64,000 bases of DNA from Candidatus Kaiserbacteria bacterium (GTDB lineage: Bacteria; Patescibacteriota; Minisyncoccia; Phycocordibacterales; Phycocordibacteraceae). The first letter of the stretch is position 1. Every line of letters begins with the position of its first letter. This document shows positions 1 through 64,000 of the stretch, piece by piece. The position numbers and the translations under genes are program-made. A model generated the notes under the pieces. That model was not told the origin of the DNA. It ran no database searches and was given only the letters and a program-made list of their open reading frames with translations. The stretch lies in contig JARIGM010000017.1 in assembly GCA_029288865.1 (NCBI GenBank), forward strand, positions 7,131 to 71,130. Reading direction: 5' to 3'.

Positions 1-578
1 AGTTCGTAGTGCTCGAGAACGTAAAGGGTATCTATACCCACGACCAGGGCAGGACATTCGCGAGCGTGTTCAAGCTGCTCTCGTCGGCCGGATACAGCGT
101 CCGGGCGGTGCTGCTCAATTCCGCGCACTACGGCTCGGCGCAGGCTCGAGAGCGCGTGCTCTTCCTCTGCCGACGCGGGCAGGATTTTCCCGAAGAGAAT
201 CCCGTCATTCGCGACGACACCAAGCGCTTCCGGGATTTCCGCGGCGCTTACGGTCCCAAAGAGAAGCTGTCCGCCAAGACGCTCACCCGGTTCGTCGCGA
301 GCGGCGGAAAAGGATTCGAGCTGATCGGCGGATACGACCGGGTGAACACGCTCACAACGGGCGTATCGAGCAGCGGGCGCAGGATGCTCGTCACGCAGGA
401 CGATGGGGTGTTCCGAAAGATCACCTGCAGGGAGGCGGAACTCCTGCAAGGATTCCCGGAAGGATGGACGGAGGGCGAGAGCATGGCGAACAGATGGTTC
501 GCGCTCGGCAACGCGGTGAATTGCGCAGTTAGCGACTACCTTTTCACCGACTACTTGAAGCGTCTGTGGTCGCTATAA
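1..578 (+). CDS. DNA (cytosine-5)-methyltransferase, C-terminal part (5' end lies outside the window)
   Basis: Open frame runs from the window edge. ENV (motif VI), QxRxR (motif VIII), a TRD-like stretch, then QGFPEGW and GNAV (motifs IX/X). Sits immediately upstream of the terminase genes. Confidence 0.75.
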   Translation, partial: FVVLENVKGIYTHDQGRTFASVFKLLSSAGYSVRAVLLNSAHYGSAQARERVLFLCRRGQDFPEENPVIRDDTKRFRDFRGAYGPKEKLSAKTLTRFVASGGKGFELIGGYDRVNTLTTGVSSSGRRMLVTQDDGVFRKITCREAELLQGFPEGWTEGESMANRWFALGNAVNCAVSDYLFTDYLKRLWSL

Positions 579-595
579 CCACATAAAGATGCAGG

Positions 596-1123
596 ATGAA
601 GAAATCTCGAGAACAGGTAAGTCTCTACACTGCGAACATCAGGAAGCTGATGGTCGTTCAACACGACATGCCTGTCGTCGAGATGCAGAAGCAGCTTGAG
701 AAGCTCGGCCTTCGCCTCGACGTGCATTACATCGCGCGCTTGAGGGACAAGATACTCGGCGAGCGCGCGAAGCGGGCAGACAGGATGGCTCTCAATTCCG
801 CACTCGCTGCGTTCCAGGACGTGCTTACGGAGACAACGCATATGGCCTGGCAGATAGCCCTGTCCCCTCAGTCGACGAAGCGCGAACGACTGGCTGCTCT
901 AAAGGAGATTCGAGAGGCCCACAAGGACGTCTTCGACAAGCTCTTCGATGCTGGCGTGTTCAACCGCAAGCTCGGCACATTCGAGGCGGACGTACGCGCT
1001 CGACCACTCATGCCGGAAGTAGAGACGGAGATTCTTGAAGCGTTCCAACGATGGGGCGTATTCCCTGAAGCACATGCAAACGATGGAAAAGAACCAGCCG
1101 AATCTAGCGCAGCAGTTCAGTAG
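596..1123 (+). CDS. putative terminase small subunit
   Basis: 175-aa basic/coiled-coil protein directly upstream of, and overlapping, TerL. Called by position only. Confidence 0.4.
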   Translation: MKKSREQVSLYTANIRKLMVVQHDMPVVEMQKQLEKLGLRLDVHYIARLRDKILGERAKRADRMALNSALAAFQDVLTETTHMAWQIALSPQSTKRERLAALKEIREAHKDVFDKLFDAGVFNRKLGTFEADVRARPLMPEVETEILEAFQRWGVFPEAHANDGKEPAESSAAVQ

Positions 1124-2501
1124 CCCTGCGCTGCGCGCGAAGCTCCGCAAGAGCCTTGCGGGATTCTGCCTCATATACCTGCGCCACGCGTTTTATTTGC
1201 CGCCTGGAATCTTCCATCGAGAGCTGGTGAACGAACTCGAAGACCCAAGCGTCCAGTTCCTCGAAGTGATGGGGTTCCGCGGATCGGCAAAGAGCACGCT
1301 CGGATCGTTCGCTCTTCCGCTTTGGGCAGCGCTCGAGAAGCCGGAGCTATTCCCGTTCATCATCCTCATTGCCGACACGGGACTGCAGACCGCGCTCAAC
1401 GTGGCGAACATAAAGAACGAGCTTGATACCAACCTGCTCATCAAGCAGGACTACGGAAACATCTCGGGAGAATTCGTGCAGGACTGGTCGCTAGAGAGCG
1501 AGGAAGACTGGCAGAGCAAGAACATGCTGCTCTCGAATGGCGTGCGCATCATGGCCCGCTCTCGCAACCAGAAAGTCCGTGGTCTGCGCCATAAGGAGCA
1601 TCGTCCGAAGCTAGTCGTAGTAGACGACCCGGAAGACTTGGAATGGGTGCGCACGAAAGAGAACAGGGATAAGACGGATCGCTGGTTCACAGGCGAGGTG
1701 ATACCGGCTATGGATGCGAGAAGCCGAAAGCTGGTGCTCATCGGCAACATGCTCCATACCGATGCCCTCATGTCGCGAGTGAAGAAGAAGGGGCAGTTCA
1801 AAGTGCTCGAGTATCCGCTCGTAAAAGACGGGATATGTCAGTGGCCATCGATGTATCCGACCGAGGAGTCGCTACATACGCAGAGGATTCTTCTCGGAGA
1901 AGTGGCCTGGCAGCGCGAGATGCTGCTGCGAGTGGTGCCGGACGAAGGCCAGGAAGTGAAGCCGGAAGAAATTCACTTCTATGACGCGCTTCCTGCTGAA
2001 GCCTCGCTTATCGGAACCGGCATCGACTACGCGATCAGCAAGAAAGAGGGAGCTGACTATACGTCGATGGTATCCGGCTCTCTCACATACGAGAACGAGC
2101 ATCCGTATATCGACATCCATCCATTCCCGATAAATGCACGACTCGATATGCAAGAGACAGTAAGCACCGCTCAAGCCCTGCATCAGAGTTTCGGCGGCAA
2201 CAGCGTGCTCTTTGCGGAGGAGGTGGCGTATCAAAAAGCAGCGAATGACGAGATGGAACGCAAGGGCTTGCCCGTCGAGCGAATGAGGCCGATCAAAGAC
2301 AAGCGCGCACGCTTACGCGTTGCTGCGATCTACATCAAGAACGGCACGGTGCGGTTTCCGCAGACAGGATGTGAAGACCTGCTCCTGCAATTATTCGGTT
2401 TCGGTGTCGAAGAGCATGACGACATGCTCGACGCGCTGGTATATCTGATTCTCGGCTTGGTCGGCCAGGGACTTGAGATGGAAGAAGTAATCGCTATATG
2501 A
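1035..2501 (+). CDS. terminase large subunit (ATPase + nuclease)
   Basis: Walker A-like GFRGSAKST, Walker B LVVVDDPED, C-terminal acidic nuclease motifs (EEHDDMLDALVY). True start probably lies internal, around 1074-1083. Ends in TGA. Confidence 0.85.
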   Translation: MKRSNDGAYSLKHMQTMEKNQPNLAQQFSSPALRAKLRKSLAGFCLIYLRHAFYLPPGIFHRELVNELEDPSVQFLEVMGFRGSAKSTLGSFALPLWAALEKPELFPFIILIADTGLQTALNVANIKNELDTNLLIKQDYGNISGEFVQDWSLESEEDWQSKNMLLSNGVRIMARSRNQKVRGLRHKEHRPKLVVVDDPEDLEWVRTKENRDKTDRWFTGEVIPAMDARSRKLVLIGNMLHTDALMSRVKKKGQFKVLEYPLVKDGICQWPSMYPTEESLHTQRILLGEVAWQREMLLRVVPDEGQEVKPEEIHFYDALPAEASLIGTGIDYAISKKEGADYTSMVSGSLTYENEHPYIDIHPFPINARLDMQETVSTAQALHQSFGGNSVLFAEEVAYQKAANDEMERKGLPVERMRPIKDKRARLRVAAIYIKNGTVRFPQTGCEDLLLQLFGFGVEEHDDMLDALVYLILGLVGQGLEMEEVIAI

Positions 2502-2752
2502 ACACGCAACAGAACCCAGAAATCCCGCGCAAGCATGCGCTCATCACAGCCGAGCAAGAGGCTCTTTTGCGCGCGTTCGAGCAGGCGAAGAAGATGTCCT
2601 TTGGAGAGATCACCATTTTCGTGCAGAGCGCGAAGATAACCCGGTACGAGATCAGGAAGTCGCAGCTCAATACCGATGCCCAAAAGGGCAATGCGGAGAT
2701 GCTTACGGCTGCCGGGGAAGACCTAAATGAGTTTGAAACTATAGCGATTTAG
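2498..2752 (+). CDS. hypothetical small phage protein
   Basis: 84-aa ORF start-overlapping the TerL stop (ATATGA), co-oriented. Confidence 0.35.
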   Translation: MNTQQNPEIPRKHALITAEQEALLRAFEQAKKMSFGEITIFVQSAKITRYEIRKSQLNTDAQKGNAEMLTAAGEDLNEFETIAI

Positions 2753-2886
2753 ACTTGTCCACAGAGGTCGATTTTTACTCCTTACGCGCCCGGAGGTATA
2801 CTTAGTGCACAACTGAATATGGGAAGGCGTCCGGGTCTCTATCCGGCGCTCCGAATCGAAAAACGATAGGAGCGGCCACGACAGCA

Positions 2887-5103
2887 ATGTCGGGCCGCTC
2901 CTTTTCGTATTCAGGCAATGAAATGCCTGAACTATTCCAAAAAATCTTCACAAGAATCACCAAAGGCTTAACGCCTGGTCTCGGCATCGCTGATGTCGGC
3001 AATGACCCTTTTCTGTCGTGGTCTTCAACGAAGCGCGTCACCGCGGCGAAAGCGATGTCCATCTACAACGGGTGGGTATACGCGTGTACGCGCGCTATTG
3101 CGGAAGAAATCGCCAATATGCAATGGCGTCTCTTCAAAGTCTCGAAGGACGGAGACGATGAAGAAGTTTTTGAGCACGAGCTTCTCGATCTGCTCGACGG
3201 GGTGAATGAATTCCAGACCGGCTACGAGCTCAAGTACACCATGGGCGCGCATCTCGAGCTTGCAGGCAACGCTTACATATTCCTCGACGGCGTGGAGTCC
3301 GAAGGGGGAAAGCCTAAGGCGATCTATCCGCTGAATCCATCCGGCGTGCGCATCATCGTCGACCGTTCTTCGTTCCCGAGCCGCATTTCCAAATACGTTT
3401 ACACGGAGAAGGGAAAGCAATACGAATTCCAGCCGTACCAAGTCCTCCATCTCAAGTACCCCGATCCGAGCGATCCCGAAGAAGGGATCGGCACGGTGCA
3501 GTCCATAGCGAGCTGGATAGATGCCGATAACTACGCAATGGAATTCAATCGTCGCTTCTTCCAGAACGGCGCTCGCATAGGCGGCGTGCTCGAGAGCGAG
3601 AACGCGCGTACGAGCGCGCAACTCGACTACATCAAGAAGTCTTTCGAGGCGATCCACAAGGGATACGACAGCGCCTACAAGACACTTGTGCTTCCGAAAG
3701 GCACGAAGTATACGCAGGCATCAGAAAGCCAGAAGGATATGGATTTCGCCAACCTGATGGACATGATGCGCGATCGCGTACTCGCAGGATTCCGCGTGCC
3801 TCGCACGGTGCTAGGCATCACCGACGATGTGAACCGCGCAAATGCCGAGGCGACAAACTATGTGTTCGCGCTGAGAACGATTAAGCCAAAAATGGAACTC
3901 ATCGTTTCGTACCTCAACGAGTTCCTTGTGCCGCGCTACGGGGACGACCTGTACCTCGACTTCGAAGACCCGGTGCCGGAGAACACCGAACTCAAGATTC
4001 AGGAGATGCAGGCATCGGGAAGCGTACTCTCCCCGAACGAACAGCGTGAGCGGTACTTCGGCTATTCGCCGATCGAGAACGGAGACGAGGTAATGGTGCC
4101 TTTCAGCGTAGTGCCTCTCGGTGCGCCAAAGCAACAGCCAACCAAATCGCGAAAGCCCGGAATCAAGGGTCGCAGCCGTCCGTCCGTGAAGTACGCGCGT
4201 GCAGCAAAGATGCGCAAAGAGCTGTCCAAGGAGTTTGCGGATCGAGTGGTAGCGAATCTCAAGGAAATGGGAGAACGGCAGAAGTCGATAGCAGAGAAAC
4301 ATATATCCGATCTCACTTCCGAAGAATACGAAGTCGTATACCGCGGCTTCGCCTTGCGCGTGAACAACTACGTAAAGCTGCTCTCTTCCGGCATCCGCAA
4401 ATTCAACAAGGGCCAGCACGAGCGCGTGCTGAAGAATCTCACAGACGCCATCAAGAGCGTGAAGAACGCAAAAGGTATCGACGCGGGTACGCTCATGAAC
4501 CTCGACGATGAAATAGCGATCACTATCGCACTCGCAACGCCCGTGCTTAGCGATCTGTACGACAAGGAAAGCCGTGCTGCGGCGGCATCACTCGGCATCG
4601 ACGAATTCGACATACTCGCTAACCCGGCGGTAAAGCGCGCGCTCGATCGAGCCATCGAACTCATGTCCAAGAGCTACAACGAGACCACTCTCGGACTCCT
4701 CAAGAGCAAGCTCGACGAAGGCATAAGCCAGGGCGCGTCCATAGGTGAACTCACGAACCTGGTCTCGCAGATTTACGAATACAGCGATGAGTCGCGCGCA
4801 GAGATGGTGGCGCGTACCGAAGCGTTCCGAGTCGCGAATGACTCGACCAAGCAGACCTGGAAGCAGTCAGGGGTTGTGAAGTCGATGCGCTGGTATACGG
4901 CCGAAGACGAGATGGTCTGTCCGTTATGCGGGCCGCTCGACGGGAAGGTCGTGTCGATAGACCAGAACTTCTTCGACAAGGGCGACACGGTGCAGGGAAG
5001 CGATGGCTCGTCGCTCGACCTGTCGTACGACGATGTCGGCGCTCCTCCGCTCCATCCCGATTGCCGCTGCTACGTGCGGCCGGAGGAGCTGACGGATGAA
5101 TAA
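2887..5103 (+). CDS. portal protein fused to a C-terminal MuF-like minor head (head morphogenesis) domain
   Basis: 738 aa. N-terminal two thirds portal-like. C-terminus carries the Phage_Mu_F/SPP1 gp7 signature (...AEMVARTEAFRVAND...WYTAEDEMVCPLCGPLDGKVV...). Confidence 0.75.
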   Translation: MSGRSFSYSGNEMPELFQKIFTRITKGLTPGLGIADVGNDPFLSWSSTKRVTAAKAMSIYNGWVYACTRAIAEEIANMQWRLFKVSKDGDDEEVFEHELLDLLDGVNEFQTGYELKYTMGAHLELAGNAYIFLDGVESEGGKPKAIYPLNPSGVRIIVDRSSFPSRISKYVYTEKGKQYEFQPYQVLHLKYPDPSDPEEGIGTVQSIASWIDADNYAMEFNRRFFQNGARIGGVLESENARTSAQLDYIKKSFEAIHKGYDSAYKTLVLPKGTKYTQASESQKDMDFANLMDMMRDRVLAGFRVPRTVLGITDDVNRANAEATNYVFALRTIKPKMELIVSYLNEFLVPRYGDDLYLDFEDPVPENTELKIQEMQASGSVLSPNEQRERYFGYSPIENGDEVMVPFSVVPLGAPKQQPTKSRKPGIKGRSRPSVKYARAAKMRKELSKEFADRVVANLKEMGERQKSIAEKHISDLTSEEYEVVYRGFALRVNNYVKLLSSGIRKFNKGQHERVLKNLTDAIKSVKNAKGIDAGTLMNLDDEIAITIALATPVLSDLYDKESRAAAASLGIDEFDILANPAVKRALDRAIELMSKSYNETTLGLLKSKLDEGISQGASIGELTNLVSQIYEYSDESRAEMVARTEAFRVANDSTKQTWKQSGVVKSMRWYTAEDEMVCPLCGPLDGKVVSIDQNFFDKGDTVQGSDGSSLDLSYDDVGAPPLHPDCRCYVRPEELTDE

Positions 5104-5143
5104 AGAAATTATCAAGAAAACCTAAAGAAAACATCAAGAAGTT

Positions 5144-6166
5144 ATGAACGAAATCCTAAAAAAGTTCAGCGAAGAAGCAAAAGCGAAGCTCGTCGCGGCT
5201 CTTTCGACGACCGAAGTCGCCGATTTCATAGCCAAGACCAAGGCGGCGGACGAGTCGGGGCGCTTCCGCGTGGTCATTTCGACCGCAGACCTCGACAGGC
5301 AGGGCGAGATCGTCGACCAGAACGGCTGGGATCTCAACAACTACCTGCAGAACCCGGTCGTCCTCTGGGGACATGACTACTACGCGCTGCCGATCGGCGT
5401 ATGCGACAAGATCAGCATCGAAGACATCGGCAACGGCAGGCAGGGCCTTGTCGCCGAGGGCAAGTTCGCTCCTGCGGACGCGAACCCGTTCGCGCAACAG
5501 GTGCGCAAGCTCTATGACGCAGGCATCGTCCGCACGACATCGGTCGGCTTCATCGTCGGCGAGATGCAGGGCAACACTGTCACCAAGGCGGAGCTGCTCG
5601 AATTCTCGTTCGTTCCCGTTCCAGCGAACCCATACGCCCTATCTCTTTCGCAGGCAAAGGAACTCGACCTCGACATGGAGATGCTCTCGATAAAGGGCCT
5701 CAAGTTCGAGGAGAAAGCGGAGCCTCCGCAAGAAGGTGATGCTTGCACGCTCGACGGAGGCGAAGAGGGAACCATGCAGAGCGATGGGAACGGAGCGCTC
5801 GTGTGCATGCCGAAACCAAAAGCGGCGGAAGAGCCTGAAGCTGCCGAACCGGAAGAGGAAGAGAAGACGGCAACGCCTCTTTCCGAGAAGACGAAGACCG
5901 CTATCAGCGAGGCCATCGACGCGGCCAAAGCGTCGATCGCCGCCTTGGAGGAGCTGCTCACAGCAGGCTACCTCCAGGGTGACGAAGGGGAAGACGAGCT
6001 CGATGGAGTTCCCCCGAAACAAAGGTCGACCCCTACAGGATCAGCGATCGCCGGTTTCGAAGACTGGCGGTTCACGCGCGAGGTCTTGCAGGCAATAGCA
6101 ACCTCTGCAAGCGGCGCGCTCGAGCGGTTCAACAAGACCGCGCGGGAGCACGCTCAGCGGAATTAA
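5144..6166 (+). CDS. HK97-family prohead protease with acidic scaffold-like C-terminal extension
   Basis: N-terminus ...RFRVVISTADLDRQGEIVDQNGW...NPVVLWGHDYYALPIG... is the HK97 prohead protease signature. Glu/Ala-rich C-terminus. Sits between portal and capsid. Confidence 0.75.
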   Translation: MNEILKKFSEEAKAKLVAALSTTEVADFIAKTKAADESGRFRVVISTADLDRQGEIVDQNGWDLNNYLQNPVVLWGHDYYALPIGVCDKISIEDIGNGRQGLVAEGKFAPADANPFAQQVRKLYDAGIVRTTSVGFIVGEMQGNTVTKAELLEFSFVPVPANPYALSLSQAKELDLDMEMLSIKGLKFEEKAEPPQEGDACTLDGGEEGTMQSDGNGALVCMPKPKAAEEPEAAEPEEEEKTATPLSEKTKTAISEAIDAAKASIAALEELLTAGYLQGDEGEDELDGVPPKQRSTPTGSAIAGFEDWRFTREVLQAIATSASGALERFNKTAREHAQRN

Positions 6167-6172
6167 ATCTAT

Positions 6173-7363
6173 ATGGACGAAAAACAACTCACTCAACTCA
6201 AAGACGTGATGGGGAATGTCTTCGACGAACTGATGCAGCAGAAGCTCGCTCCGTTCGTCGGCGACCTCACCGCGCAGAAGACCAAGGAGATCGTGGAGAA
6301 GCTCCGCACGGAGCGCAATCTTTACGGCCATGACCGCACGGGCCTCACCGAGAAGCAGAAGAAGGATTTCGCCGAGGTGGTGAAGGCCGCAGCCCTCAAG
6401 CTGCAGGTCGATACCAAGGCCAACGAAGCCCTGCTCGAAGAGCAGGACAACCGCGGCGGTATCCTCGTCTCCCGCGAAGTGGCGAATGCGATCACTCGCA
6501 TCGCCGCGTCGGTAGGCATCGTCATGAGTCAGGCCGCCAAGTGGGACCTGACCACCGACGAGCTGGGCATCCCGAACTACACCGGATCGTTCCTCGAGGG
6601 CGAGTACCTCGGAGTCGATGCGGGCGGTTCGCTCACGGCCCTCACGTTCGGCGCAGCGAACCTCATCGTCAAGAAGTGGCAGCTCGCGTTCGTCGTCGGC
6701 AACGACCTCCTGGTCGATGCCTCGGTGAACCTCGCGGACTGGCTTCTCGCGCTCGGAGGCGAGGCGCTTGCGAACATGGTCGACAAGCAGACCTTCACCG
6801 GCGCCGGGTCTCCGTTCATCGGGTTGCAGAACAACCCTGATGTCGCGACCTGGACGATGCCGACCGGAGAAACCGGATTCGACAAGTTCAATCCGATCAG
6901 CGACAGCTCCGATGTCATCGGCCAGCTCGAAGAGTCAGTCCTCGACGGCGCAGCCTTCTACTTCCACCGCACGGTGTGGGCGAAGATTCGCGCGGCAAAG
7001 GACGGCGCAGGCAACTACATTCTGCCGTTCGGCGGAGTGGCTTCTCCTGCAGTTCTTCAGAACAACCCGACCGGCGGGGGCGTGAAGCCGGCGGGCGAGA
7101 TGCTCGGATTCCCGGTATTCACCGTTCGCCACCTTCCGGCGTACAGCGCTTCCGGCACGAGCAAGCTCTTCGGCGTCTTCGGCAACATGAAGGCCCAGGC
7201 GTACGGAGACAAGGGCGAAATGCGCGTGTCGCAGTTCGAGAGCGGCAACTTCTCGGGAGAGATCGCGCTCAAGGATCAGCGCGCGCTGGTCTACAAGCAC
7301 CGCCACGCGCTCGTGACGGCTCTTGCGGCCGCGTTCGTGAACATCAAGACGGCTGCATCGTAG
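6173..7363 (+). CDS. major capsid protein (HK97-like)
   Basis: 396 aa immediately after the prohead protease. Size and order are typical. No minus-strand competitor is credible at this GC. Confidence 0.7.
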   Translation: MDEKQLTQLKDVMGNVFDELMQQKLAPFVGDLTAQKTKEIVEKLRTERNLYGHDRTGLTEKQKKDFAEVVKAAALKLQVDTKANEALLEEQDNRGGILVSREVANAITRIAASVGIVMSQAAKWDLTTDELGIPNYTGSFLEGEYLGVDAGGSLTALTFGAANLIVKKWQLAFVVGNDLLVDASVNLADWLLALGGEALANMVDKQTFTGAGSPFIGLQNNPDVATWTMPTGETGFDKFNPISDSSDVIGQLEESVLDGAAFYFHRTVWAKIRAAKDGAGNYILPFGGVASPAVLQNNPTGGGVKPAGEMLGFPVFTVRHLPAYSASGTSKLFGVFGNMKAQAYGDKGEMRVSQFESGNFSGEIALKDQRALVYKHRHALVTALAAAFVNIKTAAS

Positions 7364-7405
7364 CCGCCTGAACAGGTCGAAATTACCAAGCCAACACTCA
7401 CAACT

Positions 7406-7708
7406 ATGAGCGAGGAAACAAAGAACAAGTACCGAGTCCTCAAAGCGGTGGCCATTTCGGGAATCGTGCAGCGCGGCGTGATCGTCGAGCTCACGGATCG
7501 AGAAGCGACCAATATCGGTATCGGCGAATACCTCGAGGAAGTCTCCGATGAGGAGGATGCCTCGATCGAATCGCACGAGGCCACCGAAGAAGCGGCCGGC
7601 ACCTACGAGGAGCCGGAAGCCGAGGACTCGGAGAGCGAGCAAACCCCGACCGAAGAGTCCGGGTCTGCCCCAGCCGGCGAGGGCAGCGAAGAAGCAACCG
7701 GCAATTAG
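7406..7708 (+). CDS. acidic hypothetical head-associated protein
   Basis: 100 aa, very E/D-rich C-terminus. Located after the capsid gene. Confidence 0.4.
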   Translation: MSEETKNKYRVLKAVAISGIVQRGVIVELTDREATNIGIGEYLEEVSDEEDASIESHEATEEAAGTYEEPEAEDSESEQTPTEESGSAPAGEGSEEATGN

Positions 7709-7732
7709 CAGAACCGTAAGCACCAGAATCGT

Positions 7733-8155
7733 ATGCGTTCAGTCTATGACGGCGTAAAGGCAGTTCTCGGCATCGCACCGATCGCGCAAGCGAACGCGGA
7801 GGCGCTGTCGGGCGCTATCGATACGCTCGGCTACAACAGCGCGCTTGTCGAAGTGCAGACCGGAGCCGCAACCGGCACTCCTGACAGCTACTCCGTAGCT
7901 TGCAAGGTGACGGAATGCGACACATCCGGCGGCACGTACTCGGACATCAGCGGGGCAACCGCCACGCTCGATGCCAACGGCAAGCATGCGCAGATTCGCA
8001 TCGAGGGACTGGGCACCGGCCGTAAGCGCTATCTCAAGATCAGCATGACCCCTTCGTTCGTCAACGGCACTTCGCCGAAGGCGCTCATCGGAGCAACCGC
8101 TGTTCTCGGGCGCCCTTACAAGGAGCCGGTAGGCAATTCCTCGACCGAATCCTAG
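7733..8155 (+). CDS. hypothetical phage structural protein
   Basis: 140-aa ORF within the co-linear structural module. Confidence 0.4.
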   Translation: MRSVYDGVKAVLGIAPIAQANAEALSGAIDTLGYNSALVEVQTGAATGTPDSYSVACKVTECDTSGGTYSDISGATATLDANGKHAQIRIEGLGTGRKRYLKISMTPSFVNGTSPKALIGATAVLGRPYKEPVGNSSTES

Positions 8156-8200
8156 TCGAGCATCGGCCACTCCTTCCGACCAGATCGGAGGGAGGAGCGG

Positions 8201-8845
8201 GTGCTCAACCCGAACAACAACATGGCGGAAAAAATCTACGATCACGCACTCACAACGCTTCAGCGGATTAAAGACCGCTTGAACATAACCGCATCCGAGC
8301 ACGATGCGGTGCTTCAGCGACTCATAAACGCGGCGACCGACTATATCGAGAGCAACTGCGGAAGGCGATTCAAGAGCGCGAGCTATGTCGAGACGCATTC
8401 AGTCTTGAGCGGCATGCAGGAATATCTTGCGCTCAGGCAAATACCCGTCACTTCGTTCGCCAGCCTCGAATATCGCGCAGGCACGCCATCGACACCTCAA
8501 TGGACGGCATATCTCCCTGATGAATACGAGCTGCTTGAAGAAGGGGTTAGCGGAATCGTGCGCATGTACGGGGCATACCCGAGTCCGCTAAGCGCCTTCC
8601 GCGCGACATACACGGCCGGATACCTGTTCGATTTCGCAAACTTCGGCGATCCGAGCAAGCACAACCTTCCGGCAGACCTCACCGATCTCTGCGAGCGGAT
8701 GGTAGTGCGCTTCTGGAAGCGCCGCGAGAAGCCAGGCGTGATGAGCGAATCCATACGCGATTCCAGCGTGACCTGGAAGGACACGGTCGATGCGGACGAT
8801 CAGGACGTCATAAGCCGCTACGCGCGACTCCCACAATTCGTATGA
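8201..8845 (+). CDS. head-tail connector (gp6-like) protein
   Basis: N-terminus ...LQRIKDRLNITASEHDAVLQRLINAATDYIESNCGRRF matches gp6-like connectors. Confidence 0.5.
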   Translation: MLNPNNNMAEKIYDHALTTLQRIKDRLNITASEHDAVLQRLINAATDYIESNCGRRFKSASYVETHSVLSGMQEYLALRQIPVTSFASLEYRAGTPSTPQWTAYLPDEYELLEEGVSGIVRMYGAYPSPLSAFRATYTAGYLFDFANFGDPSKHNLPADLTDLCERMVVRFWKRREKPGVMSESIRDSSVTWKDTVDADDQDVISRYARLPQFV

Positions 8846-9348
8846 GCGCTAACGCCTATTCCATCGAAATACGCGGACTTCCCGAATTGCAGCGGGCATT
8901 CAAGGACTACCCGAAGATCGCGGCACCGCGGCTTGCGAACGCGATAAATAAAGCACTCGCCATCCTTCAGAAGAACGCGACAAGCGATGTCCTTCAGTTC
9001 AAGACACCGCGCGGACTGCGCACCGGATACCTCCAAGCGAGCTGGGGCCAGCCCGGAGTGGGACTCGAACTCGCGAACACAGGGAAGCTGTCCGGTCGCA
9101 TCTGGTCGAACGCGCGGTACGCGCTCTTCGTGCACGAAGGCACAAGGCCGCACCTGATCGCGGTGGTGCGCAAGCGCGTGCTCGCGAATAAGAAGACCGG
9201 GGAAATCTTCGGAAGATTCGTCCACCATCCGGGAACGAAACCGAACCGCTTCCTACCTCGCATCATCGCGAAGTCCCAGGAAGAGATCGATACGGCATTC
9301 AAGCGCGCGGGCGAACTCGTCACGCAAGACCTCGCAACCAACACCTGA
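8842..9348 (+). CDS. HK97 gp10-like head-tail joining protein
   Basis: Start overlaps the upstream stop (ATGA). Size and the ...PRGLRTGYL... motif are typical. Confidence 0.5.
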   Translation: MSANAYSIEIRGLPELQRAFKDYPKIAAPRLANAINKALAILQKNATSDVLQFKTPRGLRTGYLQASWGQPGVGLELANTGKLSGRIWSNARYALFVHEGTRPHLIAVVRKRVLANKKTGEIFGRFVHHPGTKPNRFLPRIIAKSQEEIDTAFKRAGELVTQDLATNT

Positions 9349-9349
9349 T

Positions 9350-9793
9350 ATGACCGCGCTCTCTACAACCATCAAGCAAGCAATAGCCGGGCATCTCGAT
9401 GCACTCAAGGAAGGCGGCACGCTCGGCGCGTATCTCGTGCAGGACTTCCGCGAGAACATCCTCGACACCGATTTCCCAGGATTCCCATGCGCCGTGCTCC
9501 TACCGCCCTCCATCGGAAGCGTCGAAGACACGAACGACTCGAACATGCGCACCTACACGTTCGACATCGTGTTCGTGCAGAAGAAGGAAAACCTTGCAAG
9601 CAGCACCGATCTCGAAGAGCTGATCGAAGCGGTGCTCGACGAGTTCGATAACGATGTCACGCTCGGCGGCGCGGCGACCGCGGGACTCCCGCCGTCCGCG
9701 AGCGAGCCGGACGAAGTCACCTCGGCAGACCAGACCTACGTGGCGTTCGTCGTCACGCTCCGGCCGCGAGCGATTAGAAACATAACCCTATAG
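9350..9793 (+). CDS. tail completion/terminator-like protein
   Basis: 147 aa, in order after the head-tail adaptors. Confidence 0.4.
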   Translation: MTALSTTIKQAIAGHLDALKEGGTLGAYLVQDFRENILDTDFPGFPCAVLLPPSIGSVEDTNDSNMRTYTFDIVFVQKKENLASSTDLEELIEAVLDEFDNDVTLGGAATAGLPPSASEPDEVTSADQTYVAFVVTLRPRAIRNITL

Positions 9794-9795
9794 CC

Positions 9796-10008
9796 ATGAT
9801 TACGAATTCAAAAAACAAGGCAGTCGAGAGTCCGAACAGCGAGCAGCTCGAGGACTATCACTTCGCGGGAAGCGGCGAGTACATCCCTCAGACCGTGCGC
9901 GCCAAGAGCAGGCAGGCGGCCGAAGAGGAATGGCGCCGCACCCGGAAGCCGGTCAACGCGCCGGAAGCGCCTGCGGCACAGACCGATCCACTACCAGAAC
10001 AACCTTAA
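9796..10008 (+). CDS. small hypothetical protein
   Basis: 70-aa ORF in the co-linear module. Confidence 0.3.
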   Translation: MITNSKNKAVESPNSEQLEDYHFAGSGEYIPQTVRAKSRQAAEEEWRRTRKPVNAPEAPAAQTDPLPEQP

Positions 10009-10020
10009 TCACCAACATTT

Positions 10021-11025
10021 ATGAGCACTCTACCAATCATCGGGCGTCAGATTCAGTTCGGCATAGCAAAGGAGGCAACGCGCGGCACCGCGGAGAGTTC
10101 CGCGAGCTTCTTTCTCCCGTTCTCCGACTTGTCTTACGACGATGCGGACGACAAGGCGCTCGATCAGGAAGCGCAGGGAGTAGTCGAGGACTCGATGGGG
10201 CAGACGATCGTCAAGCAATGGTCGGAAGGAAGCGTCAAAGGCCCCATCACCGACAAGGCGTTCATCCTGCTGCTCTACTCGATCCTCGGCTCGCTCTCTA
10301 CGGCTACCGATAGCGATGGGTCGGGCAACGTGAAAGACCACACGGTCAGCGTGGCGCAGACCACCCAGCCGCAGTCCCTTACGTTCTTCCTCAACGATCC
10401 GGCCGCTACAGGCGATGCGCAGGACTACGCGTTCGCGCTCGGCCAGATCGCCACGCTCGAGATCACCTACGAGCAGGGAAAGTTCATCGCGTACTCCGCA
10501 ACCTTGCGCGCGAAGAAAGGCGTACAGACGAATGTCACCCCCGCGACCAACTCGGAGAATCGCTTCGTCGACAAGCATGCGATCTTCAAGCTCGCGAGCA
10601 ATCTCTCGGGCCTCGGCGCAGCTTCCGCGATGAGCATCCGCTCATTCTCGATCAAATTCGACCGAATGATCGACGACGACATGGTGCTCGGTAATGCGGG
10701 CCTCAACGACCTCTTGTCCAAGGGCTTCGCCGTCACGGGACAGCTCGAGGCACGCTGGGATTCCGAGGCTTCCTTCAAGAGCTTCGCGCTTGCAGGAACC
10801 GCAAAGGCGCTCCGCATCGACCTCCAAAATACGGACGTCACGATCGGAACTTCGGCGCATCCGGGCCTCACGATCGACCTCGCCAAAGTTGTGTTCAGCG
10901 CGCCGACCCGACCTATCAAGCTCGGCGACATCGTCACGCAGCAGCTCAACTTCAAGGCCCACTACTCGACCGGCGACAGCAAGATGGTCACCGCCAAAGG
11001 AGTGAACCTGCAGGCGAGCTACTAA
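10021..11025 (+). CDS. major tail protein
   Basis: 334 aa, immediately upstream of the chaperone/frameshift pair and tape measure. Followed by a stem-loop. Confidence 0.55.
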   Translation: MSTLPIIGRQIQFGIAKEATRGTAESSASFFLPFSDLSYDDADDKALDQEAQGVVEDSMGQTIVKQWSEGSVKGPITDKAFILLLYSILGSLSTATDSDGSGNVKDHTVSVAQTTQPQSLTFFLNDPAATGDAQDYAFALGQIATLEITYEQGKFIAYSATLRAKKGVQTNVTPATNSENRFVDKHAIFKLASNLSGLGAASAMSIRSFSIKFDRMIDDDMVLGNAGLNDLLSKGFAVTGQLEARWDSEASFKSFALAGTAKALRIDLQNTDVTIGTSAHPGLTIDLAKVVFSAPTRPIKLGDIVTQQLNFKAHYSTGDSKMVTAKGVNLQASY

Positions 11026-11037
11026 TCGGGCTTCCGC

Positions 11038-11063
11038 GCTTCCCCTGATCCATCGGGGGAAGC
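11038..11063 (+). terminator. stem-loop after major tail gene (gcttcccc / ggggaagc); weak attenuator
   Basis: 8-bp GC stem with a 10-nt loop. No clear U-tract. Confidence 0.3.
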
Positions 11064-11115
11064 AGCGGGAACCCGATTCCCGAGGTCGAGATTATCCACC
11101 CAAACCACTTCATTC

Positions 11116-11445
11116 ATGGAACGAGAAACAAAGACGATCACCACGCCAGCGGGCAAGGAGCTTGTCCTCAAGTCCTATCTCACGGCGAGAGAGCGCAACG
11201 CGTACCTCGAAGTGCTCGAAGCGAACGGCGTTAAAGCGGCGGAAGCCGGCAAAGACCCGACTTCCGGCTCGGTCGTCGGCGTGATTCGCACAGCGAAGAG
11301 CCTCTTCGATGCGGTGATCGTGTCGTATGACGGCAGCACCGAGAACATCACGAGCCGCCTCGAGGACGCGCGCTCCGACGAATACGACTTCGTGCTCAAG
11401 GAGGCATCACAGGTTGTCGTCGGAAATTTAGCGGAAGCGAAATAG
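11116..11445 (+). CDS. tail assembly chaperone (gpG-like)
   Basis: 109 aa, directly upstream of the tape measure. Ends ...VVGNLAEAK* and contains a slippery heptamer near its 3' end. Confidence 0.6.
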   Translation: MERETKTITTPAGKELVLKSYLTARERNAYLEVLEANGVKAAEAGKDPTSGSVVGVIRTAKSLFDAVIVSYDGSTENITSRLEDARSDEYDFVLKEASQVVVGNLAEAK

Positions 11446-11651
11446 CGTACCTCTGGCAACGCTATTTCGAGCTCGGGCGAATCGACAAGCCTGAGCAAGT
11501 CGCCGCCATCATCTGCCGGGAAATGGGCTGGACCTGGCACGAATACCAAAGCCAGCCCGCATGGTTCGTCGAAATGCTGTACGGGTTGCTCGCTGCTGAA
11601 TCAGAAAAGCAGGCGCGCGACATGAAGCATCTCAACGGATCGGGTCGATAA
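11116..11651 (+). CDS. tail assembly chaperone, -1 programmed-frameshift product (gpGT-like): 11116..11430 then -1 slip, continuing 11424..11651
   Basis: Zero-frame codons gga-aat-tta give heptamer A_AAT_TTA at 11424-11430. The -1 frame is open for 75 codons (KFSGSEIAYLWQRYFELGRIDKPEQVAAIICREMGWTWHEYQSQPAWFVEMLYGLLAAESEKQARDMKHLNGSGR*) and ends 6 nt before the tape-measure ATG. Confidence 0.55.
11424..11430 (+). other. -1 ribosomal frameshift slippery site A AAT TTA
   Basis: Perfect X_XXY_YYZ heptamer 13 nt upstream of the gpG stop, at the conserved position between chaperone and tape measure. Confidence 0.55.
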
Positions 11652-11657
11652 CACCAC

Positions 11658-13685
11658 ATGGCTACCGCAACACTCGACATACTCGTCCAACTGCAAGACC
11701 AGGCGAGTTCGGCGCTCAAGGGCGTCAGCTCGAACCTTCAGAACATGCAGAAGAACCTCGAACCCGCAGCAGCGGCCTCTAAAGCCGTGGCTGTAGGACT
11801 CGCGGCGATAGGCGCCGCAGCGATCGGGTTCGGCACGGTGTCGGTGAAAGCGGCAGCGGAAGCGCAAACATCGATGGCGCTCTTCAACCAGACGCTCGCC
11901 AACACCAAAGGCGCGGGCGATACGGCGAAGCAGACGATCCTCGACGCGGCGGCGGCCGCGGTGAAGCTCGGCTTCGACGACGAGGATACCGCGCTGTCTA
12001 TCGCAAGGCTCTATCAGCACACGGGCGACCTCACGGAAGCCATGAAGTTGAACAGCATCGCGATGGACTTGGCGCGCGATAAGAACATCGACCTCTCGAC
12101 TGCCGGTAATCTCGTCGGCCTCGTGCTCGAGGGGAATGCACGCGCGCTCAAGCAGTACGGCATCAGCCTCAAGGATACGGCTTCGCCGCTCGAAGCTCTC
12201 GGGCAGCTCCAAGACCTCGTCGGGGGGAAGGCGCAGGCGTTTGCAAACACCTTCGACGGCCAGATGGATGTGCTCAAGGTCGATCTGCAAAACCTCGAGG
12301 AAGCAGTGGGAGAGCATCTGCTCCCGCTGCTTACGAAGTTCCTCGAGGAGGGCGTGAATCCTCTTGTCGTACATCTCGGGGAATGGTCGGAGAATCTGCA
12401 GAACCTCACGAGCTTCCTGCAAAAGCACCAAGCCATTCTCTTCGCCGTTGCCGGGGCAGTAGTCGGCGCGCTTATGCCCGCGTTCATAAGCCTCGCTATC
12501 ACGATGCTCACCGTCACCATACCGGCGTTCATCGCTGCGGCCATTGCGCTCGCTCCCTGGATCATCGGCGGCGCGCTCATCGGAGGAATAGTGGCGGGCA
12601 TCGTATGGCTCGTGCAGAACTGGGGCGAGGTGAAGACGAAAGTAGCCGAGTTCGCGACTGCAATAACGAAGGCATGGGAATCGGTGCGGCTCGGATTCGC
12701 AGCCGCAATTGACGCCATCGTAGGGAAACTGAACGACATCATCGCAGCTACCGAGAACTGGCTACAGCAGCATGAACTGGTAGCGGGCGCGATCGTAGGC
12801 GTTCTTAGCGGACTTCTTGCGGGAGCGTTCCTCTCGTTCGCGACATTCATAGGCACGACCGTAATCCCTGCGGTCATAGCGTTCGGCACAACGCTTCTGG
12901 CCGAGACTATCCCGTCAATCGTATCGTTCGGCATCACGCTCCTCACGGAGACCGTTCCGGCGATAGCGGGATTCGTCGCAAGCCTGATCGCAAGCGCGGG
13001 GCCGGCGATCCTTTCGTTCGCCGCGAGCGTCGCGGCCGATGCGGTCGCGGCCATCGTGTCCTTCGCCGTGACGATATGGACGACCGTAATCCCAGCTATC
13101 GCCGCGTTCACGGTCGCGCTCCTGGCGAACCCCGTCACCGCGCTTGTCGCGCTCGGTCTCGCCATCGGACTGCTCGTCGCGTATGTCGTCACCCATTGGG
13201 ATCAGATCGTCGCAGCTACTTCGGCAATGCTCGGCTCCATCTCCGCTGCGTGGACGGCAGCCTGGACAGGCATCAAGTCATTCTTCGAGGGAATCTGGTC
13301 GGCGATCGGCGCGAGCTTCAAGGCGGCGATAAACGGAATCATCGGCGGCATCAACGCGTTCATTCAGGCGTTCGACCGAATAAAGATTTCGGTTCCGAAA
13401 GTCCATGTGCCGTTCGTCGGAGATTTCGGCGGATTCTCGATCTCGGTGCCGCAGATTCCCGAGATTCCATTCCTCGCTAACGGCGGCATCGTCACGCAGC
13501 CAACCCTCGCGGTCGTGGGGGAAGCGGGGCCGGAAGCAATACTGCCGCTCAATCGGCTCGCGGGCACGGGCATCGGCGGCGGCGTCACGATCAACTTCCA
13601 CGGCGATGTCTATTCGACGAGGGAAGTAGCCATCGATTTCGCGAACCAGATCGCGAAAGTGCTCCGCTACAACCAGCGCATCTAG
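11658..13685 (+). CDS. tail tape measure protein
   Basis: 675 aa. Ala/Gly-rich helical N-terminus and a long hydrophobic, TM-like central region (...AIGAAAIGFGT..., IIGGALIGGIVAGIVWL...). Position after the gpG/GT pair. Confidence 0.8.
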   Translation: MATATLDILVQLQDQASSALKGVSSNLQNMQKNLEPAAAASKAVAVGLAAIGAAAIGFGTVSVKAAAEAQTSMALFNQTLANTKGAGDTAKQTILDAAAAAVKLGFDDEDTALSIARLYQHTGDLTEAMKLNSIAMDLARDKNIDLSTAGNLVGLVLEGNARALKQYGISLKDTASPLEALGQLQDLVGGKAQAFANTFDGQMDVLKVDLQNLEEAVGEHLLPLLTKFLEEGVNPLVVHLGEWSENLQNLTSFLQKHQAILFAVAGAVVGALMPAFISLAITMLTVTIPAFIAAAIALAPWIIGGALIGGIVAGIVWLVQNWGEVKTKVAEFATAITKAWESVRLGFAAAIDAIVGKLNDIIAATENWLQQHELVAGAIVGVLSGLLAGAFLSFATFIGTTVIPAVIAFGTTLLAETIPSIVSFGITLLTETVPAIAGFVASLIASAGPAILSFAASVAADAVAAIVSFAVTIWTTVIPAIAAFTVALLANPVTALVALGLAIGLLVAYVVTHWDQIVAATSAMLGSISAAWTAAWTGIKSFFEGIWSAIGASFKAAINGIIGGINAFIQAFDRIKISVPKVHVPFVGDFGGFSISVPQIPEIPFLANGGIVTQPTLAVVGEAGPEAILPLNRLAGTGIGGGVTINFHGDVYSTREVAIDFANQIAKVLRYNQRI

Positions 13686-13687
13686 TT

Positions 13688-15088
13688 ATGCTGACTCTCA
13701 AAATAAACGGCACAGATAGGGGAACGAGCATCGACTGGACGACCCTCACCTACACGGAAGTGCTTACCAAGGAGGTCGACACGCTCTCGTTCTCCGTGAA
13801 GAAGAGCGGATCGAAGTACGTACCAACGCTCGGCGAGCAGGTCGAACTCTGGCAGGACAGCATCAAGCTCTTCGGCGGTGTAGTGGTCGAAAAGGACGAG
13901 AAGATGCTCGGCGGCATCCTCATCGGCTACAACATCACCTGCAAGGACTGGAGCTATTACCTCGATGGGAAGCTCGTCGCGAAGAATTACGCAAACCAGA
14001 CCGCCGACGAGATATTCCTCGACATCATCTCGACCTATACCTCGGGCTTCACGGTCGTGAACGTGAAAGCGAACGCGCCGCTCGTCACATCGATCCAGTT
14101 CAACTACGAGCAGGTCACGCAATCACTCATAAAGCTCGCGCAGCTCGTCGGCTGGGACTGGTATGTCGATCCCTCGATGGACTTGCACTTCTTCGACCAG
14201 GAAACCTACACGGCGCCGTTCCAACTCGACGATACGAGCGGCGCGTTCGAGTGGGGATCGCTCGAGATCAACCAGTCGGTCGTCGACCTGCGCAACTCGA
14301 TATTCGTCCGCGGCGGCAACTACAAGAAGACAATCGCCGAAGGAAGCGCTCTCGATGTCTATAAGGCTAACGGCACGGACGGCGTATTCCCGCTCGCGTA
14401 CCAGTACGACAACGTGCAGGTGAAACTCGACGGCGTAGCGCAGACGGTCGGCATCGACAACATCGATAGCCCGGGCAGCGTGCAGGTGCTCTACAACTTC
14501 AACCAGAAGTTCGTGCGATTCACGACAACGCCAACCAGCGGGCAGATCGTGAAAGTGTACGGCGATGCCTATATCCCGATCATCGCGCAAGTCCGCGACC
14601 AGACCTCGATTGCGACCTACGGCGAATTCCAGGAAGTGATTATCGACAAGTCGATCTCATCCGTAGCCGAAGCACAAAGTCGCGCGGCTTCGGAACTATC
14701 GCTCTACTCACAGAACACCTACGAGGCGAACTTCAAGACCACGCAGACAGGTCTCAAGAGCGGGCAGATGATAACGCTCAACTCGACGATCAGGGACATG
14801 CACCGGCAGTTCAAGATCAACCGCATCACGGGCAAGGCGCGCGGGAGCGACCACATGGAGTATTCCGCGCAAATGATCTCTTCCGGCGAAATTACCTTCG
14901 TCGACATCATGCTCGCCCTGATCGGCAAGACAGGCGGCGACCCGGTCATAGCAAGCGGCGAAGTGCTCGAGCGCCTCGAAGTGTTCCCGGAAGCGGTCGG
15001 CGTAGCAGACGCGGTCGGAACCCCGACCGCAACGACCGGGCCGTACCTATGGGGATCATTCAACTGGGGCTTCGCAACTTGGTCATAA
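13688..15088 (+). CDS. distal tail/baseplate protein (Dit/Tal-position protein)
   Basis: 466 aa, immediately after the tape measure. Confidence 0.5.
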   Translation: MLTLKINGTDRGTSIDWTTLTYTEVLTKEVDTLSFSVKKSGSKYVPTLGEQVELWQDSIKLFGGVVVEKDEKMLGGILIGYNITCKDWSYYLDGKLVAKNYANQTADEIFLDIISTYTSGFTVVNVKANAPLVTSIQFNYEQVTQSLIKLAQLVGWDWYVDPSMDLHFFDQETYTAPFQLDDTSGAFEWGSLEINQSVVDLRNSIFVRGGNYKKTIAEGSALDVYKANGTDGVFPLAYQYDNVQVKLDGVAQTVGIDNIDSPGSVQVLYNFNQKFVRFTTTPTSGQIVKVYGDAYIPIIAQVRDQTSIATYGEFQEVIIDKSISSVAEAQSRAASELSLYSQNTYEANFKTTQTGLKSGQMITLNSTIRDMHRQFKINRITGKARGSDHMEYSAQMISSGEITFVDIMLALIGKTGGDPVIASGEVLERLEVFPEAVGVADAVGTPTATTGPYLWGSFNWGFATWS

Positions 15089-15091
15089 ATA

Positions 15092-15576
15092 TGAACGCAA
15101 TCAAAGAACAAAACGGAATACGCGGGCGCATACGCATCGTCACTACGGACGCGAAGACTGGGAAAGTCCTTCGCGCATCACCCTGGTCGAGCAACTTGGT
15201 CATGTCCGGCACCAATACCGGGAAAGACCTCATCCTCGACCGGCTGAACGGCGACGACACCTATTCGCTCAACATCACGCATGCCGACATCGGCACCGGC
15301 ACAGCCTCGCCCGCGACCAGCGATACCGCGCTGCAGGCGGCGGTGGCTCGCGCTGCGAAAGTCACGGGAAGCGTGTTCGGAAATGTGCTGTCGATGCAGT
15401 TCTTCTTCTCGGATGCAGCACTCGCGAACGGCACCTATCACGAGTTCGGTTCGTTCGTGGACGGAAGTTCGGGCACCGGCACGGGGCAGATATTCAACCG
15501 CGCTCTCTTCGGCTCGGCGTACACAAAAGCGTCCGGCGAAGACACCACGATCGAACTCGACATCACCATCACCTAG
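15092..15576 (+). CDS. tail tip protein
   Basis: Internal ATG at 15092 (MNAIKEQNG...) just after the upstream stop. The 15049 start in the ORF track would overlap the upstream gene. Confidence 0.4.
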
Positions 15577-15578
15577 CT

Positions 15579-16607
15579 ATGGCTATCGTTAACGGACAAC
15601 CAGCAGACGCTTCCGATTTCGTCTCGACTCCATCGGGGCCGAGCGATAGCGGCAAGGTGCCGATGCTCGACGCGAACGGGCAGATTCCCGGCGGCTTCCT
15701 GCCGGCCGTGTTCGGCGATGGCTCCGATGGCGACATAGTCCTCGACGGCTCCGCGAGCTTCGGGATGATGAGCGGCCCGAGCTCGAACGTGTACGTGCTC
15801 ACGCGCGAACTCTACGCCAACAACCTCACGATCAATAGCGGCGTCACACTCAAGCCTGACGGCTACCGCATCTTCGTAAAGAACACGATCAACGGAGCGG
15901 GAATCATCGACGCATCGGGAAATCCGGGAGGCAACGGATCGGGAGGCACTGGCGGGGGCGGCGCATCCGCTGTCGGATCGGGGCCATTCAAAAGCGCGCC
16001 AGGGAAAACCGGCGGGAACTCGGCGACCAACTTCGGCACAGGAGGCCAGAGCGGGACAACGGGGAATATCGGCAATCCGGGGGCAAAGGGAGGAGATTCG
16101 GCCAATAACGGGGGCGGTTCGGCTGGGCCTGTAGCCTCCAAAACCGCTCCACATCGCGAGAAATGGGCCGCCTTCTTGTTCCGGGATTTCGATCTCACTC
16201 AGCGCGTCCCGGCAGGCTCCGGCTCGGGGGCTTCAGGATGCCGTCCTTTCTTCTCAGGTGGGTCCGGCATCACAGGGGGCGGCGGAGGCGGTTCAGGTTC
16301 GTCTGGCGGCATCATCTGGATCGCCGCGCGCATCTGGGCGGGTACCTTCACCATCCAGGCACCCGGAGGTCAGGGAGGCAATGCGGGCAACTCGTCAGGA
16401 TCGAACATGGTCGGCGGAAACGGCGGCGGAGGCGGCACGGGCGGCATCTCGTTCTTCATCTACTTCAAGAAAACCTGGACGGGTACCTACAGTCTCGCGG
16501 GCGGCACTGGCGGCGCGCCTGGTACAGGTGCGGCCGGAACCGGGAACAGCGGAGACAACGGGAATACCGGCACCTATTACGAGATCGATTACGGCTCGCT
16601 CCTCTAA
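15579..16607 (+). CDS. glycine-rich tail fibre protein
   Basis: 342 aa with long (G)nGS/T collagen-like low-complexity tracts. Shares the N-terminal MAI(V/A)NGQPADASD motif with the next gene. Confidence 0.55.
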   Translation: MAIVNGQPADASDFVSTPSGPSDSGKVPMLDANGQIPGGFLPAVFGDGSDGDIVLDGSASFGMMSGPSSNVYVLTRELYANNLTINSGVTLKPDGYRIFVKNTINGAGIIDASGNPGGNGSGGTGGGGASAVGSGPFKSAPGKTGGNSATNFGTGGQSGTTGNIGNPGAKGGDSANNGGGSAGPVASKTAPHREKWAAFLFRDFDLTQRVPAGSGSGASGCRPFFSGGSGITGGGGGGSGSSGGIIWIAARIWAGTFTIQAPGGQGGNAGNSSGSNMVGGNGGGGGTGGISFFIYFKKTWTGTYSLAGGTGGAPGTGAAGTGNSGDNGNTGTYYEIDYGSLL

Positions 16608-16610
16608 CTT

Positions 16611-17111
16611 ATGGCGATCGCAAACGGACAACCTGCTGATGCTTCCGACATCTCGGAGATCGTGCCTGCGGGCACGGTACTTCCGTATGCCGGCGCATCG
16701 GCTCCGACCGGCTACCTCATGTGCGATGGAAGCGCGGTCTCGAGGACGACCTATGCGGCCCTCTTCGCGGCGATCGGCACCGCGTTCGGCGCGGGGAACG
16801 GCACGACTACATTCAACGTTCCCGATCTCCGCGGCCGAGTCCCAGTCGGAAAGAATGCGGGAACGTTCTCGACACTCGGCGCGACTGGCGGCGAAGAAAC
16901 GCATCAGCTTACCGCAACAGAAATGCCGAGCCACAGCCATAACATCCGTCTCAATACGGGTACGGGTTCTGGTACGGCACCAGCGCAGCACGGGTCGAAC
17001 GGATCGACTCTCAACTTCAGCAGCGACAGCGTTGGATCGGATGGCGCACATAACAACCTCCAGCCGTACCAAGTGCTGAACTACATCATTCGCTATCTCA
17101 TCTATTCCTAA
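16611..17111 (+). CDS. tail fibre protein with phage tail-collar domain
   Basis: ...PAGTVLPYAGASAPTGYLMCDGSAVSRTTYAALFAAIGTAFGAGNGTTTFNVPDLRGR... matches the tail-collar domain. Confidence 0.65.
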   Translation: MAIANGQPADASDISEIVPAGTVLPYAGASAPTGYLMCDGSAVSRTTYAALFAAIGTAFGAGNGTTTFNVPDLRGRVPVGKNAGTFSTLGATGGEETHQLTATEMPSHSHNIRLNTGTGSGTAPAQHGSNGSTLNFSSDSVGSDGAHNNLQPYQVLNYIIRYLIYS

Positions 17112-17115
17112 ACCT

Positions 17116-17382
17116 ATGACTGACTCCCTTATCAGCGTGCTCCCGAACCTCGGCGTAGGCGTTGCCGCGGTTATCGTCCTCTACCTCTGTTTCAAGATCG
17201 CCATCGAAGCGCTCAACGAGCGCGACGAGGCTTTCAGAAACTTCGTCGAGGCGAACAACCACCGCTCCGTCGAAGTCATGACGGAGTGCAGGGACGTCAT
17301 CCATCAGGCGGCGGAGAACATCAAGTCGAGCACCGAGATTCAAAGGCAGGTGGTCGAGCATCTTATCAGAGAAACAAAATAA
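17116..17382 (+). CDS. holin-like single-TM protein
   Basis: 88 aa. N-terminal TM (LISVLPNLGVGVAAVIVLYLCFKIAI) then a charged tail. Directly upstream of the endolysin. Confidence 0.4.
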   Translation: MTDSLISVLPNLGVGVAAVIVLYLCFKIAIEALNERDEAFRNFVEANNHRSVEVMTECRDVIHQAAENIKSSTEIQRQVVEHLIRETK

Positions 17383-17385
17383 TTA

Positions 17386-18440
17386 TGGACAACCAAGAAA
17401 TAAATACAGGAGCAATAATCTCTCCGATCGACTACCGCGACGAGTACGCGGCCGCGGCTTCAGTGGCGACTATCGCTCAAGTCGAACTGCCGGCAGCGTA
17501 CAGGACGCAACTCGCAGCACCGATGATGCAGGCGCTCGAACCGGCGTGCGTATCGCACAGCGTTGCGGACAACCTGAAGCTCTACTGGTTCAGGAAGACG
17601 GGGAAGTGGATCGACTTCTCTCCGCGATTCCTCGACATCCTCGCGAAGCGGTTCGACGGGCAAGACCGGGCAACGGGCGGCACATACCCGCGACTCGTAT
17701 TCAAGCTCGCAGTCCAGTACGGCTGCGCAACGACCGCGACCTTGCCGAACGACACTTCGCTTTCCGTACTCGAGTATCGCGACGACAAGAAGCTCACGGC
17801 TGCGGTGTTCGCGGAGGCGGCGAAATACAAGATACCCGGTTATGTCAGCGTGCCGCTCGACTTCCAAAGCACAAGGCAGGCGATCTACCTCTACGGAGCG
17901 ATCTCTTCGCTGTTCCAGATCGGAAGCGAGTTCTGGCTGCCGTCATGGGCCGACAAGGACATCGATCCACTGCGGCCGCCGAAGCAGATCGTATCGGGTC
18001 ACCAGCTCACCCCGTACGGCTGGGACGATGCGACCTATAACCGGCTTCAGAACGAGTGGAGTTCCGCATGGGCGGACGGCGGCCGGGCGAAGTACAGCCC
18101 GAAGGCATGGGCGCCGTACCTCATCGAGCAGTGGGCGATCGCGGAGATCCCGCCGGACGTGCAGGGCTTCCTCAAAGCGCTGCCTTCGCCGTCCGACTTC
18201 CATTACTCGTGGGGCGAAGATCTCGCGCTGGGAGATCAGAACGACGATGTGAAATTCGCGCAGATAGCATTCATGATTCTCGGCTTCCTGGCTCCTATTC
18301 CTGCCGATGAACTCGGCATCTTCGGCCCGAAGACAGCGACGGCAAACTCGAAGTACCAGCAGGCGCACCGCATCGCGCCGTCCCCGAATCACATCGGGCC
18401 GCAGACGCGCGGTGCGCTCAACAAGCAGTTCGCCGTGTAG
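17386..18440 (+). CDS. endolysin: N-terminal peptidase-like domain + C-terminal PG_binding_1 domain
   Basis: ATG at 17386 (MDNQEIN...) preceded by an A-rich RBS region. The C-terminal ~70 aa (...VKFAQIAFMILGFLAPIPADELGIFGPKTATANSKYQQAHRI...GPQTRGAL) fits the peptidoglycan-binding domain. The N-terminal cysteine-peptidase-like assignment is tentative. Confidence 0.55.
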
Positions 18441-18471
18441 TGAGAATTAACCAAACCAATCACCTCAATAT

Positions 18472-18687
18472 ATGAATCCGACACTCAAGCGTTATCTCAT
18501 CAGCTCGACCACCACGTTCGTCACCGTTTTCTTTATCTCTCTCGGAGCGCAACTCGCTGTCGCGCACATCACGCCGGAGACGCTGGGATGGGGAGTAGTG
18601 CTTTCCATCGTCATGACGGCGGGGCGAGCGGCGGTCAAGGCTGCCGTTGAGTCCTTCGTCGCGCTCTTTGACGGCAAGGCTGAATAG
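18472..18687 (+). CDS. holin (two-TM class)
   Basis: 71 aa with two hydrophobic helices (FVTVFFISLGAQLAVAHI; WGVVLSIVMTAG). Confidence 0.45.
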   Translation: MNPTLKRYLISSTTTFVTVFFISLGAQLAVAHITPETLGWGVVLSIVMTAGRAAVKAAVESFVALFDGKAE

Positions 18688-18705
18688 GGTCTAATATCTT
18701 AAAAT

Positions 18706-19104
18706 ATGCAGAAGGACTTCGAGGGATGGAGTAAGCAAAAGCAGGCGATCAATGCCCGCCCTGAAGCGCCGTACTATCACGAGCGCGAGGTGTGGTGGTG
18801 CTCTCTCGGCGTCAACGTTGGTTTCGAGCAGGATGGTACCGGCAAGAATTACGACCGGCCTGTCCTCATCATCCGTGGCTTCAACGCGCATACCTTCTTC
18901 GGAGTGGCGCTCACCGGCAGGAAGAGGGTAAGCAAGTATCATTTGCCGATCGGCGAAGTCGAGGGACGAGAAGCGTCCGTGATTCTATCGCAGGCTCGCA
19001 TCATCGACACGAAGCGCCTGATCCGCAAAGCGGGGACGCTCGACGAGGAGAAGTTCGAGGAAGTAAAAGAGGCTCTCAAGGCAACACTCTTCGGGCCAAA
19101 GTAG
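18706..19104 (+). CDS. MazF/PemK-family endoribonuclease toxin-like protein
   Basis: ...EREVWWCSLGVNVGFEQDGTGKNYDRPVLIIRGF...ASVILSQARIIDTKRL... aligns by eye to PemK (GEIWLVSLDPTAGHEQQGTRPVLIV...). No obvious antitoxin ORF upstream. Confidence 0.65.
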   Translation: MQKDFEGWSKQKQAINARPEAPYYHEREVWWCSLGVNVGFEQDGTGKNYDRPVLIIRGFNAHTFFGVALTGRKRVSKYHLPIGEVEGREASVILSQARIIDTKRLIRKAGTLDEEKFEEVKEALKATLFGPK

Positions 19105-19126
19105 GGTCCCTATAAAATGTTTTGCC

Positions 19127-19146
19127 CCCGCTTGCGCGGGGGCGAG
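19127..19146 (+). terminator. GC-rich hairpin terminator (gcccccgc ttgc gcgggggc)
   Basis: 8-bp perfect GC stem after the lysis/MazF unit, followed by a 236-bp intergenic region. Confidence 0.5.
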
Positions 19147-19340
19147 GCCGAAGCCATTTGTAGGGTTAATATAGCCGATTCAAGATGAAAAGTCAATGAG
19201 GCCAGGGGGTGTGTGGATAAGGGGCGGGAGGGGGCTGCCAAAGCGCCATAAGCACGGCTTAATGGGATGGGAAAGTTATCCGACGCGAATCGCTTGCAAG
19301 GGGGCGACGCGGGAAACCTTTCCTGATACAATATTCCTAT

Positions 19341-20606
19341 ATGGCGACAATGATTACTAAAGAAAAGAGAACAGAGCCTCGCATCGCCGCCGAAGAGCTC
19401 CAGCCCAAGCTCATTCAGAAACAAGAAGAGCGCGCAGCAGAAGCTCCCGTTGTCGAGGAAAACGAGACTGATCGTCCGTGGTCAGTATTCGGAACGAAGA
19501 AGCTCAAGGAGAAGAAAAACGGCTACACGCATGTGAGCCTTTTCTCGGGAGTTGGCGGCCTCGACCTCGGCTTTCGCGCGGCAGGTTTCAGAACGGTGTG
19601 GGCGAACGACATCGATCCCGATGCGTGCGATACGTTCCGCGATAACCTCGGCGAGATAGCGGAGGGCGACATTCGTACCATCGGATGGCCGAAACTAGAA
19701 GAGCCGCTCGACGTGCTCTCGGCAGGATTTCCGTGCCAGCCATTTTCAAACGCAGGTTCCCGTCGCGGCGTCAGCGATCGTCGCGGCGACCTATTTAATT
19801 ACGCCCTCGAAGCGGTGCGCGAGCTGAATCCTCGCGTGGTCTTATTCGAGAACGTTCGCGGTCTGCTTTCAGTAAAGATCGGAAGGAAGCTGCTCATAGA
19901 GGAGATACTCCAACAGCTTCATAACCAAGGGTACGACTGCCAGTTCAAGCTCATCGACGCATCGAACCACCGGGTCGCGCAGCGACGCCTCCGCCTCCTC
20001 ATTGTCGGCGTGCGCCGCGATAGCGACCTTGGGCCATTCCGTTATCCGCAGGAGAAGCCGAAGATCGGGCTAAGCATCGGGGAGACCATACTAGACGCGA
20101 CTCCCGACCTTCCGAACCAGGGAGAGCTCATGCAGCTCAACCCCCAAGCCATCGAACTCGGCTCGTATATCCCGGAAGGCGGATCGTGGAAGGATATTCC
20201 ATACGACAAGCTACCCGAGCGCTTGCAGTACATCAGGAACAACATGGAGAAGTACCGATGGCCGAAATTCTATGCCCGCTTCCACCGCGACGACATCGCC
20301 GGAACCATTACGGCGGCTTTCAAGCCAGAGAACGCAGGCGTTTGGCATCCCGTTGAGACTAGGGTATTCTCAGTCCGTGAGATAGCGAGAATCCAGAGCT
20401 TCCCGGACTGGTTCGTGTTCGGGGGCCGGAGCGTCAAGTCGAAGTACCAGCAAATAGGGAATGCCGTTCCTCCGAGGCTCGCCTACGAGGTTGCCCTCGA
20501 AGTAGTGAACGTACTCGAGGGGCATAAGCCCCGGACGCTGACCGATTTCTTGAAAGAGAAGCGTCCATTGCGACCTTCCGACAAGGCGATTCACTACGAA
20601 CCATGA
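19341..20606 (+). CDS. DNA (cytosine-5)-methyltransferase (Dcm family), complete
   Basis: Motif I LFSGVGGLDLGF, motif IV GFPCQPFS, motif VI ENV, motif VIII QRRLR, motif X QIGNAVPP. First gene of a 5-gene operon. Confidence 0.9.
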   Translation: MATMITKEKRTEPRIAAEELQPKLIQKQEERAAEAPVVEENETDRPWSVFGTKKLKEKKNGYTHVSLFSGVGGLDLGFRAAGFRTVWANDIDPDACDTFRDNLGEIAEGDIRTIGWPKLEEPLDVLSAGFPCQPFSNAGSRRGVSDRRGDLFNYALEAVRELNPRVVLFENVRGLLSVKIGRKLLIEEILQQLHNQGYDCQFKLIDASNHRVAQRRLRLLIVGVRRDSDLGPFRYPQEKPKIGLSIGETILDATPDLPNQGELMQLNPQAIELGSYIPEGGSWKDIPYDKLPERLQYIRNNMEKYRWPKFYARFHRDDIAGTITAAFKPENAGVWHPVETRVFSVREIARIQSFPDWFVFGGRSVKSKYQQIGNAVPPRLAYEVALEVVNVLEGHKPRTLTDFLKEKRPLRPSDKAIHYEP

Positions 20607-20609
20607 ACT

Positions 20610-21434
20610 ATGCGCTACCTAAACGAAAATCTGATACGGGATTCATTCCTGCGTCTACGCCAGAATGAGACCGGAGGAAAGACTGGTCTCGAGCGCACAT
20701 CGGCATTGATGTGCTTTCTTGCGTTTGATGCCCTCCTAAAGCGCACCGGCGGCACTGCGCCGCTCGATTTCAACCCGGATGTCAGTCTCGGCGTGAACAA
20801 CAGGTCTGGTCTTAGCCGCGAATTCACGCGGCTCGTTCAGTTGAAGAACGGCAGCGATCCATATCATGTGCTCAATCTAGGAGAGGTTTCAGTCGGCGGG
20901 AATCCTCCCGAGAAGCGATTCTCCTCGAACTTCCTTACGGTCTCTCTCAAGAAAGCGACCACGAGCGCAACGGCGTACGGCTATCCGAGCCGCCCATCGA
21001 ACCCGCTGCTCATGCTCGGGCCCGAGGCAACGGGGCTTACTTGGGGAATCGATCGCCACCCGGACTGGAAGTCGAACCTTCCCGTCTTCCTCCACGGACG
21101 TAAGACCAAGACTCCGTTCACAGACCTAGCGATCTTCGTCCTTCGCTCAAGGGGAGTCGATTCGGAGCACACCACCCTGCAGGATGTCCTGAATGACGGG
21201 CTCTGCGAAGTGTTCACGGACGAGCTCTGTGCGTTCTGGAAGAGCCAGATTTCGCTCGAAAAGATTTACTTCACCGAAGTTGCCGATCCGTTCCAGGACG
21301 AACTCGCATCGCCGTTCGCTGACTGCTCATGGATGGGCGACATGCAGCCTGGCAATGGAGAGAACGAACTCGCCTCGCGCGTGATCTACCTCGAGGGCTT
21401 GCTTCGCCTGCACAATATTCCGTTTGAAGAATAA
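20610..21434 (+). CDS. hypothetical protein (candidate cognate restriction endonuclease or specificity component)
   Basis: 274 aa starting 3 nt after the MTase stop. No recognisable motif. Confidence 0.5.
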   Translation: MRYLNENLIRDSFLRLRQNETGGKTGLERTSALMCFLAFDALLKRTGGTAPLDFNPDVSLGVNNRSGLSREFTRLVQLKNGSDPYHVLNLGEVSVGGNPPEKRFSSNFLTVSLKKATTSATAYGYPSRPSNPLLMLGPEATGLTWGIDRHPDWKSNLPVFLHGRKTKTPFTDLAIFVLRSRGVDSEHTTLQDVLNDGLCEVFTDELCAFWKSQISLEKIYFTEVADPFQDELASPFADCSWMGDMQPGNGENELASRVIYLEGLLRLHNIPFEE

Positions 21435-21446
21435 TTTTTAATACTT

Positions 21447-22574
21447 ATGACAAACACGAAACCATCGTTCCTTCTCGAGAAGCCAGAGCCGATACTCCGC
21501 ACGCGCCTCTATAACGGCCGCCGCCTGCAGGTCTGGGAAGGCCGCGCGAAGATGTCCGAGATCAAAGGATGGGCGGAGAACCCGCGCATCGACCTCGCGA
21601 AGCGAAGTCTCCAGCAAGCCGTGGGAACCCGCGCGCTGCAGCAGGACGAACTCTACGACCTGATGAAGAAGGATTCGGATGTGAAGCTCGCGGCTTTGCG
21701 CGACGACATCATGAAGAACGGCTTGCGAGAGCCGATCACCCTCTCATTCGACGGTAAGCTGCTCGACGGAAACCGCCGCTTCTTCGCGGTGCGCTATATC
21801 CTTGAAACGCTTCCAACGACCGAGCCGAATCGCCAGGATCACGAAACGATAGACGCGTACGTGCTCATGGAGGATGCGACAGAAGACGATGAGCAGCGCG
21901 TCCTCGTGGAAGAGAACTTCTCGCCATCGCTCAAGATCGAGTGGCCCGACTACGTCAAGGCATCGCATGTCATAAAGGAGCACGAAGCCGGTATCGATAC
22001 GGCAGACATCGCAAAGAAGTTCAAGTGGCCGGCAAGCAAAGTAAAGGAAACGATCCGCATCAACCAGATCATCAATGACTTCCTTACTTATGCGACAGCG
22101 CCGGAAGACCCGAACGATGAGCTCGGCGGCGGCCTCGGGCTTACGGAGCAGGAGGCGGAAACGATTGCTGCGAAGAACTACCAGTTCTTCAATGAAGCCC
22201 AGAAGTCCTTCTACGAGCCGTTGCAGACCGATCTCGAGTTCAAGGCAAACTTCTTTCGCTGGATGAAGCAGGAAAAGTTCTCGAGCTTCCCGGAAGTCCG
22301 CATCGCATACAAGGCGTGGAAAGACCCGGAAGTGAAGGCGATCATCGCAGGGAACGATCCTGATGCAGCCAAGGACGCAAAGTCCACGCTCGACTACAAT
22401 GCGCGCGTTGTGCGATCAGGCGACGAAGCAGCGGGCCGCATCGACGCGTTCGTGAAATTCCTCAAGGCCATGAAAGCCGGAGAGATCAAAGCGCTTCCCG
22501 CGTCCGCGCGCGAGAGCCTCACCGAAGCGCTGACGCTTATCGAGAAGATGAGTTCAGCCGCTTCAGAAGAGTAA
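21447..22574 (+). CDS. ParB/Srx-fold (ParB-like nuclease/NTPase domain) protein
   Basis: N-terminal EPITLSFDGKLLDGNRRFFAV matches the ParB/sulfiredoxin GxxRxxA arginine-finger box, as in the DGQHR/DGQQR domains of DndB and DUF262. 12-nt gap to the upstream gene. Confidence 0.6.
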   Translation: MTNTKPSFLLEKPEPILRTRLYNGRRLQVWEGRAKMSEIKGWAENPRIDLAKRSLQQAVGTRALQQDELYDLMKKDSDVKLAALRDDIMKNGLREPITLSFDGKLLDGNRRFFAVRYILETLPTTEPNRQDHETIDAYVLMEDATEDDEQRVLVEENFSPSLKIEWPDYVKASHVIKEHEAGIDTADIAKKFKWPASKVKETIRINQIINDFLTYATAPEDPNDELGGGLGLTEQEAETIAAKNYQFFNEAQKSFYEPLQTDLEFKANFFRWMKQEKFSSFPEVRIAYKAWKDPEVKAIIAGNDPDAAKDAKSTLDYNARVVRSGDEAAGRIDAFVKFLKAMKAGEIKALPASARESLTEALTLIEKMSSAASEE

Positions 22575-22592
22575 ATTGCGGCTGAACTCCTG

Positions 22593-24290
22593 ATGCCATT
22601 CACTTTTAAAGTACAGAACTCACAGATTATTTGCGAAGGAGAAGGCGTCCCATTTCTTCGACTCAAGGCGAAGTTGAGCGAGGCCCTGGGACATGGTCAG
22701 ATCACGACCATCGGCCCGAAATCCTTCTCATTGCCGATCATCGCTGCTGTCGCAGCGTCTTCCGTATTCCAAGAAGTCTGCGGCGCTATCCCCGAAGCGC
22801 TCTCGGGAGAGACTGATGTGTATGATCGGCACCGCGCCGCTCGTGATGTCGCCATGCAGGGAGTTCGTGATAACAAGGTAGATCAGCTCGAGACGCCATG
22901 GCCTGAAATCCTCGACCCCGCGCAGGCAATCGCCGTCACCGCAATGACCACGCCAGGACTCCTCGGCCTCTGCCTGTTCGATGAGCAGGGTATAGGGAAG
23001 ACTCTTACCACACTCGCTGCGTTCGACGTTCTAAGGCAGCGCGGCGAGACTGACTGCCTCGTCATAGTTTCTCCCGTCACCATGATGGGTGGTTGGTCAA
23101 AGGAGATAGAGAAGTTCCTTCCGGGAAAATACCGAGTAAGAACGGCCGAAGGCTCGGCAGAGGAGAAACGGAAAGCGGTGCTCTCGCCGTTCGACGTGCT
23201 GATCTGCAATTTCGAGTCGGTCCCGTCTCTTCTTGTCGCGCTCAAGGGCGTACTCGGTTCAAAGAAGGCGACCTTGGCTGTCGACGAGTCATTCAATGTA
23301 AAGAACAAAGATGCGTTCCGATCGGTCGCCGTGCGCGAACTGCGCGATTTCTGCGTAAAGGGGTTCGTCATGTGCGGCACCCCGGCTCCGAATTCCGCGA
23401 TCGATGTCATCAGCCAATTCGACATCGCCGACAGCGGCTACACATTCGCAGGTTTCGTGCCGCCTAAGGACGAAGAAGACCGGACGCAGCTCATAAACGA
23501 ACGGATAGAGCAGAGAGGCGCATACGTGCGACGCCTGAAGGAGCAGGTGCTCCCGATGCTGCCGGATAAGAAATTCAACCTGGTCTCCGTATCCATGACA
23601 GGGAGGCAGGCCGCACTCTATGAGGAATCACGGGGCCAGTTAGAGCTTTCCCTCAAGAGCATGGATAACGCGACCTTCCGAAAGTCGCTTGCTACCTATT
23701 TCCAGCAGCGTTCGACTCTCCTCCAAATCTGCGCGTGCCCCGAAGCCGTAGATCCCACTTTCTCCGACAAGTCCGCCAAGCTCGAGGCCCTCGATAAGCT
23801 CGTCGAGGAGATCGTCGAGCGCGGCCAGAAGAAGCTCCTCATCTGGTCGTTCTATCGCGCGAGCCTCCAAAGCATTATGAAGCGCTACGAGAGATATTCG
23901 CCGGTACTGCTCGACGGAAGCTCGTCGGCAAAGGAACGGGCTGATGCTGTGCATCTCTTCCAAAACGATCCGCAAGTCCGCATCTGCGTAGCGAACCCGG
24001 CAGCCGCCGGCGCCGGCATCACGCTACATGCGGCATCGGACGCCGTATACATCTCTTTCTCCAACCAGGCGGCTCACTTCCTGCAGTCCCTCGATCGCAT
24101 ACACCGAAGAGGCCAGGAAGCCGAGAATGTGAACTATCATTTAGTAGTGTGCCGAGGCACGATAGAGGAGGGCGAGGTACAGCGCTTGCGCGAAAAGGAA
24201 GTGCGCCAGCACGAGCTTCTCGGCGACGAGGTGAAGTGGCCGAACTCTCTCGACGAGGCCCTCGCAGAACTCTCAATACCTCATGAATAA
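22593..24290 (+). CDS. SNF2-family ATPase/helicase
   Basis: Motif I FDEQGIGKT, Ia IVSPVTMMGGW, II LAVDESFNVKN, III FVMCGTPAPNS, V/VI ...AGAGITL...QSLDRIHRRGQ. Confidence 0.85.
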   Translation: MPFTFKVQNSQIICEGEGVPFLRLKAKLSEALGHGQITTIGPKSFSLPIIAAVAASSVFQEVCGAIPEALSGETDVYDRHRAARDVAMQGVRDNKVDQLETPWPEILDPAQAIAVTAMTTPGLLGLCLFDEQGIGKTLTTLAAFDVLRQRGETDCLVIVSPVTMMGGWSKEIEKFLPGKYRVRTAEGSAEEKRKAVLSPFDVLICNFESVPSLLVALKGVLGSKKATLAVDESFNVKNKDAFRSVAVRELRDFCVKGFVMCGTPAPNSAIDVISQFDIADSGYTFAGFVPPKDEEDRTQLINERIEQRGAYVRRLKEQVLPMLPDKKFNLVSVSMTGRQAALYEESRGQLELSLKSMDNATFRKSLATYFQQRSTLLQICACPEAVDPTFSDKSAKLEALDKLVEEIVERGQKKLLIWSFYRASLQSIMKRYERYSPVLLDGSSSAKERADAVHLFQNDPQVRICVANPAAAGAGITLHAASDAVYISFSNQAAHFLQSLDRIHRRGQEAENVNYHLVVCRGTIEEGEVQRLREKEVRQHELLGDEVKWPNSLDEALAELSIPHE

Positions 24291-25494
24291 AGATCACGTC
24301 TGGATATTTAACGAGGCAGCTTTAGGCTCCGGCATGGACGGGCCGCTTTCGCTTGAGTATCACGTGCCGGGCGGGAAGATGAAGGCGGAACCCGGTGCCC
24401 TCGTCGGATCGAGGCTCTGGCTCGTCGTGCGAAGCGGAGACGAGGAGTTCCTGTACGCCATGCTTGCGCCTACGAGCATCGAGCTCTATCAAGAGGGGAA
24501 GTATAAGGACGACTTCCTCCTCACTTCCGAAGGATTCCTCTCGGCTCGCTTCCTCCCTCACCGCGAATCGCGCGAGCCGTGGAAACTACCCTCGCTCAAA
24601 GGCGAAGAAGGGATACGCGAATGCGACGATGCAGAGCGCACCTCATTCATTGAGATGCTCGAACGGAACGAGCGCGTCAGCTTCGCGGCTCCGTCCCGCG
24701 GAGAGCTCGAGTCCATTCCGCGAACTGCTTTCAGCGACCTAGAACATGCTGTGCCCGACCAGCTCATGTCGGTTCTGCGAACAGTCGCATTCGGAGACAT
24801 CTCACGCGTGCGCTCATCGCCAGCGTCCCTCTCGGCGCTCGGCGGTATTGCTCTCACTATACTCAAGTCGGTACGGCCGGAACTCCCGGAAGCGGAAATG
24901 ATAGAACTCATCGCCGCGCTTGACCCGATGGGCACCCTCGATTCAGTCGAAGAATCCAAAGAGAAGATAACGAAGACGATCGCATCTCTGCCTCCTGTAG
25001 TCGATACGTTCCTCGAAGAAGTCGACCCTGATAAAATATCGCCCCGCAAATTCGTTGCCGGTGCGCCCGCGTACTCCTCAGAATGGCTCGATAAGACCAA
25101 TGACGCGGAGCAGGCACACGAACAGATTCTCAAGGACACAGTGCTCTATTTGAAGGGCAAGGGCTTTAAGGTTTACAAGACCCGGAGTTTCGACCTCTTC
25201 GCAGAGAAGAACGGCATTCGATTCCTCTGCGAGATCAAGAGCGCCAACGGCTTTAATTCAGTCGCGCAGGGCGAAAAGGGAATCGTGCAGCTTCTTCGGT
25301 ACTCGACCGCACTAACGGATGGCGGGATAAGATACCTGCTCGTCTTACAGGATTCGAGGCAGGATGCGGTGCATGAGTATCTTTCAAAGATGGCTGATCG
25401 TGCTGGCTCCGAGCTCTGGCTGTACAATGGCGAAAAGGAGTGGCCGGCGCGCATATCGAATCTCAATGCTATATCGGCTGAATCATGGAACTAA
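24283..25494 (+). CDS. RecB-like PD-(D/E)xK nuclease-domain protein with uncharacterised N-terminal domain
   Basis: Start overlaps the SNF2 stop (ATGAATAA). C-terminus SFDLFAEK...FLCEIKS...VQLLRYS gives D / ExK / QxxxY. Confidence 0.5.
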   Translation: MNKDHVWIFNEAALGSGMDGPLSLEYHVPGGKMKAEPGALVGSRLWLVVRSGDEEFLYAMLAPTSIELYQEGKYKDDFLLTSEGFLSARFLPHRESREPWKLPSLKGEEGIRECDDAERTSFIEMLERNERVSFAAPSRGELESIPRTAFSDLEHAVPDQLMSVLRTVAFGDISRVRSSPASLSALGGIALTILKSVRPELPEAEMIELIAALDPMGTLDSVEESKEKITKTIASLPPVVDTFLEEVDPDKISPRKFVAGAPAYSSEWLDKTNDAEQAHEQILKDTVLYLKGKGFKVYKTRSFDLFAEKNGIRFLCEIKSANGFNSVAQGEKGIVQLLRYSTALTDGGIRYLLVLQDSRQDAVHEYLSKMADRAGSELWLYNGEKEWPARISNLNAISAESWN

Positions 25495-25555
25495 CAACCA
25501 TCGGACTCATAATATTTGCCCTTATCGTGGTAGGAATCTGGCTCTGGAACTAGCC

Positions 25556-25584
25556 TTGACATAAGGGGCTATATGTGATAATCT
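25556..25584 (+). promoter_or_regulatory. sigma70-like promoter TTGACA-17-TAATCT upstream of the DGR target gene
   Basis: Consensus -35 with 17-nt spacing to a TAATCT -10, about 140 nt upstream of the target ATG. A 16-bp imperfect hairpin at 25620-25673 lies in the leader. Confidence 0.45.
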
Positions 25585-25720
25585 CTACCCCGAGAATGGT
25601 CTTTGAAAAGGTTCAGGAATGAGGCGAGTTTTTTGCTGCTTTCCAAGGCATTAGAAAACTCGTCTCATTCGAGACAGTCGCTACCCCGAGCGCTTCGGGA
25701 ACTACCAAAGGAGAACGACG

Positions 25721-26530
25721 ATGACGACTCAGTCGATCACGTCCGACCAGTCCAAGCAGTTCAAGCGTTTCGTCGAGGACGCGAGCGATCGCGCCCTCAA
25801 GGACGTCAACCCCGACAAGGACGGCCTGCAGCGTCTCATCGAGCGCGGCGGCGAGTTCCAGGCTTACCTCCTGGCCGGCATCAGCCGGTTCACGAGCAAG
25901 CTGCCGGACTACACCCTGGCCCGTTCGATCCTCGGCAACGACTTCATCTCCGCCGACGAGATCATGACGGCCCGCGGCGTCCAGTACACCGAGGATCAGC
26001 TGATCGAGCTGGGGCGCAAGCTCCCCGATCAGGCCACGCTCGAAGCGATCCGCGATGCCGGCATGATGCTGGTCGCGGGCCCGCCCACGGCGATGTCGAT
26101 GCTCGACGTCCGCGCCGTCCATGCCGACTTCTTCTACTCGAAGGGGCCGGAGCAGGACGATTCGGGCTGGTACGACGATGCCGGCGAGAAGTTCGCGCGC
26201 AACGACAAGACCGATGCGCTCGGCTGGATCGCGTTCCGCAAGGAGCCGGTCGAAGACTCGCTGTCGAAGAACTGGGAAGAGCAGCAGGCGCTCGTCGCCG
26301 AGCCGATGATGATCCCCAACGCCGCCGAGGCGACCTGGGCGCTGACGACCTTCAAGGCCGTCCGCGACATCTATCTGCTCGACGAGCTCTACGTTCGCAC
26401 CAGTTCGGTCGACTCGGACGGCGACCGCGTGGACGTCGGCGATTTCGATGCCGATGGCCTCGACGTCCGCAGCTATTGGGACGACCACCGGGACTCCAGC
26501 TTGGGCGTTTCGGCGTCTCGGAAGTTCTGA
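25721..26530 (+). CDS. DGR target (variable) protein with C-terminal C-type-lectin-fold variable region
   Basis: Among three overlapping high-GC ORFs, this frame encodes the VR in register with the TR AAC/AAT codons (TR: DGNRVNVGNFDADGLNVNNYWDDNRNSNLGVSASR; VR: DGDRVDVGDFDADGLDVRSYWDDHRDSSLGVSASR). Confidence 0.8.
   Translation: MTTQSITSDQSKQFKRFVEDASDRALKDVNPDKDGLQRLIERGGEFQAYLLAGISRFTSKLPDYTLARSILGNDFISADEIMTARGVQYTEDQLIELGRKLPDQATLEAIRDAGMMLVAGPPTAMSMLDVRAVHADFFYSKGPEQDDSGWYDDAGEKFARNDKTDALGWIAFRKEPVEDSLSKNWEEQQALVAEPMMIPNAAEATWALTTFKAVRDIYLLDELYVRTSSVDSDGDRVDVGDFDADGLDVRSYWDDHRDSSLGVSASRKF
26409..26521 (+). repeat. DGR variable repeat (VR)
   Basis: 113 bp identical to the TR except at 11 positions, all of which are A in the TR (A to G x9, A to C x2). 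A GC-rich imperfect hairpin (26572-26596) follows the target stop. Confidence 0.85.
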
Positions 26531-26882
26531 ACCTCGAACCCTTGAGGACTTGATCCTCTTGAATCCTTGAACCCTCGCGCGCTTGCGCGGGGGTTCTTTC
26601 TTTTGATACTATCGACCTATCTTGCTAATGAAGGCCCGGCTACGGTTCGGCCTCGCGGGATGTCTCGCCTCAAACTCGTCAGAGTGCCGGCGTCTACGGA
26701 TTACGGCAGAGCGCGAAGAGGATAGAGATTGAACTTCTTGTCCGCTCCTGGTGGAGATGTTCCTCGAGTCGCATCGGGAGCTGCTCCCGCAATATATTCA
26801 GGATCGAGAGGATATAGGGATGAGGTGCAAGCCCTCCGGCAAACCTCAAGGTCTGGTGATAGGGATGGGGGTGGACAAATTT

Positions 26883-26996
26883 CTCGACTCGGACGGCAAC
26901 CGCGTGAACGTCGGCAATTTCGATGCCGATGGCCTCAACGTCAACAACTATTGGGACGACAACCGGAACTCCAACTTGGGCGTTTCGGCGTCTCGG
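26883..26996 (+). repeat. DGR template repeat (TR)
   Basis: Cognate of the VR. The adenine-specific mismatch pattern identifies it as the invariant template. The ORF-track ORF 26751-27242 covering it is not considered coding. A hairpin (aaatcccgcc tttc ggggcgggattt, 27019-27047) follows. Confidence 0.85.
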
Positions 26997-27049
26997 CAGT
27001 CGCCTCTCTATCCAAGCGTAAAATCCCGCCTTTCGGGGCGGGATTTATG

Positions 27050-27406
27050 CTACCGCTCTTTCGTGGACTTTATCCATCCTCCGAGCATCCTTCCGATCTC
27101 GTCGATCTTCGTCTCGAGGGAGACGTACTTCTTGTTATCGATGGCCTTCACATCGCACATGAGGCGGATGAAGACGCGCAGTAGATTCAGCTTCATGCTC
27201 GCTTCTTCGAGCGCAGGGAGCTTCTCTGCCTTCGCAGTCTGACCGGCCAGGAGAATGCTCTCGAGCATCTCGACCATCAGCGTCTCGCACTTCTGCCAAA
27301 TGGTGTAGCGGTCTTGCTTAGGGACATCGGCGCGGTATCCATAAAAGACCTTATACAGATCGTAGGACTTCTTAAAAATCGGCGTATCAAATTCATTCAT
27401 AGGCAT
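27050..27406 (-). CDS. avd: DGR accessory variability determinant (Avd; four-helix-bundle, 23S rRNA IVS-protein family)
   Basis: 118 aa. ...FKKSYDLYKVFYGYRADVPKQDRYTIWQKCETLMVEMLESIL...LNLLRVFIRLMCDVKAI... is characteristic of Avd/IVS proteins. Lies between TR and RT on the opposite strand. Confidence 0.7.
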   Translation of the reverse strand: MPMNEFDTPIFKKSYDLYKVFYGYRADVPKQDRYTIWQKCETLMVEMLESILLAGQTAKAEKLPALEEASMKLNLLRVFIRLMCDVKAIDNKKYVSLETKIDEIGRMLGGWIKSTKER

Positions 27407-28433
27407 GAAAGTTTATAGGGACATATACGGGCAAATAATTTCGCCGGAGAATCTCTTCGCCGCGTGGCGCGTTTTCAAGAACGACAAAAGGAACAAGCCG
27501 GATGTCGTCAAATTCGAGCGCCACCTCGAAGAGAATATTTTTCATCTGCACCGGGAACTTCGCGACAAGACGTACAGGCACGGAGGCTACTACGGCTTCT
27601 GGATTCGCGATCCGAAGCTGCGGAGGATTCATAAGGCCACGGTGAGAGATCGGGTGTTGCACCACGCCATATTCAGCGTCCTCAATCCTCTCTTCGAGCC
27701 GACATTCATTCCCACATCCTTCTCGTGCCGCGTGGGGAAAGGAACCCATAAAGGTGTCGAGAAGATCGCCGAGATGCTGCGCGCGGAAAGCCGGAATAAT
27801 ACGAGACCCTGCTTTGCGCTGAAGTGCGATGTGCGGAAGTTCTTCGATAGCGTCAATCACGAGACCCTCGTCGGCATCCTCGAGCGGAAGATTAAGGACG
27901 CTGATGCGATGTGGCTCCTGCGAGAGATCGTCGACAGCTTCTCGGACGAGAAAGGCATACCGATCGGGAACCTCACTTCGCAGCTTTTCGCTAACCTCTA
28001 CATGAACGAGTTCGACCAGTTCATCAAGCAGGAAATGAAAGTGCAGCGCTACGCTCGGTATACGGACGACTTCATCATCGTCTCCCGCGATGAGGCATAC
28101 CTCGCCGGACTGCTCCCGGTAATAGGGAGATTCCTTGCAGAGCGGCTGGCGCTTGAGCTGCATCCCAGCAAGATCACAATTCGAAAGTATCGGCAGGGAA
28201 TCGATTTCCTCGGCTATGTGGTATTGCCGGGGCATACAGTAGTTAGAACCAAAACGCGGAAGCGCATGTTCCGAAAGCTCCGCGGCAGGGTAAGGCAGTA
28301 CAAAAAAGGGGCTATCCCGGAAGAGACTCTCTTCGGGTCGTTGCGCTCGTATATGGGAGTGTTGTCGCATGCGGATGCTTCACAACTGGAAGAGGAGTTG
28401 AAAAATGATTTCTGGTTTCGCCTTAAGGAGTGA
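27405..28433 (+). CDS. DGR reverse transcriptase
   Basis: DGR-specific motif 4 IPIGNLTSQLFANLYMNEFDQF and motif 5 RYTDDFIIV. N-terminus IYGQIISPENLFAAWRVFKNDKRNKPDV is typical of DGR RTs. Confidence 0.9.
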   Translation: MKVYRDIYGQIISPENLFAAWRVFKNDKRNKPDVVKFERHLEENIFHLHRELRDKTYRHGGYYGFWIRDPKLRRIHKATVRDRVLHHAIFSVLNPLFEPTFIPTSFSCRVGKGTHKGVEKIAEMLRAESRNNTRPCFALKCDVRKFFDSVNHETLVGILERKIKDADAMWLLREIVDSFSDEKGIPIGNLTSQLFANLYMNEFDQFIKQEMKVQRYARYTDDFIIVSRDEAYLAGLLPVIGRFLAERLALELHPSKITIRKYRQGIDFLGYVVLPGHTVVRTKTRKRMFRKLRGRVRQYKKGAIPEETLFGSLRSYMGVLSHADASQLEEELKNDFWFRLKE

Positions 28434-28700
28434 GCGGACACAGAAAACCCGCCACGGGTCCCAGCGTGAGCCAGGCGTACAGGTTTCCCCATACGGCGAT
28501 CAAGCATCCCCATGACGGGTTTTCTATGCTTGATCGCCTTTTTCGCCATGCCCCCAGCCGAAGCTGGAGGTTTAGGCTACTTTTTCTTATTCAGTTGTTC
28601 CTAAATCATAGCCTGCTTCCAGCCCTCCGCACAATGGCCAGGGGATAGGGTCAATGCCGGCCCCGCTGACAGCGGGAAGGGCACGCGTTATAGTGGCTTT

Positions 28701-28940
28701 ATGGAAACAAAAGAGCATATAACGCATGAAGCCGGGAACGATGAAGCGTGGGTATGTATCTGCGGGAATATGCCGTCCGATGGCGGCTTCTATCCTTGCG
28801 ACGAGAAAGGGAACGAGATGGAGCCGGTAGTCGGTAGCGACTGGAACGGCCTCTATGTCTGCGCCGACTGCGGCAGGATCATCGACCAAAAGACTCTCGA
28901 AGTCGTGGGCCAGAACCCGAACCCTAAGTTTCTCGACTAG
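28701..28940 (+). CDS. small Cys-rich zinc-ribbon-like protein
   Basis: 79 aa with CxC...C...CxxC spacing (WVCICGN...PCDE...CADCGRI). Confidence 0.4.
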   Translation: METKEHITHEAGNDEAWVCICGNMPSDGGFYPCDEKGNEMEPVVGSDWNGLYVCADCGRIIDQKTLEVVGQNPNPKFLD

Positions 28941-28971
28941 CCGGCAAGAAGTGCTATATACTTAAGCGTAT

Positions 28972-29307
28972 ATGGCGATACCCGATCAAGAAAAATACGG
29001 AATCTGGTCGGAAATAGAGCAGAGGTCTCCCGAACTGCTCAAGGTATTCCTGTCGCTCAAGAATGAGGATGAGCTCAAGGCATTCTTCCGCGATCTCATG
29101 AGCGAGCGCGACTTGCGCGAATTTGCTATGCGATGGGAAATCGCAAAGATGCTTGACTCAGGCATGTCCTTCACGCAGATTCAAGAAAAATGGGACGGCA
29201 ACGAGATGGTCTCCCCAAAGACGATCACGAAGATCAACCGATGGCTCAAGGAGGGCTGCGGCGGATATAAGATGATGATCGACCGCTTTAAGGACAAGAC
29301 CGATTAA
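28972..29307 (+). CDS. TrpR/YerC-YecD-like HTH DNA-binding protein
   Basis: 111 aa; ...LSERDLREFAMRWEIAKMLDSGMSFTQIQEKWDGNEMVSPKTITKINRWLKEG... resembles YerC/TrpR-related regulators. Confidence 0.55.
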   Translation: MAIPDQEKYGIWSEIEQRSPELLKVFLSLKNEDELKAFFRDLMSERDLREFAMRWEIAKMLDSGMSFTQIQEKWDGNEMVSPKTITKINRWLKEGCGGYKMMIDRFKDKTD

Positions 29308-29390
29308 GTTCGCGCTTTACCGCGGGAGGCGTTAAAATTCCTTCGGCTGGTACATTTCCAGATCAACAGTCCTCGTGAAAGGAGGCTCCA

Positions 29391-30416
29391 ATGCTCGCGC
29401 CTGAAACGGCGAAGCCTTCTCATGGGGACTACTATGTCGTCACCCATGATGTGGCTACCCGCCTGCAAGTGTTTCGATCGGACATCCTCGCGGTTCCCGG
29501 CCGGGACGACCTGGTCTTCCACGACTTTCATCGGTTGCTGCGCGACCTCATGAAAGAAGTGCTGCCGAATGTCGATGTGCATACGATTCACATAGAGGAA
29601 CTCGCGCGCTCAATCCGAAAGGATATGGGCGCAATGCTTTCCAACCTTGCGATAGTGAGCACGTGTCCCGAGATGGCTCATGAATGGCCGGAAAGCCACG
29701 TGCTCCAAATCAACAGGCTCTTCGATCGCGAAGGCGAACTGATCGGCTACGGCCCCAGACCCGGATACCCCTCTCTGCAGAAGCAGTTGGATGTCCTGGT
29801 CGCAAGGCTTTCAGGCCGCCCATTCGCTCTCGTCGAAGAAGGGGTGTTCACGGGAGGCTCGGTTCGCTTCATGCTATCCGAACTTTCCATGCGCGGCGCA
29901 AGTCCATCTGTCCTCGCTCTCGGTTTCTGCACTTCCGCGATCCGCGAGAGCTTGCAGGAGTCATTCGGAGGGGAAGTGGCGGTGCTTCAGGAGGTCGGGG
30001 AGCTGGTCGACTGGATCAATGACCATGACCTGGTTCCGTTCGCACCCGGATGCGGACGCATCCTCGGAGAGAAAACTTCCGAGGGCTGCGTACCGCTCCG
30101 AATTGCAGGAGCCGGTGCACTCTCCCGGCCATATGTCCTGCCTTTCGGCCGGCCAGAAGACTGGGCAAGCCTTCCGGCTGAAGCCGCCGCGCTCATTTCC
30201 AGGTTCTGCCTGGGCGCGAGCATCGGCTTCTTCTCGAGGTTCGTCAAAGCGGACGGGACTCCGATCACCATCCGCGATCTGGAGCGGAGTTTCCCCGCCG
30301 TCCCCGTTCCCGTGGGGCCGGAAAACGGCAGGGAGATACCGCCCCTCGAGACCCGCGTGGTCGACTTTCTGCGGGACGCGCTAGGAGAACTCGACAACAC
30401 ACTTTTCCCTCCATGA
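29391..30416 (+). CDS. hypothetical protein with phosphoribosyltransferase-like PRPP-binding motif
   Basis: FALVEEGVFTGGSV resembles the PRTase signature (hhhh-D/E-D/E-h-x-T/S-G-x-T/S). Followed by a terminator. Confidence 0.4.
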   Translation: MLAPETAKPSHGDYYVVTHDVATRLQVFRSDILAVPGRDDLVFHDFHRLLRDLMKEVLPNVDVHTIHIEELARSIRKDMGAMLSNLAIVSTCPEMAHEWPESHVLQINRLFDREGELIGYGPRPGYPSLQKQLDVLVARLSGRPFALVEEGVFTGGSVRFMLSELSMRGASPSVLALGFCTSAIRESLQESFGGEVAVLQEVGELVDWINDHDLVPFAPGCGRILGEKTSEGCVPLRIAGAGALSRPYVLPFGRPEDWASLPAEAAALISRFCLGASIGFFSRFVKADGTPITIRDLERSFPAVPVPVGPENGREIPPLETRVVDFLRDALGELDNTLFPP

Positions 30417-30426
30417 AAAGTGAACT

Positions 30427-30466
30427 GGCCGCATCGCTTTTAGGGCGATGCGGCCTTTTTCCTTGT
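30427..30466 (+). terminator. rho-independent terminator (gccgcatcgc ... gcgatgcggc + T-run)
   Basis: 10-bp perfect stem then CTTTTT. Confidence 0.6.
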
Positions 30467-30776
30467 TTAGTAGAGCGAAAATATGGCTCTGTTGAGCCAT
30501 GATTTACCACAGCACAGAACCATTTTATTTGAAGACACATTTGTATTATTGACAATAGAAAACCACTACACTAGGGTGTAGTGGAAGCCATTGTCCCGAA
30601 AGGGATCGGGGCCCGGAATCCGGGGCCGATGCGACCAATGGACTTTCTGCTGACTTGCATCCCAGGGTGCGATATTATGGGGTGGCATACCTGCAAGGGT
30701 ATGTCTCCCCAGCTGGGGTGCACGTTGACGTCCTTAGAGACGCCATAGCTGAAAGCCCACCTCGAGTCGCATCAGG

Positions 30777-31853
30777 GTGGGCTTCAAGCTATATATGCGT
30801 CTCAGCCAAGTCATCGATGAATTCAACAAAGTGCGAACCTTCCGCGGTTCGCGCCTTACGACTGCCCGATACGATCGGCTGCTTCGTATTTTTTGCCTGT
30901 GCATGCAAGACCCGGAACTCGAGGAGATCGATCTCCCGCATGTCCTTTGGTACTTCGGCGAACTAGAGCGCCTCGGCTGGAAGCCGAACGGCATAAACCT
31001 CATCGCTATCGCTCTTCGCAAGCTCTTCGAATTCTGCAACCTTCGCGGCTATACCACTTTCAACGAGCAGCTCATCCCGGTGCCGCGAAAGGAATTCAAT
31101 ATCCCGCGCGTTGCCGATCTCGAGACGTTCGAGAAGATTCTCAAGGAGATACCGGAGAATTCTCCTCGGCCTCATCACATCCGCAACCGGGCATTCCTCC
31201 TGCTCTTGTGGGATACCGGCGCGCGAGTCGGCGAGATATGCTCGCTCGACGTAAAAGACCTTGATCTCAAGAAGCGCACCGCAATCATCAAGACTGAAAA
31301 GTCTCGCGGTCGCCGTCCGGTGCGACAAATATTCTGGACGCCAGAGACCAACAAGCATATCAAGGCATGGCTCGACAAGAAGAATCATCTGCAAACGCTT
31401 TTTAAGTTCAATGACCCGGAAGCGCTCTTCGTCTCGATCGCCAAGTCAGGGCAGTACGATGTACGCGGCTCTCGCATGAACAGCCGCGGCGCGGCGGAGA
31501 TCATGCGCATGCTCTCGAACCGGGCAGGCATTCCAGTGGTCAACGCGCACTCGATACGACATTCAATGGGACGCGATACCGTCCGCACGCTCCGAAGCAA
31601 TTCGGCCGTATCGAACGTGCTCGGCCATTCGAATCTCGACAGCTCCTACATCTATACGATGCTATGGGGCGAGGACTTGAAAGAGGATTGGTCCAAGGTC
31701 ATGAAGAGCCGCGGCACGCCTCTGGCAGAACCGCCGCGCGCAGCAGGAAATTTCCCGCGCATGAAGAAGAGCCGGAACGAATCGAATACCCAAGGTCGCC
31801 TGCGTCCTGTCTCATTCAAGACAGGGAAGTACGGTCGCATGACGAGTCAGTAG
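30777..31853 (+). CDS. tyrosine site-specific recombinase / phage integrase
   Basis: C-terminal catalytic region with ...RGRRPVRQIFW..., HSIRHSMGRD and LGHSNLDSSYIYT (R...HxxR...Y). Sits at the 3' edge of the prophage-like block, preceded by a 360-bp noncoding region. Confidence 0.8.
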   Translation: MGFKLYMRLSQVIDEFNKVRTFRGSRLTTARYDRLLRIFCLCMQDPELEEIDLPHVLWYFGELERLGWKPNGINLIAIALRKLFEFCNLRGYTTFNEQLIPVPRKEFNIPRVADLETFEKILKEIPENSPRPHHIRNRAFLLLLWDTGARVGEICSLDVKDLDLKKRTAIIKTEKSRGRRPVRQIFWTPETNKHIKAWLDKKNHLQTLFKFNDPEALFVSIAKSGQYDVRGSRMNSRGAAEIMRMLSNRAGIPVVNAHSIRHSMGRDTVRTLRSNSAVSNVLGHSNLDSSYIYTMLWGEDLKEDWSKVMKSRGTPLAEPPRAAGNFPRMKKSRNESNTQGRLRPVSFKTGKYGRMTSQ

Positions 31854-31885
31854 AACGGAGGGAATTTCCACGCTAGGATAGTGGA

Positions 31886-32146
31886 ATGAAAGCGAATACG
31901 GAGCGCAACGAAGAGATAGTCGCGCTGCATGATCTGAATCCTGAAAAGTATACCTTCGGCACCTTGGCGAAGAAGTACGGCATGGCCCGATCGTCAGTTC
32001 AGGAGATATACTGGCGTGAGAAAGCAAAGCTCGGAGACAAGGAAGCTCTGGCGCACCCTCTTGTTCGGAGGAAATTTCCTGCCCTGGCGGGGCGTAAGGG
32101 GTTGCCAGACAGGGGCATTGCAAGGCGTAAGGAGTCCGCGCTATAG
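31886..32146 (+). CDS. small HTH protein (sigma-70 region 4-like)
   Basis: 86 aa; ...GTLAKKYGMARSSVQEIYWREKAKL... Followed by a 12-bp stem terminator-like hairpin (32181-32251). Confidence 0.35.
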   Translation: MKANTERNEEIVALHDLNPEKYTFGTLAKKYGMARSSVQEIYWREKAKLGDKEALAHPLVRRKFPALAGRKGLPDRGIARRKESAL

Positions 32147-32180
32147 TTATCTCGACGGGCGGCACCTTGAAAATCGAATA

Positions 32181-32251
32181 GAAATCTCGCTCGCTTTTTG
32201 AGAACCTCATCTCGCATGGGGTATTCACAAAGCGAGCGAGCGAGGTTTTTC
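32181..32251 (+). terminator. long-loop hairpin (ctcgctcgcttt ... aaagcgagcgag) followed by GTTTTT
   Basis: 12-bp stem with a 33-nt loop and a T-run. Confidence 0.35.
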
Positions 32252-32414
32252 TTTAAGCGGCCTCGAGGTGATACAATTAGGGCATGAAATCAGCGAGTTT
32301 AACAGGCGTTTCCGGCAATGGTATGTACAAAAAGCTAGCATGGTACCGCCATGAAATGGGGTACACATCAACCCTTGTACAGCACGTCATCAAGGCCGGC
32401 CACGCATAGTTTCT

Positions 32415-32852
32415 ATGGCGAAGGTGTACATCGCGAGTGATCATGCCGGCTTCGAGCTGAAAAGCCAGCTCATACCTTATATAGGTAGTCTCGGCCATGA
32501 AGTCGAGGATATGGGAGCTCATGAGCTCGATCCGGAAGACGATTACCCTAATTTCATAACGCCCTGTGCACACGCAGTGGCGGAAGAACAGGGCACGATG
32601 GGTGTTATCATTGGGGGAAGCGGCCAAGGGGAGGCGATGGCAGCGAACCGAGTAGCGGGCATCAGGGCGGCCGTATTCTATGGTGGCCCGCTCGATATTC
32701 CTACGCTTGCTCGCGAGCATAACGATGCCAATATCCTTTCCCTGGGAGCCCGATTCCTGGATGAATCAGAAGCTCGTGATGCGGTACGAATCTTCCTCGG
32801 CACGCCGTTCTCGGAGGATCCGCGCCATATACGACGCATCCAGAAATACTAA
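32415..32852 (+). CDS. rpiB: ribose-5-phosphate isomerase B
   Basis: MAKVYIASDHAGFELKSQLIPYIGSLGHEVEDMG... RpiB/LacAB family. Confidence 0.85.
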   Translation: MAKVYIASDHAGFELKSQLIPYIGSLGHEVEDMGAHELDPEDDYPNFITPCAHAVAEEQGTMGVIIGGSGQGEAMAANRVAGIRAAVFYGGPLDIPTLAREHNDANILSLGARFLDESEARDAVRIFLGTPFSEDPRHIRRIQKY

Positions 32853-32882
32853 TTCTCGAATTTTAATGATATCCTTAGCACT

Positions 32883-33164
32883 ATGGATGGTGATGTACAG
32901 TTTGAAGAAGAGGACCTGCTGACCGTTACCCGACCCGCATCTATGCAAAAAAAGAAAAACGACACAGGCCTCATAACGCGTCTCGCGATCTCGACCGGCC
33001 TTGCCAAGGACGAGCAGAGCGCGCAGGTAGTGCTGCTCATTGCAGCAGTTGCTTTGCTCGTATTCGCGGTCGGGTTCTATGTCGTGGGCAATCATGTCGG
33101 CAGCAACGTAACAACGCCGACGCCAGAAGAAGCTGCGAAAGCATTCCATACTTCTAACCCGTAA
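32883..33164 (+). CDS. small membrane protein
   Basis: 93 aa with one TM (VVLLIAAVALLVFAVGFYVV), upstream of a pilin gene. Confidence 0.3.
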   Translation: MDGDVQFEEEDLLTVTRPASMQKKKNDTGLITRLAISTGLAKDEQSAQVVLLIAAVALLVFAVGFYVVGNHVGSNVTTPTPEEAAKAFHTSNP

Positions 33165-33166
33165 CC

Positions 33167-33682
33167 ATGAAGACTCCAGCTCGCGGCTTTACCCTCATCG
33201 AACTTCTTGTCGTGATCGCGATCATCGGCATTCTTTCTTCGGTGATACTGACGTCTTTGAACTCTGCTCGCGCAAAAGCGAATGACTCGCGCCGTTTCTC
33301 AGACCTGCGCGAAGTGCAGAAGGCACTCGAAAACTATGCAAGTTCCAATAATGGCGTATACCCGTCTACCGGAAGCGCATGGAATACGCAATGCACCTAT
33401 GCCGGCATGACGACAGTTACTTCAGCGAGTGCCCTTATTCCTGGGCTTGTAGCAAGCGGAGCGATTTCCGCGATACCAGTTGATCCGGATATGAACGCCG
33501 GTGCCGGCACTTGTTGCTACGCCTACAAATCCAACGGCACGGATTATAAGTTTATTGCGGGACTCAGTTGCGGATCGACAAATTATGCGAACGCGACAGA
33601 AGCCTCGCTCCTTGATCCAGCACGATCCAGTAGCATCAAGAATTGGGCGGTGTACACTCCCGCAGTACAGACCGCCTGGTAA
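33167..33682 (+). CDS. type IV pilin-like protein (prepilin-type N-terminal signal)
   Basis: N-terminus MKTPARGFTLIELLVVIAIIGILSSVILTSL (class III signal: G-FTLIE + hydrophobic helix). Confidence 0.7.
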   Translation: MKTPARGFTLIELLVVIAIIGILSSVILTSLNSARAKANDSRRFSDLREVQKALENYASSNNGVYPSTGSAWNTQCTYAGMTTVTSASALIPGLVASGAISAIPVDPDMNAGAGTCCYAYKSNGTDYKFIAGLSCGSTNYANATEASLLDPARSSSIKNWAVYTPAVQTAW

Positions 33683-33691
33683 CATTTACGT

Positions 33692-34402
33692 ATGAGCGCC
33701 ATCGTCCCAGCAATCCTGCCAACGTCGCGCGAAGACATCGAACATAAAGTCTCATTGCTGGTCGGGAATGCGAGCATGGTGCAGATAGATCTGGTCGATG
33801 GGAAATTCGTCGGACCAGCATCATGGCCGTATTCAGAAGGAGATGCAGCAGTGAAATTTGATGGAGACAATCCGCTCCCATACCTGGGCCGTATCCAGTA
33901 TGAGATGGACCTGATGCTGAGTGCCCCTGAAGATGTGGTAGGGGATTGGATTGCTGCGGGTGCGAATAAACTTATTTTCCATGCAGAGAGTTCGACGACG
34001 CTCCTCAAGACGATGGAAGAAGTGAACACGCGGTATGGCCACGATAAGGACTTTGCTCCGGATCTTCTTTCCATGGGTGTGGCTCTTAATATTGAGAGCG
34101 ATGTGACGCTGCTTGAGCCGTTCTTGCAATACGCAGACTATGTGCAATTCATGGGGATCGCGCAGATCGGCAAACAAGGCCAGCCGTTCGATGAACGGGT
34201 ACTTCGCAAGATTTCACAATTCCGGAGTACTCATTCGGACGTACTCATCCAAGTGGATGGGGGAGTGTCGCTTGAGACGGCGCGCGCACTTCTTTCTATC
34301 GGCGTAGATCGTCTCGTTGTGGGTTCTGCGATCTGGAGATCACAAAACCTTAAAGAAACACTCGAATCATTTCGGGATATCGTGCGTGAACATAACGGCT
34401 AG
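33692..34402 (+). CDS. rpe: ribulose-phosphate 3-epimerase
   Basis: 236 aa with an Rpe-like N-terminus (MSAIVPAILPTSREDIEHKVSLLVGNASMVQIDLVDGKFVGPASWP; compare E. coli Rpe IAPSILSADFARLGED...). Sits between rpiB and tkt in the pentose-phosphate cluster. Confidence 0.8.
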   Translation: MSAIVPAILPTSREDIEHKVSLLVGNASMVQIDLVDGKFVGPASWPYSEGDAAVKFDGDNPLPYLGRIQYEMDLMLSAPEDVVGDWIAAGANKLIFHAESSTTLLKTMEEVNTRYGHDKDFAPDLLSMGVALNIESDVTLLEPFLQYADYVQFMGIAQIGKQGQPFDERVLRKISQFRSTHSDVLIQVDGGVSLETARALLSIGVDRLVVGSAIWRSQNLKETLESFRDIVREHNG

Positions 34403-34419
34403 GTGGTATCCTAGAAGTA

Positions 34420-35301
34420 ATGGCATTAACTGAAAAAGAAATCGCTTCGCTCGAAGCAACAGCAGAGAAAGTGCGCGAGACGATCATCGAGATGCTCGTT
34501 GCTGCAGGCAGTGGGCACACTGCCGGACCGCTCGGCATGGCGGACATCTTCACTGCATTTTATTTTCATATTCTGAAACACGATCCGAAGAATCCGGATT
34601 GGGAAGGACGTGATCGACTGATACTTTCGAATGGACACATCGTACCGGTCCGCTACGCGACGATGGCACACGCAGGATATTTTCCGGTAGAGGAGTGCCT
34701 CACGCTGCGTAAGTTCGGTTCGCGACTTCAAGGACACCCAGAGCGCTTACGTTTGCCCGGCATGGAAAATACTGCAGGTCCGCTTGGAGAAGGACTCTCG
34801 CAAGGCGCAGGCATGGCATATGCGCTTCGTATGGATGCGGGTGCCGCCAAAGCTTCGAGTGAAAGCGCGCCGCACGTATATGTGCTCATGGGTGATGGGG
34901 AACAAGACGAAGGGAACGTATGGGAGGCGGTCATGTGGACGGCGAAGTACAAGCTCTCGAATCTTACTGCCGTGATCGATCGCAATAACATCCAGATCGA
35001 TGGCATGACGGAAGACGTGATGCCGCTCGATTCGCTTCGCGCGAAGTATGAAGCATTTGGTTGGCATGTGCTGGAAGTGGACGGACACAATATTCGTCAA
35101 TTTATTGAAGCTGTTGAAGAAGCGAAGACTGTGTATGAAAAGCCGACGCTCATCATTGCACACACGATTCCTGGCAAGGGGGTTCCAGAGATCGAGTTCG
35201 ATTATCACTGGCACGGCAAACCACCGACTGCTGAAGAAGGAAGGCTGTTCCTTCGCGAGCTTCGCTCCATGAAGGGCAAGCTTCCGCACGAATACGCATA
35301 A
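34420..35301 (+). CDS. transketolase, N-terminal (TPP-binding) subunit
   Basis: GSGHTAGPLGMADIF... and the TPP motif GDGEQDEGNVWEA. Split two-gene transketolase. Confidence 0.85.
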   Translation: MALTEKEIASLEATAEKVRETIIEMLVAAGSGHTAGPLGMADIFTAFYFHILKHDPKNPDWEGRDRLILSNGHIVPVRYATMAHAGYFPVEECLTLRKFGSRLQGHPERLRLPGMENTAGPLGEGLSQGAGMAYALRMDAGAAKASSESAPHVYVLMGDGEQDEGNVWEAVMWTAKYKLSNLTAVIDRNNIQIDGMTEDVMPLDSLRAKYEAFGWHVLEVDGHNIRQFIEAVEEAKTVYEKPTLIIAHTIPGKGVPEIEFDYHWHGKPPTAEEGRLFLRELRSMKGKLPHEYA

Positions 35302-35303
35302 AT

Positions 35304-36302
35304 ATGATCAATCCTGAAGCAAAACTTGTAGAGAATCTGTTCGATCCAAAGATCGAACAAAAACCCACTCGCGATGGCTTTGGTACGGGCACCATCGAAG
35401 CAGGAAAGGCAGACCCGAATGTGATCGTGCTCTGCGCGGATCTTGCAGAAAGTACGCGCGCCGAATGGTTCCAGAAAGAATTTCCGGCCCGATTCATCGA
35501 GGTAGGGATCGGCGAACAGAATATGGCCGGACTCGGTTCGGGTTTTGCAGCGGCGGGCAAAGTGCCATTCATTGCATCATATGCAGCGTTTTCTCCAGGT
35601 CGCAGCTATGAACAAATTCGCACGACAATCGCGCTCAACGAACGCGCCGTGATCGTGTGCGGCATGCATGCAGGTGTTTCGGTGGGGCCTGATGGCGCGA
35701 CGCATCAGATGCTTGAGGACATCGGCCTTATGCGTATGCTCCCGAACATGACGGTCGTGGTGCCGGCAGATGCGGAAGAAGCGCGCAAAGCGGTTGTGGC
35801 TGCTGCAGAAGCAAAGACACCTTTTTATATACGATTCGGCAGATCGCCAGTGCCCACATTCACAACTCCAGAAACGCCGTTTGAAATAGGGAAGGCACTC
35901 ACGCTCTGGACCAGCGGTCCTGAAAATGGCGGCCCGAAGGTAACGTTTATGGCAACGGGTAGCATGGCGTATAACGCGCTCGTCGCAGCGCGTGCGCTCG
36001 ATGCTGCAGGTATCGGTTCGATCGTGCTCTCGGTGCCAACTGTCAAACCGCTCGATGAGGAAGCAGTGTTCACAGCAGCAAAGCGCACGCATCATGTCGT
36101 TACTATCGAAGAACACCAGGCAGCAGGCGGTTTTGGAAGTGCGATCGCAGAATTCCTTTCAAGTACGTATCCCGTCGCGATCAAGCGACTCGGCATTCAA
36201 GACCTTTTCGGTCAATCAGGTACACCGGACGAGCTCATCGCGCATTACGGTCTTTCATCCACGCACATCGAAGACGCTGCACGCGAACTCCTCGGCAAAT
36301 AA
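35304..36302 (+). CDS. transketolase, C-terminal (pyrimidine-binding) subunit
   Basis: Directly follows the N-terminal subunit; ...FIEVGIGEQNMAGLGSGFAAAGKVPF.... Confidence 0.85.
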   Translation: MINPEAKLVENLFDPKIEQKPTRDGFGTGTIEAGKADPNVIVLCADLAESTRAEWFQKEFPARFIEVGIGEQNMAGLGSGFAAAGKVPFIASYAAFSPGRSYEQIRTTIALNERAVIVCGMHAGVSVGPDGATHQMLEDIGLMRMLPNMTVVVPADAEEARKAVVAAAEAKTPFYIRFGRSPVPTFTTPETPFEIGKALTLWTSGPENGGPKVTFMATGSMAYNALVAARALDAAGIGSIVLSVPTVKPLDEEAVFTAAKRTHHVVTIEEHQAAGGFGSAIAEFLSSTYPVAIKRLGIQDLFGQSGTPDELIAHYGLSSTHIEDAARELLGK

Positions 36303-36310
36303 GCCGAAAA

Positions 36311-37312
36311 TTAAAGTGGCTTAACTGCGTATGACGCAGGTGCGTCGGCGAGATACTTCTCGAGCTGTTCGCGAGTGAGAAGACCTTCGCGCGCGCCGAC
36401 TTTCTGCACGACAGACATTGAATTGATCGGTCCCCAGAGGAGTGCCTCGTGAAGCGGCTTGCCGATTGCAAGCGCAGCCGAAACGGTGGATGCGAATGCA
36501 TCGCCAGCGCCCGTGCGTTCGAACGGCGGATCTTGGTCCGGATACATCGGCACGAACAGCATCTCATTGCCGTCATACGCGTACGCACCTTTTGTTCCGT
36601 CAGTGATAGCAATGATCTTTGGGCCGAGCGCGCGAAGTCCTGCAAGCAAGATCTTGATATCCTGTCCTGCTTCGAGCTTAAGAATACGCTCCGCTTCCTG
36701 TACATTCACTACGAACAACTCGCTGCGTTCATACAATCCCTTCATTGCCTCGACTCCCATGTTCATCTGGAAGGTGCCCGGGTTAAATGTCAGTTTTGTT
36801 TCTGGATGCTTCGCGAGCAATTCGGTAAGTGCTTCATGATACGGAAGGGAGTGGTCGGCGAGCGAAGAGATGTACATCCAGCCGGGGCCTTTGCCTTCTT
36901 CGAACTGCGGGGCAGTGTATGAAAATTCTTCGTGCTTCACCAAGATCGTGCGGTCTGTCTGGAACCACAGCACGTAGTGATAGTTCGTTTTCTTGCCGGG
37001 CTCGGTGACCATATAGGTCGTATCTACTTTTTGCTCGCCCAATACCTGAAGGCATTCTGTTCCGTACGAGTCATCACCCACGTAGGCACGGAGTCCCGAT
37101 GAAAGGCCGAGACGTGCAGCAGATACGGCTGCATTCGATGCGTTCCCGACGGCCGGGATGAACGTGAAGTGATCATAGGGGATCTTGTCGCCGTAGCGCA
37201 TGCAGAGCTGACAATTCTCATCGCCATGTTCGCAGACGACGGTCGCTTCCTTGAGCTTGATAAACGGTTCGGAGACGATGTCGCCGACGGCAAGAAATTG
37301 TAATGGTTCCAT
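36311..37312 (-). CDS. PfkB-family carbohydrate kinase (ribokinase-like)
   Basis: C-terminal GAGDAF motif and an N-terminal GG-type motif. 333 aa. Confidence 0.75.
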   Translation of the reverse strand: MEPLQFLAVGDIVSEPFIKLKEATVVCEHGDENCQLCMRYGDKIPYDHFTFIPAVGNASNAAVSAARLGLSSGLRAYVGDDSYGTECLQVLGEQKVDTTYMVTEPGKKTNYHYVLWFQTDRTILVKHEEFSYTAPQFEEGKGPGWMYISSLADHSLPYHEALTELLAKHPETKLTFNPGTFQMNMGVEAMKGLYERSELFVVNVQEAERILKLEAGQDIKILLAGLRALGPKIIAITDGTKGAYAYDGNEMLFVPMYPDQDPPFERTGAGDAFASTVSAALAIGKPLHEALLWGPINSMSVVQKVGAREGLLTREQLEKYLADAPASYAVKPL

Positions 37313-37351
37313 GTGCAGATTCTACCACGGGCCGCTTGTTGTCCGTGGTAC

Positions 37352-38366
37352 ACTTGTACCTATGGTAGATCTTTTTGGAGAAGCACGAATGCTCATGGCT
37401 GGCGGCAAAGGATTGCTCGCTGCTGATGAAAGCGATAAGTCTGCAGATGAGAAGCGTCTCGCTGCATTCGGTATCGACACTGGCCCAGAAATGCGCCGCG
37501 AATTCCGCGACATACTCCTCGAAACGCCTGGCCTCGAAAAATATATCTCGGGCGTGATCCTCTACGAAGAGACGCTCGAGCAAAAAGGCGATGGCGTCGC
37601 TGATGTGTTTCCCATCTCACTCGCAAAGCGCGGCATCATCCCCGGCATCAAGGTCGATCAAGGAACTGAACCGTTTCCTGAAAGCAAGAACGAACTCATC
37701 ACGAAGGGTCTCATCGGGCTTCCCGAACGGCTTGCAGCATATAAGGAGAAATACAACACCGGCTTCACGAAGTGGCGTGCCGTCATCACGATAGACGGCG
37801 ATCGTCTCCCGACTGCGCAGGCGATCATTGAGAATTGCAAACGCCTCGCAACCTATGCATGCGAAGTGCAGAAGGCAGGTATGGTGCCGATGCTTGAACC
37901 GGAGGTATTGCTCGACGGCAATCATAGCCGCCTCCGTGCACGCGAAGTGATCACAAAGACGATGCATGCACTCGTCGCTGCGCTTGAAGATCAGGCAGTC
38001 GATCTGTCGGGTGTCATCATCAAGACCTCGATGGCTGTCTCAGGCAAAGACAGCGGACGCACCGACACGCCGGAAGAGGTTGCAGAAGACACGCTCGGCG
38101 CGCTCATGGAAGCTGTGCCCGCAAGCATTCCGGGTATCGTATTCCTTTCCGGTGGGCAAACACCTGATGAAGCGACAGCCAATCTCGCGGCAATTTCGAA
38201 ATTGGTGAAAGCAAAGAATGCGCCATGGCCACTTACATTTTCATATGCTCGTGCGCTCCAAGAAGAAGCAATAAAGGTATGGGCAGGGAAGCCGGAAAAC
38301 GTGCCGGCTGCACGTGAAGTATTTATGGCACGGCTCGAAAAGGTCTCGAACGCTCTGAATGCCTAA
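37352..38366 (+). CDS. fructose-bisphosphate aldolase, class I
   Basis: ...GKGLLAADESDKSADEKRLAAFGIDTGPEMRREFRDILLETPGL... Start 37352 was chosen because the upstream start (37251) would overlap the divergent kinase gene. Confidence 0.8.
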
Positions 38367-38412
38367 TGGGGAAAACTAAAGATTCTTTAATCTTTCGCGG
38401 TATATTTAAGAC

Positions 38413-38964
38413 ATGACATTTTCTCATCGCGGCTTCACTCTCATCGAACTCCTGGTCGTAATCGCGATCATCGGTATCCTCTCATCGGTTGTACTCACAT
38501 CGCTGAGCACTGCGAAGCTCAAGGCCCAAGATGCGCAGCGTGCTTCGAATCTCACTGAAATACGGAAAGCGCTCGAACTGTACTATGACGCGAACGGACA
38601 TTATCCGATCCAGTCTGCAAACTGGGGATCAGAATGTTCTGGTTGGGCTCCCGCCTCACCGGTCGCGCAAGATCAGGTGATACCTGGCTTGGTGCCGACG
38701 TACCTTCCGCGTCTGCCGGAAGATCCAGCGATGAATCTTGCGTCAAGTCATAACTGCATCCTCTATCGCACGGACGCCACAGGTAAGGATTACAAAGTGT
38801 TGGACTATAACATGACCAGTTATTCGAATCCGGCAGCAGGCGGTACAACCTTCATCGATCCAGCGCGAAATTCGGGACAATCATGGGCAGTATCAGGTTG
38901 TAGCAGCCCAAGTTCGGCAGTTAGTTTAGCAATCTGGTCCAGTGCAGCCACTATGTGCTGGTAA
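38413..38964 (+). CDS. type IV pilin-like protein
   Basis: MTFSHRGFTLIELLVVIAIIGILSSVVLTSL prepilin N-terminus. Confidence 0.7.
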   Translation: MTFSHRGFTLIELLVVIAIIGILSSVVLTSLSTAKLKAQDAQRASNLTEIRKALELYYDANGHYPIQSANWGSECSGWAPASPVAQDQVIPGLVPTYLPRLPEDPAMNLASSHNCILYRTDATGKDYKVLDYNMTSYSNPAAGGTTFIDPARNSGQSWAVSGCSSPSSAVSLAIWSSAATMCW

Positions 38965-38976
38965 CATTTTCTAAGT

Positions 38977-39480
38977 ATGAAAACACTCCGTGGCTTCACC
39001 CTTATCGAGTTGCTGGTGGTCATTGCGATCATCGGCATCCTCTCATCGGTGGTGCTCACTTCACTTAGTACGGCAGGAAAGAAGGCAGATGATGCAAAGC
39101 GTCTCGCTGAGATGCAGCAGCTTCAGAAAGCGTTATCCCTCTACTACGACGATAACGGGGTATATCCTACGACAAGCAATGCATGGTGGGGAAATTGTTC
39201 GAATTTTGGCAGTCACGATACGAGCGGTTCGAACGGATGGGTCCCGAACCTCGCTCCCAAATATATAACGACTCTCCCGCTTGACCCGAAACCGATCGGC
39301 AACGGCGGTTGCTATCTCTACCAATCAAACGGCAAAGACTACATGTTGCTGGTGTATCAGACCGTGGAGTCCTACAACCAGGCCACGAATAAATGGCCGC
39401 GACCTGCTAAAAACGGAGTTAGCCCGAATTCGTACGAGAATGACTTCGCTTTTTACACGAATGGGGCGTCTGGGTGGTAG
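38977..39480 (+). CDS. type IV pilin-like protein
   Basis: MKTLRGFTLIELLVVIAIIGILSSVVLTSL prepilin N-terminus. Tandem with the previous gene. Confidence 0.7.
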   Translation: MKTLRGFTLIELLVVIAIIGILSSVVLTSLSTAGKKADDAKRLAEMQQLQKALSLYYDDNGVYPTTSNAWWGNCSNFGSHDTSGSNGWVPNLAPKYITTLPLDPKPIGNGGCYLYQSNGKDYMLLVYQTVESYNQATNKWPRPAKNGVSPNSYENDFAFYTNGASGW

Positions 39481-39524
39481 TGCGGCTTGCACTCACGCCT
39501 GTTTTGAGGCATACTCCTCCTATT

Positions 39525-40163
39525 ATGACTACCGTTTTAACCGCAGAAACCCGTACCGAAACAGGCAAGAAATCAGCTGCGCTCCTCGCAGTCGAGAAGC
39601 TTCCTGCTGTCGTTTATGGCCCTAAGCAAGAATCCCTCGTTATCTCGCTCCCGCTCCGTGAGTTCGCTCGCATCCTCCGCGATGAAGGCGAGTCTTCGGT
39701 GATCGAGCTTTCTGGCGTCACGCCATCACCTATAAAGGTGCTTATTCATGACGTGTTTGTCGACCCGGTCACGAATCTCCCACGCCACGTTGATCTCTAT
39801 GCAATCGAGAAGGGCGCGAAGGTTGAAGTCGCCGTACCGCTTACATTCGTTGGTGAAGCACCTGCTGTAAAGGAAGGCGCAAGCGTCGTGAAGGTCATGC
39901 ATGAGCTCGATATCGAAGCAGCTCCTGAGAACCTTCCGCATGAGATCGAAGTCGACCTCTCCACTCTCGCTGCTATCGGCGATCAGATCCTCGTGAGCGA
40001 TCTTAAGATTCCTACTGGCGTTACTGTGAAGGCTGAGGCTGAAGAAGTGGTCGCGCTCGCGCAAGAGACGAAGGAAGAGGCTGAAGAGCCAGTACTCGAC
40101 ATGAGTGCTATCGAAGTCGAGCAGAAGGGTAAGACTGAAGAGGAAGAAGCTGCTGCTGAGTAA
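39525..40163 (+). CDS. rplY: 50S ribosomal protein bL25 (general stress protein Ctc form)
   Basis: MTTVLTAETRTETGKKSAALLAVEKLPAVVYGPKQESLVISLP..., acidic C-terminal extension. The internal Met was chosen over the 39474 start. Confidence 0.75.
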   Translation: MTTVLTAETRTETGKKSAALLAVEKLPAVVYGPKQESLVISLPLREFARILRDEGESSVIELSGVTPSPIKVLIHDVFVDPVTNLPRHVDLYAIEKGAKVEVAVPLTFVGEAPAVKEGASVVKVMHELDIEAAPENLPHEIEVDLSTLAAIGDQILVSDLKIPTGVTVKAEAEEVVALAQETKEEAEEPVLDMSAIEVEQKGKTEEEEAAAE

Positions 40164-40239
40164 GTAGCGCACAACAGAAAACACCCGCTCTGTTCCTGAG
40201 CCCACTCTTTCGGGACGGAACAGAGCGGGTGTTTTCTTT

Positions 40240-41721
40240 ATGCTACAATTATTTCCTATGGTTTCTGTTCGTTCAGACTCAAAATTCCGGGTACGTATGT
40301 TCCTTCTGGCGTTGGCTAGCTTCGCGGTATTTAGTACGGGCATATTTGTTGCACCACAGTTTTCCAACGCGCAGACCGCTGATGCTTCAGGTTCGACCGC
40401 AACGGCTTCTTCGGACGTCGCTGCGCGTCGGGCACAGCTGCAAGCAGAGCTTGATCAGCTGAACACGCAGATCGCGTCGACGCAGTCGACGCTCACTGGT
40501 CTCAAAGGGCAGCACAAATCACTCCAAAACGATATCGATATCCTTACTGCGCAGATCAAAAAGGCTCAGCTCCAGCTTCAAGCGACGCAGTTGCAGATCA
40601 AAGCGCTTCAAAATAACATTTACATACACAACAACACGATCAATACGCTGACCGGCAAGCTCACCAGCGAACAAGACTCACTCTCCCAAATCATTCGGCA
40701 GACGAATGAGATCGATAACTATTCCCTCGTCGAGTTGGTGATGTCTTCACAAGATGTGTCGAGTTTCTTCGGCGACCTCGATACGTTCAGCACGCTTAAG
40801 CAAGAACTTAATTCCTCATACAATCAGACAGCAGATACTCGCTCGCAAAAAGAAATAGAGAAGCAGCAGCTCGAAGACCAGCATACGCAAGAAGTTGCGC
40901 TCGAGCAGGAACAAACGCTCGAACAGCAGCAGATTCAAGACGCGCAAGCGCAGAAGCAGAAGCTCTTGAGTTCGACGAAATCGCAAGAGGCAAATTATCA
41001 GAGCGTGCTTAGCATCCAGCAGCAGACGGCCGCACAGATCCGTGCCGAACTCTTCGCGCTTGCCGGCGGCTCCGGACAGATCTCACTTCCGACGGCTATC
41101 GCGCTCGCGAAGCAGGCAGGTGCCGCGACTGGTGTCCGTCCCGCGCTTATCCTCGGTATCTTGAAGCAGGAGACCAACATCGGTGCGAACGTCGGTGTGG
41201 CCGGCAGTTGGGTAACGGAAATGAGCCCGACGCGTGACATCCCGGTCTTCAAAGTCATGATGGCAAACCTGGGTCTTGACCCGAACACGGTGAAAGTTTC
41301 GAAAGCGCAGGGTGGCGGATGGGGCGGTGCGATGGGTCCAGCCCAATTCATTCCATCGACGTGGGCATGCTATGGCGGGTACGTGAACACCACGACCGGA
41401 TCGTGCGGAAAGGGAACTGACGGCACGTATGCGGGTCCATGGGACTACAACGCAGCGAAAGACCGTATTGCAAAGGCGGCCGGACATCCGAACACTCCAT
41501 CGAATCCATGGAATAACCTAGACGCCTTCACGGCAACGGCGATGCTGATGGCAGATAACGGTGCGACTGCGCAGACGCCTGCTGCGGAGCGTCTCGCGGC
41601 ACTCCGCTACTATGCCGGATGGGGTGGTGCGACCAACCCTGCGTATGCATTCTATGGCGACGGCGTTATGGGCTTTGCCGCGCAATTCCAGTCTGATATC
41701 AACACATTGAGCGGCAGCTAA
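40240..41721 (+). CDS. secreted coiled-coil protein with C-terminal lysozyme-like (SLT/transglycosylase-like) domain
   Basis: Signal-peptide-like MFLLALASFAVFSTGIFVAPQFSNA (true start probably internal). Q/L-rich coiled coil. C-terminus ...ILGILKQETNIGANV...GPAQFIPSTW... resembles lytic transglycosylase folds. Confidence 0.5.
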   Translation: MLQLFPMVSVRSDSKFRVRMFLLALASFAVFSTGIFVAPQFSNAQTADASGSTATASSDVAARRAQLQAELDQLNTQIASTQSTLTGLKGQHKSLQNDIDILTAQIKKAQLQLQATQLQIKALQNNIYIHNNTINTLTGKLTSEQDSLSQIIRQTNEIDNYSLVELVMSSQDVSSFFGDLDTFSTLKQELNSSYNQTADTRSQKEIEKQQLEDQHTQEVALEQEQTLEQQQIQDAQAQKQKLLSSTKSQEANYQSVLSIQQQTAAQIRAELFALAGGSGQISLPTAIALAKQAGAATGVRPALILGILKQETNIGANVGVAGSWVTEMSPTRDIPVFKVMMANLGLDPNTVKVSKAQGGGWGGAMGPAQFIPSTWACYGGYVNTTTGSCGKGTDGTYAGPWDYNAAKDRIAKAAGHPNTPSNPWNNLDAFTATAMLMADNGATAQTPAAERLAALRYYAGWGGATNPAYAFYGDGVMGFAAQFQSDINTLSGS

Positions 41722-41746
41722 ATGAAGATGCCATGTATTATGAAAG

Positions 41747-42697
41747 GTGATGGATACACAATCACCTCGGATCTCGACCCGAAGCCTCATCGTTCTCGGA
41801 ATCATTTTAATAATCATCTGCGTGCTAGCGTTTCTTGCGTATTGGCAGCGCGCAGCACTCGTCGAAACGATACAGGGTATTAATACTCGCATGCATATGA
41901 ACGGGGCGTATACGCTCAGTGGTTCAGGGACAGATGTGACGGTCATACGACATGGCATTTTCGGTGATTCGAAAGTAACAGCAAAGTCAGGCACGATAGT
42001 GGATTTCGCTCATAGCTCGAACGGTTCGTACGCGCTCGTACTTTCTCCAAATGGCCATGACGAGGATGTGGTCGCGCTCAATGCTTCCGAAAAGAAGCTA
42101 ACTTCAGATGGGGGAATCAAAGCGGCTCTCGCAGTCTCCTCCGATGGAAGATATATCAGCTATACTCAGTTTACTCCTAAAGATGCACATCAGCAGATGC
42201 CAACGGATCAGCTTGCGGACTGGAGCGTAAGCATACTCGATACGCACGACAGCTCGGCCATGGTGTTTAAGTCGGCGTATGCACCACATTTCTACTCAAG
42301 TGGGGGCAAGTCGTATGTCGAGTTCATGGTTCCTGCTGGCATGGGAATCACTGATCTTGCGAAAAAGCAGACTCTCGTTATGAACATATTAGGGAATTCG
42401 ACCATCAGCCACCCGACGTACGTCTCGCCGACGGGAAACTATGCGCTCGTATTCTCTACGCTCGGGAAGCGGTATGCAGCATTTTCACTCGACTCGAAAT
42501 TCCCTCCAATTCCCACACCGATTGTTACGAACCTCGGCACCTACTCAACAGTCATCGGAATTGATGGAAAGGGCTTCTATGTTCCCTACTCGGCTCACGG
42601 TACGGCAGAGCTGGGGTACGTGCTTCTTTCCAACATGAAATCACCTGTGTGGGCGTACCAGACGCAAGGGGCGGCCATCGTAAAACTGATACCATAA
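41747..42697 (+). CDS. N-terminally TM-anchored beta-propeller-like (TolB/PD40-like) protein, cassette 1 small partner
   Basis: One N-terminal TM (LIVLGIILIIICVLAFLAYW). Repeats like YALVLSPNGHDEDVVAL / LAVSSDGRYISYTQF. Paralogous to 45850-46851 and 51709-52653. Confidence 0.5.
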   Translation: MMDTQSPRISTRSLIVLGIILIIICVLAFLAYWQRAALVETIQGINTRMHMNGAYTLSGSGTDVTVIRHGIFGDSKVTAKSGTIVDFAHSSNGSYALVLSPNGHDEDVVALNASEKKLTSDGGIKAALAVSSDGRYISYTQFTPKDAHQQMPTDQLADWSVSILDTHDSSAMVFKSAYAPHFYSSGGKSYVEFMVPAGMGITDLAKKQTLVMNILGNSTISHPTYVSPTGNYALVFSTLGKRYAAFSLDSKFPPIPTPIVTNLGTYSTVIGIDGKGFYVPYSAHGTAELGYVLLSNMKSPVWAYQTQGAAIVKLIP

Positions 42698-42699
42698 CT

Positions 42700-45600
42700 A
42701 TGAAGACTCTCTCAAAAATATCCGTGCTTGCGCTGCTCTTGCTTCTCACGGTATCGCCAGTATTCGCTGTCCAGAAAGCAGCTGATGGGGCAGATACCTC
42801 AGACGGAGGCGATGCATCAGGTACTCTCACCGACCACGGCAATACAAGGACAGACTCCAGCAATACGAGTACTAACTCGACTCCTACCGGTCCCGTCATC
42901 TCAGCGCAATACTTTTCAGGGGCTGCCGCATCCAACCCTCCTTATTACATACCTTCTTCTTCGGATCCCAATCAGCGTCCGCTCAGTGTAGCCTGTTCTC
43001 CTCATCAACAGGGATCCATAGCGATTGACTCGAACGGTGATGCTCACTCTGTTGACGATGGGACGTCACTCTCGACGACCAAAATGGTTCAGATGGGAAG
43101 ACAGAATCAGCTCCAGCCTATCACTGTGCTGAATAAGCTTATCTGGGTATCTGTAGTAGTCGGCGGCGAACATACGTCTCCAGGTAGCTATGCATATAAG
43201 CCTTATACATATACCTACAAGAATGCTGATGGTACCGTCATTGGCACTGAGACAACCACGAGCAACGATTATGCTGCTATGGCGACCTACTCGGACTCGG
43301 AAAGTGTTCATTATCCATGGCCGATCACGACCCTAACAGTGACGTCAGGTAACCAGTCGGTTACTGTGTATTGCGATAATGGTTCTGAAGATTCACTTTA
43401 TCTCCCGAATATCACTGCAAGTTTAAGCCCGGACGGCATCGTTCAAAGCGGCAGTACGGTTCATGTCGTGCCCGGCCAGCCTCTCTCGCTTACGGGTTAT
43501 GTGCAAGCAACTCACGGGTCAAGCGTGTTCGGAGGAGGATTCCATAACACCTTCATGATCCGCGCGTCTGGATCTGATCACTGGGCGTATAAGCAAGAGG
43601 CGACTCCGGATCTTATCCTTCCATATCGGGATGACAACGGTTCGGTAACCCTGAATACGACTCCCGTGACAGCGACGTTTCCCGCGTCTGTCTTCACCCA
43701 AGCCGGAACATATGAGTATCAATTCTGTGCGGACACTGATACTGATTGGCAAGGCTTGATTCACGAACGAAATGAATTAGATAACTGTACGGGCGGAGAC
43801 GGAGCGCATTTCGTGGTTGTCGATACTCCCGCGACTGCTCCTTCTCCTACTGTTTCGATTACTGCAAATCCGACAAGCATAAATTCGGGTGATTCATCGA
43901 CGCTTAGCTGGTCGTCTACGAACGCGACTTCCTGCTCCAGTACTGACTTTGCGACGGGGAATGCGGCCAGTGGATCAGTCAGAGTCACTCCTTCGTCGAC
44001 TGCTACGTATAATATAAGTTGCTCCGGTGATGGCGGTACCGCCCTTGGCTCGGTCACGGTTACTGTCTCTGCTCCGCCAGCTGCACCGACTGCATCCATC
44101 ACTATCTCGCCAGGATCGATCGATCAAGGCGATTCAGCGTCGCTGAGCTGGAGCTGCGGTGATTCGACTTCATCGTCCGGAGATAATTTCAGTACTGGCG
44201 GGGCATTGAGCGGAACAGTGTCCGTGTCACCGACTCAGACCACGTCCTATACGGTTTGGTGTAACGGTCCAGGTGGAACCACGCACGACAGTCAGGCACT
44301 TACCGTCGGTCCGAAGAAATATCCTGACTTGACTGCGCAGGTAGGTCCGGCAGCATCGGGATACTCGAATGAGAACATCCCAGTTAGTGGAACCATCTTG
44401 AATGGCGGCTCTGCCTCGACGCGCGATACCTTCAAGAACATGTTCCAGGTGTGCTCGAATAAGAATTGTGATGGATATAACGTGATCACGGAAGTGTCGG
44501 GTCGTATGCAGGCGCTCGCACCGAATGAGCAGAAAGATATTCGCGCCAATGTGACGGTTCCAAATTCCGGAGATTATTTCTATCGTGCGTGTGCCGATCT
44601 CGACGCATCTTGGCATGGAGTGGTGGATGAAGGGTCGGATGCTACTGAGAATAATAACTGCAGTGGCTGGCAAGACTTAAGCGTCAAGGATCATACTGCT
44701 CCTGACCTCATAGCAGGGGCAGTCTCGCCATCGACTGCGACTCCAGGACAACCAGTCACGTTCATGGCAGATGCGATCAATAACGGAAACGGGAACTCTG
44801 GTTCATTCCCTGTCATGTTCCAGATCAAGGATGGCGACACATTCACGAGTAACTACATATCTCTCGTGCCGAATGATTCCAAGACTGTGTCCGCGCAGCA
44901 TACGTTTGCAGAGTCGGGCGAGTATTCCATTCGCGCATGTGCGAACTTCGATCACCCATGGGCGGTCGTCGATACAAGCGAACTCAAGACCGATAATAAT
45001 TGCGGAGATTGGACCACTATCAGCGTTACGGCAGTTACGGAGCTGCCTGATCTCGAAGCGGGTGGCGCACCATCGGTAACGGTCGGAGCGAATGACCCGG
45101 TTGCGCTGACCGGCTCGGTCACGAACATCGGCGCGGGAAGTACGGGCGGATCGTTTGCTAACCTCTTCCGTGTGAAATCAGTGACAGCATCAGACTGGAC
45201 TACGTTCAAGAGCGGCTCGATCGGTGCTCCGCTCGGACCGAAAGGCTCAGGCAATGACTCAGAGCCGGTCGAGGTCAAGTTCTCGCCGAAAACCTTCCCA
45301 TCGGGTAACTACCTCTATCAGTATTGCGTGAATATGGATCTCGATAACGGTTGGGCACCATCAGTTCCCGAGGCAGCCGACGGAGGAAATAATAACTGTA
45401 GCGCCGTCGGTTCGCTCGATGTGCAGCAGCCACAACAGCCCGTTGACAACAATGACAATAATAATAACGGTAACGATGGGAATAATAACAACGGATCAAG
45501 TTGTAAAAATGCGCTGAAGGTGACCCTTACCGCGAGTCCGACGACCGTCTCACAAGGCAAGAGCGCAAAGCTCTCCTGGACCGCTGAAGGCATGAATCAG

Positions 45601-45789
45601 CAATGTACGCTCACCAGCTCAACAGGCAAGAGCTATCCATTGCCGGCAGATAAGTGTACGGAAGATTCTCCGGATGGAGGGTTCGACACAGGAGCGATCA
45701 CAAAGCAGACGGTCTTCACGCTCAATTGTGGTTCAGGCGGAACGGCACAAGCAGTCGTGAACGTGGTACCGAAATTCAACGAATTCTAG
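42700..45789 (+). CDS. giant secreted multi-domain surface protein (CARDB + Ig-like repeats), cassette 1
   Basis: Signal peptide MKTLSKISVLALLLLLTVSPVFA. Repeated PDL...N.G...ENNNCSGWQ (CARDB-like) and ...TLSWSSTNATSCS... Ig-like modules. Conserved C-terminus ...VVNVVPKFNEF. Confidence 0.7.
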   Translation: MKTLSKISVLALLLLLTVSPVFAVQKAADGADTSDGGDASGTLTDHGNTRTDSSNTSTNSTPTGPVISAQYFSGAAASNPPYYIPSSSDPNQRPLSVACSPHQQGSIAIDSNGDAHSVDDGTSLSTTKMVQMGRQNQLQPITVLNKLIWVSVVVGGEHTSPGSYAYKPYTYTYKNADGTVIGTETTTSNDYAAMATYSDSESVHYPWPITTLTVTSGNQSVTVYCDNGSEDSLYLPNITASLSPDGIVQSGSTVHVVPGQPLSLTGYVQATHGSSVFGGGFHNTFMIRASGSDHWAYKQEATPDLILPYRDDNGSVTLNTTPVTATFPASVFTQAGTYEYQFCADTDTDWQGLIHERNELDNCTGGDGAHFVVVDTPATAPSPTVSITANPTSINSGDSSTLSWSSTNATSCSSTDFATGNAASGSVRVTPSSTATYNISCSGDGGTALGSVTVTVSAPPAAPTASITISPGSIDQGDSASLSWSCGDSTSSSGDNFSTGGALSGTVSVSPTQTTSYTVWCNGPGGTTHDSQALTVGPKKYPDLTAQVGPAASGYSNENIPVSGTILNGGSASTRDTFKNMFQVCSNKNCDGYNVITEVSGRMQALAPNEQKDIRANVTVPNSGDYFYRACADLDASWHGVVDEGSDATENNNCSGWQDLSVKDHTAPDLIAGAVSPSTATPGQPVTFMADAINNGNGNSGSFPVMFQIKDGDTFTSNYISLVPNDSKTVSAQHTFAESGEYSIRACANFDHPWAVVDTSELKTDNNCGDWTTISVTAVTELPDLEAGGAPSVTVGANDPVALTGSVTNIGAGSTGGSFANLFRVKSVTASDWTTFKSGSIGAPLGPKGSGNDSEPVEVKFSPKTFPSGNYLYQYCVNMDLDNGWAPSVPEAADGGNNNCSAVGSLDVQQPQQPVDNNDNNNNGNDGNNNNGSSCKNALKVTLTASPTTVSQGKSAKLSWTAEGMNQQCTLTSSTGKSYPLPADKCTEDSPDGGFDTGAITKQTVFTLNCGSGGTAQAVVNVVPKFNEF

Positions 45790-45849
45790 AGCTCGTTCTC
45801 CACATGGAGGGATAGTGAAGGGGGGTGGGGTCTCGTATACTTCAGGTAT
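45790..45849 (+). repeat. conserved ~60-bp intergenic element between giant gene and next cassette (copy 1)
   Basis: gctcgttctccacatggagggatagtgaaggggggtggggtctcgtatacttcaggtatatgaatg... is near-identical to 51649-51708. Confidence 0.6.
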
Positions 45850-46851
45850 ATGAATGAAACTTCAGCCTCGCAATCCATACATTTCTCCGCGCCTCCTCCT
45901 CACCGGTTCTTCAATCTAAACAAGCACTTTCGGCTGTCGCTGGGAGTGCTTCTTGGTATACTCCTGATTCTTGTTTTCGTCGATCGCGCGCAGATCAAGC
46001 AATCACTCGATAGTATATCTGCACTCACGCACGTCAGCGGTAGTTATGTTATACGAGGTTCGGCAATCAGCCGGAGCGTCTTTAGGATCGGTTGGTTCGG
46101 TAATCATCCGGTGACAACTAAGTCCGGCACGGTGATTGACTATGCCCGCTCGGGTTCAAATCAGTACGCACTCGTACTCTCGCCTGATGGCCGCGACGAG
46201 TACCTCATGCACCTTGGCTCAAAAGCAGAAAAGCTTGTTTCGACGGGCGGGACCAAATCAGCACTTGTCGTTTCTGCGAATGGTGCACAACTCGCGTACG
46301 CACAACTTTCTCCAAGCGGTTTTACCAAGACTGGACCATCGAGCGGCATGAAAGATTGGTCCGTCAGCGTATACAGTCCTAAAACGAAATCTGCAATCGT
46401 ATTACCATCAGCGTATCAGCCGGAATTCTTTTCCATTAAAGGAAAGCAGTATATGGAATTCATGTCGCCTCGCGGTATGGGGATAATGGACTTAAGTATT
46501 GCGAACACTTACAACACATCCTATTCAACGAGCACCATGCCCGCGACCAATGTGCTTCATCCAACGTTTGTTACTCCAGATGGTGCCCATGCCCTTATAT
46601 ACAGTTCCGCGGCAGGTGCGTATGCGCTGTACACCATAAGTGGGAATTTCCCATTCTCATTCAAACAAGTCACTACGCTTTCCTCAGCATATGGTCAAGT
46701 GGTCGGAGTAGATGCGAAAGGCTTCTATGTAGTCTCTGCTAACACGAAGGCGAGATCTTCGGACGTGAGCTATGTATCGTTTGCACATCCTACTGCATCC
46801 CTTTGGACCTACCGATCGGATGGCCCTGCAGTCCTTAAGTTGATCCCGTAA
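45850..46851 (+). CDS. TM-anchored beta-propeller-like protein, cassette 2 small partner
   Basis: Paralogue of 41747-42697 (same N-terminal TM, same ...YALVLSPDGRDE... and C-terminal ...LKLIP). Confidence 0.5.
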   Translation: MNETSASQSIHFSAPPPHRFFNLNKHFRLSLGVLLGILLILVFVDRAQIKQSLDSISALTHVSGSYVIRGSAISRSVFRIGWFGNHPVTTKSGTVIDYARSGSNQYALVLSPDGRDEYLMHLGSKAEKLVSTGGTKSALVVSANGAQLAYAQLSPSGFTKTGPSSGMKDWSVSVYSPKTKSAIVLPSAYQPEFFSIKGKQYMEFMSPRGMGIMDLSIANTYNTSYSTSTMPATNVLHPTFVTPDGAHALIYSSAAGAYALYTISGNFPFSFKQVTTLSSAYGQVVGVDAKGFYVVSANTKARSSDVSYVSFAHPTASLWTYRSDGPAVLKLIP

Positions 46852-46860
46852 CTGGCGCCT

Positions 46861-49800
46861 ATGAAAACTATCCTTACTATCGTTCTCGCACTCGCGTTCA
46901 CTATTGTGGGCGCATCGTCAGTACTGGCTATCGGGAGGGGAGGAACTCCTCCGACCGTAAGTCTCTCAGCAAGTAATGTAGAAGTAAGTCCGGGCGACTC
47001 AGTCACTCTTACGTGGTCCTCTACGAACGCGACTTCGTGTTCCAGTTCTCAATTCCCTACGGGTGGCACAAGTGGCGCAATGACAGTGACCCCAGATAGT
47101 CTGCCTACCACGTACTCTATTACCTGCGATGGTGCCGGAGGTTCCGCAACTGACTCAGTCACAATACGGCAAGGGACGAGCGGTTCATGCGATGTTACCG
47201 TTACTGCCGGACAGACTCAGAATTACACCTTCGTGCCGAGTCTTCCCGCCGGTGCCTACGATTTGTCTTATGCAGTTATAGCGCATAGGGTAGATGGATA
47301 CTCGACTGATAATCAGCAATTTAATAGTGATGGTAACTACAATCAGCAGCCTTTCACAGTCAGTAAGACTTGGACTACTCCTGGAAATTACCAGATCCAA
47401 GGTTGGGTCACTTTTTCGCGTGCATCAGGTTGCTCGGCGGGGAGTGGCTGTGCGGGCACCGATCCGTATCAGCAGGATACGATGACTAGTCCAACTGGGT
47501 CCGTATACGCGGAGGACGCCCCCCCTGTTTGTCACGTCACAGTTCTGCCCGCGAAAACGAACCTCACTGCCGGAGGGGCACCAGATTTATACGGTACATT
47601 AGGCCAATCTATTACCGTGATGACCACGAACGGCCAGGCCGTTAATGTGACGAATAACGGGCAGGCAGATGCAGGAGGTTTTACGACCCGATTCACCGTA
47701 AATGGCGGCAGTCCAATAGATGTAAATACGGGAGGTCTTTCGCAAGGAGCCTCTACTGATCTCTCGGCAACTTTTCCTGCAGGCGTATTTCCTTGGGTAG
47801 GTGCTTATACTTATCAATACTGCGTGGACTCCAATGGAAATGTTGATGAGTCTGACGAGAGTAACGGTGATAATTGTAGGTCGGGAAATATATATATAGG
47901 TAGCGCGCCAAGCGCTTGTCAGCTCAATGTGCTAACTGGCCAATCGACGACTTTCCAGATGACTACGAATGGCTACCTAACCTCGCGCGCATATCATGCG
48001 AACTATTCGATCAACTGGGGAAACACGACCTCTACGGGCTGGATAGAGCCGGGCGCAGAGCCGTATGTCGCGTCGCATACTTGGGATACAGCGGGAGATT
48101 ACAAGGTAGAAGGATATGTCGGAGATATTCAGTATATAAATACTCCTCCTTCCTCAGGGGCAGGTTCCGCACCTGATACTCTGATTGCACCAAACGGGCA
48201 GACTGCTACCTGGGCTCAAGGTACAAGTAGCGCGGTTCCGAAGTACTGTAATGTCCATGTGTACGATCCAGCACCAGCACCGACTGCAAGCATTTCGCTC
48301 TCACCAAGTTCGGTCGCTTATGGTGGCTCTTCAACACTCAGCTGGTCATGTGGTAATGCGGACTACGGATGTACGGGCACAGGCTTTAGTACCGGAGGTG
48401 CGGCGAGTGGCAGCATTACGGTCTCTCCTACTAAGAGTACGTATTATCGTGTAGATGCGAGCGGAGCCGGAGGCACTACTTATGCGGACCAATCCCTTTC
48501 GGTAGGGCAGCCGTATCCGGATGTGACTGCAAGGCGCCCAGACACAGCAGTTTCCGCTGTGTGGGGAAATTCATTTAATGTAACCGGAACGGTAATCAAT
48601 ATCGGTGCGGCAGCTATGAATGGACCGTTCTCAGTGACTGCACAAGTATGTGATGGGTTTGGATCTTGCGGCCAATATAACCATCTCAGTGCCATCCAGA
48701 TAGGGACTTTGAATCCTGATCCCTCGGGCGTCGGCGTGACCATACCGGTCCCTTCTACTCCGTCTGCTAGTGTCGGAGGCGCGACATATTCGTACAGAAT
48801 TTGTGCTGATGAGGACGCCGTAGGAAATAAGCCAGTGAATGAGTCAAATGAAGACAATAACTGTAGCGGTTGGCAAACCATAAATGTCACTGCACCAGAT
48901 CTCACGACTGATACGAGTAGCGGCAACGGCGTGGCACCGACTGTCTACGGAGACCTGGGTCAGCCCGTATCTGTTTCCGGCATTGCCGTCAACATTGGTA
49001 ATGCGGGTTCTGGAGGGTTCAGCAATATGTTCGTAACAAATTGGAATGGTTCCAGTTGGAATTCAATTACTGACGGATCCTATATAGGCGGACTCGGGCA
49101 AGGAGGCAGTCAGGCAGGGTTCTCGGGCACCTTCCCTGCGAGCACTTTCGCATCTAAAGGTACCTATGCGTATTCGTACTGTGCCGGCATCAATAGTGGC
49201 TGGCAACAGAGCTTGAGTAACGAATCAAACAACAATAATAACTGTGAGTGGTCGGGAAATATTGTCATTCGCGCACCGGATCTTACTGCTGGCAACCCTA
49301 CGCCTTGGCCAGCTACAACGTTGGTGAATACACCTATTACATTCTCCACTCAAATAAACAACGGCGGGGATGGTAGCTCAGTTTCTTTCCCGGTCTTTTT
49401 CGAGGTAGTGAACGATGGAACCAAATTCGGCTACACGTATTTGAATGGTATCGCCCCGAATGCGCCCGTCACGGCCACTGCAAGTTATACGTTCACTTCT
49501 CCAGGTACCTATCAAGTCATGGCGTGCGTGAACAACAACACAAGCTGGAAGAATATAGCCCCAGAGTCAAAGTATGATAATGACTGCAGCGCCTGGGATA
49601 CGGTAAACGTCTATCCAGTTCCAACGGTAAGCCTCACTCTTACGCCTAATTCAATCGCGTATGGTGGGTCGTCCACGCTTAATTGGTCCTGCACGGGAGC
49701 AGATGCGTGTACGGGGTACGGCTTCAGTACGGGTAATGCGAATAGTGGTTCGATCACGGTGAATCCAACTCAGACTACCAGCTACAGTCTCGGAGCATGG

Positions 49801-51648
49801 AATGGCTCCGGAACAACGGCGAACACGAGCGCGACGTTGACAGTGGGCCAGCCTTATCCGAATCTTACCGCTGATAACAATGGTCCTGTGGTCGCTAAAA
49901 CTGGAAGCACTCCCACTCTATCTGGCACGATTCAAAATATCGGCGCGATCACGACATCCGGATCATTCTATGTCCAGGTACGGTTCTGTGATGCTAATTG
50001 TGCAACTATCGACCGGAGCGTATTCACTTCGACCCAAGCCCTTGCTCCCGGTCCATCACGAGCAGTTTCTTTCTCGCAATTAACGATGCCGAGTCGTGGT
50101 AATTACTACTACCAGATATGTGCGGATGCATATGGTGACGTGCATGAGTCTAAGGAAGATGATAACTGTTCTGGGTGGCAATCTGTCACGGTTACTGCTC
50201 CTGATCTCGTACCGACACCTCCAGGCCCTCCAATAGGTCCAGTATCCCCGACAACTGGCACTGCGGGTTCGCCGGTCACGTTTACCGCTTCCGCAAAGAA
50301 CCAGGGTGATGCTGCCTCTGATTCGTTCCCAATCTTGTTCCAGGTCGAAGAGAATGGAGACCTCTTCAGCAGCAACTATGTAGCGGGGCTCGCATCTGGC
50401 AGCACAGGCTCTGCGTCGGGTGCCTACACCTTCTCCAGGATGGGTACCTATCATGTACGCGAATGTGTGAATCAGATTCCGGACGTTAACCGAGATGTCG
50501 TAGCTGTTGAGAGTAATTACGGGAATAACTGTGGAGATTGGATTCCGGTGACTATATCGGCGCCGAATCCTCTTGGCGAGGGAGTTACTCCGACAACTGC
50601 GATTGCTGGAAGTCCTGTTACCCTCGTAGGCAGTGTCACGGATATGGACCCGAATACTGGTGTGCCATCGGCAGATATTACGACGTCATTCCCTAACTGG
50701 ATTATCATTCGTAATGCAGCGAATGGCGGCGGCTCGGATGTATTCGACAACAATGTAACCGCATCGCCTCTTGCCTCAGGCGCACACGAGACCATTAATG
50801 ATCTCCCGTACACGTTCCCTAGTGAAGGTACGTATTCCGTTCTCGTATGCGCAGGATACGGATTTAACGGCACAACGGATCCGTGGACCCGCGTTCCGGC
50901 GAACTCAAGCGGCGGCGGTTGCGGTCCGTGGACAAATATCACGGTGGGTCCTGCGCCTAAGCCTGATCTCATAGGACTTACTCCTCCAAACATTACGGTG
51001 CAGCAGGGCAATGCAGTACCGGTCTCAGGTACCGTGATGAACCAAGGCACTGTAGGTACGGGAGCAAGCTTCAAGAATATCTTTAAGACTGATCCTCAGG
51101 GAAATGGAACATGGCGTCCTGCTGCGGGCAGCTCAACGGGTGCACCGCTCGCCGGAGGAAATGCAACTGAATCTGTATCTGGCACGTTGCCCGCATTCAC
51201 TCAGCCAGGCGTGTATCCTTACGTACTCTGCGCCGATGAGGATATTGATAACGGTTGGGCAGGCAGTATCGATGAGGGTTCAAACGAAGGAAATAACTGT
51301 AGTGTTCAGCCTGGATTTATCACAGTACAACCCCCACCGCCTCCACCAAGCTGTTCAGGCATGCCAACGCTCAGCCTGACAGCCAATCCGAACCGCGTGG
51401 TTAAGAATGGCAGTGCGACATTGTCATGGCGCGTCACCAACACCCTCAATTCGTGTACAGTCACGAACTCGAATGGAACAACGATCGCAACGATTCCAGC
51501 AGGGCAGTGTTCAGACGTAGCAACCAGCTCGATGAGCACCGGACCGCTCACGAAACAGACCGTCTACTCCTTGAACTGTACGAATGCCGGAACTGCCTAT
51601 GCGACGACCACGGTCGTGAATGTGGTACCGAAATTCAACGAATTTTAG
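46861..51648 (+). CDS. giant secreted multi-CARDB/Ig-like surface protein, cassette 2 (1595 aa)
   Basis: Signal peptide MKTILTIVLALAFTIVGASSVLA. More than 10 repeats ending E(S/D)NE.NNNC. Conserved C-terminal ~100 aa after PPPPPPSCSG ending VVNVVPKFNEF. Confidence 0.7.
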   Translation: MKTILTIVLALAFTIVGASSVLAIGRGGTPPTVSLSASNVEVSPGDSVTLTWSSTNATSCSSSQFPTGGTSGAMTVTPDSLPTTYSITCDGAGGSATDSVTIRQGTSGSCDVTVTAGQTQNYTFVPSLPAGAYDLSYAVIAHRVDGYSTDNQQFNSDGNYNQQPFTVSKTWTTPGNYQIQGWVTFSRASGCSAGSGCAGTDPYQQDTMTSPTGSVYAEDAPPVCHVTVLPAKTNLTAGGAPDLYGTLGQSITVMTTNGQAVNVTNNGQADAGGFTTRFTVNGGSPIDVNTGGLSQGASTDLSATFPAGVFPWVGAYTYQYCVDSNGNVDESDESNGDNCRSGNIYIGSAPSACQLNVLTGQSTTFQMTTNGYLTSRAYHANYSINWGNTTSTGWIEPGAEPYVASHTWDTAGDYKVEGYVGDIQYINTPPSSGAGSAPDTLIAPNGQTATWAQGTSSAVPKYCNVHVYDPAPAPTASISLSPSSVAYGGSSTLSWSCGNADYGCTGTGFSTGGAASGSITVSPTKSTYYRVDASGAGGTTYADQSLSVGQPYPDVTARRPDTAVSAVWGNSFNVTGTVINIGAAAMNGPFSVTAQVCDGFGSCGQYNHLSAIQIGTLNPDPSGVGVTIPVPSTPSASVGGATYSYRICADEDAVGNKPVNESNEDNNCSGWQTINVTAPDLTTDTSSGNGVAPTVYGDLGQPVSVSGIAVNIGNAGSGGFSNMFVTNWNGSSWNSITDGSYIGGLGQGGSQAGFSGTFPASTFASKGTYAYSYCAGINSGWQQSLSNESNNNNNCEWSGNIVIRAPDLTAGNPTPWPATTLVNTPITFSTQINNGGDGSSVSFPVFFEVVNDGTKFGYTYLNGIAPNAPVTATASYTFTSPGTYQVMACVNNNTSWKNIAPESKYDNDCSAWDTVNVYPVPTVSLTLTPNSIAYGGSSTLNWSCTGADACTGYGFSTGNANSGSITVNPTQTTSYSLGAWNGSGTTANTSATLTVGQPYPNLTADNNGPVVAKTGSTPTLSGTIQNIGAITTSGSFYVQVRFCDANCATIDRSVFTSTQALAPGPSRAVSFSQLTMPSRGNYYYQICADAYGDVHESKEDDNCSGWQSVTVTAPDLVPTPPGPPIGPVSPTTGTAGSPVTFTASAKNQGDAASDSFPILFQVEENGDLFSSNYVAGLASGSTGSASGAYTFSRMGTYHVRECVNQIPDVNRDVVAVESNYGNNCGDWIPVTISAPNPLGEGVTPTTAIAGSPVTLVGSVTDMDPNTGVPSADITTSFPNWIIIRNAANGGGSDVFDNNVTASPLASGAHETINDLPYTFPSEGTYSVLVCAGYGFNGTTDPWTRVPANSSGGGCGPWTNITVGPAPKPDLIGLTPPNITVQQGNAVPVSGTVMNQGTVGTGASFKNIFKTDPQGNGTWRPAAGSSTGAPLAGGNATESVSGTLPAFTQPGVYPYVLCADEDIDNGWAGSIDEGSNEGNNCSVQPGFITVQPPPPPPSCSGMPTLSLTANPNRVVKNGSATLSWRVTNTLNSCTVTNSNGTTIATIPAGQCSDVATSSMSTGPLTKQTVYSLNCTNAGTAYATTTVVNVVPKFNEF
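51333..51648 (+). repeat. ~315-bp conserved 3' coding module of giant gene (copy in cassette 2)
   Basis: About 85% nt identity by eye to 56797-57114. Encodes PPPPPPSCSG...TLSLT.NP.RVVKNGSATLSWRVTNTLN.CTV.NS.G...IPAGQCSDVATSSMSTGPLTKQTVYSLNC.NAGTAYATTTVVNVVPK..EF. Confidence 0.7.
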
Positions 51649-51708
51649 GCTCCGCTCTCCACATAGAGGGATAGTGAAGGGGAGCAGGGTCTCGTATACT
51701 TCAGGTAT
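51649..51708 (+). repeat. conserved ~60-bp intergenic element (copy 2)
   Basis: gctccgctctccacatagagggatagtgaaggggagcagggtctcgtatacttcaggtatatgaacg... Confidence 0.6.
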
Positions 51709-52653
51709 ATGAACGAACCTCAACCCTCGCACGTGAATCGGCATACTGCTCTGATCATTGCCATAGTTCTTCTCCTTATAATAATCGGGTTCTTGTACTG
51801 GTTCCGTGCGCCGCTCGGCATGTTTTCTCGCAACTTTGCTGCACTCATGAGCATCCATGGCGAGCATATTGTGCAGGGGCCTGGGATCGGCGAGAAGGTG
51901 AGTACGATCGGATTCTTCGGCGAGCAGAAAGTCACTTCGAAAGCAGGAAGGGTCGTCGACTACGCGCACAGTTCGAAAGGAGACTTCGCGATCATTCTTT
52001 CTCCCGATGGTCGGGATGAAGACGTGTTCTCACTCAGCGATATGCAGAAGATCACGTCCGATGGCGGTATCAAATCATCGCTTTCGGTATCACCTGATGG
52101 AACGAATGTTGCATATGCGGCGCTGAAGCCTGGCGGCTATCATGCATTCGGTCCTTCCTCTAATATCGCAGACTGGAGCGTCCGTATCCATGATGTGAAA
52201 TCTTCGGTGGAGCTCGTTTTCCTCGGTGCGTATCAGCCGCAATTCTTCACCTCTGGCACCTCGACAGTAGTGGCATTCATGCAGCCAGACGGCATTATGA
52301 TGGATAACGTCACTACTCATACCGTTCAGCTCGTAAAAGAGTCAGGGAGCACGTCAACGATGTCTCCGCTGTATGTCTCGCCAGACGGGAAGCATCTCCT
52401 TTCTTATGATCAATCCAAATCGCAGTACGTGCTTTACGACATGTCAGGAACATTCCCATTCACACTCAAGCCCCATGTCCCAATGCCTCCGCTCGGCCAT
52501 GTGATCGGTATGGATAATAATGGAATCTATAGCTCAGTCGTATCATCTCAGGCCAAGAGGGCGGATGTGCTGTATACGACGTTCGCAAAGCCTTTCTCAG
52601 TCGCCTGGACATATGCTTCCAGCGGAACGGCTCTCTTTAAAATGACTCGATAA
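51709..52653 (+). CDS. TM-anchored beta-propeller-like protein, cassette 3 small partner
   Basis: Paralogue of 41747-42697 and 45850-46851. Confidence 0.5.
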   Translation: MNEPQPSHVNRHTALIIAIVLLLIIIGFLYWFRAPLGMFSRNFAALMSIHGEHIVQGPGIGEKVSTIGFFGEQKVTSKAGRVVDYAHSSKGDFAIILSPDGRDEDVFSLSDMQKITSDGGIKSSLSVSPDGTNVAYAALKPGGYHAFGPSSNIADWSVRIHDVKSSVELVFLGAYQPQFFTSGTSTVVAFMQPDGIMMDNVTTHTVQLVKESGSTSTMSPLYVSPDGKHLLSYDQSKSQYVLYDMSGTFPFTLKPHVPMPPLGHVIGMDNNGIYSSVVSSQAKRADVLYTTFAKPFSVAWTYASSGTALFKMTR

Positions 52654-52659
52654 CTTCAT

Positions 52660-55600
52660 ATGAAAAAAATCCTGATCCCGCTCGTGCTGCTCGCCTCGCT
52701 TACCGTCGCTGCTCCGCATATGGCGCTCGCAAATGACGGCGGCTCCTGTGATTCGACGATATACCAGGGGAATTCCATCGTATTTTCTGCGGAAGATGCG
52801 CCAGGTGGGTCGAATGCAGCCACATACGAGCTGGATATGTCGGGTCCATCTAATATGACAGTCACGCAACGGCAGAACTACGGTGGGGGTACCCAGCCTC
52901 CGACATACGGAATCATGGCAACTTTCCCATTCAATAAACCGGGTTCTTATACCATTACTGCCCGTATCTACGACATCAACTACCCTGTCGGATATCAGCA
53001 AGGTGGAGCTTCTGGTGCCGTGCCTCTTCAGATAAATGCCGGCACTTACGATAATCCGCAAGCGCAGAAGGCCTGGGTTGCTGACCAAAACGCAAACCCT
53101 CCGACCTGTACGATCACGGTGCAACCTACGCCGAAGCCGGATCTCGTGCCCGGAACTGGCCAGACAATATATGGGACAGTGGGGCAGAACGTGGCTATTC
53201 CTGCAAGCGTGACCAATAGCGGGAATGCAGACGCGAGCGGATTCACAGTATGGTTCAATTCCAACGGTCAGAATCCGACTGTTTCAGTCGGAGGTCTCGG
53301 TGCGGGAGCGTCGCAAGATGTCTCGACGACGCTACAATCTTCCGGTTGGGGAGCGGGCACGTACTCATATCAATACTGCGTCGACCAGTACGGACAGGTG
53401 GATGAATCGAGTGAAGACAATAACTGTACGAGCGGGTCGATCATCCTGAACAATCCACCCTCGCCTGATGTGGCCATCACTGATATCTGGCAGAGCGGGA
53501 CCGCGATTGCTGGACAGCCAGTGACGCTTTGGGCATACGAGCAGAACAACGGTAATGCGGATTCAGGTAACTTCACGGTCCAATTCTTTAGCTCTGATGG
53601 GTCCGTGAACGCATATAGCGGAAATGTGTACCTCACGAGCTCCGGCGGCGCAGCGAATACATCCATCTCCTATACCTTTCCCTCTGCAGGAACGTATTAC
53701 TTGAAAGCTTGCGCGAGCGTCGCGAACGATTCAAATGGCGCGAATAACTGCAGCGCGGATTGGATCCCAGTAACGGTCTACCCGGTCCCAACCGCAAGTC
53801 TTTCTCTTAGTCCAAACTCGGTTCCTTATGGAGGTTCCGCAACTCTAAGCTGGTACTGCGGCAATGCGGATTCATGCGGAGGGACGAACTTCAGTACGAA
53901 CGGCCAGGTGAGCGGTTCGGTCACGGTCTCGGCAACCCAAACCACGACATATTCGCTTTGGTCAAATGGTCCCGGCGGCAACACTCCTGCCTATCAGACC
54001 CTCACGGTGGGTCCGCCATATCCCGACCTCACTGCTGGAACGGGCGGCCCGCTGACGGTGGTCTCGAAGGCGAACTTTAGCCTCGGTGGCACTGTCTACA
54101 ATATTGGCGATACGGGAACACCGAGCTCTTTCAACAATCTCGTACAGATCTGTGACCGCAACGATGGTACCTGTCCGAACTATTACCAAGGGATGTCATC
54201 TGGAATGTCTGCACTTGCGAACGGCAACTCGCAGGGCACGTCCTTCACGGCTCACATCGATGCTCCGGGAACCTATTATTATCGCCTTTGCGCTGACCTC
54301 GATACCAGTGGGAACGGCACGATCGCCGAATCTAATGAAAGAAATAACTGCGGCGTCTGGCAAAGCATCACCGTACTCGCACCAGATCTCACCGTCGGTG
54401 GCATAAACACTACCTATGGTGTACTCGGTCAAAGTGTATCCGTGAGTGGTACTGCAATAAATAATGGGAATGCCTCGACCGGCGGCTTCAATAGCATGTT
54501 TGTGACCAACTGGAACGGAAGCTCTTGGCAGACGATCACTTCAGCGAATTGGACCTCGAATCTTGGTCCTGGCGGATCAGCATCCATCGGTGGTACATTC
54601 CCCGCGAATGCATTCTCACATCGAGGCACTTATCAGTATGCATATTGTGCGGGCATCGATTCTTCATGGAACTGGAGCTTAAACAATGAATCGAACACTA
54701 ATAATAATTGTATAAGTGGCGGCTCCCTCGTCATCCAAGCTCCTGATCTTACTGCGGGCGGCGTTTCGCTCAGTGGCACGGCGATCGCTGGTCAGCCGAC
54801 AGGCTTCAACGCCACTGCGTATAACAATGGCGATTACGGGTCCAATGCCTTCCCGGTGATGTTCCAGGTACAGAATAGTAGTGGTCAGGATGTCGCGTAC
54901 GTCACGAGCGGCTATGTGGGAGGTCTCGCACCTGGCGGATCAACAGGCGCGAGCGCATCGACGGTCTTGTCGAGTGCCGGCACATATAACGTCCGTGCTT
55001 GTGCGAACCGCAATTCAAGCTGGGGACTCGTAGTCACTAATGACACGGATACTACAAATGACTGCGGCGGTTGGACTTCTTTCACGCTCTATCCAGTCCC
55101 GACGGCAAGCATCTCGCTTTCGCCATCCTCGGTCGCATACGGCGGCTCCACCACTGTTACGTGGTCATGTGCGAGCGGCGCAACCTCGTGCGCGGGAACT
55201 AACTTCAATACAAATGGCGCCATGAGCGGCTCGGTAACTGTCTCTGCGACGCAGACTACCACCTACACGGTCTGGGCTAACGGTCCTGGCGGCACTACAA
55301 GCGCTGCGCAAACCCTGTCGGTCGGTCCTCCGTATCCAGATCTTACAGCGAGCATCACCAGTGGCTGGATCACGGCTACAATGAATACGAGCTTCACGAT
55401 GAATGGTACGGTCTCTAATATCGGCAACGCAGCAACTCCGGGATCTTTCCCGAATATGGTACAGATCTGCGATTCGAATTGTGCTACGTACAATCAACGA
55501 TATTCAGCCTCGACAGCAGCACTCGCGAATGGCCAGTCTCGAGCTATCTCGTTCACTGCAAGCATACCAACGGCGGGGTCATATTACTTCCGCATCTGTG

Positions 55601-57114
55601 CCGACGTTGACTCGAATTGGAATGGTGTCGTAGATGAAGGCTCTGTTCCAAGTGAAGACAATAACTGTACTAACTGGCAGAACCTTACTGTGGCGGCACC
55701 GAATCTTACGCCAGGTGCGCTCACTCCGACGAGTGCAGTAGCGGGCAGTCCTGTAACATTCAGCTCAGACATCACTAATAGCGGAAATTCTGACGCTCCT
55801 TCATTCCCTGTGCGTTTCCAAATTCAGGAGAATGGCGATGTATTCACGAGTACGTATAGCGGTTCTGCGCTTCCTGCTGGTTGGCTGCGTACTATGTCGG
55901 GTAGTTATACATTCGCCAGTGCCGGTACTTATCATGTGCAAGCATGTGCAAACGAGAACGCGGCAGGTACGATGATCGTTCAAGAGTCGAACTATAGAGA
56001 TAACTGTACTGCTTGGACTGCCGTCACGGTGAGTCCGCAACCGAAGCCGGACCTCATACCAGGTAGCGCTCCGACCATAACAATCACTCGTGGCCAGACG
56101 GCAACGGTAACCGGAAGCGTCACAAACAGCGGAAACCTTGGTGCTACTAGTTTCCCGACAATGTTCGCGACGAATCTTAATCAAGCACAGAATGGATGGA
56201 ATACCATGCAGGCCGGCCCGACGGTCAGCTCGCTTGCGGTGAACGGCACCACGAACATAACGAGCACGTTCCCTGCAACTACCTTTCCGACAGCTGGTAC
56301 GTATACATACACCTACTGTGTGAATACGGACACAAGCTGGAGTCATCCGCTCGATGAGGGTACAGCGACCGGTAATGACTGTGCGTGGCCATATGGTTCT
56401 ATTATTGTGAATGACCCGACCTATCCAGATCTCATCGTTACCAGTGCACCGAATGTCTCGGCTCAGGTAGGACAGGTACAGAACATCACGCTCAGCGGTA
56501 CGGTGAAGAACCAGGGCACCGCAGATGCTGGATCGTTCCATAATCTTATGGCGACGAATCAAACGCAAAACGGATGGAGCGACTCGACCGACGCGACAAC
56601 TATCAGCTCGCTTGCTCAGGGACAGTCTGCGACGGTATCCGGATCGTTCCCGCCAGGAACCTTCACGAGCCCAGGTTCATATGTGTACGAGATATGTACG
56701 AACATGAACCGAAGCAACGGATGGGCTGCAGACCTCGATGAGGGCACCTCGGCGAATAAGGGTAATAACTGTACAACCGGTGTCATAACAGTATCCCCAC
56801 CGCCACCGCCACCGAGCTGTTCAGGCACTCCGACACTCAGCCTGACATCTAATCCGAGCCGTGTGGTCAAGAATGGTAGTGCGACATTGTCATGGCGTGT
56901 CACCAACACCTTGAACGCATGTACGGTGAAGAACTCGAGCGGCGCGACTCTCGCGACGATACCAGCAGGGCAGTGCTCGGATGTGGCGACCAGCTCGATG
57001 AGCACTGGACCGCTCACTAAGCAGACCGTGTACTCGCTCAACTGTTCGAATGCTGGAACTGCCTATGCGACCACGACTGTCGTGAACGTAGTGCCGAAAT
57101 ACGGCGAATTCTAA
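52660..57114 (+). CDS. giant secreted multi-CARDB/Ig-like surface protein, cassette 3 (1484 aa)
   Basis: Signal peptide MKKILIPLVLLASLTVAAPHMALA. The same repeat architecture. C-terminal module ~85% nt-identical to that of cassette 2, ending VVNVVPKYGEF. Confidence 0.7.
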   Translation: MKKILIPLVLLASLTVAAPHMALANDGGSCDSTIYQGNSIVFSAEDAPGGSNAATYELDMSGPSNMTVTQRQNYGGGTQPPTYGIMATFPFNKPGSYTITARIYDINYPVGYQQGGASGAVPLQINAGTYDNPQAQKAWVADQNANPPTCTITVQPTPKPDLVPGTGQTIYGTVGQNVAIPASVTNSGNADASGFTVWFNSNGQNPTVSVGGLGAGASQDVSTTLQSSGWGAGTYSYQYCVDQYGQVDESSEDNNCTSGSIILNNPPSPDVAITDIWQSGTAIAGQPVTLWAYEQNNGNADSGNFTVQFFSSDGSVNAYSGNVYLTSSGGAANTSISYTFPSAGTYYLKACASVANDSNGANNCSADWIPVTVYPVPTASLSLSPNSVPYGGSATLSWYCGNADSCGGTNFSTNGQVSGSVTVSATQTTTYSLWSNGPGGNTPAYQTLTVGPPYPDLTAGTGGPLTVVSKANFSLGGTVYNIGDTGTPSSFNNLVQICDRNDGTCPNYYQGMSSGMSALANGNSQGTSFTAHIDAPGTYYYRLCADLDTSGNGTIAESNERNNCGVWQSITVLAPDLTVGGINTTYGVLGQSVSVSGTAINNGNASTGGFNSMFVTNWNGSSWQTITSANWTSNLGPGGSASIGGTFPANAFSHRGTYQYAYCAGIDSSWNWSLNNESNTNNNCISGGSLVIQAPDLTAGGVSLSGTAIAGQPTGFNATAYNNGDYGSNAFPVMFQVQNSSGQDVAYVTSGYVGGLAPGGSTGASASTVLSSAGTYNVRACANRNSSWGLVVTNDTDTTNDCGGWTSFTLYPVPTASISLSPSSVAYGGSTTVTWSCASGATSCAGTNFNTNGAMSGSVTVSATQTTTYTVWANGPGGTTSAAQTLSVGPPYPDLTASITSGWITATMNTSFTMNGTVSNIGNAATPGSFPNMVQICDSNCATYNQRYSASTAALANGQSRAISFTASIPTAGSYYFRICADVDSNWNGVVDEGSVPSEDNNCTNWQNLTVAAPNLTPGALTPTSAVAGSPVTFSSDITNSGNSDAPSFPVRFQIQENGDVFTSTYSGSALPAGWLRTMSGSYTFASAGTYHVQACANENAAGTMIVQESNYRDNCTAWTAVTVSPQPKPDLIPGSAPTITITRGQTATVTGSVTNSGNLGATSFPTMFATNLNQAQNGWNTMQAGPTVSSLAVNGTTNITSTFPATTFPTAGTYTYTYCVNTDTSWSHPLDEGTATGNDCAWPYGSIIVNDPTYPDLIVTSAPNVSAQVGQVQNITLSGTVKNQGTADAGSFHNLMATNQTQNGWSDSTDATTISSLAQGQSATVSGSFPPGTFTSPGSYVYEICTNMNRSNGWAADLDEGTSANKGNNCTTGVITVSPPPPPPSCSGTPTLSLTSNPSRVVKNGSATLSWRVTNTLNACTVKNSSGATLATIPAGQCSDVATSSMSTGPLTKQTVYSLNCSNAGTAYATTTVVNVVPKYGEF
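56797..57114 (+). repeat. ~315-bp conserved 3' coding module of giant gene (copy in cassette 3)
   Basis: See 51333-51648. Confidence 0.7.
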
Positions 57115-57159
57115 AAGATTTGCCCGCCAGGGTCTCTTCTGGTATAGTGAAAATCACGT

Positions 57160-57408
57160 ATGAAAAAGGATATCCACCCAGCAAATTACCGCACGGTGAT
57201 GTTTGAGGACCTCGCTTCTGGCGAAGTATTCCTCATCGGTTCGACCGTGAAGACCACTGAGACTGGCACATATAAGGGCCAGGACTACCCGAAGATGGTC
57301 GTTGAAATCTCGAGCAAATCGCACCCGTTTTACACTGGTGAAGACCGCACTCTCGATAAGACAGGACGCGTCGAGCGCTTCAAGCAGCGCGCTGCAAAGA
57401 AGAAATAA
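57160..57408 (+). CDS. rpmE: 50S ribosomal protein bL31 (type B, no zinc-binding cysteines)
   Basis: MKKDIHPANYRTVMF...HPFYTGEDRTLDKTGRVERFKQR. Confidence 0.85.
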   Translation: MKKDIHPANYRTVMFEDLASGEVFLIGSTVKTTETGTYKGQDYPKMVVEISSKSHPFYTGEDRTLDKTGRVERFKQRAAKKK

Positions 57409-57414
57409 AGCTTC

Positions 57415-57515
57415 AGAGGCAGTAGCATTTTTAGGTACGCTGTATTTTTCCGCTGAAAAATCAGCTCGCTCTCGCGCCGACGCGCTCCGAGAGCACTAAA
57501 AATGCTACTGCCTCT
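57415..57515 (+). ncRNA. structured RNA-like element, copy A (20-bp outer helix + conserved core + covarying inner hairpin)
   Basis: Outer helix agaggcagtagcatttttag / ctaaaaatgctactgcctct (20/20 bp). Core GGTACGCTGT-[ATTTTTC cgct GAAAAAT]-CAGCTCGCTCTCG-loop-CTCCGAGAGC. Lies 66 nt 5' of prfA. Second copy at 62451-62597. Confidence 0.45.
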
Positions 57516-57581
57516 TTCGCGTTGAGTGCCTCTCGCAATTAAGTGAAATAAACCTAAGTTTCTGCTAGTATTGGCCTATAC

Positions 57582-58532
57582 ATGGAATATTCTCCGGAGT
57601 TCAAGAAGAATCACTCGACTGCGTATCTAGCGGGGGAGTACGAACGGCTCGCTGCAGAAGCAGAAGAGTCCAAGCAAGCTGCGGGCGATGACCCGGAGCT
57701 TCTCGAAATGTCCCAAGAGGATCTTACGCGTATCGCGGCGCGTCAGCAGGAGATTCTTCAGGAAATCCAGCAGATCCTAGACAAGGATAAAGAGGAGGAA
57801 GAGAAGGCGAAGGCGATCGTGCTGGAATTCCGTGCCGGAGCAGGCGGCGATGAGGCGACACTCTTTGCCCAGGAACTTCGGGAAATGTATCAAAAATACG
57901 CTGAATCCAAAGGTTGGCGTGTGCGCATGATCGACGAGCTGACGCTAGAGATCGAGGGCGCTGATGCGTATGATGCGCTTCGCTACGAGACGGGTGTGCA
58001 TCGAGTGCAGCGCGTGCCGGTGACGGAGAAGTCCGGCCGTATCCATACGTCTACGGCCTCGGTCGCTGCCATGCCGATCCGCACGAAGCCGAAATTCGAG
58101 ATAAACCCGGCGGACATCGAGATGGAGTTTTCTCGCGCCGGAGGTGCAGGCGGTCAGAACGTGAACAAGGTGGAGAGTGCCGTGCGTCTCATCCATAAGC
58201 CGACCGGCATCGACGTGCGCTCTACGAGCGAACGTACCCAGCTCGGAAACCGCGAAAAGGCTATGAGCATCCTCGCTGCAAAGCTCGATTCATTAGCCGA
58301 AGAGGAAGAAGCTAAGAAGCATGCAGCGCTCCGCAGCGGCCAGATCGGAACGGCAGACCGTTCGGAAAAGATCCGCACGTATAACTTCCTCCAGGACCGC
58401 ATCACGGACCACCGCATCAAGGAATCCTGGCACAACCTCCCGAAGATTATGCTCGGCGCGATTGACCCGATCATTGAGGCCCTCCAGGCTGCAGCCGCGG
58501 AAGGCGGCATCGGCGCCGCCGAAGAAGATTAG
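57582..58532 (+). CDS. prfA: peptide chain release factor 1
   Basis: GGQ motif ([12 protein letters not shown]) and an RF1-type PxT tripeptide (RVPVTE), not the RF2 SPF. Confidence 0.85.
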
Positions 58533-58573
58533 GCGCCTTTGCGCGTTTTTGGGCCTTATGGTATCTTTTTCCT

Positions 58574-59275
58574 ATGACTACCGATACTACGGCAGGAGTT
58601 GGCGTTGACCGTCTCTTCGAGACGGGCGCTCATTTTGCGCAGCTCAAGAGCCGCCGCCACCCTTCAATGAAACGCTTTATTTTGGGCGCGAAATCTCGCG
58701 TTGAGATTTTCGACCTCGAAAAGACCAATGCTCAGCTCGCTGAGGCAAAGGCCGCTCTTACTGCTCTCGCTCGCGATGGCAAGACCGTCCTCTTCGTTGG
58801 TGGGAAGCGTGAAGTGACCGATCAGGTCCGTGAGGCAGCTACCCGCATCGGACAGCCATTCGTCGCTGGACGCTGGCTCGGTGGCACCATCTCGAACTTC
58901 ACTGAGATCAAGAAGCGTATCGACCGCCTCGCAGACCTCCTCCAGAAGCGCGATTCAGGCGAGCTCGCAAAGCTTTACACCAAGCTCGAGCGCCTCTACA
59001 TTGACCGCGAAATCACTCGTCTCCTTGAGCGTCTCGAAGGCCTCCGCGACCTTGCTAAGAAGCCAGATGCGATGGTCATCGTCGACACGAAGCATGAGGC
59101 TCATGCAACTCGTGAAGCGCTTGCTGCTGGCATTCCGATCATCGGCATCATCAGCTCAGACTGCAACGCGAAGGAGTCAGCATATCCGATTGTCGCGAAC
59201 GATTCGTCTCGCGAAACGGTCAAGCTTCTCTTGAACGAGCTTGCAAACGCGTACGACGAAGGTCGCCGCGCGTAA
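58574..59275 (+). CDS. rpsB: 30S ribosomal protein uS2
   Basis: ...GAHFAQLKSRRHPSMKRFILGAKSRVEIFDLEKT...LFVGGKRE...GRWLGGTISNF... colinear with bacterial S2. Confidence 0.85.
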   Translation: MTTDTTAGVGVDRLFETGAHFAQLKSRRHPSMKRFILGAKSRVEIFDLEKTNAQLAEAKAALTALARDGKTVLFVGGKREVTDQVREAATRIGQPFVAGRWLGGTISNFTEIKKRIDRLADLLQKRDSGELAKLYTKLERLYIDREITRLLERLEGLRDLAKKPDAMVIVDTKHEAHATREALAAGIPIIGIISSDCNAKESAYPIVANDSSRETVKLLLNELANAYDEGRRA

Positions 59276-59328
59276 GCCATAAGAAGTGTGCGCAAAACGT
59301 GCCCTTTTACATAATCACTTAATACGAT

Positions 59329-59913
59329 ATGGAAATCTCAATGGACGTGCTGAAAGAGCTCCGCGATAAGACTGGCGTATCAGTCATGCAATGCAAGAAA
59401 GCCCTCGAAGAAGCGGGTGGTGATGTCGCACAGGCAGAAGTGATCCTCCGCAAGAAAAGCGGTGCAGCTGCTGAGAAGAAGGGAGACCGCGAGCTTGGTG
59501 CAGGCGCTATCGGCACATATGTCCACGGCGGCGAAATCGGCGCAATGGTGCTCCTTTCATGCGAGACTGACTTCGTATCACGCAATGAAGAATTTCCAGC
59601 GCTTGCTCGCGAGATCGCGATGCAGGTAGCAGCAACCAATCCGACATACATCACGGACGAGGATATCGCTCCTGAGGCACGTGAGGCAGCTCGCAGCGTC
59701 TTCATGGGCGAGGTTGCAGATAAGCCGGCAGAGATGCAGGAAAAGATCCTCGAGGGCAAGATGAAGTCGTATTTCCAGGACCAGGTCCTCATGGCGCAGC
59801 AGTACATCAAGGATGACAGCAAGACTGTCACTGACCTTATCACCGAGGCAGCCCAGAAGTTCGGCGAGCGTGTCGTGATCTCGAAGATCGCCCGCTTCTC
59901 CGCACGCGGGTAA
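59329..59913 (+). CDS. tsf: elongation factor Ts (short form)
   Basis: MEISMDVLKELRDKTGVSVMQCKKALEEAGGDVAQAEVILRKK (UBA-like N-terminus); ...LLSCETDFVSRNEEF. Canonical rpsB-tsf order. Confidence 0.85.
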   Translation: MEISMDVLKELRDKTGVSVMQCKKALEEAGGDVAQAEVILRKKSGAAAEKKGDRELGAGAIGTYVHGGEIGAMVLLSCETDFVSRNEEFPALAREIAMQVAATNPTYITDEDIAPEAREAARSVFMGEVADKPAEMQEKILEGKMKSYFQDQVLMAQQYIKDDSKTVTDLITEAAQKFGERVVISKIARFSARG

Positions 59914-59915
59914 AT

Positions 59916-60317
59916 ATGCTCTATCTCGGCCTCGTCGGTATCAGCTGCGTCCTCTGCGGGGGATTCTTGCTCTTCGCGACGATGGAGACGCGCTCCGACA
60001 AGCGAATGCTTGCAGGGGCGCGTGGGCGTTTAGATGAGCAGGTGGGCCGTCTCTTCTTCATTGTTGAGCACGTGAATTGGAGCGAATTCCTCTCCCATTC
60101 GATTCGTGGTCTCTTTGCACGTATCCTGCATGATACGGCTCATCTTTTCTTGCAGATCATCCGTTTCATTGAGCGACAGCTGACCCGTACAGTGCGCTAC
60201 CTACGTGATCGTCGTCCTCACGTATTGGCACCAAAACCATCGCGCCAGTCGTTCATGACGACAACCCGCAACTATCTTTCAGCGCGCCTTCATCGTCCTA
60301 AAGACTCTGCGGAATAG
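59916..60317 (+). CDS. hypothetical membrane protein
   Basis: 133-aa ORF with an N-terminal TM, immediately after tsf. No recognisable domain; could be spurious. Confidence 0.3.
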   Translation: MLYLGLVGISCVLCGGFLLFATMETRSDKRMLAGARGRLDEQVGRLFFIVEHVNWSEFLSHSIRGLFARILHDTAHLFLQIIRFIERQLTRTVRYLRDRRPHVLAPKPSRQSFMTTTRNYLSARLHRPKDSAE

Positions 60318-60361
60318 GACGCTTGAATCAAGCGAAAATGATGATACTGTAGAGAGTAATT

Positions 60362-60437
60362 GCCGCCTTAGCTCAGTTGGTAGAGCAACACTTTTGTAAA
60401 GTGAAGGTCCCCGGTTCGAGCCCGGGAGGCGGCTCCA
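60362..60437 (+). tRNA. tRNA-Thr (anticodon TGT), with encoded CCA
   Basis: Cloverleaf by hand: acceptor gccgcct/aggcggc (7 bp), D arm gctc-agttggta-gagc, anticodon arm cact-tTTGTAa-agtg (U33, A37; A-A mismatch at 27:43), variable loop aggtc, T arm cccgg-ttcgagc-ccggg, discriminator T, then CCA. Confidence 0.8.
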
Positions 60438-60440
60438 AAT

Positions 60441-61172
60441 TTATTTCTTAGAAGTCGTGCTGGTCGAGGTCGCAGCAGTCGTGGTGCCGAACATTCCCTT
60501 CGGGAAATTCGTCTCGAAATTATCGAGCGAGGTGAATCCATACACTTGCTTCCCATTGATGACGAAAGCAGGGAATTGCGGCTGCACTTTCTCGATGGAT
60601 TCGAGTGTCTTCAATGCTGCAAGGTCGAGGTTGTAGTCAAAGGAATAGACGCGAAGCGAAGGGTCTATCTGGTGGAGATATGAAAGGTTGTAGGCAGCGC
60701 GACCGCAGCTCTGCTTACACTCTGCGTCCGAGTTCGAGTAGAAATACAGCACGACGTTCGGCTTCAAGTGGCAGGTTTTCGAGAGTTGCTTCGTAAGGAT
60801 GTAATCGCGGATCTCGAGGAGTGTATATTCTTGCTTGAGTTGCGTGACTTGCGCATCGTTTGCGCCAAGGTGATTCTCAGCATATGAAAGCTTGTCGCCA
60901 AGGCTGCTCAACTCCTGGGAGAAGGTCGTGTCTTCAGACGAGGTGCTCGTGAAGTTTTCGCATGGTGCGCTTTCAAGCAGCGAGAACTGCGTCTCCACTG
61001 AAAGGGTATCCGTCGAGAGCTGGTTCTCGATCGAGGTGAGTTCCTGGACGCGCTGCTGGTTCAGGTAATTCACGGCATACACGACCGTGCCGATAATGAG
61101 GCCGGTAATGATGAGCGAGATGAGAACATTGCGGGTGAATAGTGACATAGGGATTTTTTTAGATACTAGCAC
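60441..61172 (-). CDS. membrane-anchored coiled-coil protein with thioredoxin-fold-like C-terminal domain
   Basis: N-terminal TM (VLISLIITGLIIGTVVYAV), then a coiled coil. The C-terminal ...FPAFVINGKQVYGF... resembles thioredoxin/glutaredoxin folds. The cysteine motif is CxxxC rather than CxxC, so the assignment is tentative. Confidence 0.4.
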   Translation of the reverse strand: MLVSKKIPMSLFTRNVLISLIITGLIIGTVVYAVNYLNQQRVQELTSIENQLSTDTLSVETQFSLLESAPCENFTSTSSEDTTFSQELSSLGDKLSYAENHLGANDAQVTQLKQEYTLLEIRDYILTKQLSKTCHLKPNVVLYFYSNSDAECKQSCGRAAYNLSYLHQIDPSLRVYSFDYNLDLAALKTLESIEKVQPQFPAFVINGKQVYGFTSLDNFETNFPKGMFGTTTAATSTSTTSKK

Positions 61173-61175
61173 GTT

Positions 61176-62420
61176 TTAGCGCCACGAGCGGCGGGTGCCC
61201 GTCATGACATCGAGTATGGTACGCATGAGCCAGAAGGGCGCGATGAGTCCATACAAGAACATGAACGCGACGATGCCCGAGAAGAGGCGGCTTGGGGTAT
61301 TCGAGATACGCTTGCCGACCACGATAAGACCGATCGTGCCGAGAGTGATGATCGTACCGAGCATGGCCACTGCAGTGAGCGGAATGTAATACCAGCCAAG
61401 ATTGCTGAAGTGGGGTACGAGCGAATACGAGAGAGGCACGCCTCTGATGAGCGTGTAGGTCGAGATGATCTGCGTGATGACTTGAATGATCACGAGGAAG
61501 AATAAGAAAAGGCCCGCGACGATGGCGAGTACGCCGAGCGGCAGTACGAGGAGTCCGAGCGCGCCGAACTTCCGGTTGCCCAGCATGTCGCGATAATCAT
61601 AGAGGACATTTCGTACGAAGCCGGTCGTCCAGCGCGTGCGTTGCTTGATGAGCGCTCGGACCGTCATGGGCGCTGTCGTATAGACGCGGGCGCGCGGCGC
61701 GTTGTCGATCAGATAGCCTGCCCGCTGCATGCGGAGTGCCATTTCCATGTCTTCTGCGTTATGTGCCTTGCGGAAACCGCCCAATTCAAGCACGAGGTCG
61801 CGACGATAGAATGAAAACGGCCCTGGCGTCACATAGAGACCGTTCACTGCGGCGAGTATATGACGGAGTGCGATACCCATAATGTACTCAGCATTTTGCA
61901 TTGCTTGGAGGATGTTCTTCGGCTCATAGACGGACATTGCCGCAGTGACCGCAGCAATCCTCGGGTTGTCGAAATAGCCGATGATTTCGCGAAGCGCATC
62001 AGGCGCCACGAAAGAGTCGGCGTCCAGGCCGCCGATGTACTCGGCGCTCGTTGCCGCTTCGATGCCCATGTTGAGCGCGCTGTGCTTGCCGCCATTCTCT
62101 TTGTGGATCACGAGGATCTGCGGAGTGCCGACATAGCTGTCCATCACTGCGGCAGTGTTGTCTTTGGACCCGTCATTCACGAGTACGATCTGGAGCTTAT
62201 CTTTGGGGTAGTCGAGGGCGAGCAGGGAATCGATGGTGCCTTTGATAGTGTCTTGTTCGTTGTAGCAGGGAACGACGATGGCTACGGGCGGCGTGAAGTC
62301 GGAGACAACCTTATTGCGGCGTTCGCGCGCTGGCTTCGAGAGGTAGGTGACGAGAAGAAACGTTTCGAAGAAAAGCGTGATAAAGAGAATAGGATACGTC
62401 CAAGCGCTGAGGTCGATCAT
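61176..62420 (-). CDS. family 2 processive glycosyltransferase (cellulose/PNAG/hyaluronan synthase-like)
   Basis: VVPCYNEQDTI, LVNDGSKDNT, GGLDADSF (DxD), QRTRWTTG (QxxRW) and multiple C-terminal TM helices. The 5' end in the ORF track (62579) runs through a structured element; real start probably MIDLS at about 62420 or MLRVW at about 62459. Confidence 0.8.
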   Translation of the reverse strand: MIDLSAWTYPILFITLFFETFLLVTYLSKPARERRNKVVSDFTPPVAIVVPCYNEQDTIKGTIDSLLALDYPKDKLQIVLVNDGSKDNTAAVMDSYVGTPQILVIHKENGGKHSALNMGIEAATSAEYIGGLDADSFVAPDALREIIGYFDNPRIAAVTAAMSVYEPKNILQAMQNAEYIMGIALRHILAAVNGLYVTPGPFSFYRRDLVLELGGFRKAHNAEDMEMALRMQRAGYLIDNAPRARVYTTAPMTVRALIKQRTRWTTGFVRNVLYDYRDMLGNRKFGALGLLVLPLGVLAIVAGLFLFFLVIIQVITQIISTYTLIRGVPLSYSLVPHFSNLGWYYIPLTAVAMLGTIITLGTIGLIVVGKRISNTPSRLFSGIVAFMFLYGLIAPFWLMRTILDVMTGTRRSWR

Positions 62421-62450
62421 ACCGCGTATAATAAGAGTATTATACCACAC

Positions 62451-62597
62451 CCTGAGCATATGCGGTAGTAAGGTACGCTGTCGTTTTCTGCTGAAAACGC
62501 AGCTCGCTCTCGAACGGGTGAATTTGCTCGCAGCCGCCTTACGGCTCGCAAATATCACTCGTTCTCCGAGAGCCCTCACTACCGCATATGCTCAGGG
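62451..62597 (+). ncRNA. structured RNA-like element, copy B
   Basis: Outer helix ccctgagcatatgcggtagt / actaccgcatatgctcaggg (20/20 bp, unrelated in sequence to copy A). Same core GGTACGCTGT-[CGTTTTC tgct GAAAACG]-CAGCTCGCTCTCG-(60-nt insert)-CTCCGAGAGC. Ends 30 nt 5' of pheS. Confidence 0.45.
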
Positions 62598-62626
62598 TGT
62601 AGCACCTTACTTCTCGGCATTATTCG

Positions 62627-63382
62627 ATGTATAGTGGCGTATATATGGCAGAGCACGGGCGGTTGCATCCGATCACGATTGCGGTACGCGAGATTGCGGA
62701 CATCTTTGGTCGCATGGGCTTCGGTGTGGCGTACGGTCCTGAGCTTGAGGACGAGTGGTACAACTTCACGGCCCTCAACGTGCCAGCGGATCATCCGGCA
62801 CGCGACATGCAGGATACCTTCTGGATTAAGGATCGAGATAATCAAGTGCTCCGCACGCACACTACGTCGGTGACGATTCGCTGCCTCGAAGAGATGGCAA
62901 AGAGCGGCGTCGAGCATATGCGCATGATCGCTCCATCTAAAGTGTTTCGAAATGAGGCGACTGACATGACGCACGAAGCGCAGTTCTATCAGCTCGACGG
63001 ATTCGCAGTTGGAAAGATCGGTGAGGTGTCACTCGCGCATCTCAAAGGCACATTCGATCAATTTTATCGCGAATATCTCGGCGAGAATGCGCAGGTCCGT
63101 TTCCGCCCCAGCTTCTTCCCGTTCACCGAACCATCGGTTGAGATCGATGTGTGGTATGAGCCCAAAGGAAAGGAAGGCCGTTGGCTTGAAATGTCTGGCG
63201 CGGGAATGTTGCATCCAAATGTGCTTAAGAATGCGGGCCTTGATCCGGAGAAATATGCTGGCTTCGCGTTCGGCGGTGGGCTCGAGCGATTGGTGATGGT
63301 AAAGCATGGCGTCACGGACGTGCGCTATTTCCATTCGGGAGATCTGCGATTCGTATACGGATTTGAAGAATCCGTCTCATAA
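62627..63382 (+). CDS. pheS: phenylalanine--tRNA ligase alpha subunit (short form lacking the N-terminal domain)
   Basis: ...GRLHPITIAVREIADIFGRMGFGVAYGPELEDEWYNFTALNVPADHPARDMQDTFW... aligns to the catalytic core of bacterial PheS from about residue 100. Motif 3 ...GFAFGGGLERL. Confidence 0.8.
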   Translation: MYSGVYMAEHGRLHPITIAVREIADIFGRMGFGVAYGPELEDEWYNFTALNVPADHPARDMQDTFWIKDRDNQVLRTHTTSVTIRCLEEMAKSGVEHMRMIAPSKVFRNEATDMTHEAQFYQLDGFAVGKIGEVSLAHLKGTFDQFYREYLGENAQVRFRPSFFPFTEPSVEIDVWYEPKGKEGRWLEMSGAGMLHPNVLKNAGLDPEKYAGFAFGGGLERLVMVKHGVTDVRYFHSGDLRFVYGFEESVS

Positions 63383-63384
63383 CT

Positions 63385-64000
63385 ATGAAAGTCTCACGGA
63401 AATGGCTCCAGAAGTTTTTTGATACTGAACTGCCAAGCGCAGAGCAGATCGCTGATGCGCTCACATTCCATGTGTTCGAAATCGAAGAAACGGAATCGCA
63501 TGGGGATGACACTATCCTCGATGTGAAGGTGCTGCCGGACCGCGCGGCATACGGGCTTTCACACCGGAGCGTGGCGTATGAGCTTTCAGCGATTTTGAAT
63601 ATGCCGCTGAATGCGGACCCGCTTCGCGCTGTCTTGCCGGAAATGCCTGCGACAAATGAGCTTGCGATCAATCTCGAATCAGAGAAGTGCCTGCGCTATA
63701 TGGGAACGCTGGTGCGTGGCGTGAAAGTAGGACCGTCTCCTTCGTGGCTCGAGGAAGCCCTCGAATCGGTTGGGCAGCGTTCGATCAATAACGTCGTAGA
63801 TGCGACGAACTTCGTGATGCTGAATATCGGCCAGCCGCTCCATGCGTTCGATGCCGCAAGGCTTGCGAAGAAAGATGAGAAATATGCGATTAGTGTGCGC
63901 GGCGCGCATGAAGGCGAAAAGATCACGACGCTCACTGGTGAAGAATTCATCCTTCCAGAAGGAACGCTACTCATCACCGATGCGAATGCAGATGCGCCGA
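63385..64000 (+). CDS. pheT: phenylalanine--tRNA ligase beta subunit (3' end outside window)
   Basis: ATG 2 nt after the pheS stop. MKVSRKWLQKFFDTELPSAEQIADALTFHVFEIEE... is a PheT-like N-terminus. Open to the window end. Confidence 0.7.
   Translation, partial: MKVSRKWLQKFFDTELPSAEQIADALTFHVFEIEETESHGDDTILDVKVLPDRAAYGLSHRSVAYELSAILNMPLNADPLRAVLPEMPATNELAINLESEKCLRYMGTLVRGVKVGPSPSWLEEALESVGQRSINNVVDATNFVMLNIGQPLHAFDAARLAKKDEKYAISVRGAHEGEKITTLTGEEFILPEGTLLITDANADAP

Follow-up and report, generated by a model that had tools for sequence, protein, structure and literature searches.

CPR diversity-generating retroelements (DGRs) with a reversed avd and with target proteins that lack known domains and membrane segments have been catalogued since 2017. 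In the survey of Wu et al. [quoted passage not shown] It has been reported that DGRs of clade 2, which the element described here resembles in gene order, host phylum and target features, are almost entirely cellular (Roux et al. 2021, PMC8144416). The third close comparison is the phage-borne DGR of BPP-1 (mtd-avd-TR-brt). The present element comes from the same host phylum as the CPR B3 DGRs and adds one more case to an already known type that is standard in CPR/Patescibacteria. In contrast to the B3 and clade 2 elements, it lies in an identifiable prophage, and it thus provides a clear case of the phage association that both surveys left open.

We analysed a 64,000-nucleotide stretch of a Candidatus Kaiserbacteria contig, here called the window. 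Positions 25556-28433 of the window carry a genuine, complete DGR with the B3 architecture typical of CPR: a VR and a TR that differ only at adenines, a DGR-type RT, an Avd and a target are all present, as a preliminary description of this DNA had proposed. Our main reading, with a probability of about 85%, is that this B3 DGR lies in the accessory arm next to the integrase of a siphovirus-like prophage in a Patescibacteria genome, uses a BPP-1-like mechanism and acts on an accessory intracellular or surface protein. The features of the locus are as follows.

25556-25582, plus strand: promoter-like site (TTGACA ... GATAAT) preceding the target gene, a putative assignment read from the sequence
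25590-25720, plus strand: structured 5′ leader of the target mRNA (fold z = -3.4, single sequence)
25721-26530, plus strand: target (variable protein) gene, 269 aa, with a helical N-terminal region followed by a predicted C-terminal CLec-fold domain
26409-26521, plus strand: VR, placed by ungapped alignment with the TR at offset 475
26531-26596, plus strand: conserved non-coding stretch 3′ of the VR, with CTTGA repeats and two hairpins, kept across loci
26706-26883, plus strand: structured RNA domain of ~180 nt directly 5′ of the TR, from a 19-locus alignment and RNAalifold
26720-26728, plus strand: 5′ strand of helix P0, pairing with 27005-27013
26884-26996, plus strand: TR, with 25 adenines and nine AAY codons
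27005-27013, plus strand: 3′ strand of helix P0, UCUCUAUCC, pairing with 26720-26728, so that the helix brackets the 5′ domain and the TR
27021-27046, no strand assigned: hairpin located after the TR and before the avd stop codon, with a UUCG-type loop on a stem of 10-12 bp
27050-27406, minus strand: avd, 118 aa (PF22296, 1.1e-18; NF033474; phrog_3206)
27405-28433, plus strand: DGR reverse transcriptase, 342 aa (RVT_1; phrog_1423, 1e-120)
28460-28578, minus strand: LOOT RNA (RF03000), 78.4 bits against a gathering threshold of 46.4, model positions 1-121

The RT contains the DGR-specific motifs IGNLTSQLFAN and YTDD that had been noted earlier, which correspond to the (I/L)GxxxSQ and YxDD signatures of DGR-clade RTs. 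Its best relative of solved structure, and its sole strong full-length RT match, was 8ub7_A (E = 7.6e-49), which we take to be the BPP-1 bRT. In this alignment, IGNLTSQLFAN was matched with IGSLTSQLFAN and YTDD with YMDD; full-length homology and the IGxLTSQLFAN motif are common to the BPP-1 RT and the RT of the window. The assignment to the DGR type rests on the motifs and on the agreeing matches to 8ub7_A and phrog_1423. Membership of the Avd family was likewise borne out, with 85 bits against the NF033474 equivalog cut-off of 80 and 68 bits against 40 for PF22296. Relatives of the RT were restricted to Patescibacteria and those of the cassette also belong to this group, in agreement with the CPR-type genome that had been suggested.

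[quoted passage not shown] Its start codon overlaps that of the RT in a shared CATG, a hairpin precedes it, and the head-to-head pair is kept in ~20 loci. This orientation differs from that of BPP-1, but it is no peculiarity: it is the standard B3 arrangement of CPR (PMC5758913). Only 53 nt, made up of a conserved 17-nt motif and one hairpin, separate the TR from the avd stop codon.

Ungapped alignment of the VR and the TR covered 113 bp and revealed 10 mismatches, every one of them at a TR adenine (8 A>G and 2 A>C), with 0/88 mismatches at non-adenine TR positions. Given 25 adenines in a 113-nt TR, the hypergeometric probability of such confinement is 5.3e-8. The VR coordinates and the adenine-only pattern of the preliminary description were therefore upheld, together with its two A>C changes, but its totals of 11 mismatches and nine A>G changes were each one too high; its TR start, 26883, was one base early, the extra column being a non-adenine mismatch, and the correct start is 26884. 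All 10 changes fall in AAC/AAT codons of the target frame, where most TR adenines had been said to lie, and affect codon position 1 or 2. Translated in this frame, the TR reads ...DSDGNRVNVGNFDADGLNVNNYWDDNRNSNLGVSASR, and its capacity is ~10^14.8 possible peptides. The VR corresponds to codons 230-267 of 269, about the last 37 before K-F-stop. The repeat ends at the next column (A at 26522, C at 26997), and the flanks diverge after 26521 and 26996. The 3′ end of the VR (26503-26521) is adenine-free, GC-rich, identical to the TR and IMH-like; with the diverging flanks and an inverted repeat 3′ of the VR, the sequence has the layout of an IMH-type site. No second VR or remote target was found in the 64 kb window. 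Adenine-specific TR-to-VR transfer, an Avd and a phage location are shared with BPP-1, as are a CLec-fold target (predicted here), a C-terminal VR, a GC-rich common 3′ end and a hairpin 3′ of the VR.

The target was confirmed as a 269-aa ORF; as stated in the preliminary description, no signal peptide was found, and neither was a transmembrane segment. The protein is acidic (pI 4.5) and contains no Cys. It matched no family in Pfam, NCBIfam, PHROGs or PADLOC; Pfam CLec families (FGE-sulfatase, DUF1566 and other) gave no match to the target and none consistent among 40 family members, and Foldseek searches against PDB and BFVD returned nothing significant. The C-terminal domain was predicted to adopt a C-type lectin fold, consistent with the CLec-type VR end that had been proposed, and it is this C-type lectin/FGE-like fold that would carry the VR, as in CLec-fold variable proteins. 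The helical region is unrelated to TvpA (2y3c), TaqVP (5vf4) and Mtd (1yu0), all of them CLec/FGE-like variable proteins, and the target differs from TvpA in having neither a lipoprotein nor a secretion signal. We infer that the target is a self-contained accessory ("moron"-like) binding protein that acts inside the cell or at its surface, and not in receptor binding by the virion. Its probable role, in defence or in interaction with the host or a partner, is the recognition of a partner that changes; this is the weakest step of the main reading.

Only 1.5% of third codon positions in the target gene are A. Adenine avoidance across the gene was considered and rejected, since A3 and T3 are depleted about equally in the target family (ratios of 0.50 and 0.59), which indicates a general rise in GC3.

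A TTGACA box occurs at the same place upstream of target homologues; the site at 25556-25582 was left unscored by a consensus promoter scan because of its 15-nt spacer. The leader that follows contains a long hairpin (25617-25670) with a conserved stem, GAGRCGAGYUUUUUG/CAAAARCUCGUCUC, and a competing GUCUC/GAGAC pairing; a small CCCGAG..CGGG hairpin follows, and after it the RBS. The same leader precedes 15 homologues, some linked to a DGR and others orphan, and RNAalifold gave 27 pairs, 13 of which show compensatory changes. Downstream of the VR, the conserved stretch includes the hairpin GAGGAcuugaUCCUC (26544-26558) and a GC-rich hairpin (26569-26596) recognised by a terminator scan. This element is kept in most loci, orphans included, its stem covaries (GAGGA/UCCUC to GAAGA/CCUUC), and it is 87% identical between the window and locus L027, against 47-77% for the upstream coding DNA. 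It is likely to be a target-recognition (IMH-flank/hairpin) element.

A large structure, which the preliminary description had overlooked, lies directly 5′ of the TR and consists of P1 (26738-26749 with 26867-26878), the P2 hairpin (26753-26787) and P3 (26801-26854). In the 19-locus alignment 92.4% of cells were paired, compared with 76% in shuffles (0/500 reached 92.4%) and 36-54% when slid, and compensatory changes were present in 33 of 40 pairs. A covariance model of the domain matched only beside TRs and detected seven further loci outside its training set, five of which were IMG/VR contigs; in the two IMG/VR loci inspected (L069 and L070), the domain stands beside a different TR/VR sequence family. 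Rfam, including the RT-n motifs, gave no match at E <= 5 to the TR-flanking RNA or to the target leader. As judged from covariation, the 5′ domain is an RNA structure that is absent from Rfam and specific to B3 cassettes of this group. In the window, all nine pairs of helix P0 are perfect; over the set of loci, pairing holds in 79.6% of cells, with compensatory change in eight of the nine pairs. The hairpin at 27021-27046 is present in 19/19 loci, with variable sequence. It serves as the avd terminator on the minus strand, and on the plus strand it may be an Avd-binding stem-loop, by likeness to that of BPP-1 (10.1101/2023.10.23.563531), or the end of the TR RNA.

By analogy with BPP-1, a plus-strand RNA would be produced that comprises the 5′ domain (26706-26883), the TR and a 3′ tail with the hairpin. 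P0 would join both TR flanks, and RT and Avd would bind the TR RNA. The TR would then be reverse-transcribed with random misincorporation opposite adenines, and the cDNA would replace the VR, guided by the common GC-rich 3′ end and the hairpin region 3′ of the VR. As an outcome, nine Asn codons together with Asp and Tyr codons would be randomised on the C-terminal face of the CLec-fold domain. Where the transcript starts and stops, where priming takes place and what the 5′ domain does are proposals of this scheme.

The RNA also differs from that of BPP-1, whose functional RNA elements (Sp) lie 3′ of the TR, whereas here a large structured RNA lies 5′ of it and no structured RT/Avd-binding spacer directly follows the TR. 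P0, which pairs the TR flanks, resembles the cPRT-stop duplex of BPP-1-type DGR RNA. A bolder reading, which we put forward tentatively and consider somewhat doubtful, is that the RNA of B3 CPR DGRs is effectively circularly permuted, and that the cassettes ride phage-like elements with LOOT and rewrite chromosomal CLec proteins in trans. According to this proposal, the RT/Avd-recruiting P1-P3 (~160 nt) would be placed 5′ of the TR because the inverted avd leaves no room for a 3′ spacer, and P0 would link them to the TR 3′ end, where priming must occur. If so, the prophage would reprogram a host recognition protein and not its own tail. The 5′ domain, the TR-bracketing helix, the VR-downstream element and the target mRNA leader are now defined as testable RNA elements, and could explain how B3 cassettes function without a 3′ spacer.

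The cassette is common to ~22 related Patescibacteria loci, with the same gene order and 0-3 non-adenine VR/TR mismatches; among the 19 cassettes compared, 14 had no non-adenine mismatch to their own TR and two more had 2-3. Hypervariability in the family is limited to alignment columns at TR-AAY codons. Two targets of a sister lineage (P0002 and P0269, one 90% cluster) differ at 3/229 upstream residues versus 14/40 VR residues. The target family comprises over 2,400 clusters and includes unlinked chromosomal copies. No RT, avd or TR lies within 10 kb of some 33 homologues, most of which retain the VR-downstream element, and such orphans are found among housekeeping genes, e.g., between scpB/HAD and scpA. 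The VR of the L027/L066 target (60% identical, short form) has 0/88 non-adenine mismatches to the TR of the window and 17 A-site differences, and that of the L067 target (79% identical) has 0/88 and 16, respectively. When metagenomes were scanned for VRs derived from this TR, only two contigs were returned. Because unlinked homologues keep the VR-downstream element, because the VRs of these targets fit the TR of the window, and because a plasmid-borne DGR was shown experimentally to edit chromosomal targets in trans in E. coli (PMC12875486), cassettes of this type probably also rewrite, in trans, chromosomal members of the target family to which they are not linked. Unlinked targets with an exact TR imprint make trans diversification of host proteins by mobile DGRs testable, and help to narrow down what non-secreted CPR target proteins do.

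Prophage genes at 1-18.4 kb encode terminase, portal, protease, capsid, adaptors, tape measure, tail collar and lysin. The lysin is followed by methylase and SNF2 helicase cargo, and the DGR cassette lies between this defence-like cargo and the integrase (30777-31853) of the siphovirus-like prophage. The integrase, 2.3 kb beyond the right end of the RT, is followed by the host genes rpiB, rpe and tkt. GC contents of 65% for the target gene, 52% for avd and 53% for the RT agree with the preliminary description, but their interpretation as a prophage/host boundary was rejected: the integrase is located beyond the RT, and target-family genes are GC-richer than their flanks in 52/54 loci, whatever the host, with the RT always lower.

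The window does not reach the left end of the prophage and no att sites were detected, so the segment from the DGR to the integrase (~25.5-31.9 kb) could be an independent integrative island beside the prophage, which we regard as unlikely. A related locus, L001, shares both this right arm and the host junction, with 83-92% amino acid identity for the target, avd, RT, a 79-aa protein and a TrpR-like protein, and its upstream phage-like genes, methylase excepted, are unrelated. In addition, GC content falls from ~59% to ~53% near the cassette, and other cassettes reside on small MTase-terS-terL-DGR-serine recombinase elements with no visible structural genes, as an island would suggest. However, sharing of one arm is frequent among mosaic phages, an integrase at the prophage end with cargo after the lysis genes is the usual layout, and no second recombinase or att-like repeat was found between the segment and the phage genes.

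A role of the target in receptor binding at the tail tip of the virion, with the DGR switching phage tropism as for Mtd in BPP-1, is also improbable. Lysin and ~7 kb of methylase/helicase cargo separate the target from the tail module (10-17 kb), a distance of 8.6 kb lies between the tail-collar gene and the target gene after it, and a separate tail-collar fibre protein is encoded at 16611-17111. The target has its own promoter-like site, structured leader and terminator, is small and lacks a recognisable tail-attachment domain. Unlike its BPP-1 counterpart, it lies outside the tail module and has many chromosomal homologues, which stand alone among housekeeping genes. A search of IMG/VR yielded no target homologues, although related RT/avd cassettes that carry other targets are present there, and comparison with viral structures gave no match. 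A protein of the Mtd type would be expected to be encoded within the tail module and to have relatives encoded by phages.

Turning back to the main reading, the intact sequence features suggest that the DGR is probably active, so that "active-looking", as the preliminary description put it, is a reasonable term. The change of 10 of 25 adenines, with 8/10 being A>G, could reflect selection, a single homing round or age; given that ~31% of adenines are changed per round in BPP-1 (PMC12875486), 40% fits one or two recent rounds. That the cassette is an inactive relic, with old VR/TR differences and no present retrohoming, is very improbable: although the differences affect only 40% of TR adenines and are strongly biased to A>G, and decayed cassettes do occur in the family (e.g., in L004, where a 30-aa RT remnant precedes an orphan), all ORFs and cis RNA elements are intact here, catalytic motifs are present, and 0/88 non-adenine mismatches contrast with 5-22 in decayed orphans.

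Adjacent to the RT, the LOOT RNA scored above the Rfam gathering cut-off along the whole model. LOOT is a metagenome-only sRNA candidate of unknown function with no known link to DGRs; in this case it is found with phage-like elements that bear DGRs, in every instance antisense to the RT and at variable distance.

Independent repeat searching aligned the variable repeat (VR, 26409-26521) with the template repeat (TR, 26884-26996) over 113 bp without gaps, at an offset of 475 bp and with 10 mismatches. The preliminary description had begun the TR one base too early, at 26883, and had counted 11 mismatches, one too many. The adenine-only pattern that it reported held: all 10 differences fall on TR adenines (8 A to G and 2 A to C; probability 5.3e-8 given 25 A in the 113-nt TR), and the columns flanking the repeat are non-adenine mismatches. 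It had also placed the TR adenines mainly in AAC/AAT codons, and each mismatch indeed lies at position 1 or 2 of such a codon in the frame of the 269-aa target gene (25721-26530, forward strand). Through nine AAY codons together with Asp and Tyr codons, the TR could encode approximately 10^14.8 peptides. No additional VR-like copy was found in a search of the whole window.

The ORF at 27405-28433 (forward strand) is an RVT_1 reverse transcriptase (RT) that matches phrog_1423 at 1e-120. Chain 8ub7_A is its closest solved relative by a wide margin (E 7.6e-49, full length), with IGSLTSQLFAN and YMDD aligned to the IGNLTSQLFAN and YTDD motifs noted earlier. Models of group II introns, retrons and DRTs all scored far under their cut-offs. 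The presence of an Avd-family protein was likewise confirmed, by matches of ORF 27050-27406 (reverse strand) to NF033474 (85 bits, cut-off 80) and PF22296. The start codons of avd and RT overlap in a single CATG (27404-27407), and the two genes abut head-to-head in about 20 loci (separation -2 to +10 nt), implying either that each promoter is located within the opposite gene or that the RT transcript runs antisense through avd.

A scan of species-representative genomes yielded 60 loci, nearly all from Patescibacteria (CPR). The order target, TR, reversed avd, RT was present in approximately 22 of them and in the sister lineage L001. [quoted passage not shown] (PMC5758913). The window diversity-generating retroelement (DGR) is thus typical of its class, which was already known and in which a reversed avd is not unusual, and its completeness and B3 membership are confirmed. 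Its interest lies in the prophage setting, evidence of TR imprints in trans and a well-supported RNA domain. Among 19 compared cassettes, adenine-site differences numbered 10-21 in every case, whereas non-adenine mismatches between a cassette's own TR and VR were absent from 14 and numbered 2-3 in two more. Some related cassettes contained two or three VR-bearing paralogues.

Several observations indirectly suggest that the window DGR is probably active. Its VR and TR have no non-adenine mismatches, compared to 5-22 in decayed orphans (target-family members without a nearby DGR), and its coding and cis elements are all intact. In L001, whose RT is 86% identical to that of the window, two target proteins from one 90% cluster differ at 14/40 VR residues and only 3/229 upstream residues. 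In addition, 40% of TR adenines are changed, close to the approximately 31% per round measured for phage BPP-1 (PMC12875486).

The 360-nt spacer between VR and TR is not passive but holds structure. Alignment of the 19 cassettes gave a consensus directly 5' of the TR, to which one long-range helix was added.

RNA structure flanking the TR
26738-26749 with 26867-26878: helix P1, enclosing P2 and P3 (consensus)
26753-26787: hairpin P2 (consensus)
26801-26854: hairpin P3 (consensus)
26720-26728 with 27005-27013: long-range helix P0, bracketing the 5' domain and the TR (added to the consensus)

Paired states occupied 92.4% of alignment cells, versus 76% in column shuffles (0/500 reached 92.4%) and 36-54% with slid partners, and compensatory changes were seen in 33 of the 40 pairs of the TR-flanking structure. 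P0 alone was weaker (79.6% paired), partly reflecting less secure alignment there. A covariance model of the 5' domain matched only beside TRs and on the RT strand, including seven loci outside its building set, five of which were IMG/VR contigs. In two IMG/VR loci that were inspected, TR and VR belong to a different sequence family; mismatches in one of these, L070, were at TR adenines in 20/20 cases. The domain had no Rfam match. It is well supported, is apparently uncatalogued and opens the B3 mechanism to testing. A published study of DGR RNA covered only 40 nt upstream of the TR. Only 53 nt separate the TR from the avd stop codon, and these contain a conserved CAGUCNUCUCUAUCC motif, which holds the 3' strand of P0, and a hairpin doubling as the avd terminator. 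We hypothesize that B3 cassettes keep a flank-pairing helix, with a large protein-binding domain on its 5' strand.

The target gene has RNA elements of its own. A structured leader (25590-25720, forward strand), with no match in Rfam, precedes it and 14 homologues, DGR-linked and orphan alike. It forms a long hairpin whose lower stem is conserved in sequence and whose upper stem covaries (13/27 leader pairs covary), and a competing GUCUC/GAGAC pairing gives it an attenuator-like look. A conserved CTTGA-repeat/hairpin region follows the target stop codon. An 18-nt direct repeat flanks the leader hairpin, at 25577-25594 (GATAATCTCTACCCCGAG) and 25673-25690 (GACAGTCGCTACCCCGAG).

Genes around the DGR
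1-18.4 kb: terminase, portal with Mu-F domain, protease, major capsid, adaptors, tail protein, tape measure, tail-collar fibre protein, lysin
past the lysin, upstream of the DGR: C5 methylase, two unknown genes, ZorD/DpdE-like SNF2 helicase, 403-aa unknown
past the DGR, in order: LOOT RNA, 79-aa Cys-rich protein, TrpR-like protein, 341-aa protein, tyrosine integrase (30777-31853)
beyond the integrase: host rpiB, rpe and transketolase

The 341-aa protein had no family match in the window; its L001 counterpart had a weak Pribosyltran match. L001 and the window have the target-to-integrase segment and the host junction in common and differ in the upstream phage-like genes, which places the cassette in the prophage's accessory arm, on the integrase side. 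It is conceivable that a separate island adjoining the prophage carries the DGR, as the left prophage end falls outside the window. Other cassettes of the clade are carried by a recurring small element composed of ParB-methylase, methylase, terS, terL, B3 DGR and large serine recombinase. It was seen in loci L008, L028, L030, L034, L070 and L072, the last two being IMG/VR 'viral' contigs, and the recombinase in L008, L034, L070 and L072, where stored DNA extends far enough. In these loci terL is not followed by any portal or capsid gene, and CPR bacteria may here carry a satellite-like element or a reduced phage. Mobile-element markers occurred within 10 kb of 7/21 DGR-bearing versus 3/45 DGR-less loci (Fisher p = 0.009). 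The LOOT RNA (RF03000; 28460-28578, reverse strand) is full-length, scores 78 bits (gathering score 46), and lies 27 nt past the RT stop codon, antisense to RT. LOOT was present within 10 kb of 8/21 DGR-bearing loci, always antisense to RT, versus 1/45 DGR-less loci (Fisher p = 0.0003). Most LOOT-bearing loci also have terS/terL or integrase, and the RNA may belong to phage-like elements of CPR bacteria.

Target homologues were numerous: 246 were word-indexed, all unnamed, with all labelled ones from Patescibacteria, and a profile search extended the family to 2,419 clusters at 50% identity. The family core spans residues ~60-269, and many members have just 200-220 aa. In a 40-member alignment, the hypervariable columns were only those templated by TR AAY codons. 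Approximately 33 loci contained a family member with no RT, avd or TR less than 10 kb away, for example a gene flanked by scpB/HAD and scpA on a contig of 672 kb. Directly upstream of one orphan, on a 553-kb Patescibacteria contig, lies a 30-aa DGR RT remnant (57% identical; L004, 9712-9801), implying that some orphans arose through cassette decay. Most orphans retain a ~65-nt conserved element downstream of the VR.

When the window TR, with N substituted for each A, served as a search pattern, it matched VRs in three other records. One, L027 (VR 10500-10612), encodes a 232-aa short form 60% identical to the window target in a Paceibacterota MAG, where the flanking 10 kb lack a DGR; L066, a metagenomic record, has the identical sequence; and L067 (VR 1139-1251) encodes a protein 79% identical to the target. 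Compared to the window TR, the L027/L066 and L067 VRs had 0/88 non-adenine mismatches, with 17 and 16 adenine-site differences, respectively, whereas coding DNA just upstream was only 47-77% identical to the window. This exact fit on divergent targets implies that a TR identical at every non-adenine position wrote onto different target alleles in other genomes. In E. coli, DGRs carried on plasmids edit targets on the chromosome in trans (PMC12875486). We infer, as the simplest reading of the imprints, that mobile cassettes probably diversify unlinked target-family members. In homologue P0025 (298 aa, 19-kb Logan contig), the C-terminus past the VR has the residues GVSASRQSPLYPSVKSR, encoded in the window by the sequence after the TR, not after the VR. 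This suggests either that VR and TR recombined, with loss of the spacer, or that the two repeats were collapsed in assembly.

The target has a predicted C-type lectin binding fold, whose C-terminal end carries the diversified residues, and, as first described, lacks an export signal; it belongs to a very large Patescibacteria family. Such a protein could be a virion receptor-binding protein like Mtd of BPP-1, but this appears unlikely: the gene lies outside the tail module and has its own regulatory signals, homologues stand alone in chromosomes, and no relatives were found in IMG/VR. We favour, at a probability of roughly 55%, cell-side recognition, in defence or partner recognition, which also fits the target's place among defence-like cargo. 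The GC contrast between target and RT/avd described earlier is real, but does not mark a prophage boundary and is a family property: target GC exceeds that of the flanks in 52/54 loci (mean +11 points), RT GC is under the flanks in 16/16, and RT and avd are GC-poorer than their surroundings. GC3 is 0.8-0.9 in the target family, compared to 0.2-0.8 in hosts, and 0.90 in the window target, where A occupies 1.5% of third positions. Adenine avoidance was ruled out as the cause, since A3 and T3 are both depleted; mobility, expression bias or biased gene conversion could possibly account for the high GC of the family.

Follow-up and report, generated by a model that had tools for sequence, protein, structure and literature searches.

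To our knowledge, the Patescibacteria (CPR) are ultrasmall bacteria whose cultivated members are all epibionts on other microbes, and the means by which they attach to their hosts and retain proteins in the envelope are largely obscure beyond type IV pili. A locus in a Candidatus Kaiserbacteria genome raises the question of whether such cells could hold large secreted proteins at their surface by means of a small membrane protein encoded next door. An earlier note on this DNA had described three tandem paralogous pairs of a small membrane protein and a large secreted CARDB/Ig protein, and the open reading frames are found where it placed them in the window (the whole 64,000-nt stretch of DNA that was analysed). 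The three gene pairs occupy positions 41747-57114, all on the + strand, and in each the gene for the membrane protein (S) comes before that for the secreted protein (G), with a spacing of 2–9 nt (Table 1). S1 likely starts at the ATG at 41750, which is preferred because the deposited protein is 315 aa long, while the true start of G1 is likely the ATG at 42700, giving a 1029-aa protein with a canonical signal peptide (MKTLSKISVLALLLLLTVSPVFA). The genome had also been assigned to the CPR, in agreement with the LOOT RNA found here and with the relatives of the locus, all of which are Patescibacteria MAGs.

Table 1 Positions of the three S–G cassettes, their subfeatures and the flanking genes in the window.
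Feature	Position	Strand	Description
SLT-like coiled-coil protein	40240..41721	+	upstream flank; SLT-like domain C-terminal
S1	41747..42697	+	predicted bitopic N-in protein with PD40/TolB-like beta-propeller ectodomain, from the ORF and S-family membership
G1	42700..45789	+	secreted, 1029 aa; alternative GTG start at 42649 gives 1046 aa (ORF 42649-45789)
G1 C-terminal module	45523..45786	+	ends VVNVVPKFNEF-COOH
Junction element J1	45790..45849	+	precedes S2; putative promoter of cassette 2
S2	45850..46851	+	333-aa predicted bitopic membrane beta-propeller protein; copy used for the structure model
G2	46861..51648	+	secreted, 1595 aa
G2 C-terminal module	51373..51645	+	modelled as Ig-like sandwich; the tail PKFNEF (final six residues) is not in any strand
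Junction element J2	51649..51708	+	precedes S3
S3	51709..52653	+	314-aa predicted bitopic membrane beta-propeller protein
G3	52660..57114	+	secreted, 1484 aa
G3 C-terminal module	56839..57111	+	ends VVNVVPKYGEF-COOH
rpmE (L31)	57160..57408	+	downstream flank
prfA	57582-58532		downstream of rpmE

We regard this array as an expanded local version of a two-gene surface cassette that is found across the Patescibacteria and probably holds fast-evolving surface proteins. The cassette is unannotated: Pfam and NCBIfam contain no model for the S–G pair, and a literature search found no paper describing it. The reading that we favour, at a probability of about 0.5, is a surface module of two components: G would be attached, as a fibre, to the membrane propeller S by its conserved C-terminal domain and tail, and its variable distal parts would diversify. 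That the pairs are a product of assembly or chance open reading frames is scarcely credible, given that the giant proteins are only 31–45% identical overall, which rules out the assembly duplication considered in the earlier note, and that assemblies made independently (NCBI, ENA, JGI and Logan) also contain homologous pairs.

The junction elements that precede the second and third cassettes are ~60 nt each and ~86% identical, with four differences in the last 50 nt before the ATG, and correspond to the near-identical intergenic elements noted previously. Both carry a -10-like hexamer 8 nt before the start codon of S (TATACT-N8-ATG), and J1 has no Shine-Dalgarno sequence. On the strength of these -10-like hexamers, J1 and J2 are putative promoters; a sigma-70 consensus scan did not call the hexamers of either element as a promoter, and no conserved RNA structure was evident in them by eye.

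The small proteins S1–S3 (314–333 aa; 36–39% mutual identity, with 42% also given for S2 versus S3) each have a basic N-terminal tail followed by a single hydrophobic helix. The AF2 model of S2 (pLDDT 90.9, pTM 0.85) consists of an N-terminal helix and then ~25 strands, and its best fold matches in the PDB (Foldseek) are TolB propellers (E 2.3e-7), bearing out the suggestion that these proteins are beta-propeller-like. Similarly, the S family profile matches WD40 and TolB sequences, while Pfam PD40 recognises S3 only and below its cut-off (18.9 versus 20.9 bits; E 1.4e-3). The ectodomain (~270 aa) is accordingly modelled as a PD40/WD40-like beta-propeller, a closed multi-bladed reading that comes from the ~25 strands and the TolB match rather than from a direct count of blades. 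The family comprises 211 cluster representatives at E ≤ 1e-3 and 114 at E ≤ 1e-10, nearly all of them 297–340 aa long, and 117 of 123 members have the N-terminal hydrophobic helix. A search with an alignment of the closer S proteins found no relatives among GTDB species representatives or JGI metagenomes.

PD40 propellers gate the active sites of S9 peptidases, and the S profile also shows weak matches to S9 peptidase propellers, so that S might be an enzyme that processes G, such as a peptidase or a sortase-like transpeptidase. This is very improbable. S has the propeller only, with no alpha/beta-hydrolase or other catalytic domain, and searches of S against Pfam and NCBIfam gave no enzyme match. 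No candidate catalytic residues were seen in S, and the positions that are near-invariant among 63 members (G, S in an SPDG repeat motif, G, A, W, P and G) read as structural repeat positions in the alignment.

CARDB domains (PF07705) are significant in all of the giants (E 1.8e-14 and 54.2 bits in G1, 6.1e-42 and 142.4 bits in G2, and 8.4e-70 and 231.8 bits in G3, against a cut-off of 22.7 bits), although we know of no established function for this domain. HMMs built from the giants themselves identified four, eight and nine CARDB-like modules and three, four and three Ig-like modules in G1, G2 and G3, respectively, and the CARDB module ending E(S/D)N..NNC is present as 10 copies of a 31-nt family. 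In G1, the signal peptide is followed by a unique N-terminal region, one CARDB, two Ig-like and three CARDB modules, a poly-N/D linker and the C-terminal Ig module. G2 is arranged as signal peptide, Ig, novel domain, CARDB, novel domain, Ig, three CARDB, Ig, four CARDB, PPPPPP and C-terminal Ig module, and G3 as signal peptide, novel domain, two CARDB, Ig, three CARDB, Ig, four CARDB, PPPPPP and C-terminal Ig module, such that a Pro-rich or poly-N/D linker lies directly before the C-terminal module in each giant. No LPXTG motif, transmembrane segment or lipobox is present in G1–G3. PADLOC models gave no match to S1–S3 or G1–G3 at E ≤ 0.01, and the sole PHROGs match was to one Ig-like segment of G1.

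Conservation is uneven along these proteins. The C-terminal ~88 aa are the most conserved part of the giants (89% identity between G2 and G3, and 45–50% between G1 and either) and the N-terminal 200 aa are the least conserved (25–33%), a polarity that fits an anchor at the C-terminal end. DGR-type diversification was set aside, as the C-terminus of G is the conserved part and not the variable one. The C-terminal module is modelled as an Ig-like sandwich (pLDDT 88) whose last strand ends at residue 93 of 99; its PDB matches are generic Ig-like folds only (best SoxY, E 4e-3), and it matched nothing in Pfam or NCBIfam at E ≤ 0.1.

A back-translated pattern of the tail, VN(V/I)VPx(F/Y)x(E/Q)F, was found at 39 genome loci and 55 metagenome loci, so that conservation of the last 10 residues is partly a product of the search pattern itself. 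An ORF matching the module HMM was present in 71 of these loci, nearly all of the labelled records being Patescibacteria, and the search beyond this genome that the earlier note had proposed thus reveals a CPR-wide distribution of the module, its breadth being measured by DNA pattern scans, as a word-index protein search (6, then 1 match) missed the window's own proteins. The tail pattern had no match in the viral contigs scanned. The 46 complete module-bearing proteins range from 65 to 1595 aa (median 547 aa), with G2 and G3 the largest, and one protein of 102 aa consists of a signal peptide and the C-terminal module, with nothing else.

A cassette was defined as an S gene followed directly by a same-strand gene for a signal-peptide protein with the Ig module and the tail pattern, and all three pairs of the window are cassettes in this sense. 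Elsewhere the association is also close: among the 34 distinct S genes with readable downstream DNA, 31 have a secreted-type partner as the next gene or fused to them. In 21 of the 36 S genes overall a complete C-terminal-module protein lies directly downstream, in nine the downstream ORF is cut by a contig end (most with a hydrophobic, signal-peptide-like N-terminus), three are exceptions to the pairing and two have no downstream DNA, although most of these counts come from loci selected by the tail motif and the sample is biased to that extent. Loci recovered via the S protein alone show the S-then-G arrangement again, and one locus (L007) encodes a natural fusion of membrane helix, propeller, Gly-rich linker, Ig domain and C-terminal module. 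In this sample the small proteins are seldom found without an adjacent partner, and the strict pairing previously suggested holds from the S side, but not from the module side: of 36 informative C-terminal-module genes, 16 lack a propeller gene upstream. Nor is the partner always a giant, as the S partners vary from ~300 to 1595 aa.

These 16 cases and the 102-aa protein indicate that the module is able to work when no propeller is encoded next to it. Together with its VNVVPxFxEF tail, the C-terminal Ig module might, then, be a general CPR signal for sorting, attachment or wall binding that is read by a factor other than S. In that case S would be an accessory directed at the variable region of its cognate G, for example helping it to fold or assemble or serving as a co-receptor subunit. 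By sequence comparison, S proteins and the C-terminal module do not co-diverge. For example, S is only 42% identical between pairs 2 and 3 whereas the modules are 89% identical, so the divergence of S is not driven by module specificity, and S might bind elsewhere on G or might not bind G. In addition, S and the variable parts of G are both fast-evolving. A ~470-aa unannotated polytopic membrane protein encoded directly upstream of S in three genomes could be the required machinery, but neither the window nor most of the loci encode it, and no candidate for such machinery recurs throughout the loci examined. Furthermore, the natural fusion puts S and G in one structure, and the other kind of upstream partner is likewise a scaffold of the peptide-binding type anchored in the membrane, which fits a docking role: in L021, L028 and L045 the gene upstream of the module gene encodes a membrane helix and TPR repeats rather than a propeller, and hhalign found no relationship between the alternative upstream membrane proteins and the S family. 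On balance, we consider a general signal of this kind unlikely.

Under the docking reading that we prefer, the array would consist of three tandem transcription units, one per S–G pair. S would have a short basic cytoplasmic tail, one transmembrane helix and its propeller on the outer face of the membrane, while G would be exported through Sec as a chain of CARDB and Ig-like beta-sandwich domains. The C-terminal domain and tail of G would form the cell-proximal attachment element, with the membrane-anchored propeller as docking partner of this end, and the fibre would be kept at the membrane non-covalently. The variable N-terminal and repeat regions would project through the wall and diversify, and may serve in host adhesion or as a surface coat. 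Cassettes would be gained and lost by duplication and recombination, with the conserved 3'-end and junction sequence as the site. Binding of short peptides is established for certain TPR domains and propellers, such as that of the EEVD tails of Hsp70/90 (by TPR) and of the colicin TolB box (by TolB), and the upstream gene, where it is not a propeller, often encodes another N-terminally anchored scaffold with TPR repeats. A point against docking is the position of the propeller, which would sit at the membrane, beneath the wall, where the free tail must reach. More tentatively, there may be a lineage-wide, hitherto undescribed, sortase-independent form of surface display in the Patescibacteria, in which a C-terminal Ig-like domain with a free ...VNVVPxFxEF-COOH tail is captured by a dedicated membrane-anchored peptide-binding scaffold encoded immediately upstream (a PD40 propeller here, TPR elsewhere); on this view the array at the rplY...rpmE-prfA locus would be the principal source of the variable proteins that these episymbionts use for host contact or as a coat.

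The cassette is often found at one chromosomal address, upstream of rpmE-prfA. In 22 of 71 loci prfA follows at a distance of 276–2462 nt, and on the upstream side lie the SLT-like gene and L25. Homologues of the SLT-like protein occur near C-terminal-module genes in 14 other loci; a fixed trio of SLT-like protein, S and G was rejected, as the 471-aa gene upstream of S in L006 encodes a different, polytopic protein. Relative to the closest relative (L001), the flanking proteins are 82–85% identical, whereas S reaches at most 42% and G at most 46%, and both the number and the order of cassettes vary between relatives in a comparison that covers L001, L002 and L047. The cassette thus diverges much faster than its flanks, in keeping with the diversifying family proposed when it was first described; the adhesin role or the host- or phage-receptor arms race suggested there may be a cause.

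A conserved address among housekeeping genes would suit a universal envelope component better than an accessory adhesin, and the G proteins resemble S-layer proteins in being Ig-rich, large and fast-evolving. The pairs could therefore form a two-component S-layer or coat like SlaA/SlaB of Sulfolobus, with G as lattice or canopy protein and S as membrane stalk, in which case the three pairs would represent different versions of the coat, used as alternatives or assembled together, and not adhesins. Predicted S-layer proteins have been reported in the Patescibacteria, including the Paceibacterales, in a preprint according to which archaeal S-layers can be anchored via co-expressed accessory proteins (10.1101/2024.05.28.596244). 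However, module-bearing proteins of 65–1595 aa with variable domain content are hard to fit to one lattice design, three diverged pairs are present within one genome, and 15-domain linear repeat chains are more fibril-like than lattice-like, which makes a coat of this type improbable.

The locus is a concrete candidate for surface attachment in the CPR, being a conserved two-gene unit at a conserved chromosomal address. Its rate of evolution far exceeds that of the neighbouring genes, as would be expected of surface proteins that are antigenic or make contact with a host. With the C-terminal signature, candidate surface proteins can be catalogued for any CPR genome. If the tail does dock to the propeller, it would represent a new class of protein-anchoring signal and offer a way to tag or remove surface proteins of the CPR in those few strains that are genetically manipulable.

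Individual parts of the cassette have counterparts in known systems. The S ectodomain is predicted to be of the PD40 type and is closest in fold to TolB, whose propeller binds partner proteins and short disordered peptides. In contrast to TolB, S has no TolB N-terminal domain, the model showing an N-terminal transmembrane helix in its place, and the TolB equivalog TIGR02800 scores at best 17.1 bits against S (cut-off 343 bits), covering one repeat. The general view is that Patescibacteria have neither an outer membrane nor a Tol-Pal system. SlaA and SlaB of Sulfolobus, like other S-layers held by a co-expressed membrane protein, are likewise encoded side by side, one being a large beta-sandwich surface protein that evolves fast and the other its small partner anchored in the membrane, a likeness of gene arrangement alone. 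No sequence or fold homology to them was detected, and in the present cassettes S is a propeller anchored at its N-terminus, G is a linear repeat chain and several diverged pairs lie in tandem.

The T9SS CTD, LPXTG/sortase, PEP-CTERM/exosortase and PGF-/PEF-CTERM/archaeosortase systems also place a conserved C-terminal element on otherwise unrelated, variable secreted proteins of one lineage, and the T9SS CTD shares with the G module an Ig-like fold, a length of ~85 aa and a position at the extreme C-terminus. Unlike in these signals, the motif of G is followed by neither a transmembrane helix nor a basic tail, as the protein stops at ...EF. It has no linked sortase-like enzyme, and its conserved neighbour appears to be a non-enzymatic scaffold. 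The giants are not LPXTG sortase substrates, as they end VNVVPK(F/Y)(N/G)EF with nothing beyond; the module is not recognised as a T9SS CTD, having no Pfam or NCBIfam match and generic Ig-like PDB matches; and, judged on the G sequences, they are not of the PEP-, PGF-, PEF- or GlyGly-CTERM types, with no transmembrane segment after the motif and no NCBIfam match. Finally, although G has no known adhesive domain or covalent anchor signal, it resembles the fibrillar adhesins of Gram-positive bacteria in having a signal peptide, a variable N-terminus, a tandem beta-sandwich stalk, a Pro-rich linker and a conserved C-terminal element, all in the same order.

The six open reading frames claimed in the earlier note were all recovered on the forward strand, as three tandem pairs (cassettes) of a small membrane-anchored propeller protein (S1–S3) and a large secreted CARDB/Ig-like protein (G1–G3), with a gap of 2–9 nt between the genes of a pair. 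The copies share 31–45% protein identity, too little by far for assembly duplicates; that explanation was rejected, as the note had expected. The ~60-bp intergenic elements before S2 and S3 (J1 and J2) are both present and are ~86% identical to each other. They differ by 4 mismatches across the 50 nt preceding the ATG, and their likeness (repeat family D4) continues beyond them, over the final ~36 nt of the upstream giant gene and the initial ~23 nt of the small gene that follows. A hexamer resembling a -10 element (TATACT, TATAGT or TACTAT) lies 7–15 nt 5' of the start codon in the junction elements, and the same class occurs at this distance from the S start codons of three relatives' loci (L001, L006 and L047). 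These hexamers were not called by a sigma-70 consensus scan, and no Shine-Dalgarno sequence is visible in the junction elements or upstream of the S genes of the three relatives. The hexamers and this absence tentatively suggest one promoter per cassette with a short or absent leader, G translation possibly being coupled.

Features of the cassette region and of relatives' loci
Feature	Locus	Coordinates	Strand	Remark
S1	window	41747-42697	+	ORF; ATG 41750 agrees with deposited 315-aa protein
G1	window	42649-45789	+	ORF; ATG 42700 gives 1029 aa with canonical signal peptide at start
J1	window	45790-45849
S2	window	45850-46851	+	ORF
G2	window	46861-51648	+	ORF
J2	window	51649-51708
S3	window	51709-52653	+	ORF
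G3	window	52660-57114	+	ORF
Pilin-like genes	window	38413-38964, 38977-39480		N_methyl motif
Coiled-coil/SLT-like	window	40240-41721
L31	window	57160-57408
rpmE-prfA	window	57160-58532		directly downstream of last C-terminal-module gene
LOOT RNA	window	28460-28578	-	Rfam RF03000
phrog_2155 match	window	43831-44307		G1 residues 378-536
G2 segmental repeat	window	48845-48915 / 50150-50220
G3 segmental repeat	window	54332-54402 / 55649-55719
TPR protein	L021	6007-6729	-
TPR protein	L028	4006-4740	-
TPR protein	L045	2927-3814	+
S-G fusion	L007	5081-7036		single ORF
Polytopic protein	L006	6558-7973
Polytopic protein	L047	4537-5946		= L106 9241-10650
Polytopic protein	L008			directly upstream of S
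Y1 transposase	L006	11667-12353
102-aa module protein	L047	11184-11492		= L083 1251-1559
Module protein	L023	6346-7197

The small proteins are 36–39% identical pairwise, and each has a basic N-terminal tail and a single hydrophobic helix, which would fit an N-in, type II topology. A profile built from six close members matched 211 proteins at E<=1e-3, of which 114 reach E<=1e-10, among 1.84 billion cluster representatives, nearly all of 297–340 aa and aligned as one stretch; 117 of the 123 members checked carry the hydrophobic helix at the N-terminus, and ...(L/I/F)(I/L)P forms the C-terminus of many. The proposed beta-propeller likeness was borne out by an AlphaFold2 model (63-sequence alignment; pLDDT 90.9, pTM 0.85) comprising an N-terminal helix, a second helix and ~25 beta-strands, for which Foldseek ranked TolB propellers first in the PDB (E 2.3e-7), with further propellers of the PD40 and WD40 types next; the sequence profile is consistent with these matches. 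Membership of the TolB family itself was rejected (17 bits against a 343-bit cut-off). Almost-invariant residues occupy structural repeat positions, and no catalytic domain or known enzyme family was matched in Pfam or NCBIfam. The sole annotation of a related protein is 'MAG: hypothetical protein [Patescibacteria group bacterium]'.

All three giants match CARDB with high significance; they have a signal peptide and lack a transmembrane segment, LPXTG motif and lipobox. Read with HMMs built from the giants themselves, G1 runs signal peptide, unique region, CARDB, two Ig, three CARDB, poly-N/D linker and C-terminal Ig; G2 signal peptide, Ig, novel, CARDB, novel, Ig, three CARDB, Ig, four CARDB, PPPPPP and C-terminal Ig; and G3 signal peptide, novel, two CARDB, Ig, three CARDB, Ig, four CARDB, PPPPPP and C-terminal Ig. 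A segmental repeat of ~1.3 kb (an Ig and about three CARDB modules) is found in both G2 and G3, and this internal duplication is therefore older than their split. The two Ig-like 'TLSWSSTNATSC' modules of G1 match phrog_2155 ('virion structural protein', E 1.4e-25); phage structural proteins share this type of Ig-like module.

Every giant of the window and of two syntenic relatives ends in an ~88-aa module with conserved cysteines and the terminus V-x-V-N-(V/I)-V-P-x-(F/Y)-x-(E/Q)-F-COOH; by HMM it is related to the internal Ig-like modules but specialised. AlphaFold2 (pLDDT 88) models it as an Ig-like sandwich whose last strand stops at ...VVNVV, with PKFNEF in no strand; its PDB matches are generic Ig-like folds only (best SoxY, E 4e-3), and no Pfam or NCBIfam model covers it. 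A degenerate 33-nt pattern back-translated from the tail, for which ~9 chance matches are estimated in 596 Gb, identified 39 loci in GTDB species representatives. An ORF matching the module HMM is present in 29, and in at least three more the ORF is cut by the locus edge yet adjoins the same RF1 gene. Nearly all are labelled Paceibacterota, Saccharibacteria, Parcubacteria, Nomurabacteria, Kaiserbacteria or 'Patescibacteria group', so the module does occur in other CPR genomes, where the earlier note had proposed to seek it; about five matches outside these phyla look like chance. Metagenomes yielded 55 loci and viral contigs none. The pooled genome and metagenome set holds 77 unique modules, whose conservation over the last ten residues is partly imposed by the search pattern; homology is supported because the HMM match spans the whole module. 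Complete module-bearing proteins (n = 46) range from 65 to 1595 aa (median 547), G2 and G3 being the largest, and one 102-aa protein consists of a signal peptide and the module, nothing else. A genuine module protein (E 1.7e-17) with a tail almost identical to that of locus L013 lies on a contig binned as Sulfuricellaceae (L023), probably a mis-binned Patescibacteria contig.

Searching with S alone also recovered the S-G arrangement in relatives' loci. Two pairs are present in L001 and, between an SLT-like gene and L31, in L002; L006 has one pair, and L047 has one between L25/SLT and L31 and a second after RF1. In L046, L048, L049 and L051, S precedes an ORF whose N-terminus resembles a signal peptide and which runs off the contig. 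The strict pairing claimed earlier holds from the side of S but not from that of the module. Over all loci, 21 of 36 distinct S genes are followed by a complete module protein and nine by an ORF cut by the contig end, one is naturally fused to G, two have no downstream DNA available and three are exceptions. L080 and L083 are further loci with tandem arrays. The fusion (L007) joins membrane helix, propeller, Gly-rich linker, Ig and module in 651 aa; its host, a Paceibacterota MAG, also carries a separate TPR-module pair (L045). From the module side, S lies directly upstream in 19 of 36 informative cases, one is the fusion, and 16 have no S. Several of these 16 have a different N-terminally anchored protein upstream. 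For example, in L021, L028 and L045 a membrane-helix TPR protein (Pfam TPR, E 1e-14 to 1e-16) sharing the motif W(S/A/G)RA(N/Y)PGN directly precedes a short module protein (190–545 aa) and seems to be a second kind of partner, in place of the propeller. In L016 the upstream position is taken by two related proteins, each a membrane helix joined to an unassigned ectodomain; profile comparison found these proteins unrelated to S. In L006, the pair and an adjoining Y1 transposase gene separate L2 from S19 within a ribosomal-protein operon, a hint of cassette mobility. A ~470-aa polytopic membrane protein directly upstream of the pair in three genomes (L006, L047 and L008; 32–38% identity between copies) has no Pfam or NCBIfam match, is absent from the window and all other loci examined, and could be an optional third component.

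The window cassettes sit among housekeeping genes: they are preceded by two pilin-like genes, by L25 and by a coiled-coil protein that has an SLT-like domain at its C-terminus, and are followed by L31, RF1 and ribosomal protein S2. An RF1 gene (70–82% identical) follows 276–2462 nt downstream on the same strand in 22 of 71 tail-pattern loci. In the window and 22 other loci rpmE-prfA comes straight after the last module gene, an arrangement of many Patescibacteria loci that gives the array a conserved address on the chromosome. Homologues of the SLT-like protein (33–85% identity), whose architecture we take to resemble PcsB/CwlO, lie near module genes in 14 other tail-pattern loci and L25 in 8, mean locus length being only 5.9 kb; the SLT-like gene probably reflects conserved synteny, not a functional trio. 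The type IV pilin-like genes occupy the same position, just upstream of L25, in L002 and L047, and the window also carries a LOOT RNA (78.4 bits against a 46.4-bit gathering score). Compared with L001, the closest relative, flanking proteins (transketolase subunit, aldolase, L25, SLT-like) are 82–85% identical, whereas cassette proteins are far more diverged (best matches 40–42% for S and at most 46%, locally, for G). The comparison of copies across relatives proposed earlier showed that cassette number, order and type vary: L001 has two pairs against three, its SLT-like gene sits between them, and one cassette type lacks a clear window counterpart (22–25% identity to any window S).

S would be a non-enzymatic scaffold for binding proteins or peptides, held at the outer face of the membrane, and the favoured reading, which we infer at a probability of about one half, is that the C-terminal module and tail of G dock on this propeller. 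Docking is favoured because of the scaffold nature of S, the polarity of G and four links between them: S is encoded directly upstream of G, the two are fused in one genome, a membrane-anchored TPR scaffold replaces S in others, and pairs duplicate as units, so that S and G numbers are equal. TPR scaffolds are a class known to bind C-terminal peptides. Conservation of the giants is highest at the very C-terminal end, which follows a Pro-rich or Asn/Asp-rich linker, and lowest at the N-terminus, a polarity shared by anchored fibrillar surface proteins; their N-terminal 200 aa are 25–33% identical within the window against 89% for the module of pairs 2 and 3, in keeping with the divergent giants and conserved module first described. 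Two facts weaken docking most: the divergence of S does not follow that of the module, which is the better conserved of the two inside genomes (89% versus 42% between pairs 2 and 3, 72% versus 34% in L080 and 54% versus 44% in L083), and S is missing next to many modules. Two alternatives therefore remain live. Both observations would suit a module that serves as a general signal for some other reader, S then working on the variable portion of G. Alternatively, the pair may form an S-layer-like coat with a membrane stalk; a preprint (10.1101/2024.05.28.596244) reports S-layer proteins predicted in Patescibacteria and points out that accessory proteins anchor some archaeal S-layers.

Other than CARDB, no Pfam, NCBIfam or PADLOC model matched S or G, and a full-text literature search found no description of the pair. 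The general logic, in which a variable surface protein carries a conserved element at its C-terminus and has a partner of its own, is already known; the parts that appear to be undescribed are the Ig module ending in the VNVVPxFxEF tail, the partner in the form of a membrane-anchored PD40 propeller or TPR protein, and the fixed Patescibacteria locus.

Follow-up and report, generated by a model that had tools for sequence, protein, structure and literature searches.

Palindromic repeats with a conserved three-way-junction core in Paceibacteria: most likely selfish or mutational DNA rather than RNA leaders

Long, perfectly paired stems next to genes of the translation machinery invite an explanation at the level of RNA, and the window studied here (the whole 64-kb stretch of DNA that was analyzed) contains two of them, copy A between rpmE and prfA, and copy B between the divergent genes for a GT2 glycosyltransferase and pheS. 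An earlier note on this DNA took both to be copies of a novel RNA-like element, perhaps a cis-regulatory leader or a small-RNA family. The question that we address is whether these copies are regulatory RNAs at all, or whether they are better understood as repeats that arise and spread at the level of DNA. The features concerned are the following.

57160-57408, L31 (rpmE)
57415-57515, plus strand, copy A, entire palindromic unit of the short A-type (covariance model R1, 95 bits, and fold)
57415-57434, plus strand, 5' arm of the outer helix of copy A; outer 12 nt locus-specific, inner ATTTTTAG common to copies at other loci
57435-57495, plus strand, conserved core of copy A, 61 nt (GTAC...GAGAGCA), 59/61 identical to the cores of L006 and L050-D
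57439-57465, plus strand, P2 of copy A, following junction J1/2 (GTAC), with a bulged T at 57443 and the loop CGCT
57468-57494, plus strand, P3 of copy A, following junction J2/3 (TC), with a TCC bulge at 57486-57488
57496-57515, plus strand, 3' arm of the outer helix of copy A
57582-58532, PrfA
61179-62420, minus strand, GT2 glycosyltransferase
62447-62600, plus strand, copy B, entire palindromic unit of the long B-type (R1, 84 bits), with a 27-bp outer helix containing one A.C mismatch
62447-62473, plus strand, 5' arm of the outer helix of copy B; perfect part 62450-62469, adjoining the conserved TATTATACCACA
62473-62574, plus strand, conserved core of copy B, 102 nt; P2 at 62477-62503, P3 at 62506-62573
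62512-62564, plus strand, apical hairpin extension on P3 of copy B (containing TCGCAGCCGCCTTACGGCTCGCA)
62574-62600, plus strand, 3' arm of the outer helix of copy B; perfect part 62578-62597
62627-63382, PheS

Here, we will distinguish between the conserved unit, which is a 61-nt core or, with an extra hairpin on P3, about 100 nt, and the outer helix (P1) that closes it. Both copies fold as one three-way junction, and the earlier note was right to give them the same architecture; a bulged T interrupts the 11-bp hairpin P2, and P3 is likewise a hairpin, with TCC bulged out. Its perfect 20-bp outer helix in copy A is also correct, the two 20-nt arms being 100% complementary. The corresponding helix of copy B exists as well, although its start had been placed at 62451, one position too far in; 62450-62469 pairs perfectly with 62578-62597, within a longer pairing of 27 bp (62447-62473 with 62574-62600). 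The two compensated pairs of P2 are as described (ATTTTTC-cgct-GAAAAAT in A, CGTTTTC-tgct-GAAAACG in B). A variable insert is present too, but it is smaller than the 13 and roughly 60 nt first given, since CAGCTCGCTCTCG and CTCCGAGAGC are separated by 10 nt in A and by 51 nt in B. The P3 apical hairpin with TCGCAGCCGCCTTACGGCTCGCA is common only to the B-type copies, namely, window B, L050 (5470-5588), and L059 (18003-18123); L numbers denote loci sampled from other genomes. Within the window, GGTACGCTGT has exact matches at 57434 and 62472 only, and CAGCTCGCTCTCG at 57462 and 62500 only; a covariance model run on all 64 kb likewise finds A and B and no other copy, the next match scoring 16 bits.

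The surroundings of the two copies differ. Both do have a translation gene as neighbor, yet copy B is not simply upstream of pheS, for the divergent GT2 gene lies on its other side. The spacers from copy to start codon are unrelated (67 nt for A, about 27-45 nt for B). We infer that TATTATACCACA, next to copy B, is the extended -10 of the GT2 gene; copy B occupies exactly the interval between two divergent -10 boxes. A terminator and promoter scan made no canonical call on either copy, and the tails that follow them (CTCTTTCGCG for A and TGTAGCACC for B) contain no U-tract, in agreement with the earlier view that a simple terminator is unlikely. GC skew across the window is uninformative and reveals no replication landmark. 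Among the Pfam-annotated ORFs in its chromosomal part (about 33-64 kb of the window), none has a transposase or recombinase domain. The prophage part does encode a tyrosine recombinase (30777-31853) and a reverse transcriptase (27405-28433), neither linked to the element; the latter, the only reverse transcriptase in the window, is 30 kb from the copies and part of a diversity-generating retroelement. There are no near-matches to the arms of A or B elsewhere in the window, no matches of either copy in a phage and plasmid BLAST search, and no matches to the core pattern in viral contigs.

Copies A and B are representatives of a real, recurrent element with a conserved three-way-junction fold. 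Compared with shuffles, folding gives z = -9.2 for A and -12.7 for B, and the opposite strand folds equally well (z = -8.8 and -13.1). In an alignment of 16 sequences, 96% of the cells pair and double-sided changes occur in 26/31 pairs, a result to which neither 0/500 shuffles nor any slid register comes close; the compensatory changes first noticed between two copies are thus upheld. Stem bases that look invariant covary as well once divergent copies are included (GCTG/CAGC becomes GGAA/TTCC and, in L064, GCTCTC/GAGAGC becomes CTGC/GCAG). What stays mainly constant in these divergent copies is the bulged T, the C-TGCT-G loop, the TC junction, and the TCC-type bulge.

Further copies were sought in several ways. 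A scan of 185,579 genomes (one per species) with exact 20-base patterns found five true copies (L006, L008, L016, L010, and L015) in four Patescibacteria/Paceibacteria assemblies, the remaining 15 matches being chance ones, at about the expected number, and the same type of scan of metagenomes added L026, L029, and L039. All matches to these exact patterns, in species genomes and metagenomes alike, are short elements. Covariance model R1, trained on ten copies, detected a divergent second copy in L039 (L039-2). PrfA homologues place the window organism as a Paceibacteria relative (best match 90%), and the syntenic rpmE-prfA-rpsB-tsf-...-GT2-pheS regions of relatives were retrieved and searched with covariance models. 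Building a model from the copies and searching related genomes had been proposed in the earlier note as its own check, and together with the pattern scans it has yielded 16 copies beyond A and B, all in Paceibacteria DNA, which brings the family to 18 copies, from about 13 genomes and about 10 independent sites. A and B are thus members of a family of small palindromic, non-coding DNA repeats that is limited, as far as sampled, to a clade of Paceibacteria (Parcubacteria, ultra-small CPR bacteria).

This family was previously uncatalogued, and the novelty claimed for the element stands. A scan of the window against Rfam 15 at gathering thresholds returned LOOT and one tRNA only, permissive scans of A and B gave sub-threshold chance matches only (E at least 0.055), five related loci matched no Rfam family, and a search of the literature on CPR MITEs or terminator-loop insertions found nothing relevant. 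Copy number is low, with 1-3 per sampled region. In several genomes, the copies are grouped in the rpmE-prfA-rpsB-tsf-pheS-gyrB neighborhood, and translation genes adjoin 5/7 of the independently ascertained sites. L016 and L008 are adjacent pieces of one contig, where two inverted copies 1.28 kb apart, with 145 nt in common including the arms, flank two small secreted-protein genes.

The cores are more alike than their surroundings. Those of L006 (between rplE and rpsN) and L050-D (between rpsB and tsf) are identical at 61/61 positions, and the core of window A differs from them at 2/61; that is, cores at unrelated sites are 97-100% identical, compared with 73% DNA identity between the prfA genes of the window and L050. 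Core identity is 87-100% where that of the neighboring prfA is 67-77%. At site A (rpmE/prfA), the orthologous A-type cores are 90-97% identical (90% for window versus L039), compared with 68% for the adjacent prfA, and their own arms have diverged. As the near-identity of the L006, L050-D, and window A cores extends to stem positions that covary freely elsewhere, recent common origin is a better explanation than constraint. The identity between L006 and L050-D ends at G-TAC...GAGAGC-C, but the ends of the element are fuzzy, given that 8-10 bp of inner arm are common to some copies and 40 bp to L008 and L016. L050 additionally possesses a GGAA-type copy and a divergent B-type copy, both much more divergent, so there is no homogenization within this genome. 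Other copies look old (L039-2, L050-B, and L064) or have been interrupted. A 39-nt insertion interrupts the P2 loop of L065, a 40-nt hairpin is present at the P3 apex of L065 and L066, and window B, L050-B, and L059 have a different P3 apical hairpin in common; the P3 apical inserts do not occur outside the elements in the sampled loci.

Orientation was counted only at sites with a clear direction of transcription. The element is in the sense orientation at site A in the window, L026, L039, L064, L065, and L066, and also at prfA/rpsB in L039, frr/rseP in L015, and CARDB/8xMP in L059. It is antisense at rplE/rpsN in L006 and L010, at rpsB/tsf in L050, and upstream of rpsS in L029, and antisense copies are among the best-scoring ones (L006, 103 bits; L050-D, 89-92 bits). 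L050 also has an antisense copy at rpmE/prfA, the very site where the window copy is sense; three independent assemblies break inside the P2 hairpin of this copy. The GGAA/TTCC variant at the base of P2 is common to this copy and to the sense copy of L064, which fits an inversion in situ at site A.

Presence is just as variable. The closest relative (L046, PrfA 91% identical) has neither copy; its site A has an ordinary terminator hairpin after rpmE, and its pheS site has a 35-nt spacer between two -10 boxes. Site A is also empty in L048, L053, L057, L059, L060, and L062, and the pheS site in L048 and L060. Among nine syntenic genomes picked by PrfA similarity alone, two have a filled rpmE-prfA site. 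Sites C (prfA/rpsB in L039) and D (rpsB/tsf in L050) are each filled in a single genome. With both orientations in use and no copies upstream of prfA or pheS in the closest relatives, the proposal of a cis-regulatory leader cannot be maintained as it was made.

There remains the outer helix, whose sequence is unlike at every site and yet almost always perfectly Watson-Crick paired. The earlier note read this variability to mean that structure rather than sequence is conserved. Comparison of the loci points the other way; the helix appears to lie outside the conserved element, and its arms would be either inverted copies of flanking host DNA, made locally, or pre-existing terminator stems. The arm pairs comprise 258 Watson-Crick, 2 G.U, 5 A.C, and 6 other pairs, with no G.U excess on either strand and no significant bias between G.U and A.C. 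Such a lack of strand-specific wobble is expected of DNA palindromes and not of a selected RNA helix. Only 8-10 bp of inner arm recur (ATTTTTAGG/CCTAAAAAT or GATTTTRGAG), in a subset of copies. The argument that non-identical terminal inverted repeats speak against a MITE is weakened for the same reason, the arms being apparently host-derived.

For one arm, the native origin can be read directly from relatives. At the 3' end of prfA in L039 (copy L039-2, site C), the 5' arm begins, over its outer 10 nt (GCGTGGCGAG), with the native prfA codons that encode RVAS. L065, a 91%-identical relative, has the same RVAS codons at the end of its prfA, with no element and no complementary 3' arm there, and the prfA 3' end of L066 is also without both. 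The 3' arm thus arose within the L039 lineage as an inverted duplicate of the flank, and this insertion also rewrote the C-terminal tail of PrfA. The other case is the rpmE/prfA copy of L066, which has 26-bp perfect arms. The outer 8 nt of its 5' arm (GCAAAGCG) find their complement in a 3' flank (CGCTTTGC...TAAAGTA) that all relatives have kept and that lies outside the helix at site A of L039. These two comparisons (L039 site C against L065 and L066, and the L066 site A extension against the conserved 3' flank) are the only ones in which one arm is ancestral flank, the other its reverse complement, and a sister lacks the latter, as would be expected of template switching; arms that are essentially all Watson-Crick, with no strand-biased wobble, would be expected of it as well. 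Template switching creates reverse-complement copies, perfect stems, and multi-base compensatory changes (PMC8794818), homogenizes arms and inverts the spacer (PMC8604942), and expands arms (PMC13100816).

Other sites add to the picture of the arms. At site B, window and L050 have orthologous B-type cores with the same conserved TATTATACCACA alongside and unrelated arms of 27 and 30 bp. Some outermost arms resemble the ordinary terminators that relatives carry in the corresponding positions (L059 versus L048; site A versus L046), A- and T-tracts occur in the arms of L059, L050-A, and L050-B, and at site A the arms appear to be homologous among the window, L026, and L039. Long perfect palindromes with no core are also present in related genomes, L053 having one of 22+22 bp without a spacer plus a 28-bp stem, so palindrome perfection and growth look like a general property of the clade.

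The reading toward which we lean is that the copies are a small non-autonomous mobile palindromic repeat whose hairpin nucleates template switching during replication; most likely, they are selfish or mutational DNA rather than gene-regulating RNA leaders. The core would act as a low-copy mobile element that enters non-homologous intergenic sites in either orientation, and the signs of mobility would be presence or absence among close relatives, near-identical "young" copies beside degenerate "old" ones, and nested insertions. Its stable hairpin would nucleate fold-back copying, which would build, perfect, and extend the arms from flanking host DNA and could flip the core; alternatively, a pre-existing terminator-type hairpin of the host may have supplied the arms. 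The core itself may be moved in trans by an enzyme, or else spread through recombination or the uptake of DNA. If prfA or pheS were affected at all (through termination, mRNA processing, or displacement of the -35 region), this would be a by-product. Template switching would account for arms that are perfect and yet unrelated in sequence, for their spread into coding and promoter DNA, and for the orientation flips and much of the covariation. Several observations sit less easily with a mobile palindrome. Neither a transposase nor a constant terminal inverted repeat or target-site duplication was found in the sampled DNA, and copies are few; the conservation of site A cores far above both prfA and their own arms could be due to purifying selection; the bulged T, C-TGCT-G loop, TC junction, and TCC bulge persist, although template switching alone should tend to erase bulges; most of the independently ascertained sites adjoin translation genes; and the clear cases of arm origin by template switching are two. 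A more speculative and rather unlikely proposal is that the 61-nt junction is a recognition signal, as folded single-stranded DNA or RNA, for a CPR enzyme, or else a mobile functional Paceibacteria RNA near translation genes. If the recognition signal were real, this would be a new minimal mobile element that lacks both terminal repeats and a target-site duplication, settles at hairpin apices, and leaves inverted instead of direct target duplications.

Much of the same evidence could be claimed for a functional structured RNA, such as a small RNA or an intergenic or 3'-UTR module that is bound by protein or processed by RNase III. In that case, the closing helix would serve processing or stability, the gene would move horizontally, and the divergent copies would be decaying paralogues. 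The three-way junction with its paired cells and covarying pairs, the very stable folds, the conserved junction, loop, and bulge nucleotides, the excess of core over prfA identity, the retention of the element at rpmE/prfA in several lineages, and the enrichment beside translation genes all suit this idea. We nevertheless regard it as unlikely, because well-conserved copies (L006 and L050-D among the best-scoring) are antisense, neither a promoter nor a terminator is called on the window copies, G.U is not in excess over A.C and both strands fold equally well, the closest relatives have no copy, L065 tolerates a large insertion in the most conserved loop, and compensatory change can arise by mutation (PMC8794818). 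Of the two roles that the earlier note offered, then, the small RNA is mostly unsupported and the leader fails on orientation and absences. A riboswitch- or attenuator-like leader of prfA and pheS would explain why both window copies are upstream of, and co-oriented with, a translation gene, and one would expect it to keep its orientation and 5' position across relatives. Instead, the element is inverted at the prfA site of L050 and missing there in seven sampled lineages, pheS does without it in L046, L048, and L060, and antisense copies occur inside ribosomal-protein operons; no expression platform is recognizable (no terminator-like or promoter-like call on either copy) and no Rfam family matches, which makes this role very improbable.

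Indifference to orientation is what one would predict of a host DNA signal, such as a binding site or cruciform close to strongly expressed genes that is recognized by a protein of the nucleoid, of replication, of recombination, or of regulation, and the symmetric pairing statistics, the palindromic GTAC junction, the placement of copy B exactly between two -10 boxes, and the clustering in the rpmE-to-gyrB neighborhood of several genomes can be cited in its support. Most close relatives with the same gene order nonetheless do without it, some copies are degenerate or interrupted, the window has no GC-skew landmark, and the cognate protein is hypothetical, so that we consider such a signal improbable. 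A non-mobile history, in which an ancient, elaborated terminator loop was inherited vertically and repeatedly lost, with similarity across sites due to old local duplications, seems to us equally doubtful. It would accommodate the copies found where a terminator is expected, the arms with A- and T-tracts (L059, L050-A, and L050-B), the homologous-looking arms at site A, and the local inverted duplication in L008/L016. It does not sit well with 61/61 or 59/61 identity across sites and genomes at positions that otherwise covary freely, nor with copy B and L016, which are upstream of divergent genes where no terminator is expected, nor with window copies that have no U-tracts.

What tips the balance toward a mobile palindromic repeat, in spite of RNA-like covariation, is the combination of orientation, presence or absence, and native arm origin, all of which point to processes at the level of DNA. 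Researchers searching for RNA motifs should keep this case in mind, since a perfect helix conserved in structure but not in sequence, together with abundant covariation (26/31 pairs), would satisfy the tests by which functional RNAs are usually recognized. The family is also an uncatalogued one for CPR bacteria, a group with small genomes that are generally regarded as poor in repeats, and a natural case in which a stable hairpin seems to have seeded a palindrome that grew into coding and promoter DNA; in one genome (L039) the C-terminus of PrfA has been rewritten, and in the window the -35 region of two promoters is occupied. Finally, the elements break short-read assemblies, three of which end inside one copy, and this bears on the quality of CPR metagenome-assembled genomes.

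How does the element compare with systems that are already known? It is small, non-coding, and dispersed, with insertion polymorphism and both filled and empty orthologous sites, and to that extent it qualifies as a MITE. It does not do so by conserved terminal inverted repeats, of which only the inner 8-10 bp recur in a subset, and no recognizable target-site duplication or constant terminal inverted repeat was found among the copies; the flanks show a 2-bp GC/CG "duplication," but they are palindromic, which makes it indistinguishable from continued pairing. No related autonomous element with a transposase and the same ends was found with exact 20-base patterns in species genomes and metagenomes, and none of the Pfam-annotated chromosomal ORFs of the window is a transposase. 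Several narrower assignments were considered and rejected. A REP/REPIN-RAYT system is suggested by the GTAC that precedes P2, but copy number is low and no Y1/HUH gene was seen in the sampled DNA. The window copies are not intrinsic terminators, having neither a terminator call nor a U-tract, although some related copies do carry T-tracts. A retron ncRNA (msr-msd) has suggestive a1/a2-like arms, but no reverse transcriptase is adjacent, the sole one in the window being that of a DGR. Both window arms were also scanned for exact matches in viral contigs, and the negative outcome gave no indication of a guide or antisense hairpin. The stretch GGTACGCTGTA-TTTTTC-TGCTGAAAAAT is loosely dif-like by eye, but the putative XerD arm forms a hairpin with the 5' half, and the two covary. 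Hammerhead or twister cores do not fit the junction sequences, and Rfam is silent. The left flanks end in TTAG, TTCG, AAAG, AGAA, and ATGA, with no constant word of the kind that an IS200/IS605-style fixed target tetranucleotide would leave. A promoter of its own in P2 (GAAAAT) is missing in the B-type and in the L029 and L059 variants, and the scan called none.

REP/REPIN, ERIC, Correia, RUP, and Rickettsia palindromic elements are small dispersed palindromic repeats or MITEs of bacteria. The present element resembles them in being short, non-coding, hairpin-forming, mostly intergenic, and found in either orientation, and by analogy also in its polymorphic presence among relatives, its subfamilies, its decaying copies, and its overlap with gene ends. 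It differs in having no constant terminal inverted repeats, no recognizable target-site duplication, and a low copy number, in its conserved center (the three-way junction) with long, locus-specific arms apparently from the host, and in that no partner transposase (RAYT or DDE) was found in the sampled DNA. With integron attC sites, the ends of IS200/IS605, and REP-RAYT elements, all of which are folded single-strand DNA substrates, it would have in common that stem structure is conserved above sequence, that extrahelical bases are kept, and that covariation is free of G.U bias; unlike them, it has no integrase or HUH gene nearby and no fixed flanking tetranucleotide, and its conserved bases are central. 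IS1397 and members of the IS110/IS1111 family insert into the loops of palindromic units or REP hairpins and are kilobase-sized, transposase-encoding elements. The likeness to such loop-targeting insertion sequences may lie in the position at the apex of a host palindrome, with host arms as flanking inverted repeat; the differences are that our element is 61 nt with no ORF, and that some of its arms appear to have been made at or after insertion instead of pre-existing.

Intrinsic (bidirectional) terminators of the same genomes, for which plain hairpins at the same sites in L046, L059, L060, and L062 served as comparison, also follow genes, and some outermost arms of the element have their A-tract/T-tract signatures. 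The element differs from them in a structured insert of 61-102 nt in place of a 3-8-nt loop, and the window copies differ further in having no U-tract and, for copy B, in a position between divergent promoters. Template-switch (quasipalindrome) mutation products (PMC8794818, PMC8604942, PMC13100816, and PMC7202029) are similar in their Watson-Crick arms, multi-base "compensatory" changes, arm extension, and spacer inversion. Here, in contrast, the nucleus of the process would be a core of 61-102 nt that is conserved and transferable, and the arms reach 20-30 bp; the spacer inversions of PMC8604942 concern spacers of a few bases, and flipping a 61-nt spacer is an extrapolation from these. Taken together, we would place the element among the small dispersed palindromic repeats, its unusual trait being a central three-way junction set between inverted duplications that are apparently derived from the host.

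The right flank of copy B, the element copy between the divergent GT2 gene and pheS, reads AGCACCTTACTTCTCGGCATTATTCGAT (window 62601-62631) and can be compared with the empty pheS site of the closest relative, L046 (~5040-5075). It resembles the reverse complement of the spacer at that empty site, with which it shares GCCGAGAA and the flanks of this motif (~17/26), and a local inversion may have taken place here. Two candidate promoter elements can be recognized beside the copy:

within 62436-62449, minus strand: candidate extended -10 box of GT2, TGTGGTATAAT
within 62629-62640: candidate extended -10 box of pheS, TGTATAGT

Both look like extended -10 boxes and lie only ~10-20 nt from the start codons of GT2 and pheS; we infer, therefore, that the two mRNAs would be leaderless or very short-leadered, and copy B would take up the space where one might expect the -35 regions.

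Other structures are found at element sites of related Paceibacteria, in which a long outer helix encloses a foreign inner part, and further long palindromes lack the element core altogether:

L053 15750-15867 and L059 ~11700-11800: long outer helix with foreign inner part
L053 9635-9678, 9776-9807 and 13550-13608; L060 ~9810-9845; L039 ~2310-2345: very long perfect palindromes without core
window 40176-40237: perfect hairpin, 21 bp with a 20-nt loop, 3' of the L25 gene, AGAAAACACCC.../...GGGTGTTTTCT

The first two, which gave no match to the covariance models of the element, sit at the same GT2/pheS and rpsB/tsf sites, where they may represent additional element families that reside at hairpin apices. 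The core-less palindromes of the related genomes include spacerless ones (22+22 bp and 16+16 bp), and one core-less 28-bp stem is a longer palindrome enclosing terminator A/T tracts; such long palindromes in relatives suggest general palindrome growth in this clade. The hairpin after the L25 gene, the sole helix in the window as long as those of copies A and B, looks like a bidirectional terminator. The palindromes of the element itself break assemblies, and three independent short-read assemblies (L050, L051 and L052) start at the identical base within its P2 hairpin.

Directly upstream of rpmE, the window carries tandem genes (42649-57114) for very large repetitive secreted proteins of 1046, 1595 and 1484 aa with CARDB-type repeats; these genes have internal repeats of 79-300 nt in common and conserved 3' ends. 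Positions 1-32000 are prophage-like, with raised G+C (0.56-0.60), and contain a complete diversity-generating retroelement (DGR; 25603-28578), in whose repeat pair 10/11 mismatches fall at template adenines:

within 1-32000: portal, prohead protease, capsid, tail tube, baseplate/collar
within 1-32000: MazF toxin, two C5 DNA methylases, SNF2 helicase, Trp-repressor-like protein
26409-26525: DGR variable repeat, 3' end of gene 25603-26553
26884-27000: DGR template repeat, 91% identical to the variable repeat
27405-28433: DGR reverse transcriptase (RVT_1)
28460-28578: LOOT RNA (RF03000; 78 bits), after the reverse transcriptase and on the opposite strand
30777-31853: tyrosine integrase

Elsewhere, the element occurs as an inverted pair in L016 and L008, adjoining chunks of JAKBHL010000006.1:

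L016 7842-7921 and L008 1202-1281: inverted element copies, 1.28 kb apart

These copies have 145 nt in common (96.5%), including the 40-nt arms, and bracket two small secreted-protein genes, an arrangement like that of a cassette or an invertible segment.
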